A stretch of 39,993 nucleotides of DNA from an uncultured Acetobacteraceae bacterium (GCA_937874445.1 CALNAL010000143.1:1-39993), one strand, 5' to 3'; shown: positions 1-39,993, counted from the stretch's first letter. The notes: generated from the sequence alone by a model not told the origin. Translations and numbers: made by a program.

Positions 1-447
1 CGCCCGCGCGCCGGGGGGGCCCCGGCCCCGCGCGCGCCGCGCGGGGCCGAGCGCGCCCAGCTGCAGCCAGGCCGAGGAGGCCCCGGGGCCGCCGTTGAAG
101 ACGAAGGCGACCGGTCGCGCGGCCGGGTCGGCGCCATCGAGGGTGTAGGACAGCACGGCGATGTCGGCCTGCGGGGTCCCCGTGTCGTCGGCGAGGCGGA
201 AGGATTCGGCGGTGGCGGTAAAGGCGAGGGAGCGCCCCGGCAGGGCCAGCGTGTGATGCGTGACGGCAGCGCCCGGCAGCGGCGCCCGGGCGGATTCGTG
301 GCGGGAGGGGGCGTCAGGACCGTGGCTGCCGTCGGCCGTGGCGGCCCGGACGGGAGGGATGCCCTGCAGCAGGAGCGCGGGCAGGGGCAGCAGGGCGGCT
401 CCCAGGAAGAGGCGACGGGAAGACGACAAGCGGGAAGAACGGGACAT
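1..447 (-). CDS. Peptidase S10 (serine carboxypeptidase) family protein, N-terminal part, with Tat signal peptide; runs off the window
   Basis: Not in the ORF track. Hand translation from ATG at 447: MSRSSRLSSSRRLFLGAALL...HTLALPGRSLAFTATA...RPVAFVFNGGPGASSAWLQLGALGP. FNGGPGASS is the S10 signature, SRRLFL is a twin-arginine motif, and AGGGG lies upstream as RBS. Confidence 0.85.
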   Translation of the reverse strand, partial: MSRSSRLSSSRRLFLGAALLPLPALLLQGIPPVRAATADGSHGPDAPSRHESARAPLPGAAVTHHTLALPGRSLAFTATAESFRLADDTGTPQADIAVLSYTLDGADPAARPVAFVFNGGPGASSAWLQLGALGPARRARGRGPPGARA

Positions 448-489
448 GGCACCCCTGGATATAATGGAGGAAATTATGCGCCCGCCCGA

Positions 490-523
490 GGCAGCGACGC
501 CAGGGGGGCAGCGACGCCAGGGG
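490..523. repeat. Perfect 17-bp tandem duplication (GGCAGCGACGCCAGGGG x2)
   Basis: Read directly: 490-506 and 507-523 are identical. Confidence 0.9.
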
Positions 524-592
524 AAGGCATGCGCCGGTGCGTTTTTGCCGCCTCCGATGCCCCGTCGAGAAGGGCCGGCGTGTCTGCAAGCC

Positions 593-1267
593 TCAGCGTG
601 GACGCACGAAATCCATGGCCACCTCGATCGCGTGGGTGCGGCGCAGGGCGAACTGATCGGGACGGCGCAGGTCATCGCGGTTGAACACGACCGAAAGGGT
701 TGCCGCATTCGACATGTAGAAATAGCTCAGGCTGGAAATGGTGATGTAGAGCTGCAGCGGCTCGATGCCGGGCTTGATTTCGCCTCTTTCCTCGCCGCGC
801 CGCAGAATGGTCTCGAGCGTGACGATCAGGGAATCGTGCATCGCCTTCAGCTCCTGCGAGCGGACCAGGAAGGCGGCGTTCTGCAGGTTCTCGACGGCGA
901 GCAGGCGGATGAAGCGGGGATGCGCGAAATCGTAGTCGCACTTGAATTCCACCAATCGGCGAATCGCCTGGAGCGGTTCGAGATCAAGCAGGTTCAGCTC
1001 GCGCTCGGCCTTGCGCATCGCGCCATAGGCGTGTTCCAGGACGAGCTGGTAGAGCTTCTCTTTTGATTCGAAATAGTAATAAATCATCTGCTTGTTGGTG
1101 CCGGCCCGCTCGGCGATCGCATCAACCCGGGCTCCCGAGAGCGCCTTCTCCGCGAATTCCTTCTCGGCAGCGGCAAGGATCGCCCGGCGGGTGCGTTCGG
1201 CGTCACGCGGGGGGCGCTTCTGCCCCTTTGCCGCGACGGCTCCGGCTTCGCTGATACGTTTTGCCAC
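593..1267 (-). CDS. TetR/AcrR family transcriptional regulator (RutR/NicS-like C-terminus)
   Basis: HTH segment ILAAAEKEFAEKALSGARVDAIAERAGTNKQMIYYYFESKEKLY. Start placed at GTG 1267 with GGAAGG upstream (track ORF starts at 1393). Divergent from the catabolic operon. Confidence 0.9.
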   Translation of the reverse strand: MAKRISEAGAVAAKGQKRPPRDAERTRRAILAAAEKEFAEKALSGARVDAIAERAGTNKQMIYYYFESKEKLYQLVLEHAYGAMRKAERELNLLDLEPLQAIRRLVEFKCDYDFAHPRFIRLLAVENLQNAAFLVRSQELKAMHDSLIVTLETILRRGEERGEIKPGIEPLQLYITISSLSYFYMSNAATLSVVFNRDDLRRPDQFALRRTHAIEVAMDFVRPR

Positions 1268-1364
1268 CAAGACGACCTTCCCGCAGAATCCATCGATAAC
1301 AAGGATCGCGATACGATGCAGCCTGCTCCCCTGCGGGTCAACACCGGGGGTGGCGGGAAGGTTC

Positions 1365-1410
1365 TTGACGGGCGTTCCGGCCGAGATTATCAACCAACTA
1401 TATAGATAAT
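1365..1410 (+). promoter_or_regulatory. Sigma70-like promoter (TTGACG-N17-TATCAA) overlapped by an AT-rich inverted repeat ATTATC-N13-GATAAT, a candidate TetR operator
   Basis: TTGACG 1365-1370, TATCAA 1388-1393; ATTATC 1386-1391 and GATAAT 1405-1410 lie in the divergent gap. Confidence 0.55.
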
Positions 1411-1507
1411 AAATGACGGAGGGGGGCGTCCAAACGCGGTTTCACAGCCGGTCGCTCCCGGCTTGTGCGTTCCGTTCTGTGCGCCCCTGCCCGCCAAGAG
1501 AGGCAGG

Positions 1508-3103
1508 ATGACGGTTCGAATCGTAACGGCGGACGAGGCTGCCGCCCTGGTTGAAAACGGAGATACGGTGCTGATCGGCGGCTCCGGCGCTGGGCACTCG
1601 GTACCCGATGCGCTGATCGCCGCGATCGGAAAGCGCTTTGCGGAAAGCGGCATGCCGCGCGGCATCACCACCTTTCATCCCGTAGGTCTGGGCGATCATG
1701 CCGAACTCGGCCTGGCCCATCTCGCCCAGCCGGGTCTGCTCAAGCGCGTGGTCTGCGGCGCCCTTGTCGATTCACCGATCATCGCGAAAATGGCGGCCGA
1801 CAATCAGATCGAGGCCTACACCCTGCCCCAGGGATGCCTTTCGCAGTTGACGCGCGAGATGGCGGCCGGGCGCCCCGGGCTGCTGACACATGTCGGACTC
1901 GGAACGTTTGTCGATCCGCTCCTCGGCGGCGGGCGACAGAGCGAATGCGCCCGGGAGGACCTCGTCGAGCGGGTCCGGCACGGCGGAAAGGACTACCTGT
2001 TTTTCAAGGCGCCCATTGCCGATTTTGCCCTACTGCGCGGGACCACGGCCGATGGGGACGGCAACGTGACGATGGAGCACGAGGCGGTCTTCGGAGAGAT
2101 GCTTTCGATGGCCCAGGCGGCCCGGCGGTGCGGCGGCATCGTCGTTGTTCAGGTCAAGCGCCTTGCCCTGCGCGGCACGCTGCCGCCCAAGCAGGTCAAG
2201 ATTCCCGGGATGCTGGTTGACCTCGTGGTGGTCGAGCCCGATCAACCGCAGACGTTCTTTACCCGCTATGATCCCGCCTATGCCGGTGAGTTGCGCGTGC
2301 CGCTTTCCAACATCACGCCTCTGCCTTTTTCGGTTCGAAAGGTGATCGCCCGCCGGGCTGCCATTGAACTCTTTCCCGGGGCCATCTGCAATCTTGGGTC
2401 CGGGGTTTCGACGGGGATTGCCTCGATCGCTGCCGAGGAGGATGCCCTCGATGACGTCGTGCTCACCAATGAGCAGGGATTGATCGGCGGGGCCCCGGCC
2501 ACCGGCAACGAGCCGGGGGCGGCGCGCAACTATCAGGCGATCGTCGATCAGCCCTACCAGTTCGACTTCTACGACGGCGGCGGGCTCGATCTGGCATTCC
2601 TGTCGTTTGCCGAGATCGATGCGGCAGGGGATGTCAATGTCAGTCGTTTCGGTGATCGCATCATCGGTCCCGGCGGTTTCATCAACATCAGCCAGAACGC
2701 GAAAACGGTGATTTTCAGCGGGACATTCACCGCCGGCGGGCTCGATATCGCGTGGTCTGGGGGGGCGACGAACATCAAAAAAGAAGGCCGCAGCAGGAAA
2801 TTCGTCGAAAAAGTCCAGCAGGTGACATACAGCGGTTCCCTCGGCTTTTCCAATGGCCAGCGCACGCTCTTCGTGACCGAGCGTGCGGTGTTCCGGCGCA
2901 ACGAGGCCGGGCGTGTCGAGCTGATCGAGATTGCTCCCGGCATTGATCTTGAACACGACGTGCTGGCGCAGATGTGCTTCCGGCCGGAGATATCGCCGGC
3001 TCTCAAGGGAATGGACCCGCGCCTGTTCTCCCCTGTCCCGATGGGGCTTCCCGCCATCATTGCTGCCAATCGTCGCCCGCCGCGCTCGGCCCGCCTGGCC
3101 TGA
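1508..3103 (+). CDS. Family I acyl-CoA:acetate/3-ketoacid CoA-transferase (fused alpha/beta, YdiF/Pct-like)
   Basis: AYTLPQG, GLLTHVGLGTFVDP, catalytic-Glu motif NEQGLIGG, QFDFYDGGGLD, GPGGFINISQNAK, VTERAVF, IEIAPGID. ATG at 1508. Confidence 0.92.
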   Translation: MTVRIVTADEAAALVENGDTVLIGGSGAGHSVPDALIAAIGKRFAESGMPRGITTFHPVGLGDHAELGLAHLAQPGLLKRVVCGALVDSPIIAKMAADNQIEAYTLPQGCLSQLTREMAAGRPGLLTHVGLGTFVDPLLGGGRQSECAREDLVERVRHGGKDYLFFKAPIADFALLRGTTADGDGNVTMEHEAVFGEMLSMAQAARRCGGIVVVQVKRLALRGTLPPKQVKIPGMLVDLVVVEPDQPQTFFTRYDPAYAGELRVPLSNITPLPFSVRKVIARRAAIELFPGAICNLGSGVSTGIASIAAEEDALDDVVLTNEQGLIGGAPATGNEPGAARNYQAIVDQPYQFDFYDGGGLDLAFLSFAEIDAAGDVNVSRFGDRIIGPGGFINISQNAKTVIFSGTFTAGGLDIAWSGGATNIKKEGRSRKFVEKVQQVTYSGSLGFSNGQRTLFVTERAVFRRNEAGRVELIEIAPGIDLEHDVLAQMCFRPEISPALKGMDPRLFSPVPMGLPAIIAANRRPPRSARLA

Positions 3104-3135
3104 CCCACCCCTTTCCTGATTTCCGAGAGACCACG

Positions 3136-4605
3136 ATGAAATATGGCGAATATCCAAAATCCACGTCTTTCGCTCGACTCTCCGACTTCATCGCGCATAT
3201 GCGTCATCTGGGCCTGGAGATGCCCTGCGATGAAGTCGTCGAAAGCGGCCCCTCCTCTCCGCTCGCGGCCCCGCTCGAGGTGGATGGCCTCAAGATAGGA
3301 AACCGCCTCGGCATCCACCCGATGGAGGGCTGGGACTGCAATGCCGACGGCACCCCCAGCGAAAACACCGTGCGTCGCTGGACGCGATTCGGCTCCAGCG
3401 GAGGCAAGCTGATCTGGGGGGGGGAAGCCTGTGCGGTTCGCCCCGATGGGCGTGCGAATCCGCACCAGCTGATGATGGCCGACCATACCCAGTCCTCGAT
3501 CGCCGCGATGCGCGAGGCGCTGGTCAAGGCGCATATCGCCGCCGCCGGGTCCGATGCCGGACTGGTGGTGGGCCTCCAGCTCACCCATTCCGGACGATTC
3601 TGCAAGCCCCACGACAACAGAAAATTCGAATCGATCATCGCCTACCACCACCCCCTGCTCGATCGCAGATTCGGTGTCCCAGCGAATCTCGAACCGATCA
3701 GCGACGAGGGAATCGAGCAGCTGATTGCCGATTATGTGATCGCCGCCAAGCGGGCGCAGGAGTGCGGCTTCGATTTTGTCGATATCAAGCACTGCCACGG
3801 GTATCTCGGCCATGAGCTGCTGGGGGCCCGCTCGCGTCCGGGCAGGTTCGGAGGCAGCTTTGAGAATCGCACGCGCTTCCTGCGCGATATCGTCGCCGGC
3901 ATCCGCACCGAGGCCCCGGGCCTGCGCATCGGAGTGCGTCTGAGCGCAATCGATACGTTGCCGTTCAAGCCGGATCAGACGGATGCCGCGCCAGGTCAGC
4001 TCGGTCCGGGCATGCCCGAAAAATTTGCGGGGAGCTACGAATTCGGCTTCGGCATAAATCCCGCCAATCCATTCGAATATGATCTTGCCGACAGCAAGAG
4101 ATTCCTGGGCGTTCTGCGCGAGCTGGGCATCCATCTCGTCAACATCACGCTTTCCAGCCCATACTACACGCCCCACTACACTCGTCCGGCCCTCTATCCA
4201 CCTTCGGACGGCTACGCGCCACCGGAAGACCCCTATGTCGGAGTCATGCGGCATATTGCCGTGGTACGCGATCTCAAGGCGGCCTTTCCCGATATGTGCC
4301 TGATGGGCAGCGGCTACACCTATCTGCAGGAATACCTGCCCAATGTCGCCCAGGCGGCGGTACGTCGGGCCATGGTCGATGTGGTCGGGCTCGGGCGCAT
4401 GGTGCTTTCCTATCCCGAGATGCCTCTCGATGTTCTGGCCGGCAGGCCTGTGCAGAGAAAACGGATTTGCCGAACTTTCAGCGACTGTACGACTGCGCCA
4501 CGCAACGGGCTCGTCTCGGGCTGCTACCCGCTCGATGCACATTATAAAAAGTCCTGCAAATTCACTGAGCTTTGCAAAATAAAAAAGACGGCCGGTACAA
4601 AATGA
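3136..4605 (+). CDS. NADH:flavin oxidoreductase (Old Yellow Enzyme family TIM barrel)
   Basis: NRLGIHPMEG, LQLTHSGR, GFDFVDIKHCHGYLGHELL, GGSFENRTRF, VGLGRM. ATG at 3136. Confidence 0.88.
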   Translation: MKYGEYPKSTSFARLSDFIAHMRHLGLEMPCDEVVESGPSSPLAAPLEVDGLKIGNRLGIHPMEGWDCNADGTPSENTVRRWTRFGSSGGKLIWGGEACAVRPDGRANPHQLMMADHTQSSIAAMREALVKAHIAAAGSDAGLVVGLQLTHSGRFCKPHDNRKFESIIAYHHPLLDRRFGVPANLEPISDEGIEQLIADYVIAAKRAQECGFDFVDIKHCHGYLGHELLGARSRPGRFGGSFENRTRFLRDIVAGIRTEAPGLRIGVRLSAIDTLPFKPDQTDAAPGQLGPGMPEKFAGSYEFGFGINPANPFEYDLADSKRFLGVLRELGIHLVNITLSSPYYTPHYTRPALYPPSDGYAPPEDPYVGVMRHIAVVRDLKAAFPDMCLMGSGYTYLQEYLPNVAQAAVRRAMVDVVGLGRMVLSYPEMPLDVLAGRPVQRKRICRTFSDCTTAPRNGLVSGCYPLDAHYKKSCKFTELCKIKKTAGTK

Positions 4606-5480
4606 AGGTTGGATTCATCGGTCTCGGGCTGATGGGGGCGCCGATGGCCGCCAATCTGGCCAGGGGCGGACATCAGCTTTTCCTCTTCGACGTGGTGCGG
4701 ATTCCGGCTGATCTGATCGCTGCCGGAGGCGTTGCATGCGCCTCCTCCGGCGAGGTCGCAGGGAGGGCGGATGTCGTCATCACCATGGTGCCGAAGACAG
4801 CCGACGTGGAGCAGATTCTGTTTTCGCCGGGAGGGGTCGCGGAAAACCTTTCTCCGGGGAAGCTGGTGATCGACATGAGTTCCAGTGCCCCGTTTGAAAC
4901 CCGGAAATTCGCCGAGCGCATCGGGAAAATTGGCTGCGAGTATCTCGATGCCCCGGTCTCGGGGGGAGACATCGGCGCGAGGGAGGGAAGCCTGACCATC
5001 ATGGTCGGAGGTACCGACCGTGCTTTCGAACGCGCGCGTCCGCTCTTCGCGCTGATGGGCCGCAACATCACCCATGTCGGTGCGAGCGGAGATGGGCATG
5101 CGACCAAGCTCGCCAATGCGATCATCGTGGGCGGCACCATGACGGCAGTGGCCGAGGCCCTGCATGTGGTCAAGCTGAGCGGTGCCAGTCCGGCGGCGGT
5201 GCGCGCCGCATTGAAGGGCGGCTTTGCCGATTCCCGCGTGCTGGACCTGCACGGCAAGCGCATGGCCGAGCGGGACTTCGTGCCGGGGGGACCTGCCCGC
5301 TTCCAGCTCAAGGACATGCGCACCGCGGAAGATTTCGCGGAGAAGGCCGGAGCGCATCTGACCATCCTTCCGAAATTGATTGAAATGTACACGGAACTCA
5401 TCGAACGGCAGGGAGACGCGCTGGATGTCTCGGCAATCCTGCTTGAGGTGGAGCGCCGTACCAGGGAGAGCACGAAATGA
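4602..5480 (+). CDS. NAD(P)-dependent beta-hydroxyacid dehydrogenase (2-hydroxy-3-oxopropionate reductase / 3-hydroxyisobutyrate dehydrogenase family)
   Basis: MKVGFIGLGLMGAPMA, LDAPVSGG, LTIMVGG, catalytic Lys in TKLAN. ATGA overlap with the upstream stop. Confidence 0.9.
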   Translation: MKVGFIGLGLMGAPMAANLARGGHQLFLFDVVRIPADLIAAGGVACASSGEVAGRADVVITMVPKTADVEQILFSPGGVAENLSPGKLVIDMSSSAPFETRKFAERIGKIGCEYLDAPVSGGDIGAREGSLTIMVGGTDRAFERARPLFALMGRNITHVGASGDGHATKLANAIIVGGTMTAVAEALHVVKLSGASPAAVRAALKGGFADSRVLDLHGKRMAERDFVPGGPARFQLKDMRTAEDFAEKAGAHLTILPKLIEMYTELIERQGDALDVSAILLEVERRTRESTK

Positions 5481-6238
5481 GCGACCATATCGAATACAGC
5501 GCCAAGGATGGCGTCGGGCGGATCGTGCTGGCTCGTCCGGAGAAGCTGAATGCCATCACAAAGGAGATGGCGCGCGAACTTCGGCGCATCTGCCTGGACA
5601 TCGATGCCGATGACAAGGTCCGTGTGGCGACGATTACCGGAGCCGGGGACCGGGCCTTTTCGGCCGGCAGCGATCTCAATGGGCTGGCCGATCTCTCCGA
5701 TCTGTGGGCATTCCGCAACCGTGTCGAATACGCGGCGGCAGTGCGTGACGTGCGCAAGCCCGTGATCGCCGGATTGAAGGGATGGGTGCTCGGCGGGGGG
5801 CTGGAGATGGCACTCGCCGCCGATATCCGCGTCGCCGGGAGAAGCGCGAAGTTCGGCGGCCCGGAGGTGACGCGCGGCTGGGTCGGGGGCGGTGGCGCGA
5901 CGCAGATGCTGCCGCGTCTGGTCGGCTACGGCCAGGCTGCCCGCATGCTGCTGGTTGGCGATCCTGTCGATGCCGAGAACGCATTCCGTATCGGCCTGGT
6001 CGAGGAACTGGTCGAGGACAGCGAGGTCGAAAAGCGTATCGGCGCGCTTGCCGCTGCAATGGCCGCCCTCAGCCCGGTCGCGGTGCAATCGACCAAGGCT
6101 GCCATCCGCGCGGCGCTCTCCACTCCCCTCGAGGCCGGCATCCGCTACGAGAACGAGATCCATGTCATCTGCATGGCGGACAAGGACCGGATGGAGGGGA
6201 TCAAGGCCTTCCAGGAAAAGCGGCAGGGCCGTTTCTAG
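5477..6238 (+). CDS. Enoyl-CoA hydratase/isomerase (crotonase family)
   Basis: AFSAGSDL oxyanion motif, GGGLE, ADIRVA, FGGPE (both catalytic Glu present). ATGA overlap. Confidence 0.92.
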   Translation: MSDHIEYSAKDGVGRIVLARPEKLNAITKEMARELRRICLDIDADDKVRVATITGAGDRAFSAGSDLNGLADLSDLWAFRNRVEYAAAVRDVRKPVIAGLKGWVLGGGLEMALAADIRVAGRSAKFGGPEVTRGWVGGGGATQMLPRLVGYGQAARMLLVGDPVDAENAFRIGLVEELVEDSEVEKRIGALAAAMAALSPVAVQSTKAAIRAALSTPLEAGIRYENEIHVICMADKDRMEGIKAFQEKRQGRF

Positions 6239-6253
6239 ATCGCGGAAGGCATC

Positions 6254-7096
6254 ATGATGCGCGATTTTTCCACCGGGTCTGCTCCGATCGCGCTGAACAC
6301 GGCGACTCTTGGTCCGCGCGCCAGCCTGAAGGACGCCGTCGATGGCTGCCTGCGTCATGGCATTGCCACCCTTTCCCCGTGGCGCGACCGGATTGCCGCG
6401 ACCGGTCTGCATGCTGCCAGCAGGCTGATTCGCGACTCCGGCCTGACGGTCGCCGGCCTGTGCCGGGGAGGGATGTTTCCTGCTGCCGACGCGGCCGGCC
6501 GCAAGGCTGTCCGCGAGGACAACCTGAGGGCCCTCGATGAGGCCGCCACACTCGGGGCGGGGGCGCTGGTGCTGGTGGTCGGGAGTCTGCCGGCGGGCTC
6601 GAAGGATATTTCCGCGGCCCGCCGGCAGGTGGAGGAGGGCATCGCCGCATTGCTCGAGGATGCCCGCGAGTTCGGCGTGAGGCTCGCGATCGAGCCGCTC
6701 CACCCGGTCTACGCCGCCGAGCGGGCCTGCGTGAACACGCTTGCCCAGGCGCTGGACATGTGCGACCGGCTCGGCGGGGACCTGGGCATTGCCATCGACG
6801 CCTATCACGTCTGGTGGGACCCCGACCTTTCCCGCCAGATCGCGCGTGCGGGCAGGAGCGGTCGCATTCTCGGCTTTCATGTCAGCGACTGGATGCTGCC
6901 GACGGCAAGCGTGCTCAACGATCGCGGGATGATGGGGGAGGGGATCATCGACCTCAAGGCGCTGCGTGGCGAGGTCGAGGCGGCCGGCTTCGCTGGCCCT
7001 GTCGAGGTTGAGATTTTTTCGGAGCGAAACTGGTGGATGCGACCCGTCGACGAGATTCTTTCGGCGGTCGTGCGGGCCTGCCGCACCGCCGTGTGA
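6254..7096 (+). CDS. Sugar phosphate isomerase/epimerase (xylose isomerase-like / AP endonuclease 2 TIM barrel)
   Basis: Metal-ligand motifs LAIEPLHP, IDAYH, FHVSD, VEVEIF; RGMMGEGIID. Confidence 0.88.
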   Translation: MMRDFSTGSAPIALNTATLGPRASLKDAVDGCLRHGIATLSPWRDRIAATGLHAASRLIRDSGLTVAGLCRGGMFPAADAAGRKAVREDNLRALDEAATLGAGALVLVVGSLPAGSKDISAARRQVEEGIAALLEDAREFGVRLAIEPLHPVYAAERACVNTLAQALDMCDRLGGDLGIAIDAYHVWWDPDLSRQIARAGRSGRILGFHVSDWMLPTASVLNDRGMMGEGIIDLKALRGEVEAAGFAGPVEVEIFSERNWWMRPVDEILSAVVRACRTAV

Positions 7097-7114
7097 TTCT
7101 GAAGGTCTTCTGGG

Positions 7115-8488
7115 ATGAAAATAGATTCTGCCCTCACGCCGCAATCGCTCCTGGAACCCATCCGCCGGATGTGGGAGATTTCCGCACCGAAAATCATCGA
7201 GATCGATGCGACTTTCGATCATTCCGGGGGCGCGCCTGTTTATACTGTTGCCGGCCGCTACGTCCCGCGCGGATGGACGGACTGGACACAGGGCTTCGAG
7301 TTCGGCTCGGCCATTCTTCAGTTCGACGCGACCGGAGATGAGAGATTCCTGGCCATGGGGATCGCCCGGACCAGGGCCTGCATGCCTGTGCATGTCACCC
7401 ATTTTGGCGTGCACGACCACGGCTTCAACCAGGTTTCCACCTACGGCAACCTGCTGCGCCTGATGACGGAAGGGCGGATTCCATTCGACGCGTGGCAGCG
7501 CGAATATCTTGAACTGGCATTGAAGTGTTCTGCCGCGGTGCAGGCCAGCCGGTGGACGCGCCTCGGCGACGGGGAGGGCTTCATCTATTCCTTCAACGGC
7601 CCGCACTCCCTGTTCATCGACACCCTCCGCACCCTGCGCATCCTCGCGCTCGGATATCGCCTCGGACATGTCCTGAAGGGAGAGGGGGATGCGGAGATCC
7701 CGCTTCTGGGGCGGATGATTTCCCATCTCCGGGCCACTGCGAAATACAACCTGTTCCGGGGGAAGGGGCGCGACATCTGGGACGAGCGGGGACGTACCGC
7801 CCACGAAGCGCTTTTCAACACCGGGAACGGTACTTTTCGCAGCGTCTCCACCCAGCAGGGATATTCGGGATTTTCCACCTGGATGCGGGGACTGTCCTGG
7901 GCGATGACGGGCTTTGCCGAACAGATCGAATTCTTCGACACTCTGGCAGACGAGGCGCTCGTTCCCTTCGGCGGACGCGAGGAGATCATCGCTCTGCTCT
8001 CGGAGGCCGCCGCGGCGACGATGGATTTCTACATCGCCCACACGGCGACCGACGGCATTCCCTATTGGGATACCGGTGCGCCCGGCCTGGTTCATCTCGG
8101 GGATGTCTACGAACGTCCGTCCGAACCGGAAAACGATTTCGAGCCGGTGGACAGCTCGGCCGCTGCCATCGGCGCACAGGGGCTGGTGCGCTACGGCGGC
8201 TGGCTCGCGCGTCATCATCGCAAGGGGGGAGCGCGATATTTCCAGGCCGGGCTTACGGTTCTTGCGACCTTGCTGGGGCCGCGCTACCTCTGTCCCTCTC
8301 CGAAACATCAGGGCCTGCTGCTGCACAGCCAGTATCATCGCCCGAACGGGTGGGATCATATCCAGCCGGGACATCGTTCGCCGTTCGGAGAGGCCACGAT
8401 GTGGGGCGACTATCACATGCGCGAACTCGCGCTTCTGGTACAGCGCATCGCCGGGGGCGGCCCCTACCCAGCCTTCTTTTCCGTCTAG
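7115..8488 (+). CDS. Glycoside hydrolase family 88-like protein (unsaturated glucuronyl hydrolase fold), no signal peptide
   Basis: WTQGF, HDHGF, FIDT, WMRGLSW, PYWD, DSSA and WGDY match the GH88/UGL motif series. The N-terminus is hydrophilic. Confidence 0.82.
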   Translation: MKIDSALTPQSLLEPIRRMWEISAPKIIEIDATFDHSGGAPVYTVAGRYVPRGWTDWTQGFEFGSAILQFDATGDERFLAMGIARTRACMPVHVTHFGVHDHGFNQVSTYGNLLRLMTEGRIPFDAWQREYLELALKCSAAVQASRWTRLGDGEGFIYSFNGPHSLFIDTLRTLRILALGYRLGHVLKGEGDAEIPLLGRMISHLRATAKYNLFRGKGRDIWDERGRTAHEALFNTGNGTFRSVSTQQGYSGFSTWMRGLSWAMTGFAEQIEFFDTLADEALVPFGGREEIIALLSEAAAATMDFYIAHTATDGIPYWDTGAPGLVHLGDVYERPSEPENDFEPVDSSAAAIGAQGLVRYGGWLARHHRKGGARYFQAGLTVLATLLGPRYLCPSPKHQGLLLHSQYHRPNGWDHIQPGHRSPFGEATMWGDYHMRELALLVQRIAGGGPYPAFFSV

Positions 8489-8595
8489 AGCGGGCTGCGC
8501 TCACGCGCCCCGCTCTCGCACCCGGTTTCCTCGCGCGATTCGGACTTCTGGCGATTCCGCCAGTCGTCATCGCGCTCCATGGGAGGTCACGTGAC

Positions 8596-9375
8596 ATGAA
8601 CGCTTCGAAAAAGCGGCGTGTTGCTCTTGTTACCGGCGGGAGGCGCGGCATCGGCCGGGCCATCGCCCGGCGGTTGGCGGGGGAGGGCTTCGATGTCGCG
8701 ATCACCGGAACCTCGCCCGCCGACGAGGTTTCACGTGCAGTGGTCGCCGGGCTCCAGTCTTCGGGGGCACGCGCATGCTACATTGCCGGGCGGACCGACG
8801 AACTGGAGGACCATGCCCGCGTGCTCGATGCGGTCGAGACAACCCTTGGACCGATCGACGTGTTGGTCTCCAACGCGGGCATTGCGCCGCCTCGGCGTTT
8901 GGATCTTCTCGAGACGACGCCGGAGAACTTCGACGTGGTGCTGGGGGTCAACCTGCGGGGCGCGTTCTTCCTCGCCCAGGCGGTGGCGCGACGCATGCTG
9001 GCCGTGGCGGCGGAGGGGAGCCGGTCGCTGGTTTTCGTCTCCTCCTGCTCGGCGGAAATGGTCTCGCTCAACCGGCTCGAATACTGCATCTCCAAGGCCG
9101 GACTCTCGATGGCGATCCAGGGGCTGGCGGCCCGGCTCGCCGGGGAGGGGATCGGCGTCTTCGAGGTGCGGCCGGGGATCATCCGCACCGACCTGACAGC
9201 GGGCGTCGCCGCACGCTACGATTCGGTGATCGGGGAGGGGCTGGTTCCGGCCAGGCGATGGGGCGAGGGCGAGGACGTCGCCGCCGCGGTCGCGGCGCTG
9301 GCGGGACCGGATCTGTTCTTCTCGACCGGCTCGGTTGTCAATGTCGATGGGGGACTGACCCTCAGCCGACTGTAG
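8596..9375 (+). CDS. Short-chain dehydrogenase/reductase ('3-ketoacyl-ACP reductase'-like)
   Basis: TGGRRGIG, VSNAG, YCISK, RPGIIRTD, VDGG. ATG 8596 after GGGAGG. Confidence 0.92.
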   Translation: MNASKKRRVALVTGGRRGIGRAIARRLAGEGFDVAITGTSPADEVSRAVVAGLQSSGARACYIAGRTDELEDHARVLDAVETTLGPIDVLVSNAGIAPPRRLDLLETTPENFDVVLGVNLRGAFFLAQAVARRMLAVAAEGSRSLVFVSSCSAEMVSLNRLEYCISKAGLSMAIQGLAARLAGEGIGVFEVRPGIIRTDLTAGVAARYDSVIGEGLVPARRWGEGEDVAAAVAALAGPDLFFSTGSVVNVDGGLTLSRL

Positions 9376-9533
9376 AGCCGGCGGGATTGCGCGGGGCACG
9401 CGGATCGGTCCGGGAAGCAGAGAGCCGGAACCTTCGCCGGGCGCCGAGGCGGAGGGAAAAGGCTCCATCCACATTCCAGAGCAGACGGCCGCGCACACGG
9501 AAGTTTCCGGCGTTTGCCGGCCGGACAATAAAC

Positions 9534-9547
9534 TATCCGGATGGATA
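9534..9547. promoter_or_regulatory. Inverted repeat TATCC-N4-GGATA upstream of the MFS gene (possible second operator)
   Basis: Palindrome within an AT-rich patch of the 9376-9599 gap. Confidence 0.35.
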
Positions 9548-9599
9548 ACAAAACAGATTGCCCCGGTGCAACGACACGGGGGTAGGAGGAATCGGAAGA

Positions 9600-10820
9600 A
9601 TGCAGACCAAGGCACAACAGATCCGGATCATCCTGACAGCCGTCCTGGGATGGATGCTCGACTCGTTCGATTTCTGCGTCATGTTGTTCGTCGTGACCGA
9701 TGTGGCCGCCGAGTTCCATGTCGGCATCACCGCGGTGACCTGGGCCGTGACCGCGACCCTGTTCCTGCGCGTGTTCGGGGCGGCGATCTTCGGGGCGCTC
9801 GCCGATCGCTTCGGCCGCAAGCCGCTGCTGATCGCCAACACGCTCGCCTTCTCGGTTTGCGAGGTGGCAAGCGGATTTTCGCCCAGTCTCGGGGCATTCC
9901 TGATGTTGCGTGCGCTTTACGGCATCGCCATGGGCGGCCAGTGGGGCATCGCGACCTCCTGGACCATCGAAAGCATCCCGGCCAACTGGCGGGGGTGGGC
10001 CTCCGGCCTGCTGGGCGCGGGGTATTCGGTCGGCTATCTGCTGGCCGGTCTGTTCTATGGCTTCGCCCATGACGCGCTCGGCTGGCGCGGCATGTTCATC
10101 GTCGCTGCCTTGCCGGCCCTCGTCGTGATCGGCCTGGCGGCCAGCGCCCCGGAAAGCCCCATCTGGCGCACGCAAAGCCACAAGCCCAAGCAGAGCACGG
10201 CCCTGATCCTGCGTTCCAACTGGAAGCTCTCGGCCTATGCCGTGATCCTGATGTTCGCGGCGGCCACCATGAGCCACGGCACCCAGGACCTCTACCCGGT
10301 GATGCTGCGGGTCCAGCACGGGCTGAACGCCCACGAGCTGGCCACCGTCGCCTCCGTCTACAGTATCGGCGGCATCCTCGGCTGCCTGTTCGGCGGCTCG
10401 CTGTCGCAGAAGATCGGACGGCGCCGGGAGCTGGTGCTGGCCTCGGCGCTGATGCTGGTGCTGATGCCCTTCTGGGGACTGTGCACCGGCCTCGTCGCGC
10501 TGACCGTGACGGCTTTCCTGATGCAGTTCCTGGTGCAATGCAGCTTCGGCACCATCCCCGCGCATCTCAACGAGATGTCTCCCCCGGGGATCCGCGGCAC
10601 CTTCCCCGGCGTCGCCTTCCAGTTCGGCAATATGCTGGCCGCCGGCAACGCAACCCTGCAGTCCGTGCTCGCCGACAAGCTCGACAAGAACTACGGCGTG
10701 GCTCTCTCCGTGATTGCCGCCGCCGGTGCGCTGGCCTTCTGCCTGCTGGCCTACTGGGGGCCGGACAAGTGCAACGTGGAGATGGGCGACGACGTGGCGG
10801 AGCGCCGCCCCTCGGCCTGA
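9600..10820 (+). CDS. MFS transporter, sialate:H+/carboxylate symporter (SHS; NanT/Jen1-like) family
   Basis: LGWMLDSFDF, motif A GALADRFGRK, RALYGIAMGGQW, SHGTQDLYP, IPAHLNEMSP..RG. About 12 hydrophobic segments. ATG 9600 after AGGAGG. Confidence 0.88.
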   Translation: MQTKAQQIRIILTAVLGWMLDSFDFCVMLFVVTDVAAEFHVGITAVTWAVTATLFLRVFGAAIFGALADRFGRKPLLIANTLAFSVCEVASGFSPSLGAFLMLRALYGIAMGGQWGIATSWTIESIPANWRGWASGLLGAGYSVGYLLAGLFYGFAHDALGWRGMFIVAALPALVVIGLAASAPESPIWRTQSHKPKQSTALILRSNWKLSAYAVILMFAAATMSHGTQDLYPVMLRVQHGLNAHELATVASVYSIGGILGCLFGGSLSQKIGRRRELVLASALMLVLMPFWGLCTGLVALTVTAFLMQFLVQCSFGTIPAHLNEMSPPGIRGTFPGVAFQFGNMLAAGNATLQSVLADKLDKNYGVALSVIAAAGALAFCLLAYWGPDKCNVEMGDDVAERRPSA

Positions 10821-10869
10821 GCGGCGCCCCCCGATCGCGGAATGCTCCCGGGAGGCCTCTTCCGGCCTT

Positions 10870-10911
10870 CCGGGGAAAGAGGCAGGATGGCCGGGGAAAG
10901 AGGCAGGATGG
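10870..10911. repeat. Perfect 21-bp tandem duplication (CCGGGGAAAGAGGCAGGATGG x2)
   Basis: Read directly: 10870-10890 and 10891-10911. Confidence 0.9.
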
Positions 10912-11042
10912 GGGCGCCGTCCGGTGGGCTCCGCGGCTGTTCCAGGCGCGGGGCCTCCGCGCAGGCGGCTTCCCCGGGCTTCCTGGCGCGCGGCCCGGGG
11001 TCCTGGACGCGTGGAAGGCGCGTGCTTCGGACGCGTCGCCGC

Positions 11043-11071
11043 TTGACAGGCGGCAACGGGGCGGTCATAAG
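11043..11071 (+). promoter_or_regulatory. Sigma70 promoter of the ffh operon (TTGACA-N17-CATAAG)
   Basis: Perfect -35 at 11043-11048, 17-bp spacer, alphaproteobacterial-style -10 lacking the final T. Confidence 0.65.
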
Positions 11072-11086
11072 CCCGGCTCCACGTTT

Positions 11087-11165
11087 CGTCGGTCCGCGAG
11101 GGTTCGCGCACCGACGCATTTTTTGTTGTCCCCGGTGTCCTTCGAGGAGGGCGCCCTCCAGCGGG
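11087..11165 (+). ncRNA. Structured 5' leader of ffh (two hairpins separated by a U-tract; probable ffh leader RNA)
   Basis: CGTCGGT-c-CGCGA / TCGCG-c-ACCGACG stem (11087-11116), then CATTTTTTG, then a GGTGTCCTT/GAGGGCGCC stem. A conserved ffh leader is described in alphaproteobacteria, but a match was not computed. Confidence 0.5.
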
Positions 11166-11179
11166 GTGAGGTTCGCGTC

Positions 11180-12556
11180 GTGTTCGAAAGCCTCTCAGGC
11201 AAGCTCTCCGGCGTCTTCGACCGCCTGCGCGGTCGTGGCGCCCTCAGCGAATCCGACGTCGCCGAGGCCCTGCGCGAGGTCCGCCTCGCCCTGCTCGATG
11301 CCGATGTCGCCCTGCCGGTGGTGCGCGACTTCATCGCCGCGGTGCGCGAGCGGGCGGTGGGCCAGGAAGTGCTGGCCTCGGTCTCGCCCGGACAGCAGGT
11401 CGTCAAGATCGTCAACGACGCGCTGGTCGAGCAGCTCGGCGGCGCCGGTGCGGTCGGGCTCAATCTCAATGCCCCGGCGCCGATCGCCATTCTGATGGTC
11501 GGCCTGCAGGGCTCGGGCAAGACCACCACCTCGGCCAAGATCGCGCTGCGGCTTACCTCCAAGCTGCGCAAGAAGGTCCTGCTCGCCTCGCTCGATACCC
11601 AGCGCCCCGCCGCCCAGCTCCAGCTCGCCCAGCTCGCCGAACAGGCCGGCGTGGCCTCGCTGCCCATCGTCGCCGGGCAGACCCCGTTGCAGATCGCCGC
11701 CCGCGCCATGGAGACGGCGCGGCGCGAGGTGTTCGATGTGGTGCTACTCGACACCGCCGGCCGCCTCGCCATCGACCAGGTGCTGATGGACGAGGTGAAG
11801 GCCGTTCGCGAGGCCACCCATCCCGTCGAGACGCTGCTGGTGGTCGATGCCATGACCGGCCAGGACTCGGTGAACACCGCGCGCGCCTTCAACGAGGCGG
11901 TCGGGGTCTCCGGCATCGTCATGACCCGCATGGACGGCGATGCCCGCGGCGGCGCGGCGCTCTCCATGCGGGCGGTGACGGGCGCGCCGATCAAGCTGGT
12001 CGGCATCGGCGAGAAGATCGACGCGCTGGAGGAATTCCACCCCGAGCGCGTGGCCGGCCGCATCCTCGGCATGGGCGACGTGGTCGGGCTGGTCGAGAAG
12101 GCCGCCGAGACCCTCGACGAGCAGGAGGCGGAGGCGCTTGGCCGCAAGATGGCCAAGGGGACCTTCGACCTCGAGGACTACGCCAAGCAGCTGCGCCAGA
12201 TCGGCAAGATGGGCAGCATGTCCTCCATCCTCGGCATGTTGCCGGGGGCGGGCAAGATCAAGGCGCAGCTCGAGGCCGCCGGCAAGGCCGACCTCGACAA
12301 GACCGTGCTCAAGCGCCAGGCCGCCATCATCTCCTCGATGACGCCCCGCGAGCGGCGCGCCCCCGACGTCATCAAGGCAAGCCGCAAGAAGCGGATCGCC
12401 GCCGGCTCCGGCACCTCGGTGCAGGAGGTCAACAAGCTGCTCAAGCAGTTCGACGACATGACGCACATGATGAAGCGCATGAACAAGCTCGGCCAGAAGG
12501 GGCTGATGCGCCACGGATTGGGCGCGCTGCTTCCGGGCGGGCGTCGTCCGTTCTGA
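11180..12556 (+). CDS. ffh: Signal recognition particle protein Ffh
   Basis: MFESLSGKL start (GTG 11180), [37 protein letters not shown]. Confidence 0.97.
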
Positions 12557-12615
12557 GTTCTGCCACCCTAGAATTTTCCACGCATTCCAACGCAAACACG
12601 GAGACTGAACACAAC

Positions 12616-12957
12616 ATGGGCCTGAAGATTCGCCTCGCCCGCGCCGGCGCCAAGAAGCGGCCGTACTACCACATCGTGGTGGCCGACTCCGCCTCCCCCC
12701 GTGACGGGCGCTTCATCGAAAAGGTGGGCTCCTACAACCCGATGCTGCCGCTCGAGCACGAGGATCGCGTGCGCCTGCAGGCCGAGCGCATCACCCATTG
12801 GCTGAGCAAGGGCGCCCTGGCCACCGAGCGCGTCGCCCGCTTCCTCGGCAAGGCCGGGCTGGCGCCGATGCCCGCCTGGCATGAGCAGCCCAAGCAGTCC
12901 GCCCCGCGCAAGAAGGCGCAGGAGCGTGCCGCCGAGGCCGCCAAGGTCGCCGGCTGA
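12616..12957 (+). CDS. rpsP: 30S ribosomal protein S16
   Basis: [31 protein letters not shown]; synteny. Confidence 0.97.
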
Positions 12958-12967
12958 GCACTGAGAG

Positions 12968-13492
12968 GTGGACGGGCGCCGCATCCTGATGGGGGTCGTG
13001 GGCAAGCCGCATGGCGTGCGGGGGCTGGTGCATGTGCACAGCTATACCGAGACGCCCGAGGCGCTGCCCGGCTATGGCCCCTTCGACGACGGCCACGGGC
13101 GCCGCTTCGCGCTCTCCTGGCGCGGCCCCGTCGGGGATGGCGGCGAGGGCGTGGCGGCGCTGGCGGAGATCGCCGACGGCAAGCCGGTTCCGGTGACCGA
13201 TCGCACGGCCGCCGAGAAGCTGGTGAACATGTGCCTCTACGCCGCGCGGGACGCGCTGCCCGAGACCGACGACGACGAGTTCTATCTCGCCGACCTCGTC
13301 GGGCTCGAGGCGGTGGATGCCGCCGGCGCGGCCCTGGGCAAGGTGGTGGCGGTGCATGACCATGGCGCCGGCGCCTTCCTTGAGGTCGGGCCGATGATGG
13401 TGCCTTTCACCCGCGCCGCGGTGCCCGAGATCGACCTCGCGGGGAGACGCATCGTCATCGTCCCGCCGGCCGAGGTGGAGGCACGTCCATGA
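12968..13492 (+). CDS. rimM: Ribosome maturation factor RimM
   Basis: [27 protein letters not shown]; synteny. Confidence 0.95.
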
Positions 13493-14271
13493 GCCCGCAG
13501 GCTGCGACTCCGCGGGCTCCCTGGCGGGCCTCTGTGCTGACCCTCTTTCCCGAGGTCTTTCCCGGACCGCTCGGCGCCTCGCTGGCCGGGCGGGCGCTCG
13601 GGGAAGGGATCTGGTCGTGCGCGGCGCACGACATCCGGGCCCACGCCACCGATCGCCACCGCACGGTGGACGATACGCCCTTCGGCGGCGGCGCGGGCAT
13701 GGTGATGCGCCCCGACGTGCTGGATGCCGCCCTCGGCGCGGTGGCCGACGATCGCCCGGCGATCGTGCTGACCCCGCGCGGCGTGCCGTTGACCCAGGCG
13801 CGGGTGCAGGCCCTCGCCGACGGTCCCGGCGTGGTGCTGCTGTGCGGCCGCTACGAGGGAATCGACCAGCGTGTCATCGAGGCGCGCGGGCTCGAAGAGG
13901 TCAGCATCGGCGACTTCGTGCTCTCCGGCGGCGAGCTGGCGGCCATGGTGCTGCTCGACGCCTGCGTCCGGCTGCTGCCGGGCGTGATGGGGGCGGCCGA
14001 GAGCGCCGAGGAGGAGAGCTTCACCGCCGGGCTGCTCGAATATCCCCACTACACCCGCCCCGCCGTCTGGCAGGAGCGGGGCGTGCCCGAGGTGCTGCTC
14101 AGCGGCAACCATGCCGCCGTCGCCGCGTGGCGGCGCGAGCAGGCCGAACGCATCACCCGCGAACGCCGCCCCGACCTGTGGGCGGCCCAGACGGCCCATT
14201 CCGATACAACCCATTGCGATGCCGGCATGTCCGGCACTGCCCGAGAGAAAACCGAGAGGACCCCGTTATGA
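13489..14271 (+). CDS. trmD: tRNA (guanine37-N1)-methyltransferase
   Basis: [44 protein letters not shown]. Confidence 0.97.
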
Positions 14272-14708
14272 ACATCATCCAGCAGATCGAGGCCGAGCAG
14301 GTCGCCCGTCTCGTTGCCGACCGCCCGGTGCCCGACTTCCGCCCCGGCGACACGCTGCGCGTGTCGGTGAAGGTAGTCGAGGGCGAGCGCACCCGTCTGC
14401 AGGCCTTCGAGGGCGTGTGCATCGCCCGCTCCAACAAGGGGCTGAACTCCAACTTCACCGTGCGCAAGATCAGCTACGGCGAGGGCGTGGAGCGCGTGTT
14501 CCAGCTCTATGCGCCGACCATCGCGGCGATCGAGGTGGTGCGTCACGGCGACGTGCGCCGCGCCAAGCTGTATTACCTGCGCGGTCGCCGCGGCAAGTCG
14601 GCCCGCATCGCCGAGCGCGGCCGCGACCTGAACGCCGTCGCCACCCCCGCCGAGGGCGCCGCTCCCGCCGAGGCCCCGGCCGCAGCGCCGGAGCAGCCCG
14701 CCTCCTGA
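14268..14708 (+). CDS. rplS: 50S ribosomal protein L19
   Basis: [44 protein letters not shown] 14268 overlaps the trmD stop. Confidence 0.97.
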
Positions 14709-14741
14709 CCGGGGCGGGAAGACACGGGTAAGGAGACGTCG

Positions 14742-16157
14742 ATGCCAGAAACGCAGAAACCACGCACGTTGTTCGACAAGGTATGGGATGCCCATGTCGT
14801 CGAGCGATTGCCTGACGGGACCTGCGTTCTCTACATCGACCGCCACCTCGTCCACGAGGTCACCAGTCCGCAGGCCTTCGAGGGCCTGCGGATGGCTGGC
14901 CGCGCGGTGCGCCGCCCCGAGGCGACGCTCGCGGTGGTGGACCACAACGTGCCCACCGCCGATCGTCGCAACGGTATTTCCGAGCCGCAGAGCCGCCTGC
15001 AGGTGGAGACGCTCGAGCAGAACGTCGCCGCTTTCGGCGTGCCCTACATCCCGCTGCTCGACGCGCGCCAGGGCATCGTGCACGTGATCGGGCCGGAGCT
15101 GGGCGCCTCGCTGCCGGGCATGACCATCGTCTGCGGCGATTCCCACACCGCTACCCACGGCGCGTTGGGCGCGCTCGCCTTCGGCATCGGCACCTCCGAG
15201 GTCGAGCATGTGCTGGCGACCCAGACCCTGCTGCAGAAGCCGGCAAAGAACATGCTGGTGCGGGTGGACGGCACCCTCGGCCGCGGGGTCACGGCCAAGG
15301 ATGTGGTGCTGGCCGTCATCGGCCGCATCGGCACCGCCGGTGGCACCGGCCACGTGATCGAGTTCGCCGGCTCGGCGATCCGCGCGCTCGACATGGCCGG
15401 CCGCATGACGGTGTGCAACATGGCCATCGAGGCGGGCGCGCGGGCCGGCATGGTCGCCCCCGACGAGACCACCTTCGCCTACGTGCGGGGACGGCCCTTC
15501 GCGCCGCAGGGCGCGGCGCTGGAGCAGGCCATCGCCTACTGGCGCACGCTGCCCTCCGATGCAGGCGCCGCCTACGAGAAAACCGTGGCGCTCGACGCGA
15601 CGGAGATCGTCCCGATGGTGACATGGGGCACCAACCCCGAGGCCGTGGTGGCGATCACCGGTCGCGTGCCCGACCCCGCCGCCGAGACCGATACGGCCCG
15701 CCGCGCGCAGATGCAGCGCATGATCGCCTACATGGGCCTCCAGCCTGGCCAGGAGATGCAAAGCGTGCCGGTGGACGTGGTGTTCGTCGGCTCCTGCACC
15801 AACGGCCGCATCGAGGACATCCGTGCCGTCGCCGCCGTGGCGAAGGGGCGCCACGTGGCCGAGGGCGTGCGCGCGCTGGTGGTGCCGGGCTCGGGGCTGG
15901 TGAAGCAGCAGGCCGAGGCGGAGGGGCTCGATCGCATCCTCCGCGAGGCCGGCTTCGAATGGCGCGAGCCGGGCTGCTCGATGTGCCTGGGCATGAACCC
16001 CGACCAGCTTGCCCCGGGGCAACGTTGCGCTTCAACATCGAATCGCAATTTCGAGGGACGGCAGGGACCCGGCGGACGCACCCACCTGGTCTCGCCGGCG
16101 ATGGCCGCCGCCGCCGCCGTCACCGGCCACCTCGCCGACGTGCGGGAGATGTCGTGA
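14742..16157 (+). CDS. leuC: 3-isopropylmalate dehydratase large subunit
   Basis: [47 protein letters not shown]. Confidence 0.97.
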
Positions 16158-16777
16158 TGGACGCCTTCACCAAGCTCACCGCCGTCGCCGCGCCGCTGCC
16201 GATGGCCAATGTCGATACCGACAAGATCATTCCCGCGCGCTTCCTCAAGACCATCAAGCGCACCGGCCTGGGCGTGCATCTGCTCGACACGCTGCGCTAC
16301 GACGAGAGCGGCGCCGAGCGGCCCGACTTCGTGCTCAACCGCGAGCCCTATCGCAAGGCGCAGATCCTCATCGCCCACGAGAATTTCGGCTGCGGTTCCT
16401 CGCGCGAGCATGCCCCCTGGGCGCTGCGGGACTTCGGCATCCGCTGCGTGATCGCACCGGATTTCGCCGACATCTTCTTCAACAACAGCTTCAAGAACGG
16501 CATCCTGCTGATCCGCCTGCCGCGCGCGGTGTGCGACACGCTGATGGGTGATGCCGGGATGGGCGGCAACGCGCGGCTGACCGTCGATCTCGCCCGCCAG
16601 GTGGTGGTGCGTCCGAACGGCGAGGAGATCGCCTTCGAGATCGACCCATTCCGCAAGCACCTGCTGCTCAACGGCCTCGACGACATCGGCCAGACCTTGC
16701 AGCATGCGCCGCAGATCGAGTCCTACGAAACCCGGCGCCGCGCCGAGAAGCCGTGGCTGCCGAGCATCGCCATCTAG
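16157..16777 (+). CDS. leuD: 3-isopropylmalate dehydratase small subunit
   Basis: [37 protein letters not shown] 16157. Confidence 0.97.
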
Positions 16778-16904
16778 TGTCCCGACCCGAGCCTCGCGGC
16801 CTGCGGAATCAGGACACTCTCTTTATTGTTCGCGTGGCCTGTTGATCCGCTCCTCCCGTCGCGGTGCGGCGAGCGGAGCGGGCAGGACACGAGGGGAGCG
16901 CATC

Positions 16905-18017
16905 ATGTCTGCCAACAAGAAGCTGCTGATCCTGCCCGGCGACGGCATCGGGCCGGAGATCATGCGCGAGGTGCGGCGCGTGATCGACTGGATGGACCGT
17001 CGCGGCCTTGTGCATTTCGATCTGCAGGAGGACCTCGTCGGCGGTGCCTCGCTCGACGTGCACGGCGTGCCGCTGACCGATGCCTGCCTCGCCCGCGCCC
17101 GCGCCGCCGATGCGGTGCTGTTCGGCGCGGTGGGCGGGCCGCAATACGCCAGCTTCGGTTTCGACAAGCGGCCCGAGCTGGCCATCCTCGGACTGCGCGC
17201 CGGGCTCGGGCTGTTTGCCAACCTGCGTCCCGCGCAGGTGTTCGACGCGCTCGCCGCGGCCTCCACCCTCAAGCCCGAGATCGTGCGCGGGCTCGACATC
17301 ATGATCGTGCGCGAGAGCACCGGCGGCATCTACTTCGGCCAGCCGCGCGGCATCGAGACCCTGCCCGACGGCACGCAGCGCGGCATCAACACCGAGGTCT
17401 ATACCACCGCCGAGATCACGCGCGTGGCGCGCGTGGCCTTCGAGATGGCGCGCCAGCGGCAGGGGCGGGTGACCTCGGTGGAGAAATCCAACGTGATGGA
17501 GAGCGGCCTGCTGTGGCGCCAGACCGTGCAGGCGCTGCACGATGCCGAATACGCCGATGTCGCGCTCACGCACATGTACGCCGACAACTGCGCGATGCAG
17601 CTGGTGCGCGCGCCGCGGCAGTTCGATGTGATCCTCACCTCGAACCTGTTCGGCGACCTGCTCTCCGATCTCGCCTCGATGCTGACCGGCTCGCTCGGCA
17701 TGCTCGCCTCGGCGACGCTGGGGGCGGCCGATGCCGCGGGGCGCCGTCCCGCGCTCTACGAGCCGATCCATGGCAGTGCGCCCGACATCGCGGGCCGGGG
17801 GATCGCCAATCCGCTTGCGCAGATCCTCAGCTTTGCGATGCTGCTGCGCTATTCCTTCGCCCTGGAGAAGGAGGCCGCGCTGGTCGAGCGGGCCGTTGCC
17901 GCCACGCTGAGCGCGGGGCTGCGCACCGCCGATATCATGGCCCCGGGCTGCACGCAGCTGGGCACCACGGCCATGGGCGATGCGGTGCTGCGCGAACTCG
18001 ACAAGCTCGCCGCCTGA
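16905..18017 (+). CDS. leuB: 3-isopropylmalate dehydrogenase
   Basis: [52 protein letters not shown] 16905. Confidence 0.97.
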
Positions 18018-18024
18018 GCCGCGC

Positions 18025-19125
18025 ATGGTGCCGCCTCCACCCCACGACCCATCGCGTGGCCCGTCGGGTGCGCCGCTGGCACTGATCGAGCGTGCGCTGG
18101 TGCTGATGCTGCTGGCCGCGCTGCTGCTGGGCGTGGCCGAGGTGCTGCGCCCATTCGTCACCGCCATTCTCTTCGGCGCCATTCTTGCCGTGGCGGCGTG
18201 GCCTCTGCGCGAGCGGCTGGTGCGACGGATGCCGCGCGGCGCGGCGGCGGCGTGCCTGCTGGGGCTGGCGCTGGCCGTGCTGGTGTTGCCGGCGCTGGCG
18301 ATCGCGCCCGGCCTGACGCAGCAGATTTCGCGCGGGGGCGAACGTCTGGCGACCACGCTTGCCACTTTGCCGAGCACGGCGCCGGACTGGGTGGCCGCCG
18401 TGCCGCTGGTGGGCGGCCAGCTCGCCGGGGTGTGGGAGAATGTGGCGGGCGGACAGTTCGACCTCGTGAGAGCGCTGGCACCGTACTCCGCGCGGCTGCG
18501 TGGGACGCTGGTGGCGGTGGCGGCGGGGCTGGCCGACAGCCTGCTGCAACTGGTGCTCGCACTCGCCGTCGCCACCATGCTGTGGATTCATGGCCGCGAG
18601 CTGCTGGAGGTTCTCGACGACGTGCTGCGCCGTCTCGGCGGCGCGGCGGCGGTGGCCGCGTTGCGGGCGGCCGGCGGGGCGCTGCGCGGCGTCGCCTACG
18701 GCGTGGTGGGCACGGCCGCGCTGCAGGGGATGATGATGGGCGCGGGGCTCGGCCTGGCCGGCGTGCACGGGGCCGGGAGCTACGGCTTCGTGACGCTGCT
18801 GCTGGCGCTGAGCCAGATCGGCTCGCCGCTGATCTATCTGCTCGGCCTCGGCTGGGCCTGGGCAAGCCTGCACGCGGGCGCGGTGGGCTGGGGGATTTTT
18901 CTCGTCGTCTGGACGCTGCTGGTGGGGGCGGCCGACCACGTGGTGCGGCCGTGGCTGATCAGCTTCGGCGGACGCTTGCCGCTCACGCTGGTGATTCTCG
19001 GCGTGTTTGGCGGCTTTCTCTCGTTCGGTTTCCTCGGGCTGTTCATCGGACCGGGGCTGCTCGCGGTGGCCTTCTCGCTGCTGGCCGCCTGGCGGAGTGG
19101 CGTCGGTCAGGTCCCGCCGCGATAG
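18025..19125 (+). CDS. AI-2E family transporter (YdiK-like)
   Basis: Multiple TM segments; DHVVRPWLI, ILGVFGGFLSFGFLGLFIGP family motif. Confidence 0.88.
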   Translation: MVPPPPHDPSRGPSGAPLALIERALVLMLLAALLLGVAEVLRPFVTAILFGAILAVAAWPLRERLVRRMPRGAAAACLLGLALAVLVLPALAIAPGLTQQISRGGERLATTLATLPSTAPDWVAAVPLVGGQLAGVWENVAGGQFDLVRALAPYSARLRGTLVAVAAGLADSLLQLVLALAVATMLWIHGRELLEVLDDVLRRLGGAAAVAALRAAGGALRGVAYGVVGTAALQGMMMGAGLGLAGVHGAGSYGFVTLLLALSQIGSPLIYLLGLGWAWASLHAGAVGWGIFLVVWTLLVGAADHVVRPWLISFGGRLPLTLVILGVFGGFLSFGFLGLFIGPGLLAVAFSLLAAWRSGVGQVPPR

Positions 19126-19988
19126 GTTGCCGCTGCCGCCTCGTATTCGTCGGCACGCCCGACCTGGCGGATCAGCGCGGCGTCGGCCTGGTAGGCCAGG
19201 GCATCGGGCGGCGTGCCGTCGCGCAGGTCGGTGAGGGTGTCGGCCACCGCGCGCACCGCGGCCAGGAAGGGCTGGTGCCCGCGCACCACCAGCCGCGCCC
19301 CGGCGGCGGCCAGCTCCGCGTTCGTCCAGTCGGCGCGGCCGCTGCGGATCAGCACCGGACGCCCGGATGCCTGGGCGATGACACGCACCTGCTCGAGCGT
19401 GCTGGCGCCGGTGATGCAGAGCGCGTCGGCCCCGGCCGCAGCATAGGCCTGGGCGCGTGCCGTGGCCTCGCCCAGGGCGCCCAGCTCAAGAGCCGAGGTG
19501 TGGGCCACCAGCACCAGCGCCGGGTCCTGCCGGCCCGCCACGGCGGCCTTGATGCGTGCCACGGCCTCTTCGCGCGGGAGCAGTCGCGGCGGCGTGCCGG
19601 GCCCCCACTGATGCGGCGGCACGGTATCCTCGAAGTCCACGGCGGCGGCCCCGGCGGTCTCCAGCTCGCCCACCGTGCGCAGCGCCTCGGCCGGGCTGGT
19701 CACGCTGTGCTCGGCATCCGCCTGCAACGGCAAGGCGCGGGTGGCGCGGATGATGCGCCGGGTCTGCAAGGCCAGATCGCCTGTGCCCAGCAGCATCGGA
19801 TCCGGAGCGCCGAGCATCGCCAGCGCGGCGACCGAGCCGGGAAGAATGGCCGCCTGGAAGCCGAGATCCTCGGCGAGGCGGGCCGAGATGGGGTCGAACA
19901 CCGAGGCGAAGGTGCGACAGACGGCGTCCTCCAGAAGGGCGCGAAAGGCGTGCCGGCGCTGTGCCGGACTGGCAGGGTATGGCATCAT
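19107..19988 (-). CDS. Isocitrate lyase/PEP mutase superfamily protein (oxaloacetate decarboxylase PA4872-like), with altered active-site motifs
   Basis: ASVFDPISARLAEDLGF, LGAPD, ELETAG..FED, AYAAAGAD. This is the C-terminal part of track ORF 19107..21437, with ATG at 19988/19985. Overlaps the convergent AI-2E gene by 19 bp. Confidence 0.82.
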   Translation of the reverse strand: MMPYPASPAQRRHAFRALLEDAVCRTFASVFDPISARLAEDLGFQAAILPGSVAALAMLGAPDPMLLGTGDLALQTRRIIRATRALPLQADAEHSVTSPAEALRTVGELETAGAAAVDFEDTVPPHQWGPGTPPRLLPREEAVARIKAAVAGRQDPALVLVAHTSALELGALGEATARAQAYAAAGADALCITGASTLEQVRVIAQASGRPVLIRSGRADWTNAELAAAGARLVVRGHQPFLAAVRAVADTLTDLRDGTPPDALAYQADAALIRQVGRADEYEAAAATYRGGT

Positions 19989-20460
19989 GCGTTTCCTCGG
20001 TCTTCCGTAACATTTTGCGCCTGTCCCGGCTGGGGGGCGAGTCAAACATGCACCCCGGGGCAGGGCTCCCACGGCCTCCGGGACGGCCACCGGATGCGGC
20101 AGGCACGGCCGTGACTGCATGGGGCAAGAAGAACACGGGAATCCGTAATATTTCTTCACTGCAATGTTGTCGCCGGACCCGCCCCGGCCGCACGCGCAGG
20201 CTGGCCGCACATGGAGATGATGTCGGGGAGCCCCGGCACGACACGGGGACCGACAGGCCGGGGAGGGAACTCCACCTCTTCCACGTACTGTTGTCGGAGG
20301 GCACCTGCAATCCGCAGGCATCACGGGTTTCGTGACGCGTGGAAAATTCCCAGTGATACACAGCGATCCGCGCCACTTGTGCATGAGGACGCAAGGGGGA
20401 GACGGAGAGATGCACGCGGGAGGGGATGCTGCAATCGACTCAAGTAACGGTCGCTTTTTA

Positions 20461-20489
20461 TTGACATGCGTGCAACAGACGCGGATAGC
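20461..20489 (+). promoter_or_regulatory. Candidate sigma70 promoter (TTGACA-N17-GATAGC) within a 950-bp intergenic region
   Basis: Perfect -35 preceded by a T-tract. The -10 is weak. Confidence 0.4.
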
Positions 20490-20937
20490 AGAGATGGCAT
20501 GGGTTCGTCCGATTCGCGGTTCCGTGGATCTGCATCGGCGAGGCACGTGCAAGGAAAGGTTCGGGCGATGGGCCGCAGTCTCGCCGAGCGGAGTGCAAGC
20601 CGGCATGATTGGCAACCGGCACGATGGATAATCGGGCCGGGGGGCATCGAGCTGGGGGTCGTCGGGCAGGGCCGGGCAGTGCGCGGGCCGGGCAGGGCGA
20701 TGGCTTGGCGGTGCCTCGGCGGGTGCGGGAAAATCGCCTGATGCAGGCCAGAAGTTACGAGACGCAGTCTTCGCGTTCATGGAGCTGCGAGAACAGGAAC
20801 CGGGGGTGCATGAAACGCGACGGCGCATATTCCCGCCGTCCCGCCATGGGATGTCTGCCTGCTGCATGGCCGGTCGTGCCGTGGCCAGTCGGCGACCTGG
20901 CCTTCTCCCCCACCAGGCAATGAAGGAGTTCACTGAG

Positions 20938-21546
20938 GTGTCCAGCGAAGAGACGACGACCCGCCACGGTGCAATGGCACTGGCATTGCGGGCTGCCACC
21001 AAGAAGGCCGCCCCGAAAAAGGTGACGGCGAAAAAGGCAACGGCGAAGAAGGCCACTGCCAAGAAGGCGACGGCGAAGAAGGCTGCTCCCAAGAAGACGG
21101 CCAGAAAGAGCGCCACGACAAAGACGGTGAAGAAGACCGTCCGCAAGGCCGTTGCGAAGAAGCCGGTCGCGAAAAAGGCGGCGGTGAAGAAGACAGCCGC
21201 GAAGAAGGCCGTCAGGAAGGCCGTGGCGAAGAAGGCCGTCCGCAAGGTCGCCGCGAAGAAGCCGGTCGCGAAAAAGCCGATCGCGAAAAAGGCAGCCGCG
21301 AAAAAGACAGCCGCCAGGAAGACGGTGGCGAAGAAGGCCGTCCGCAAGGTCGCCGTGCGCAAGGCCGCTCCCAAGAAGGTCGTGGTGAAGACGGTCGTGG
21401 TGAAGAAGGCCGCCGCGCCGCGCCGTCGCAAGATCATGGCACCGTCGCAGCTGCCGCCGCAGCCGCCGGTGGCGGTCGAGAGCGTGCAGGCCGCCGTCGA
21501 GACCCCGGTGCTTCCGGTCGTGCCCGAGGGCGAGACGCAGTCCTGA
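20938..21546 (+). CDS. Lys/Ala-rich histone H1-like (Hc2/HctB/AlgP-like) repetitive basic protein
   Basis: About 30 units of 4-5 aa such as ATAKK, PVAKK, AVRK. AAGGAG RBS 9 nt before GTG 20938 (alternative ATG at 20920 or 20974). Terminator follows directly. Confidence 0.75.
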   Translation: MSSEETTTRHGAMALALRAATKKAAPKKVTAKKATAKKATAKKATAKKAAPKKTARKSATTKTVKKTVRKAVAKKPVAKKAAVKKTAAKKAVRKAVAKKAVRKVAAKKPVAKKPIAKKAAAKKTAARKTVAKKAVRKVAVRKAAPKKVVVKTVVVKKAAAPRRRKIMAPSQLPPQPPVAVESVQAAVETPVLPVVPEGETQS

Positions 21547-21575
21547 GCTCACGCGAGCCGTGACGTAACGACAAC

Positions 21576-21604
21576 AAGGGGCACCTCGCGAGGGGCCCCT
21601 TTTT
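21576..21604 (+). terminator. Rho-independent terminator
   Basis: AAGGGGC-a-CCT-cgcg-AGG-g-GCCCCTT followed by a T-tract. Confidence 0.8.
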
Positions 21605-21627
21605 CGTCGTGGCATCAGGCGAGATGC

Positions 21628-22911
21628 TCAGGCGGGCTGGGCGAAGGCCTCGGAGAAGAAACCGGCCGCGCCGATATCGCCGCTCTTGAGCGCCATCAGC
21701 AGGGCCGGTTTCGTTCCTGCGGGTCCCGCGCTTTCTGCAAGAGCCCATGGCACGCCCGGGGCGATCTCGCGGCCGATGCGCAGACTTGTCACGCCGAGCC
21801 GGTTGACCACCGCGGCTGAGGTTTCTCCGCCGGCGACTACCATCCGCCGTACGCCGCGGGCGACGAGCCCCTCGGCGACGGTGGCCAGCGTGGTTTCGAC
21901 CAGCGCCGCAGTGGCTTCCCGGCCGAGTTTGCGTTGCAAATTCGCAACATTGTCGGGCAACGCCGATGTCGCGATCACCACCGGGCTTGTGCCGAGCTTT
22001 CCCTCGGCCCAGGCGAGGGCCTGCGTGGCCAGCTCCGCGGCGTCGGGGGTGGCGAACGGGTCCAGCTCCAGCACCGCGAGGGAGCCGCGCGCCACGCCGA
22101 GCTGCGCCAGCGTGGCGCGCGCGCACGACCCTGCGATCACCGCGCTGGCGCCTTCCACCGGAGGCAGAAGGCCGGGGGCCTCCTGGATTTTCAACAGGCC
22201 GCTGCTACGGAAATTTTCCGGCAGGCCGGCCGCCATCGCGGTGCTGCCGGTGACCAGGACGTGGTTCGCCACCGCCGTGCCGAGGGTGTGCAGATGGGCC
22301 TCGCCGAGCGCGTCCGCGATGGCCCAGTGGCGGCCCTGTTCCTTGAGCCGCGTCAGGGCATCGCGCACTGCGGCCGGCCCGTGCTCGACGATGGCGAAGG
22401 GCACCAGCCCGACCGGCCAGGGGGTCTGCCGGCCCAGCACGCGCACCAGGTTGGCATCGGTCATCGGCGTGAGCGGATGGCGCGCCATGCCGCTTTCATG
22501 CAGCAGGGTGGCGCCGACGAAGAGATGCCCCTGGTAGACGGTGCAGGCGCGCTCGGGCGTTGCCGGGCAGGCGAGGGCGAAGCCGCAGCCGAGCGCATTG
22601 GCCAGCGCATCTCCCACGGGGCCGATGTTGCCGGCCTCGGTGGAATCGAAAGTCGGAGAGTACCGGAAGAAGAACTGGCGGCATCCGGCGTCGCGCAGCC
22701 ATACCAGCGCCTCGAGGCTCTGGGAGACCGCCTGTGCGGCCGGAGCGGTGCGCGTGGGCAGGGCCACCACCAGCGCGTCGGCGTCGGGCACGGGATGGCC
22801 GAGTGCAGGAACCCCGATGAGCAGCACGGTGCGCATGCCGTTGCGCACCAGCATGGCGCCGAGGTCGGTGGCTCCGGTGAGATCATCGGTGATGCATCCG
22901 AACAAGGGCAT
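21628..22911 (-). CDS. otnK: Four-carbon acid sugar kinase (DUF1537 family), OtnK/3-oxo-tetronate kinase-like
   Basis: GCITDDLTGATD, TFDST..GNIGPV, SGMARHPLTPMTD, IAGSC, VAGGETS, LKSG. The symbol is tentative because several motifs diverge. Confidence 0.75.
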   Translation of the reverse strand: MPLFGCITDDLTGATDLGAMLVRNGMRTVLLIGVPALGHPVPDADALVVALPTRTAPAAQAVSQSLEALVWLRDAGCRQFFFRYSPTFDSTEAGNIGPVGDALANALGCGFALACPATPERACTVYQGHLFVGATLLHESGMARHPLTPMTDANLVRVLGRQTPWPVGLVPFAIVEHGPAAVRDALTRLKEQGRHWAIADALGEAHLHTLGTAVANHVLVTGSTAMAAGLPENFRSSGLLKIQEAPGLLPPVEGASAVIAGSCARATLAQLGVARGSLAVLELDPFATPDAAELATQALAWAEGKLGTSPVVIATSALPDNVANLQRKLGREATAALVETTLATVAEGLVARGVRRMVVAGGETSAAVVNRLGVTSLRIGREIAPGVPWALAESAGPAGTKPALLMALKSGDIGAAGFFSEAFAQPA

Positions 22912-22988
22912 GGACGTGTTCTCCCGCGCAACGAAGGATCCGGAGCCTGCCAGTCCGTCGCCGGCCCTTCAAGAGAGCTGGTTGCGGA

Positions 22989-23090
22989 ACAGCAAGGCGA
23001 GGAAGGTGTCCTTCTTTCGGGAAAGAAGAACGGGCAAAGTCGTTTTTGCTGTTTTATGCCTTCAGGAAAAGGAAGCCTTCCCTTCCTTCC
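22989..23090 (-). repeat. Composite palindromic intergenic repeat, copy 1 (central arm deleted, inverted relative to the other copies)
   Basis: 22989-23031 matches the reverse complement of 34755-34797. 23033-23090 is a degenerate reverse complement of the left arm of the copies at 34644 and 36394. Confidence 0.8.
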
Positions 23091-23112
23091 CGGGCGAAAA
23101 ACGCATCCCGTT

Positions 23113-24147
23113 CTAGCCGAGGGCCTCGGCGAAGGCGCGGCACTGGGCCGGCCAGCCGGGCAGAGACTGGGCCGCGCTCCAGCTCGCATCGGCGAGGTCG
23201 TGGCGCAGGTCGCGGTCGAAGATCAGCCGGCGCAGGCTCTTGGAGTAGGTGGCCTCGTCGCCGGGATCGGCGCAGATGCCGAACTCGGGCTGTACCAGCC
23301 CCGCTGCCGCGCCGCTGCCGACCAGTGCCAGCGGCAGGCCGTGGCGCCGGGCTTCCAGGATCGCCGCGCCGCAGCCTTCCCAGCGGCTGGCCAGGGCGAA
23401 CAGGTCGGCTCCCTGCCACTGCGCGGCCAGGGCGGCGTCGGAAATCTCGCCGAGGAAGCTCACGCGGGGGGCGATCTCCAGCTGCGTGGCCAGCGTGCAC
23501 AGGGCCTCGGCATGGGCGGGATCGCGCCGGCGGGAGCCGACGATGGTGAGATGCCAGTCGAGGTCGAACAGGCGGGCCAGGGCGCGCATCAGCACGTCGT
23601 GGCCCTTGCGCGCCACCAGCGCGCCGATCGAGAGGATGTGGCAGGTGGTCTCGCCCGAGCCGAGGCTGCGCGGGGCGGGCTGGCTGCCCGGCGCCACGAC
23701 GCGGATGCGCTCGGCCGCGACGGCGAATTGCCGGGTGAGCAGCTCGCCCACCGCCGGCGAGGGCACGACCAGGCGGGCAAGTCGCGGCAGGAGGCATTGT
23801 TCGGCGGACCGGATGGCCTGTCCGGCGGGGGAAGAATCGGATTCGAGCGTGTTGGGATGGTGGATCAGTCCGACGACGCGCTGGTGCAGCAGCGTATCGG
23901 CGCAGTCGGCGAAGGCGGGCAGGGCGAGGCTGTCGATGATCGGCAGCACTTCCGGGGCGAGGCGCGTGAGCGCCGCGGCGGCGGTGCGGCGGGTGGGGGC
24001 ATCGGCCGCGGGAAAGCGGCCGGGAAGCTCGATGGCTTCGACGGCATGGCCGTCGGCGTGCAGACCGGCCAGCACGGCGCGGTCATAGCCATACCCCCCC
24101 GAGAGGGTGGAGAGCGGGGCTGGGACGAACAGGGCGCAGCGGAGCAT
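23113..24147 (-). CDS. Glycosyltransferase family 4 protein
   Basis: SGGYGYD, IGALVARKGHD, ADLFALASRWEG.G..ILEA GT-B signature. ATG 24147. Confidence 0.88.
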   Translation of the reverse strand: MLRCALFVPAPLSTLSGGYGYDRAVLAGLHADGHAVEAIELPGRFPAADAPTRRTAAAALTRLAPEVLPIIDSLALPAFADCADTLLHQRVVGLIHHPNTLESDSSPAGQAIRSAEQCLLPRLARLVVPSPAVGELLTRQFAVAAERIRVVAPGSQPAPRSLGSGETTCHILSIGALVARKGHDVLMRALARLFDLDWHLTIVGSRRRDPAHAEALCTLATQLEIAPRVSFLGEISDAALAAQWQGADLFALASRWEGCGAAILEARRHGLPLALVGSGAAAGLVQPEFGICADPGDEATYSKSLRRLIFDRDLRHDLADASWSAAQSLPGWPAQCRAFAEALG

Positions 24148-24397
24148 GCTTTGGGCGGTCCTCGACAAGCACGACACGGGCAACCGCGGTGGGCACCGCG
24201 GGCCGGGGGAACCTGGCATCGTGCGCGGGGAGGCGGAGGCGGCCGCGCGCCAGACCAGGGGTCCATACCACGGGTCGCGGTCGGCGGGACATGGTATGAC
24301 GCGCCCATTCTGTTCGATCCACGCGCCCCGCGGGTCGAGATTGTTGTGAACGCGGCAGATCAGCGCCCCGCGCGGACCTCGTGGAGGCGCTGAATTC

Positions 24398-24811
24398 CTA
24401 CACCCGGGCGCAGAAGGCCACCGGCTGCGTTCCCGCCGGCAGGGCGGGGCCCCCGCGAGCGCCGTAGCGGCCGGACGTCTGCGCGCCCTGGGCCCGGGCG
24501 GCCCGGGCGATGACCGAGATCACCCGTCCCTGGGCGGCCCTGCCGCGGTCCCGCAGGCGGCGGGTCTCGCCGGCCCGGGCCCCCCGGCGCCGGCCCACCG
24601 CGGCCAGGCGGGGGCGGCAGTCGGCCGGCACGCCGTTCGTCTGGGCCGCCGCCTGAGCGCGGTGGAACGCCTCGGCCACGCGCGCCTTGGTCTCGGCGAT
24701 CTCGGCAGCGCCGGCGAGGTCGAGATCGGCGAGCAGGGCGTTCTCGCGGGCGAGCAGGGCGGCCAGCGCATCGGCGGCCTCGAGCAGGGAGGGGGGAAAG
24801 AAGGGGCTCAT
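24398..24811 (-). CDS. Putative FlgN-like flagellar chaperone / hypothetical flagellar protein
   Basis: Coupled to the rod-binding gene (ATGA overlap); helical L..LL.RENALL pattern; third gene of the flgI operon. Confidence 0.55.
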   Translation of the reverse strand: MSPFFPPSLLEAADALAALLARENALLADLDLAGAAEIAETKARVAEAFHRAQAAAQTNGVPADCRPRLAAVGRRRGARAGETRRLRDRGRAAQGRVISVIARAARAQGAQTSGRYGARGGPALPAGTQPVAFCARV

Positions 24812-25092
24812 GACTGGGACTCCTGCATGTTCAGCATTTGCCGCCACACCGGCATGGCCAGGCCGATTCCGCCGCTTGCGGCCATCTTTTTCCCGATCGC
24901 TTCGACCAGGAACGGCTGCATCGCGGCCTCGCCGGCACCGCCTCCGAAGAGACCGGTCGAAGTGTCGATGGTGGCGAACATCGGGGTGAAGAACTGCGCG
25001 AGCGCCATCGCCTCGAAATCCTGTGCGGCTTGCCAGGCGCGGGCGGCGCGCGGATCGGCGAGATCGGAGGCGGAAGGGGTGAGGGCTTCCAT
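24808..25092 (-). CDS. flgJ: Rod-binding protein (short FlgJ without muramidase domain)
   Basis: AAQDFEAM, FGGGAGE, GGIGLA..V..QML; directly downstream of flgI. Confidence 0.8.
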   Translation of the reverse strand: MEALTPSASDLADPRAARAWQAAQDFEAMALAQFFTPMFATIDTSTGLFGGGAGEAAMQPFLVEAIGKKMAASGGIGLAMPVWRQMLNMQESQS

Positions 25093-26210
25093 CAGCGGAC
25101 CTCCAGATTGGCCTGCAGGGCCCCCGCGGCCTTGATGGCCTGCAGGATGCTGATCATGTCGCGCGGCCCCACGCCCAGGGCGTTCAGCCCGCCCACGAGA
25201 TCGCGCAGCGTGATGTTGCCGGGCAGGATGCCCAGACGCTTGTCGGAGCTGTCGTCGATCTGGATGTTGGTGCGCGGAACGATCGCGGTGGTGCCGTTGG
25301 AGAGTGGCCCGGGCTGGCTGACGATCGGCGTCTCGGTGACGCGCACGGTCAGGTTGCCCTGGGCGATCGCCACTGTCGAAACCCGCACGTTGGCGCCCAT
25401 GACGATGGTGCCGGAAACCTCGTCGATCACCACCACGGCCGGGGAGTCGGGCTCGACGCGCATCTCCTGGATGCGGGCGAGGGCGTCCACCACGCTGTGG
25501 CCGGAGAGGTCGAGATCGACGGTGCGCGGGTCGGCGGCACGGGCGGCGCCGGGCACGGCGCGGTTGATCGCCGCGGCAATGCGCTGGGCGGTGGCGAGGT
25601 CGGGGTTGCGCAGCGACAGGCGCAGCTTCGGGTTGTCGCTCAGCGAGTAGCCCACCTCGCGCTCGACAGTGGCTCCGTTGGCGATGCGCCCGGCGGTGGG
25701 CACCCCGCGCGTGACCGAGGCCGCCGCCCCGCGGGCATTGATGGCGCCGGTGGCCAGCGAGCCCTGCGCCACCGCATGCACCTCGCCATCGGCGGCGAGC
25801 AGGGGGGTGACGAGCAGGGTGCCGCCGGTGAGGTCCTTGGCATCACCGAGGGCGGAGACCGCGACGTCGATGTGGCCTCCCTCGCGGGCAAAGGCCGGCA
25901 GCATGGCGGTGACCATCACCGCCGCGACGTTCTTGGTGTCCAGCTTGGTGGCCTGGTCGCGGGTGTTGACGCCGAGCCGTTCCAGCATGCCCACCAGGGA
26001 TTCGCGGGTGAAGATGGCCTTGTCGAGCTTGTCGCCGGTGCCGTTGAGCCCCACGACCAGGCCGTAGCCGATGAGCTGGTTCTCGCGGATGCCCTCGACG
26101 TCGGTGATGTCCTTGATGCGCACCTGCGCCATCGCCGGGCCGGCGGCCAGGGCGGCGAGCAGGACCAGCAGACAGGACAGGACTGTGCAGAACATGAGAC
26201 GGCGCGGCAC
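25092..26210 (-). CDS. flgI: Flagellar basal body P-ring protein
   Basis: Signal peptide then RIKDI..VEGIRENQLIGYGLVVGLNGTGD, NVAAVMVTA, ILQAIKAAGAL. Confidence 0.97.
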   Translation of the reverse strand: MPRRLMFCTVLSCLLVLLAALAAGPAMAQVRIKDITDVEGIRENQLIGYGLVVGLNGTGDKLDKAIFTRESLVGMLERLGVNTRDQATKLDTKNVAAVMVTAMLPAFAREGGHIDVAVSALGDAKDLTGGTLLVTPLLAADGEVHAVAQGSLATGAINARGAAASVTRGVPTAGRIANGATVEREVGYSLSDNPKLRLSLRNPDLATAQRIAAAINRAVPGAARAADPRTVDLDLSGHSVVDALARIQEMRVEPDSPAVVVIDEVSGTIVMGANVRVSTVAIAQGNLTVRVTETPIVSQPGPLSNGTTAIVPRTNIQIDDSSDKRLGILPGNITLRDLVGGLNALGVGPRDMISILQAIKAAGALQANLEVR

Positions 26211-26332
26211 GGGGCGACCCTTCCGAGCATTTTCCTGATGCCGCCCCCCGTCTGGCTCCTTTCCCGGCGCCGCCGAGGCGACGACGCTGGCGGAGTGTTA
26301 ACGAACGGCTGGCATTGTCGTCTTCCGGCAAG

Positions 26333-26347
26333 GCAAGGCGCGTGCCA
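26333..26347 (-). promoter_or_regulatory. Sigma54 (-24/-12) promoter for the flgI operon
   Basis: Minus strand reads TGGCACG-cgcc-TTGC, an exact consensus match. Confidence 0.85.
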
Positions 26348-26392
26348 CGACCGAAGCCTCGGTCAGGCCACGAGTCGGACCCTGCCGGGGGG

Positions 26393-26409
26393 CCGGCAGC
26401 TTCTGCCGG
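26393..26409. promoter_or_regulatory. Perfect dyad CCGGCAG-ctt-CTGCCGG, candidate FlbD enhancer (ftr-like)
   Basis: Dyad about 45 bp upstream of the -24 box; resembles Caulobacter ftr elements. Confidence 0.55.
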
Positions 26410-26469
26410 GAGGCACCGGGCGCCCGGCAATGGGAGGCCCAGGAGAGGCTGGAGGAGGATGAGGCTGGC

Positions 26470-26910
26470 ATGATCTGGTTCGAAGGGATCAATGGGATCG
26501 CCCGTCCGGTGGGGACGCCGACGCGTCGTCCGGTGCGCGGGAGCGGCTTCAGCGTGCCTTCCGGTGCGGCGGAGGAGGCGGCTGGCAGCTCCGCCCCGGA
26601 ACCCGCTGCGGAGGGGGTGTCGCTCGATGGCATGCTGGCCCTCCAGGAGGCTGCCGTCCTGGAAGGGCACGCGGAGACCGTGGTCGATCGGAAGGCCCGA
26701 CGGCACGGGCAGGACATCCTTTCCGAGCTCGGTCGCCTGCAGCGCGCCCTGCTGTCCGGGGAGGCCGATTCGCAGACCCTGACCCGTCTCGCGACCCTGG
26801 TGGAGCAGCAGCCCCCCGTGGACGACCCCCGGCTGCGTGCCGTGCTGGAGGCCGTGCGCCTGCGGGCCCGCGTCGAGCTGGCTCGCCGCGAAGCCGCCGC
26901 GGAGCGCTGA
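26470..26910 (+). CDS. fliX: Flagellar assembly regulator FliX
   Basis: LDGMLALQE, ARRHGQDILSEL..LQRALL, DPRL..VLEAV.LRARVELA; divergent from flgI and upstream of dksA. Confidence 0.88.
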   Translation: MIWFEGINGIARPVGTPTRRPVRGSGFSVPSGAAEEAAGSSAPEPAAEGVSLDGMLALQEAAVLEGHAETVVDRKARRHGQDILSELGRLQRALLSGEADSQTLTRLATLVEQQPPVDDPRLRAVLEAVRLRARVELARREAAAER

Positions 26911-27003
26911 TTCCGCCGTCCCACCCCGCTCCGGTCGCCCCCGCCCGGGGGGCAGAACGCTCCCGGATGCACGACACTGTCATCGTTGACCAGGCATGTC
27001 CTC

Positions 27004-27032
27004 TTGGCGTGCCTGCCGCGCATAGCTATAAG
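27004..27032 (+). promoter_or_regulatory. Candidate sigma70 promoter of dksA (TTGGCG-N17-TATAAG)
   Basis: 17-bp spacing, about 100 bp upstream of the dksA start. Confidence 0.45.
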
Positions 27033-27134
27033 CCGCCGCACTCACGTCGGATCGCCACGTCGGGTTGTCGGGGGACCGACCCAACCCAACCCAACCGAAG
27101 TGGGCCCGGCAACGTCGGCGGGACTCGAAATACG

Positions 27135-27551
27135 ATGATGGTGACCTTGCCTCCCGATTATCGACCGTCAGATGACGAGGAGTTCATGAATCCGCTTCAG
27201 GTGGAATACTTCCGCCAGAGGCTGCTGCGCTGGCGCGCCGAATTGCTGCGCGAGGCAGACGGAACCCTCGCCTCCCTCTCCGAGGGCGGTATCCGCGAAC
27301 CTGATATTACCGACCGCGCGACCGTGGAAACCGATCGCGCCCTCGAACTGCGCACCCGCGACCGGGCGCGCAAGCTGATCGCCAAGATCGATCAGGCCCT
27401 CGCCCGCATCGAGAACGGCACCTACGGCTTCTGCGAGGAGACCGGCGAGCCCATCGGCCTCAAACGCCTGGAGGCGCGCCCCATCGCGACCCTCTCCATC
27501 GAGGCCCAGGAACGCCACGAACGCATGGAACGCGTCCACCGCGACGACTGA
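27135..27551 (+). CDS. dksA: RNA polymerase-binding transcription factor DksA (one-cysteine, zinc-free type)
   Basis: EEFMNPLQVEYFR, coiled-coil tip DITDRA, YGFCEETGEPIGLKRLEARPIATLSIEAQE. Confidence 0.96.
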   Translation: MMVTLPPDYRPSDDEEFMNPLQVEYFRQRLLRWRAELLREADGTLASLSEGGIREPDITDRATVETDRALELRTRDRARKLIAKIDQALARIENGTYGFCEETGEPIGLKRLEARPIATLSIEAQERHERMERVHRDD

Positions 27552-27731
27552 GGCGTCTCCGGCGCCGGAACTCCTTCCGACTCTCCCTGCGGGCCCCATT
27601 CGGCCCCGGCCGGGCGAACGCCCGATGCGGCATACGGGACAGGCAAACCGGAGAGACCGGCGGCCTGACAATGTCCAGAACCGCGCTTATCCAGGTCGCC
27701 AGACTGTCCAGATAGCGGGGACCACCTCAGC

Positions 27732-27767
27732 CGGCAGGAACGTTCCATGAAGGATACGTTCCTGCCG
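27732..27767. terminator. Strong hairpin between convergent dksA and galM (probable bidirectional terminator or stabiliser)
   Basis: CGGCAGGAACGT / ACGTTCCTGCCG perfect 12-bp stem plus inner TCC/GGA. No clear U-tract. Confidence 0.55.
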
Positions 27768-27784
27768 CGATGCGCCGCCCCGGT

Positions 27785-28798
27785 TCAGGCGGCGGGGCCG
27801 AAGCGCCACAGCGTGGTCTGGCGATAGGTCTCGCCGGGGCGCAGCGCCACCGAGGGGAAGGCGGGGATGTTCGGGCTGTTGGGGTAGTGCTGGCTCTCCA
27901 GGCAGCAGGCCCCGAAGCGGGGGAACGGGTCGTCGTTGAGGCCGTTGGCGGTATAGACCTGCACGGCCGGCTCGGTGGTGCGCACCTCCAGCGCCAGCCC
28001 GCCGCCCACCAGCCGTGCGGCCAAAGCGGGCTCGGGGCGCGGGGCGGCGTCCTGCAGCAGGCAGACGTCGTAGCCGCGTGCCAGCTTGAGCATCGCGTCG
28101 GGGGCGTCGATGCGCGCGCCGATGCGGGTGGGCTTGCGGAAATCCATCGGGGTGCCCGCCACGCTGCGGATTTCGCCGGTGGGGATCAGCATTTCGCCCA
28201 CCACCAGGAAGCGCCCGGCCGGCATCTCCAGCGTGTGGTCGAGCACGGTGCCGCTGCCGGCGAGGTTGAAGTAGGCGTGGTTGGTGAGGTTCACCACCGT
28301 CGGCCGGGAGGTGGTCGCGCTGTAGGTGAGGCTCAGGGTGTCGCCGGAAATGGCGTAGCGGATGGTGGCGTGCAGCGCGCCGGGGAAGCCCTGGTCGCCG
28401 TCGGCGGAGTCGAGGGTGAGCAGCACGCCCTCGCCATCGGGGGCCATGCTCCAGCCGCGCCGGCCGAATCCGGCGGAACCGCCATGCAGCGTGTGGGGGC
28501 CGTAGTTGGCATCCAGGCGGTATTCCTGCCCGTCGAGGCTGAAGCGGCCGCCGTCGATGCGGTTGCACACGCGTCCTGCGGTGGCGCCCATGTGGCGCTT
28601 GTCGGCGGTCCACTCCTCAAGGGTCTTGTAGCCCAGCAGCACGTTGCGCCGGCCCCCGGCCACGGGCACGTCGATGCGGGTGATCCGCGCCCCCCAATTC
28701 AGGATGCTCGCCTGCAGCCCGTCGCCCGAGCCGATGGTGCAGCTCTGGGCGGGTGTGCCGTCGGGCAGCTGGCCGAGGGTCTGGATGCTGGGTGCCAT
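27785..28798 (-). CDS. galM: Aldose 1-epimerase (galactose mutarotase)
   Basis: GATAGRVCNRI, HTLHGG, GDQGFPG, VNLTNHAYFNL, QVYT, CLESQHYP. Confidence 0.92.
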   Translation of the reverse strand: MAPSIQTLGQLPDGTPAQSCTIGSGDGLQASILNWGARITRIDVPVAGGRRNVLLGYKTLEEWTADKRHMGATAGRVCNRIDGGRFSLDGQEYRLDANYGPHTLHGGSAGFGRRGWSMAPDGEGVLLTLDSADGDQGFPGALHATIRYAISGDTLSLTYSATTSRPTVVNLTNHAYFNLAGSGTVLDHTLEMPAGRFLVVGEMLIPTGEIRSVAGTPMDFRKPTRIGARIDAPDAMLKLARGYDVCLLQDAAPRPEPALAARLVGGGLALEVRTTEPAVQVYTANGLNDDPFPRFGACCLESQHYPNSPNIPAFPSVALRPGETYRQTTLWRFGPAA

Positions 28799-28909
28799 GT
28801 TGGTGTTTCTCCTCCGTCATGGGGCGTCGCCGTGTGGTGTCGCCGTGTCGTGTGCAGGCCGACCATGCGGCAGGGGGGCGGAAAACGCCATGCCACATCT
28901 GCGCAGGCC

Positions 28910-28954
28910 GCGCGTGGAATCGTGCGCGTGGAATCGGGCGCGTGAAATCGTGCG
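28910..28954. repeat. 14-bp tandem repeat x3 (GCGCGTGRAATCGK) in the galM/glpD divergent gap
   Basis: Units at 28910, 28924 and 28938. Confidence 0.85.
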
Positions 28955-29083
28955 GGGGGAGGCGTGCCTGGGGGCGGGGGCCGCCCTGCGCCATCTCGTT
29001 GCGCCACCGGCGCGCGGTGTCTGGCAAAACGGGGCGCGCGCGCTCATATGAGGCCCCGGCGAATGAATAAAGGGGGATGCCGG

Positions 29084-30595
29084 ATGAGCGGCACCGTGTT
29101 CGATCTTGCCGTCATCGGCGGGGGCATCAATGGCGTGGGCATCGCCCGCGACGCGGCGGGACGCGGCTGGTCGGTGTTCCTCTGCGACAAGGGCGACCTC
29201 GCCGGGGGGACCTCCTCGGCCTCGACCAAGCTGATCCACGGCGGCCTGCGCTACCTCGAATATTACGAGTTCCGCCTGGTGCGCGAGGCGCTCGCCGAAC
29301 GCGAGGTGCTGTGGGGCATCGCCCCGCACATCATCCACCCCCGGCGCTTCGTGCTGCCCTACCGTCCCGGCCTGCGCCCCGCCTGGATGCTGCGGGCTGG
29401 GCTGTTCCTCTACGACCATCTCGGCGGCCGCAAGCGTCTGCCTCCCACCCGCGTGCTCGACCTCGCCTCCGACCCCGCCGGCGCGCCGCTTGCCCCGCCG
29501 CTGGGCCGCGCCTTCGAGTATTCCGACGGCTGGGTGGACGATGCCCGTCTGGTGGTGCTCAACGCGCGTGACGCGGTGGCGCACGGGGCGGTGGTGGCCC
29601 CGCGCACGCGCTGCCTTTCCGCAACCCGCGAGGGGGGGCTTTGGCGCCTGCGGCTGCACGACGAATCCACCGGCACCGAATGCGCGATCACCGCGCGGGC
29701 GCTGGTCAATGCCGCCGGCCCCTGGGCCGACGCGGTGGCGCGCGAGGTGGTGGGCGAGCCCGACCCGCCCGAGCTGCGTCTGGTCCAGGGCAGCCACATC
29801 GTGGTGCCCCGCCTCTACGCGCACGACCGCTGCTACATCTTCCAGGGCGCCGACCGGCGGATCTTCTTCGCGATCCCCTACGAGGGCGACTTCACGCTGA
29901 TCGGCACCACCGACCTCGACTACAAGGGCAGCCTCGAGTCCGTGCACGCCTCGGAGGCGGAGGTGCGCTACCTCTGCGAGGGGGCGAGCCAGTATTTCCG
30001 CACGCCCATCCGCCCGGAGCAGGTGGTGTGGTCCTATTCCGGCGTGCGTCCGCTGCATGCCGCTCCCGGCGGGGCGGCCCAGGATGCCATGCGCGACTAC
30101 GTGCTGCACCTGGAGGCTCCCGCCGCGGCGGCCCCCGTCCTGCACGTCTACGGCGGCAAGATCACCACCTATCGCCGGCTGGCCGAGGCGGCGCTGCACA
30201 AGCTCGCGCCGCACCTGCCCTCCGCCCGGGGCGAGCCGGCGGGCTGGACCGGCACCACCGCGCTGCCGGGCGGCAACTTCCCCATCGAGGCCTATGCCGA
30301 GGTGCGCGCCGCCCTCGGGGCCCGCCATCCCTTCCTGACCGCCCCCGTGCTCGAGCGCATGATGCGCTCCTACGGCACCCTCACCGACGAGGTGCTGGAG
30401 GGCGTGCGCGGCCCCGCCGATCTCGGGCGCGACTTCGGCGCCGGGCTGAGCGAGGCCGAGCTGCGCTATCTCGTCGGCCACGAGTGGGCGCGCACCGCCG
30501 AGGACGTGCTGTGGCGGCGCAGCAAGCTCGGCCTGCACATGAGCGCCGCCCAGGCCGCCGCCGTCGCCGACGCCCTGGGCGAACTCACCCGCTGA
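29084..30595 (+). CDS. glpD: FAD-dependent glycerol-3-phosphate dehydrogenase
   Basis: IGGGING.GIARDAAGRG, GTSSASTKLIHGGLRYLE, VDDARLV, IGTTD, SGVRPL, GGKITTYR. The EryB paralog cannot be fully excluded. Confidence 0.9.
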   Translation: MSGTVFDLAVIGGGINGVGIARDAAGRGWSVFLCDKGDLAGGTSSASTKLIHGGLRYLEYYEFRLVREALAEREVLWGIAPHIIHPRRFVLPYRPGLRPAWMLRAGLFLYDHLGGRKRLPPTRVLDLASDPAGAPLAPPLGRAFEYSDGWVDDARLVVLNARDAVAHGAVVAPRTRCLSATREGGLWRLRLHDESTGTECAITARALVNAAGPWADAVAREVVGEPDPPELRLVQGSHIVVPRLYAHDRCYIFQGADRRIFFAIPYEGDFTLIGTTDLDYKGSLESVHASEAEVRYLCEGASQYFRTPIRPEQVVWSYSGVRPLHAAPGGAAQDAMRDYVLHLEAPAAAAPVLHVYGGKITTYRRLAEAALHKLAPHLPSARGEPAGWTGTTALPGGNFPIEAYAEVRAALGARHPFLTAPVLERMMRSYGTLTDEVLEGVRGPADLGRDFGAGLSEAELRYLVGHEWARTAEDVLWRRSKLGLHMSAAQAAAVADALGELTR

Positions 30596-30623
30596 AAATC
30601 CCCCCGCGGGAGAGGCGAGAGGA

Positions 30624-32792
30624 TCAGGCGGGGACCGCCTCCCGCGCCGGGGCCGTGGCGGCCTCCGCCAGGGCGCGCTTGAGCCCGGCATAGCGCGTGC
30701 TCACCTCGACCTCCGCGGCGACCTGGTCGGCGATCGGCTCCAGGCGCACGGCGCAGAACTTGTATTCCGGCGTCTTGGAGGTGGGATCGACCTTGTGCAG
30801 GGTCAGCTCGTTGCAGGCGCCGATCCACCACTGGTAGGTCATGTAGACCATGCCCGCGTTGGTGCGCGGCGTGACCCGTGCGCGCGTGATGACCTTGCCG
30901 CGCCGCGAGGCCACCCGCACGAGCTGCTCGTCCTCGATCCCGAGCCGGCGGGCGTCCTCGGGATTGATCGAGACATAGCCCGGCTCGTCGGCGAGGGTTG
31001 CCAGGGCGGCGCAGTTGCCGGTCATCGAGCGGCAGGAGTAGTGGCCCACCTCGCGCACGGTGCACAGCCCGAAGGGGTATTCGCTATCCACCGGCTCCTT
31101 GGGGGGCTGCCACGCGCAGGCGAACAGCAGGCCCTTGCCGCTCGGGGTCTGGAACTTGTTGCCCTTGTAGAGCCACCTGGCGCCGGGGTCGGCCTCGTCG
31201 AGGCAGGGCCAGGGCACGCAGCCGAGGCCGGCCATCTTCTCGTAGGTGGCGCCCTTGTAGAGCGGGCAGAGCGCGATCAGCTCGTTCCAGATCTCCTCGG
31301 CGCTGTCGTAGTGCATCGGGTAGCCCATCGCGGTGGCGATCAGGCTGTGGATCTCCCAGTCGTGCTTGACATCGCCCTTGGCGTCCAGCGCCTTGTAGCA
31401 GCGCTGGAAGCTGCGGTCGGCGGCGGTGTAGACGCAATCGTGCTCGCCCCAGGAGGTCGCCGGCAGGACGACATCCGCATGCATCGCCGTCTTGGTCATG
31501 AAGATGTCCTGGACGACGATGAATTCGAGCGCCGCGAAGCCCTTGCGCACGGCGTCGAGGTCGGGCTCGGTCTGGGCGGGGTCCTCGCCGAAGACGTACA
31601 TCGCCTTGAGCTTGCCCTCCATGGCGGCGTGCGGCACGTCGGTGAGGCCGAGGCCGACCTTGTCGGGCAGGCTCGGGACATGCCAGGCCTTGGCGAACTT
31701 CTCGCGGATGGCCGGGTCGGTCACCGGCTGGTAGCCGGGGAAGACGTTGGGCAGGGCGCCCATGTCGCAGCCGCCCTGCACGTTGTTCTGCCCGCGCACC
31801 GGGCCGACGCCGACGTTGGGGCGGCCGAGGTTGCCCGTCAGCAGGGCCAGGCCGGAGAGCCCCTTGACCACGTTCACGCCCTGGCTCCACTGCGTGACCC
31901 CCATGCCCCAGAGGATGGTGGCGCTCTTGGCCGCGGCGTAGATGCGCATGGCCCGGCGGATCATCTCGGGGTCCAGGCCGGTGATGTCGGCGACGTATTC
32001 CGGCGTGTATTTCTCGATGGTCTTCCAGTATTCGTCGAAGCCCTCGGTGTAGTTGGCGACGTATTCCTTGTCGTAGAGTTCCTCGGAGATCAGCACGTTG
32101 GCGAAGGCGTTGACCAGCGCCATGTTGGAGCCGTTCTTGAGCGGCAGCCACAGGTCGGAGACGCGGGTCATCTCGATGCGGCGCGGGTCGCAGGTGATGA
32201 TCCGGGCGCCCTTCTCCTTGGCCTTGAGGATGCGCCGGGCGACGATCGGGTGGCTGTCGGCGGGGTTGTAGCCGAAGCAGAGAACGCAGTCGGTGTCCTC
32301 GATCTCGCAGATCGAGTTGCTCATGGCGCCGTTGCCGAGGGTGGTGGCCAGTCCGGCGACCGAGGGGGCGTGGCAGACGCGGGCGCAGTTGTCGATGTTG
32401 TTGGTGCCGATCACCGCGCGGGCGAACTTCTGGGAGACGTAGATCGATTCATTGCCCGTCCCGCGCGAGGAGCCCGTCAGCATGATCGAATCCGGGCCAT
32501 GCCGGCCCTTGATCTCGGCGAGGCGGGAGGCGGTGTAGGCGATGGCCTCGTCCCAGGAGACGGCATGGAAGGGCTCGCTGCGGGAGTGGCGCAGCATGGG
32601 GTGGCGCAGGCGCGGGGTCAGGATTTTCGTGTCGTTGATGAAGTCCCAGCCGAAGTAGCCCTTGAGGCACAGCTCGCCCTGGTTGAGGACACCGTTCAGC
32701 GGCTCGGCCCCGACGACCTTGCCGTGGTCGACGAGCAGATTCAGTTTGCAGCCGGAACCGCAATACGGGCAGACCTCGATGAACTTCTCCAT
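30624..32792 (-). CDS. fdhF: Formate dehydrogenase H-type alpha subunit (Mo-bis-PGD, 4Fe-4S), cysteine form
   Basis: CPYCGSGC...CLKG, TGSSRG, CARVCHAPSV (Cys at the E. coli Sec position), RGQNNVQG, YMTYQWWIGACNELT, KTPEYK. Confidence 0.92.
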   Translation of the reverse strand: MEKFIEVCPYCGSGCKLNLLVDHGKVVGAEPLNGVLNQGELCLKGYFGWDFINDTKILTPRLRHPMLRHSRSEPFHAVSWDEAIAYTASRLAEIKGRHGPDSIMLTGSSRGTGNESIYVSQKFARAVIGTNNIDNCARVCHAPSVAGLATTLGNGAMSNSICEIEDTDCVLCFGYNPADSHPIVARRILKAKEKGARIITCDPRRIEMTRVSDLWLPLKNGSNMALVNAFANVLISEELYDKEYVANYTEGFDEYWKTIEKYTPEYVADITGLDPEMIRRAMRIYAAAKSATILWGMGVTQWSQGVNVVKGLSGLALLTGNLGRPNVGVGPVRGQNNVQGGCDMGALPNVFPGYQPVTDPAIREKFAKAWHVPSLPDKVGLGLTDVPHAAMEGKLKAMYVFGEDPAQTEPDLDAVRKGFAALEFIVVQDIFMTKTAMHADVVLPATSWGEHDCVYTAADRSFQRCYKALDAKGDVKHDWEIHSLIATAMGYPMHYDSAEEIWNELIALCPLYKGATYEKMAGLGCVPWPCLDEADPGARWLYKGNKFQTPSGKGLLFACAWQPPKEPVDSEYPFGLCTVREVGHYSCRSMTGNCAALATLADEPGYVSINPEDARRLGIEDEQLVRVASRRGKVITRARVTPRTNAGMVYMTYQWWIGACNELTLHKVDPTSKTPEYKFCAVRLEPIADQVAAEVEVSTRYAGLKRALAEAATAPAREAVPA

Positions 32793-33227
32793 GTGACGCT
32801 CTCCTTGATTTCCGGGGCGGCCCGGGCGTGGGCTTCAGTGCTGGTGCGAGGCGGACGGTGCGGGGCAATCGGGGCCTGTCCCGGACGTGGGTAGCCGGAC
32901 AATAAAAAATCCAAATCGCGCGATACGGGAAAATATAAGAAACTCTCCGCGTGAAATCATGCGGGGTGTGCATGAACTGCCGGAACCATACGGTGTGTGA
33001 AAAATCTCTTCAAGCGAAGAACTTTAAATACATGATGCATTCGGATTCCGGGTATGGGTAATTTCAACGGCGATAAATCGCTCGATAAACAATGATTATT
33101 GATAGTTTCGGATAAAATCTTCGCCACGCCCCCGCCTGTCGTGCCCCGGTCGCGCGGCCTTCCGGCGCTTGCCTCGGAGGAGGGGGCAGCGCATCAAGCG
33201 GGGACAACCCGTCGGGAGATTTCGAGG

Positions 33228-33902
33228 ATGCCGGGCATCAGCGTGGAAGAGGCGATCCGGTCGCGTCGGTCGGTGCGGGGGTTCCTGCCCGACCCGGTGA
33301 CGCAGGCGCAGGTGGAACGCCTGCTGGACCTGGCGGCGCGCGCGCCCTCGGGCACCAACATGCAGCCCTGGCGGGTGGTGGCGCTGGCCGGCGCGGAGCT
33401 GGCCCGCTTCACCGGAGGCGTGGTGGCGGCCCAGCGCGCGGGCGAGGCGGGGCCGGAGCGGACCTACTACCCCCGGCCGGTGCCCGAGCCCTATCTTTCG
33501 CGCCGCCGCCAGGTGGGGTGGGACCTCTACGGCCTGCTCGGCATCGCCCGCGGCGAGCGCGAGAAGGCGCAGGCGCATCTGGAGAACAACCTCCGCTTCT
33601 TCGGCGCGCCGGTGGGGCTGATCTGCCTCATCGACCGGACGCTGGAGCTGGGATCATGGCTCGACTACGGCATGTTCCTGGAGAACCTCTGCCTGGCCGC
33701 GCGCGAGGAAGGGCTGGATACCTGCCCGATGGCGGCGTTCGCCGACTATCCCGCGGCGATCCGCCGCCTGCTGGACCTGCCGGAGAGCGAGCTGATCGTC
33801 TGCGGCGTGGCGCTGGGCCGCGCGGACCCCGCCGCCCCGGCCAACGCGCTGCGGACCACGCGGGTGCCGGCCCGCGCGTTCGCCGGCTTCCGGGGGTTCT
33901 AG
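33228..33902 (+). CDS. Nitroreductase family protein
   Basis: IRSRRSVRGF, RAPSGTNMQPW, FFGAPV, DYGMFLENL.LAA...GLDTCP. ATG 33228. Confidence 0.9.
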   Translation: MPGISVEEAIRSRRSVRGFLPDPVTQAQVERLLDLAARAPSGTNMQPWRVVALAGAELARFTGGVVAAQRAGEAGPERTYYPRPVPEPYLSRRRQVGWDLYGLLGIARGEREKAQAHLENNLRFFGAPVGLICLIDRTLELGSWLDYGMFLENLCLAAREEGLDTCPMAAFADYPAAIRRLLDLPESELIVCGVALGRADPAAPANALRTTRVPARAFAGFRGF

Positions 33903-33977
33903 CCTTCGTCGATTTTCTGCTCCACCCTCCCTCCGGGCCGTGCGACCGCCCGAAGGAATGACGCAAAGGACCACGCC

Positions 33978-34643
33978 ATGCCCGAAGAACCGTTCCATAC
34001 CTACCGGCCGGCGGAAGGGCACGGCCTGCCCCATGATCCGTTCTACGCCATCGTCGGGCCGCGCCCGATCGGCTGGATCTCCACCACCGGCGCCGACGGG
34101 GTGGACAATCTTGCGCCCTACAGCTTCTTCAACGCCTTCAGCCAGAAGCCGCCGATCATCGGCTTTTCCTCGTCGGGCTGGAAGGACACGGTGCGCAACA
34201 TCCAGGAGACCGGCGCCTTCGTCTGGAACCTGGTGACGCGCCCGCTCGCCGAGCGCATGAACCTCTCCGCGGCCACCTTCGCGCCCGGCACCGACGAGTT
34301 CGCCGCCGCGCGCCTGGCCAAGCTGCCCTCGCTCGCGGTCCGCCCGCCCCGCGTCGCGGCGAGCCCGGTGCAGTTCGAGTGCCGGCTGACGCAGATCGTC
34401 CGGCTCAAGAACGCCTCGGGGGCGGAGGTGGAGAGCTGGCTGACCCTCGGGGAGGTGGTCGTCGTGCATATCCGGCGCGATCTGCTCGCGGGCGGCATCT
34501 ACGACATGGCCGCGGCCCATCCCGTGCTGCGCGCCGGCGGACGCCAGTGGTACACCGAGATCACGCAGGAGAGCCTGTTCGCGCTGGAGCGTCCGGCCTC
34601 GCCCGAGGCGGCGCTGGCGGCGGCGGAACGGCTCGACTTCTAG
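33978..34643 (+). CDS. Flavin reductase family protein (DIM6/NTAB-like, FMN-binding split barrel)
   Basis: PRPIGWIST, NLAPYSFFN, KDTVRNIQETGAFVWN, SPVQFEC, GEVV. Confidence 0.9.
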   Translation: MPEEPFHTYRPAEGHGLPHDPFYAIVGPRPIGWISTTGADGVDNLAPYSFFNAFSQKPPIIGFSSSGWKDTVRNIQETGAFVWNLVTRPLAERMNLSAATFAPGTDEFAAARLAKLPSLAVRPPRVAASPVQFECRLTQIVRLKNASGAEVESWLTLGEVVVVHIRRDLLAGGIYDMAAAHPVLRAGGRQWYTEITQESLFALERPASPEAALAAAERLDF

Positions 34644-34797
34644 AAAGGGAAGGCAAGGTCTTCTTTTCCTGAAGGAAAAGAAGCAAAAGGACTTTGTCCG
34701 TTTGGCTCCGCGCGTGTCACAGGCGCGGAGCCCTTAATGGATAAAGCTTTCTTGGTTCTTCTTGCTCGCAAGAAGAACACCTTCCTTGCCTTGCTGT
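34644..34797 (+). repeat. Composite palindromic intergenic repeat, copy 2 (most complete; REPIN/MITE-like)
   Basis: Left hairpin CTTCTTTTCC-tgaa-GGAAAAGAAG, central GGCTCCGCGC/GCGCGGAGCC stem, right hairpin GTTCTTCTTGC-tc-GCAAGAAGAAC, complementary termini AAGGCAAGG/CCTTGCCTT. Confidence 0.85.
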
Positions 34798-34822
34798 CGC
34801 GCCTCCCCCGCTCCGGGGAGGT

Positions 34823-36325
34823 CTATCTGCGGCCCGGCACGCGGTGGCGGTAGGCCAGGGCCTCGGCCACGTCGGCGCGGCGGATGGCGTTCTCCCCGGC
34901 CAGGTCGGCGATGCTGCGCGCTACCCGCAGCGTGCGCACCAGGCCGCGCGGGGAGAGATGCAGCTTCTCTGCCGCCTGCTCGACCAGGGTGCGGGCCTCG
35001 GGGGCGGCCACGAACTTCAGCGCGTCGGCCTCGGCGTTGGTGGCGGCTCCCACCGTTTCCGCCCGTTCCGCCTGGAGTTGCCGCGCCGCCGCCACCCGCG
35101 CCGCCACCGCCGCCGAGGGCTCGCCGGCCGGGGCGCGGGCGATCTCGGCGGGTGAGGCCGGGGTCACCGCGATGGTCAGGTCGATGCGGTCGAGCAGCGG
35201 CCCGGAAAGCCGCGCCAGGTAGTCCTCGGCGCAGCGCGGGGCGCGCGAGCACTCGCGCGTGGTGTCACCCAGATGCCCGCAGCGGCAGGGGTTCATTGCC
35301 GCCACCAGCTGGAAGCGCGAGGGGTAGGTGACGTGCGCGGCGGCGCGGGCGACGGTGGTGTGCCCCGTCTCCAGCGGCTGGCGCAGGGCATCGAGCGAGG
35401 CGCGGGCGAACTCGGGCAGCTCGTCGAGGAACAGCACGCCGCGATGGGCGAGCGAGACCTCCCCGGGGCGCGCGCGCTGCCCGCCGCCGGTCAGCGCCGC
35501 CTGGCTCGCGGTGTGGTGCGGCTCGCGGAAGGGCGGACGGCGCAGCAGGTGGCCGCCGGCGAGCATTCCGGCCACCGAGTGGATCATCGAGACCTCGAGC
35601 GCCTCGGCGGGGGCGAGGTCGGGCAGCAGCCCGGGCAGGCGGGCGGCGAGCATGGATTTGCCGGCGCCGGGCGGGCCGATCATCAGCAGGTTGTGGCTCC
35701 CGGCGGCGGCGATCTCCAGCACGCGGCGGGCGGATTCCATGCCGCGCACGTCGGCGAGGTCGGGCGCGGGCGGCGCCTCGGCCAGTCCGGCGGTCTCCGG
35801 GGGGGCGAGCACTTGCGTGCCGCGGAAGTGGTTGATCAGCGTCAGCAGAGAGGACGGGGCGAGCACGCGCAGATCTCCCGCCCAGGCCGCCTCGCCGCCC
35901 GAGCCGGCGGGACAGATCAGCCCCAGGCCGCGCCCCGCCGCGCCGATGGCCGCCGGCAGCACCCCCGCCACCGGCGCCAGGGACCCATCCAGGCCGAGTT
36001 CGCCGAGAGCGGCGTATTCGGCCACTTCCTCGGCAGGCAGCACCTCCATGGCGGCCAGCACGGCCAGCGCGATGGGCAGGTCGAAATGCGAGCCCTCCTT
36101 GAGCAGGTCGGCGGGGGCGAGGTTGATGAGCACGCGCTTGGGCGGGAGGGAAAGCCCCATGGCGGTGAGCGCCGCCCGCACCCGCTCGCGCGATTCCGCC
36201 ACCGCCTTGTCGGGCAGCCCCACTACCAGGAAGGCCGGCAGCCCGCCGGAGATCTGCACCTGCACCTCCACCGGCACGGTCTCGATACCGGAAAAGGCGA
36301 AGGATTGGACGCGGGCAATGCTCAT
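34823..36325 (-). CDS. comM: YifB family Mg-chelatase-like AAA+ ATPase (competence helicase ComM)
   Basis: VGLPDKAVAESRERV, INLAPADLLKEGSHFDL, GPPGAGKS, PFREPHH, GVLFLDE, AMNPCRCG, SGPLLDRID. Confidence 0.93.
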   Translation of the reverse strand: MSIARVQSFAFSGIETVPVEVQVQISGGLPAFLVVGLPDKAVAESRERVRAALTAMGLSLPPKRVLINLAPADLLKEGSHFDLPIALAVLAAMEVLPAEEVAEYAALGELGLDGSLAPVAGVLPAAIGAAGRGLGLICPAGSGGEAAWAGDLRVLAPSSLLTLINHFRGTQVLAPPETAGLAEAPPAPDLADVRGMESARRVLEIAAAGSHNLLMIGPPGAGKSMLAARLPGLLPDLAPAEALEVSMIHSVAGMLAGGHLLRRPPFREPHHTASQAALTGGGQRARPGEVSLAHRGVLFLDELPEFARASLDALRQPLETGHTTVARAAAHVTYPSRFQLVAAMNPCRCGHLGDTTRECSRAPRCAEDYLARLSGPLLDRIDLTIAVTPASPAEIARAPAGEPSAAVAARVAAARQLQAERAETVGAATNAEADALKFVAAPEARTLVEQAAEKLHLSPRGLVRTLRVARSIADLAGENAIRRADVAEALAYRHRVPGRR

Positions 36326-36393
36326 GGCGACTTCCAGGACAGGGGGGCAGCGTGGCGCCGTCGTTACGCGGGCGTCAACCGACTTTCCGCCGG

Positions 36394-36539
36394 GGAGGAA
36401 GGGAAGCCCTTCTCTTTCCTGAAGGAAAAGGCAGCAACAAGGACTTTTCCCTTTGGCTTCGCGGCTGACCCCAGGTGCGGAGCCTTAACGGGTCGCGGAG
36501 CCTTAACGGATGGAGAACACCTTGCCCTGCCGGCCTTGC
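36394..36539 (+). repeat. Composite palindromic intergenic repeat, copy 3 (right hairpin deleted, internal 15-bp duplication)
   Basis: TTTCCTGAAGGAAAAG..GCAA..GGACTTT..TTTGGCT is shared with copy 2. GCGGAGCCTTAACGG occurs at 36477 and 36495, followed by an AGAACACCTT remnant of the right arm. Confidence 0.8.
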
Positions 36540-36544
36540 GGGAG

Positions 36545-37000
36545 TCAGGGACGCGGCGGCACCCCGGGTTTGAGGTCGATCAGCGGCGTGCCGTCGAGGC
36601 AGTCCAGCCCGCGCACCGCCAGCACCTGTCCCGCGATGCCCTCCAGCAGCACCCGCGACAGGCCGATCGGGTTGGGGCGCACCGGCGAGCGCAGGGCGAA
36701 GGTGCCCCGCGGCACGTCGCGATGGCGTGCTTGCAGGACCAGGTCGCGCCGCGCGAGGTGCAACCAGTAGAGCACATCGATCTCCTGGCCGGGGGCGAGG
36801 CCTTCCAGCGCCGGCCCCCACGGGTCGAACACCTCGATGTGGCACACCGGCCCCTCGCGGCTGCCCTGGCGCGGCGCCTCGCGCCGCTCGTGCCAGGGCG
36901 TGTGGATACGGCCGATGAACACCAGCCCCGCATCGGTGGGCGGGGGCGCGACGACGGTGACTTCACCGGGGCATAAATCCTGACAGGGACGGTCCGACAT
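36545..37000 (-). CDS. tsaA: tRNA (t6A37-N6)-methyltransferase TrmO/TsaA (YaeB family, short form)
   Basis: IGRIHTPW..PRQG, VLYWLH, GTFALRSPVRPNPIGLS, GLDCLDGTPLIDLKP. ATG 37000 with GGAG RBS. Confidence 0.88.
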   Translation of the reverse strand: MSDRPCQDLCPGEVTVVAPPPTDAGLVFIGRIHTPWHERREAPRQGSREGPVCHIEVFDPWGPALEGLAPGQEIDVLYWLHLARRDLVLQARHRDVPRGTFALRSPVRPNPIGLSRVLLEGIAGQVLAVRGLDCLDGTPLIDLKPGVPPRP

Positions 37001-37193
37001 GTCTGTCTCCTCCGATCTTCCTTCCCGACAGGGTGGCGCGCTTCGGGCCGGCGGGAAAGGGCGATAGAATGGGGGGGAAGGACAAGGCCCGCATGATCCG
37101 GGACGGGGGCGGTCGGCCAGCCTCGGGAGCGGCCCTGCCTTCCGGCCTGGGCAGTAGCGTCGCGCGCGACCTTCAAGTACCCTGGGTTGTGAT

Positions 37194-37943
37194 ATGAGTA
37201 CCCCAGAAACACCTGCCCCGATCGCCATGCCGCGCGTCCTGCTGATCGAGGACAACCAGGCGGTGGCCGAGACCATCCAGCGATTCCTGGAACGCTCGGG
37301 CATGCGCACCGCCTGGGCGCCCACCGGAACGCGGGGCATGGAACTCAAGCGCAGCTTTTTCCCCGATATCGTGCTGGTGGATCTCGAGCTGCCCGACACC
37401 AACGGAGTCTCGATCATCTCCTGGCTCGCCCGCGAGCAGGACTGCGGCATCATCGTGGTTTCCGGCCGCAGCGAGGAGACCGAGCGGGTGGTCGGGCTCG
37501 AACTCGGGGCCGACGACTACATCTCCAAACCCGTGCGGATGCGCGAGATGGTGGCCCGCATCCGCGCCGTCCATCGTCGCACGCGCAGCCGCGCCCAGGA
37601 CCCGGCACGCCCCTCGCACAACCAGCATCGCATCGGTCCCTACCGGGTCGATCTGCAACATCGCATCGTCTACGACGCCGACGACCAGCCGGTGCAGCTG
37701 ACCGGCGCGGAGTTCTCCGCCCTGCAATGCCTGCTGGAGCTGGGCGGCGAGCCGGTCTCGCGGGAACGCCTCTCGGAGGCGGCGCTGCGCCGCCCCTGGC
37801 GGCCCGAGGACCGCAGCATCGACCAGCTCATTTTCAGCCTGCGCCGCAAGCTCGGCGACGAGGACCGCTCCCGCCGGCTGATCCAGTCGATGCGCGGCGT
37901 CGGCTACGTGCTGGTCAGCGACGACGCTACCAGCGAGGCCTGA
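37194..37943 (+). CDS. OmpR/PhoB family DNA-binding response regulator (no adjacent kinase)
   Basis: VLLIED, phosphoacceptor in LVDLELP, GLELGADDYISKP, LTGAEF, RSID..I..LRRKL, I..MRGVGY. The start could be 37227. Confidence 0.92.
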   Translation: MSTPETPAPIAMPRVLLIEDNQAVAETIQRFLERSGMRTAWAPTGTRGMELKRSFFPDIVLVDLELPDTNGVSIISWLAREQDCGIIVVSGRSEETERVVGLELGADDYISKPVRMREMVARIRAVHRRTRSRAQDPARPSHNQHRIGPYRVDLQHRIVYDADDQPVQLTGAEFSALQCLLELGGEPVSRERLSEAALRRPWRPEDRSIDQLIFSLRRKLGDEDRSRRLIQSMRGVGYVLVSDDATSEA

Positions 37944-37951
37944 ACCAGAAC

Positions 37952-39316
37952 TCAGCCGGGGAGGGGCAGGGCCAGCAGCACCGCCTCGTCCGTGCCCGTG
38001 TTGACCAGCCGGGCCTCGGGGGCGGGGCGCACCGTCTCGCGGCGGAGGAGGGCATGGCGTGCGCCCTCCTGCTCCAGCGTCACCGTGCCGGCGAGCAGGG
38101 TCCACTGCGCCGCGGCGAGGGTTTCCTCCACGGTCAGGCCGGCGGCCGGCGCCAGGCGGGCCAGCCGCACCGAGTCCGCCCCCGGCAGAGTCTCCAGGCT
38201 GCCCCAGGCGGTGGCCGCGCGGCAGTGGCGCGTGCCCTCGGAGCGGCCCGCGGACTTCAGCCGGTCCACCACCTTTTTCACGTCCTGCGACGCCGCCCGC
38301 GACATGGCCAGAACCGCGTCGTCGGTCACCACCAGCACGAGGTCGCGCACGCCCACCACCGCGGCCAGGCGCCCCTCGCTGCGCACGTAGCAGTCGTGGG
38401 CGCCTTCGAGGATCACGTCGCCCGCAGCCACATTGCCTTCCGTGTCGGGCGTTCCCAGTTCCCACAGCGCGGCCCAGCTGCCCACGTCGGACCAGCCCAG
38501 GGCGGCCGGCACCACCGCCGCGTGGCGCGTGCGCTCGGCCACCGCGTAGTCGAGGCTGATCGAGGGCACCTTCGCGAACAGATCCGCGTCGAGGCGGACG
38601 AAATCGGCGTCCTCGGTGCGCGTCGCCACCACCGGGCGCAGCGCCGCCAGCACGTCGGGGGCGTGAGCGGCCATCTCGGCGAGCAGCGTGCGGGCGGTGA
38701 ACACGAACATCCCGGAGTTCCACAGGTGCCGCCCCCCGGCCACCATCTCGGCGGCGCGCGCGGCGTCGGGCTTCTCGACGAAACGGGCGAGGTCGAACAC
38801 GCCGGGCAGGCCGGGCAGGGCCGCGCCGCGCTCGATGTAGCCGTAGCCGGTCTCCGGCGCGGTGGGCTGCATGCCGAAGGTGACGATCCGCCCCGCCCTG
38901 GCCGCGGCCACGGCTTCGGCCAGGGCCTGGTGCAGCGCGGGAACATCGGCGATGGCGGCATCGGCGGCCATCATCCACAGCACCGCGTCGGGGTCCCGCT
39001 CGGCCACCAGCAGGGCGGCAACCCCGATCGCCGGCGCCGAGTTGCGCCCGACCGGCTCGAGCACGATGCGCACGCCCACGATGCCCTCGCGCCGCATCTC
39101 CTCGGCCACCAGGAAGCGATGGCGCGCGTTGCATACCACCATCGGCGCGGCGAAGCCGGGTCCGCGGGCGCGCGAGAGGGTTTCGGCGATCATCGAGCGG
39201 TCCGAGACCAGCGGCCAGAACTGCTTGGGGAAGCTCTCGCGCGAGACCGGCCACAGCCGGGTGCCCGAGCCTCCCGACAACAGGACCGGAACCACCGCAT
39301 TTCCCAAGGTGCCCAT
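37952..39316 (-). CDS. manC: Mannose-1-phosphate guanylyltransferase (ManC/AlgA-like) with degenerate C-terminal cupin
   Basis: LSGGSGTRLWPVSR..PKQF, LEPVGRNSAPA, PETGYGYI, FVEKPD, WNSGMF, SLDYAV.E, WSDVGSW. Confidence 0.9.
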   Translation of the reverse strand: MGTLGNAVVPVLLSGGSGTRLWPVSRESFPKQFWPLVSDRSMIAETLSRARGPGFAAPMVVCNARHRFLVAEEMRREGIVGVRIVLEPVGRNSAPAIGVAALLVAERDPDAVLWMMAADAAIADVPALHQALAEAVAAARAGRIVTFGMQPTAPETGYGYIERGAALPGLPGVFDLARFVEKPDAARAAEMVAGGRHLWNSGMFVFTARTLLAEMAAHAPDVLAALRPVVATRTEDADFVRLDADLFAKVPSISLDYAVAERTRHAAVVPAALGWSDVGSWAALWELGTPDTEGNVAAGDVILEGAHDCYVRSEGRLAAVVGVRDLVLVVTDDAVLAMSRAASQDVKKVVDRLKSAGRSEGTRHCRAATAWGSLETLPGADSVRLARLAPAAGLTVEETLAAAQWTLLAGTVTLEQEGARHALLRRETVRPAPEARLVNTGTDEAVLLALPLPG

Positions 39317-39499
39317 TGCGATCAGCCTCATCGTTTCCAATCTGGGGGCCGCTATTGGCAGCCCGGACCCGGCCTGTCCAGCATTCCCCCTGCAAGGCAG
39401 GGCAGGGCTGGGCCGGGACGGCCGGCAAGGGCTCTTGCGTCGGAGGGACGGTTATGGAACGCCAGGGCATCTGAAACCTGTTCCGGGGAGCCTTGTCCA

Positions 39500-39871
39500 A
39501 TGCCGCGATCGATCGCCCTGCTTGCCGCGCTCGCCCTGGGGCTGGCGGCCCTGCCGATGGCCGCCCGCGCCCTGCCGGATACCGGAACGCGTCTGGGCCT
39601 GGGCCTCACCCGGGCGGATTCCGCCGCCGCCAGCACGGCCGCGCGGGAACTCTATCAGCGCGACGATATCCCGGCCGGCGCGGCCGCCGCCTGGAACAAC
39701 CCGAAAAGCCGCAACCACGGCACCATCAAGGTGATGGAAGTGTTCACCCAGGCCGGGATGCCCTGCCGCAAGATGCAGTACGAGTTCTTCCTCTACCGGC
39801 GGGCGGGGGATCGCAGCTACGTCGAAACCCTCTGCCGCACGCCCGAGGGCGCGTGGAAGATCATGCCCTGA
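39500..39871 (+). CDS. Exported RT0821/Lpp0805 (17-kDa surface antigen) family protein
   Basis: Sec signal ending in ARA; W.NP.S..HG, CR...CR..EGAWK family pattern. Confidence 0.75.
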   Translation: MPRSIALLAALALGLAALPMAARALPDTGTRLGLGLTRADSAAASTAARELYQRDDIPAGAAAAWNNPKSRNHGTIKVMEVFTQAGMPCRKMQYEFFLYRRAGDRSYVETLCRTPEGAWKIMP

Positions 39872-39993
39872 ATCGAAGGCCCCCCCTCTCAAGCTGATCT
39901 TCCGCCGCGCCTGATCCCGATGAGCCTCCGGGGGGGCGGTGCGACGTGCCGGCGTGCCGCCGGCCGGGGCGCTGCCCCGTGCCCTGCCGGGCT

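Follow-up and report, generated by a model that had tools for sequence, protein, structure and literature searches.

The operon at positions 593 to 10,820 of the window (the whole stretch of DNA analysed, 39,993 nucleotides from an uncultured Acetobacteraceae bacterium, CALNAL010000143.1) is one arrangement among several of a widespread, modular gene set. Our favoured but tentative reading, with the substrate deduced from gene co-occurrence, is that this modular, likely TetR-repressed regulon turns a six-carbon 4-pyranone/dihydropyran-2-carboxylate (comenate-like) acid into 2-keto-3-deoxygluconate (KDG). A literature search found no description of a function or pathway for the gene set, in line with the preliminary description, which had recognised no known pathway in it.

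Organization of the locus

The locus comprises nine ORFs, all intact: as the preliminary description stated, a minus-strand TetR gene is divergent from eight co-directional genes. The repressor is RutR/YtfA-like (TetR_N + TetR_C_29; 593-1267, minus strand). A start at 1393 was set aside in favour of the in-frame GTG 1267, the most likely start (giving 224 aa), because a predicted palindromic operator (family consensus GTAACYA-NN-TRGTTAC, no strand), found by matrix search, lies at 1393-1410. A putative operon promoter, TTGACG/17 nt/TATCAA (1365-1393, plus strand), was read from the sequence and is absent from the consensus-scan listing; the same arrangement is also present in another locus (L013).

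All eight co-directional genes are on the plus strand. The first (1508-3103) encodes a YdiF-like Family I CoA-transferase (CoAT) with a fused alpha-beta chain and the aligned catalytic Glu kept (PDB 2AHU, E 2e-133). It is followed by a single-domain OYE (3136-4605) whose active site (PMEGW; DxKHCHGY) is invariant and unusual. Three Cys and an Asp at its C-terminus are invariant in 77/77 sequences, a motif from which the enzyme likely carries an Fe-S cluster, and Lys218 replaces the first His of the classical active site; a classical or YqjM-like OYE (His-His/Asn-Tyr site, no Fe-S motif) was thereby ruled out. Next come a beta-hydroxyacid dehydrogenase (bHAD; 4602-5480), whose closest NCBIfam model, tartronate-semialdehyde reductase, scored below cut-off, and a crotonase (ECH; 5477-6238), whose catalytic Glu residues E110 and E130 are both present in 13/13 orthologues. 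A metal-type TIM barrel (PF01261, AP_endonuc_2; 6254-7096), orthologous to Sinorhizobium meliloti SMc04130 (PDB 3JU2), precedes the GH88-like protein (GH88L; 7115-8488) and an SDR (8596-9375) that passes NF009386/PRK12745, keeps the S-Y-K triad and has 4DA9 as its closest structure. The TIM barrel and the SDR were also considered as KduI/KduD homologues and rejected, the former being PF01261 and the latter PRK12745, not kduD; a true kduI-kduD pair sits outside the operon on contig C369. The last gene (9600-10820) matches the SHS-type (NanT/NanX-like) MFS carboxylate:H+ symporters. A second, weaker operator-like site (about 9528-9549, no strand; under the 11.5-bit matrix threshold) precedes it, so that it may form a separate transcription unit.

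ATGA overlaps, previously reported at several junctions, were found at just two of seven (OYE/bHAD and bHAD/ECH), and the other gaps measure 15-224 bp. The cluster contains no polysaccharide lyase, kinase, thiolase or aldolase, as had been noted. Elsewhere in the host genome (91% complete), kdgA-kdgK lies on contig C30, uxaC on C322, and a second cluster, paralogous to this one, on C69.

A cytoplasmic GH88 subfamily

GH88L matched no Pfam or NCBIfam model, PF07470 included, a model that gives low scores even to canonical UGL-like proteins (27 bits) and that some GH88L homologues do carry. It matched PDB UGL structures by sequence (E 6e-9) and in a profile search (4e-17). Its AF2 model (pLDDT 91) has the (alpha/alpha)6 UGL fold, the ten best Foldseek matches all being UGLs. 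Aligned via a bridge protein (L213), D101 and D169 correspond to UGL D115 and D175 (S. agalactiae numbering) and are invariant in 81/81 sequences. The earlier GH88 assignment is thus correct but not obvious, since it rests on the PDB matches and the fold, with no Pfam or NCBIfam match; the catalytic Asp pair is intact.

Compared with the UGLs of Bacillus sp. GL1 (1VD5) and S. agalactiae (2ZZR) and with 3WIW, GH88L has the same fold (Foldseek E 3e-16, TM 0.69/0.83) and conserves the catalytic Asp pair together with the W/H/Q/R residues of the pocket, the pocket for carboxylate and ring being kept as W-x-R-G-x-x-W, His, Gln and WGDY. It differs in its low identity (19-23%), its greater length (by about 60-80 aa), an invariant F160, R172, R175 and PNxW loop not seen in UGL, and the absence of a signal peptide (79/79 proteins examined) and of detected lyase neighbours. 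Neither polysaccharide lyase nor GH154 was found among the recurrent neighbours or the 75 of 141 singleton neighbours scanned (E 1e-22), and GH154-like and canonical GH88 genes were not found in the host genome. The subfamily is conserved, spread over many phyla and nearly always accompanied by one SDR family. GH88L is predicted to open the ring of a small sugar acid. The earlier view of the locus as a unit catabolising an acidic, sugar-like carboxylate is supported.

A shared operator

The operator at 1393-1410 was the top match genome-wide to a matrix trained solely on other genomes, and all three matrix matches in the host fall at the two clusters. By counts alone these three are no excess over shuffled sequences (2, 6 and 4). 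The strict operator pattern gave 12 sites in 5 genomes (reversed control, 0), and the looser one 7 sites against 9 control sites. In other bacteria the intergenic palindrome precedes kdgA-kdgK-GH88L-SDR, Gfo, CoAT, SDH-like, DUF993 and SHS genes, as well as an S. meliloti acyl-CoA dehydrogenase and E. coli ytfA/SDR. In locus L001 it stands immediately before a lone GH88L-SDR pair, and in genome G061 a second kdgK carries it. The matrix search found no operator upstream of the host kdgA-kdgK. At other loci, transhydrogenase genes (PntAB; NfnAB-like) are part of the operon or come under the operator; a PyrD paralogue flanks the operator in four loci. Through this operator our operon is connected with operons of the kdgA-kdgK-GH88-SDR type, with Gfo-DUF993-TIM clusters of rhizobia and with the ytfA island of E. 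coli, and these variants are likely, from sequence, one regulon switched by a single TetR repressor.

Exchange of modules between genomes

Orthologous TIM, SDR and TetR proteins occur in two uncharacterised systems, the Gfo-DUF993-TIM cluster SMc04130-SMc04135 of S. meliloti and the ytfA island of E. coli, and the operator of our locus recurs in the versions from S. fredii, pSymA and E. coli. Structural-genomics entries exist for proteins of this type (3JU2, 3OQB and 4DA9). These systems differ in having DUF993 or a 690-aa SdhA/NadB-like flavoprotein where our locus has GH88L, and Gfo where it has the OYE and the CoA block. DUF993 was not found in the host genome (the search's positive control was detected), GH88L standing in its place, and it was present in 0/27 GH88L genomes (positive control detected). 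Conversely, a class sample drawn evenly yielded 20 TIM loci, none with GH88L and 15 with DUF993. DUF993 clusters include glycerate kinase. The GH88L module (with SDR and KdgK/KdgA; of 80 loci, 14 have KdgK and 13 KdgA near GH88L) thus alternates with DUF993.

Similarly, the Fe-S-type OYE alternates with Gfo+TIM: the two never coincide in 80 loci or in 22 genomes (OYE in 8, TIM in 10, neither in 4), an exclusivity that is overstated because the genomes sampled are kin rather than a random draw. Outside the 22-genome set, OYE and TIM coexist in the host operon and in genome G065. The smallest flavobacterial unit is GH88L-OYE-SDR-SSS. At related loci, most transporters are sugar-acid types (ACS, SHS, SSS, Tct), and other apparent front ends include PhyH dioxygenases, MetE-like proteins and enolases; rhizobial versions have oligosaccharide-type ABC importers and several Gfo enzymes.

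The CoA module as a probable optional front end

The CoA genes had been proposed to serve GH88. They do co-occur with GH88L elsewhere, in separate lineages (CoAT adjoins GH88L in 10/80 loci, including enterobacteria and alphaproteobacteria), but not as a general rule: the other 70 loci are without it, and an orthologue (>=60% identity) is missing in 25/26 GH88L genomes, the single match being the positive control. In the OYE-seeded set, the CoAT-TetR-OYE-bHAD-ECH block lies beside DUF993 in 6/8 CoAT loci and beside GH88L in none; at some loci it pairs with the 690-aa flavoprotein. Because CoAT is seldom beside GH88L and also pairs with DUF993, the CoA genes and crotonase are no general supplier of GH88L substrate. 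They are likely an optional front end, not dedicated partners of GH88L. The Klebsiella michiganensis deoxyribonate cluster resembles the locus in CoA-bound sugar-acid catabolism, CoA-transferase and glycerate kinase, and its pathway likewise exists in CoA and non-CoA variants; as far as its published account covers, it has a synthetase, 3-hydroxyacyl-CoA dehydrogenase and thiolase, without TIM, GH88, OYE or DUF993 parts (PMC6365646).

Proposed pathway and alternatives

In the favoured pyranone model, the SHS symporter would import the ring acid, the Fe-S OYE would reduce the ring C5=C6 enol bond (elsewhere, a TIM tautomerase/hydratase with a Gfo or shikimate-dehydrogenase-like enzyme would act in its stead), and the SDR would reduce the 4-oxo group to give 2,6-anhydro-3-deoxy-hex-2-enonate, the GH88 substrate ring minus its aglycone. 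GH88L would then protonate C3 and add water at C2, yielding KDG for KdgK and KdgA (in-regulon in other genomes, elsewhere in the host genome) to convert into pyruvate and glyceraldehyde-3-phosphate. DUF993-type Schiff-base barrels would offer an alternative split of the ring into pyruvate and glycerate. CoAT, crotonase and bHAD would (de)hydrate the alpha-beta bond of a related acid as its CoA thioester and feed the same core, the exact substrate of this front end being the least certain step.

The GH88L-OYE-SDR-SSS unit amounts to two reductions and one hydration, which is the comenate-to-KDG stoichiometry. KdgK/KdgA near GH88L fit a KDG exit, and the transhydrogenases and the PyrD paralogue at operator-linked loci also favour the model. 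Enzymes of the PyrD family work on substrates with this same C(COOH)(X)-CH2-C=O shape. Among the closest characterised Gfo relatives is 1,5-anhydro-D-fructose reductase. Comenate is described as a bacterial product of glucose oxidation (PMC10178379), and TIM barrels from the same Pfam family reportedly generate the same 2-hydroxy-enone motif, its hydration by one of them having preliminary support (PMC10628242). Against the model, the CoA module, PhyH dioxygenases, MetE-like proteins and enolases receive no clean role and fit beta O-methyl/OR removal at least equally; the rhizobial oligosaccharide-type importers with several Gfo enzymes suggest glycosides; the 690-aa flavoprotein that can replace DUF993 is unexplained; OYE and TIM coexist in the host operon and G065; the host kdgA-kdgK lacks the operator; and the literature consulted does not document comenate as abundant in marine or gut habitats.

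The enolase, PhyH and MetE-like front ends could each remove a beta-OR group in an unlikely alternative, the route proposed in the preliminary description. A saturated uronate, uronide or 4-O-methylglucuronate would be desaturated at C4-C5, a step assigned to CoAT with crotonase or MaoC in this case and to an enolase, PhyH or MetE-like demethylation in others. GH88L would free 5-keto-4-deoxyuronate, and TIM and SDR would take the roles of KduI and KduD on the way to KDG. The chemistry is sound, and neither the crotonase nor CoAT has lost its catalytic Glu residues. In L057 and L069, uxaC and a KduD-like SDR are found close to GH88L, and the host has uxaC and kduI-kduD. Lyase-free supply of GH88/GH105 substrates by a dehydratase, with a KDG exit through KduI/KduD/KdgK/KdgA, is established for P29_PDnc (PMC8511951) and GH154/BcGDH (PMC12269599), systems that need no CoA in the portions of those reports available. 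The scarcity of CoAT at GH88L loci and its other pairings weigh against this alternative, as does the replacement of Gfo+TIM by OYE, which it leaves unexplained. KduI-family genes and TIM are both missing from six OYE genomes, making 5-keto-4-deoxyuronate an unlikely product there. In the 4/37 genomes that have GH154-like genes, these form separate clusters that include a canonical GH88 of their own (2 sequence-confirmed) or kduI-kduD, and all four regions lack an operator of >=8 bits. A glucuronide or 4-O-methylglucuronate, suggested previously, is still a candidate substrate but gains no direct support from the neighbours: no lyase, GH67 or GH115 was found among the 75/141 scanned, and GH67 occurs in 8/31 genomes, the host not among them.

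Rather unlikely is a route, oxidative or redox-neutral, that starts from an anhydro-ulosonate, a ulosonate glycoside or a saturated 2,6-anhydro-aldonate, and in which Gfo/SDH would oxidise C4 and TIM eliminate or epimerise (Gul, Lgd, NanOx or Ycj logic), or flavoenzymes (OYE, acyl-CoA dehydrogenase/ETF, PyrD paralogue) would desaturate C2-C3, with GH88L and SDR finishing to KDG. It would suit the NanT/NanX-family transporters, the oligosaccharide importers with extra Gfo genes, and the presence, next to CoAT and crotonase, of an acyl-CoA dehydrogenase and ETF, in contrast to a PhyH hydroxylase at other loci. Its scheme of oxidation, elimination, hydration and reduction has a published precedent (PMC10628242). 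The nearest non-orthologue structure of Gfo is 6A3F, a levoglucosan dehydrogenase. However, the OYE+SDR+GH88L unit has no alcohol dehydrogenase for the first oxidation, the regulon transhydrogenases suggest a net demand for reductant, and a saturated 3-deoxy-2,6-anhydro acid has no evident natural source. The oxidation-elimination-hydration-reduction operons described for AtOGE, puerarin and levoglucosan share Gfo and AP_endonuc_2 TIM acting on a 2-hydroxy-enone sugar ring, but in the available text their substrates are neutral glucosides, glucose is regenerated, and any GH88, DUF993, OYE or CoA step is absent (PMC10628242).

It is improbable that the CoA genes act on a different co-regulated small acid (e.g. 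C3: 3-hydroxypropionate or acrylate; or a side chain), with only TIM-GH88L-SDR-OYE acting on the sugar acid. The CoA block does travel independently of GH88L, CoAT-SDH-MaoC-FAH clusters lie beside LacI regulators without annotated TIM, DUF993 or GH88L, and the best model for the pSymA acyl-CoA dehydrogenase is acryloyl-CoA reductase (below cut-off); yet the same operator repeatedly precedes CoAT, and CoAT is tightly linked to an SDH-like gene (8/10 loci), pointing to a hydroxylated ring substrate. Highly improbable is a cyclitol carboxylate (quinate/shikimate type) pathway resembling the E. coli ydi operon: CoAT is YdiF-like, enterobacterial versions have shikimate-dehydrogenase-like partners and a ShiA-like transporter, and AP_endonuc_2-type TIM barrels include dehydroshikimate dehydratases, but a carbocycle fits neither the placing of KdgK and KdgA under the operator nor a GH88 site that is intact for enol-ether hydration, and the transporters are mostly of sugar-acid types.

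A fuller form of the pyranone model is possible, if doubtful: a bacterial pathway, defined genetically, for gamma-pyrone carboxylates (comenate/chelidonate type) in which the GH88 subfamily would be a monosaccharide enol-ether hydratase without glycoside cleavage, a ferredoxin-linked Fe-S OYE would dearomatise the pyrone, and non-homologous ring openers (GH88L, DUF993 and related barrels, the SdhA-like flavoprotein) would substitute for one another under a single repressor, in bacteria from Flavobacteria to E. coli. If true, it would assign functions together to DUF993, PRK12745, the SMc04130-type barrels and the ytfA island.

Results

The TetR gene divergent from eight co-directional genes, as given in the preliminary description, was present in the window. 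The ATGA overlaps said to join several of these genes do occur, but at two of the seven junctions only. The cluster lies directly before ffh. Its GC content is 64%, compared with 70.5% in the remaining window, and GC3 is 0.72-0.83 in the seven enzyme genes and 0.93 in ffh. Because of this low GC and GC3, and because the OYE of the cluster was absent from 60 related genomes searched, the cluster was likely acquired by horizontal gain. On one flank (window 11135-16777) there is an ordinary ffh-rpsP-rimM-trmD-rplS-leuCD block (labels from translations); on the other (window 1-450), a truncated minus-strand gene contains a motif that we take to be serine-carboxypeptidase-like. A 21-bp unit forms a tandem pair just 3' of the cluster (window 10870-10911), and about 12 of its bases are seen again at the start of the CoA-transferase gene (window 1498-1510), possibly by chance. 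Scanning the locus for promoters and terminators gave results at chance level.

The GH88-like protein (GH88L, window 7115..8488) found no match in Pfam and NCBIfam searches, and a protein atlas search returned GH88 labels only. It resembles structures of UGL, the canonical GH88 unsaturated glucuronyl hydrolase, by sequence and by fold; the predicted model (AF2 pLDDT 91) matched UGL in Foldseek with an E-value of 3e-16. An alignment bridged by a canonical GH88 protein (the bridge UGL) pairs D101 and D169 of GH88L with D115 and D175 of the S. agalactiae enzyme. The UGL matches in sequence and fold upheld the earlier assignment to GH88. D101, D169, W57, Q248, W256, R258, W262 and W430 were invariant in 81/81 homologues. 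The subfamily has at least 8000 matches in many phyla and is closely knit, its members sharing 54-76% identity across Proteobacteria, Bacteroidota, Planctomycetota, Acidobacteriota, Verrucomicrobiota and Armatimonadota. It has invariant residues of its own, namely F160, R172, R175 and a PNxW loop. A crude test, positive for its control, detected a hydrophobic N-terminal window in 0 of 79 members. From the UGL fold, the kept active site and the lack of a hydrophobic N-terminus, we predict that GH88L would act in the cytoplasm, protonating an alpha-carboxy enol ether, with or without an aglycone, and adding water to it. The subfamily is probably repurposed.

The putative TetR operator, a palindrome at window 1393-1410, was also found intergenically ahead of kdgA-kdgK-GH88L-SDR, Gfo, CoA-transferase, SDH-like, DUF993, SHS and acyl-CoA dehydrogenase genes, and the same palindrome is present at E. 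coli ytfA. It resembles the RutR box. A strict pattern gave 12 sites in 5 genomes, and the reversed pattern gave none; a looser pattern brought no improvement over its control and was set aside. Employing a matrix trained on 24 sites, all from other genomes, we found three matches of at least 11.5 bits in the 3.4-Mb genome to which the window belongs, one at window 1393 and two on contig C69; their positions count rather than their number, because shuffles gave 2, 6 and 4 matches. More sites were located before a second kdgK, enolase/ABC/MetE-like genes, a lone GH88L-SDR pair, and a chemoreceptor and an NfnAB-like gene, including, in one Telmatospirillum genome (loci L189:7853-9580 and L190:7812-10799), those for a CtpM-like chemoreceptor and an NfnAB-like transhydrogenase. 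A PyrD paralogue adjoins the operator in other loci (L023:3108-4202; L012-L014), and a second PyrD, roughly 40% identical, was present in 4/4 tested genomes with an operator-linked PyrD. Enterobacterial GH88L clusters have another TetR and a related yet distinct palindrome. We infer that TetR may bind the putative operator; the locus is very probably a member of one modular, TetR-linked family of sugar-acid genes.

Contig C69 of the same genome carries a second, paralogous cluster (L084, C69:1377-7681) with two operator sites, composed of TetR and SHS genes and of Gfo, TIM, GH88L (71% identity) and SDR genes; the SDR gene is cut off by the contig end, its remainder probably being on C379. The kdgA-kdgK genes (L085, C30:2569-4351), which share 79% and 88% identity with the Rhodoplanes genes flanking GH88L, had no operator. 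There is a uxaC on contig C322, and canonical kduI-kduD genes lie beside those for a TRAP importer and an IclR-type regulator at C369:9544-15585. Despite these kduI-kduD genes, the assembly yielded neither a canonical GH88 gene nor a GH154-like one.

We compared GH88L neighbourhoods in the best 80 of 207 GTDB loci (2.7-21 kb each), with genes called by our own gene caller and grouped into single-linkage families. As approximate lower bounds, the partners were SDR (61), OYE (19), TIM (17), Gfo (15), KdgK (14) and KdgA (13), and more rarely TetR (11), CoA-transferase (10), SDH-like (8), crotonase (6), MaoC (6) and bHAD (2); DUF993 was beside none. The proposed linkage of CoA genes to GH88 is real (10 of these best 80 loci) but neither necessary nor exclusive. 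With GH88L, the CoA version reads ECH-MFS-CoAT-SDH-TIM-GH88L-SDR-MaoC-TetR in enterobacteria and kdgA-kdgK-GH88L-SDR-CoAT-TetR-OYE-bHAD-ECH in alphaproteobacteria (L013, L023). CoA modules without GH88L were found in P. caribensis, S. meliloti pSymA, Caballeronia and the E. coli ytfA island. Searching 26 GH88L genomes for a CoA-transferase orthologue of at least 60% identity found one, in the positive control; in five more, relatives at 43-48% were seen. Among the best 80 of 574 OYE-seeded metagenome loci, in 12 of which the gene caller overlooked OYE itself, CoA-transferase occurred in 8 (DUF993 beside 6, GH88L beside 0) and GH88L in 2. An unnamed DHDPS-like barrel followed the putative Fe-S OYE in 51 of these best 80 (L109-L175, e.g. 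L166:1809-2864), often with MFS and cupin genes, and had no match in a Pfam search. Optional front ends in related clusters consist of CoA-transferase with crotonase or MaoC and SDH or bHAD, or of enolases, PhyH or MetE-like proteins; of these, PhyH dioxygenases and MetE-like proteins of the cobalamin-independent type are repeatedly seen as alternatives (L219:13734-14477; L218:4901-5923; L047:9093-9899).

Modules also replace one another, as seen in counts from related, partly incomplete genomes, given without a p-value: DUF993 occurred in 0/27 GH88L genomes (positive control detected), and GH88L in 0/20 TIM loci (19 genomes, taken from an even sampling of the class; one weak partial match left out). 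The same 20 loci had DUF993 in 15 and Gfo in 13. The TIM barrel was present in 20/200 sampled genomes of the class; the regulon is therefore common. The presumed ring-opening place of DUF993/GH88L can also be occupied, together with KdgK and KdgA, by an uncharacterised FAD_binding_2 protein of 690 aa; this SdhA/NadB-like flavoprotein (670-690 aa) replaces either of them at L235:11679-13691 and L095:12625-14697. The E. coli ytfA island (L095:7790-16067), with an operator, encodes TetR, SDR, TIM, crotonase, CoA-transferase, the 690-aa flavoprotein and an ACS transporter; among 5426 E. coli genomes, another 104 showed a partial TIM match. That this flavoprotein is a long OYE was ruled out: it is an FAD_binding_2 protein and alternates with DUF993, not with OYE. 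OYE and TIM were together in 0/80 loci and 0/22 genomes (OYE in 8, TIM in 10, neither in 4), but both occur in the window operon and, outside that set, in one other genome (G065). Four combinations were observed: Gfo+TIM+GH88L+SDR, OYE+GH88L+SDR, Gfo+TIM+DUF993 and OYE+DHDPS-like barrel. TIM as a substitute for KduI was not supported, as genomes without TIM do not make up for it with KduI-family genes.

Discussion

We regard the cluster as a variant of sugar-acid catabolism that has not been described so far and that employs a GH88 subfamily with a probably altered role. The preliminary description did not recognise the gene set as a pathway, and our full-text literature search likewise gave no account of the regulon or its function; the search was mostly without subscription papers and had supplements outside its scope, so fitness-screen tables may hold a phenotype. 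Literature on bacterial degradation of comenic, chelidonic or kojic acid gave no match to this pathway. A search with pSymA locus tags gave no match either, which is a weak negative. The available passages on P29_PDnc did not support its being GH88-like, and the candidate was abandoned. For the names SMc04129, SMc04132 and SMc04135 of S. meliloti, DUF993, PRK12745 and PF06187, the one match was an expression table in PMC12542648. All enzymes of the cluster belong to known folds, and the closest PDB orthologues (3JU2, 3OQB and 4DA9) bear generic names only. Deoxyribonate catabolism provides a precedent for a sugar-acid pathway that exists in forms with and without CoA (PMC6365646).

In our best model, which is tentative, a pyranone carboxylate of the comenate type may be converted into 2-keto-3-deoxygluconate (KDG) via reductions and GH88L hydration. 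Exit by KdgK and KdgA would require a 2-keto-3-deoxy acid bearing a terminal CH2OH. Since the smallest GH88L unit comprises two reductases and one hydratase, the substrate would be KDG minus four H and one water, C6H4O5, and comenate (5-hydroxy-4-pyrone-2-carboxylate) would match this formula. Reduction of comenate at C5=C6 and C4=O would produce an aglycone-free GH88 ring, which hydration would turn into KDG. The TIM barrel and a dehydrogenase could reach an equal C5=C6 reduction through tautomerisation; the 2-hydroxy-enone motif in question is one on which members of this barrel family are described to act (PMC10628242). A Schiff-base barrel would split the 2,4-diketo level into pyruvate and glycerate, consistent with the glycerate kinases in DUF993 clusters. 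OYE has an invariant Cys motif and neighbours of ferredoxin type (labelled from the Cys motif), ferredoxin-NADP-reductase and transhydrogenase, which fits the reduction of a resonance-stabilised ring. The CoA block would supply a related acid to the core pathway. Arthrobacter reportedly converts kojic acid via comenate to uronates; this old report was not located and is not used as evidence. Gluconobacter makes comenate from glucose, as stated in an excerpt of PMC10178379.

Formally, oxidising C3 of a Delta-4,5-uronide and removing its aglycone would lead to comenate, which places the pyranone and uronate readings chemically close to each other. The uronate route first proposed, with CoA activation, desaturation by the crotonase and opening by GH88, appears rather unlikely. 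uxaC neighbours in 2 GH88L loci, front-end enzymes capable of removing an O-methyl group and oligosaccharide-type importers in rhizobial clusters speak for a uronide, whereas the operator was absent from 4/4 GH154-like regions and six OYE genomes lacked both TIM and KduI-family genes. Moreover, GH154-like dehydratases occurred in 4/37 genomes, in separate clusters with canonical GH88 or kduI-kduD; the canonical GH88s of two checked clusters shared 75% identity with one another and 32% with the bridge UGL. Two genomes with such dehydratases also have GH88L, which suggests a different job for the latter. An oxidative route from an anhydro acid is unlikely, and a separate small-acid role of the CoA genes is improbable. 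A cyclitol route is very improbable.

The operator and the module swaps unite the orphan families DUF993, PRK12745 SDR, the SMc04130-type barrel, Fe-S OYE and ytfA into one testable problem. If GH88L is a free-ring hydratase, as in the comenate model, thousands of 'unsaturated chondroitin disaccharide hydrolase' annotations would be wrong, and glycosaminoglycan/pectin degradation would be over-called in genomes carrying GH88L.
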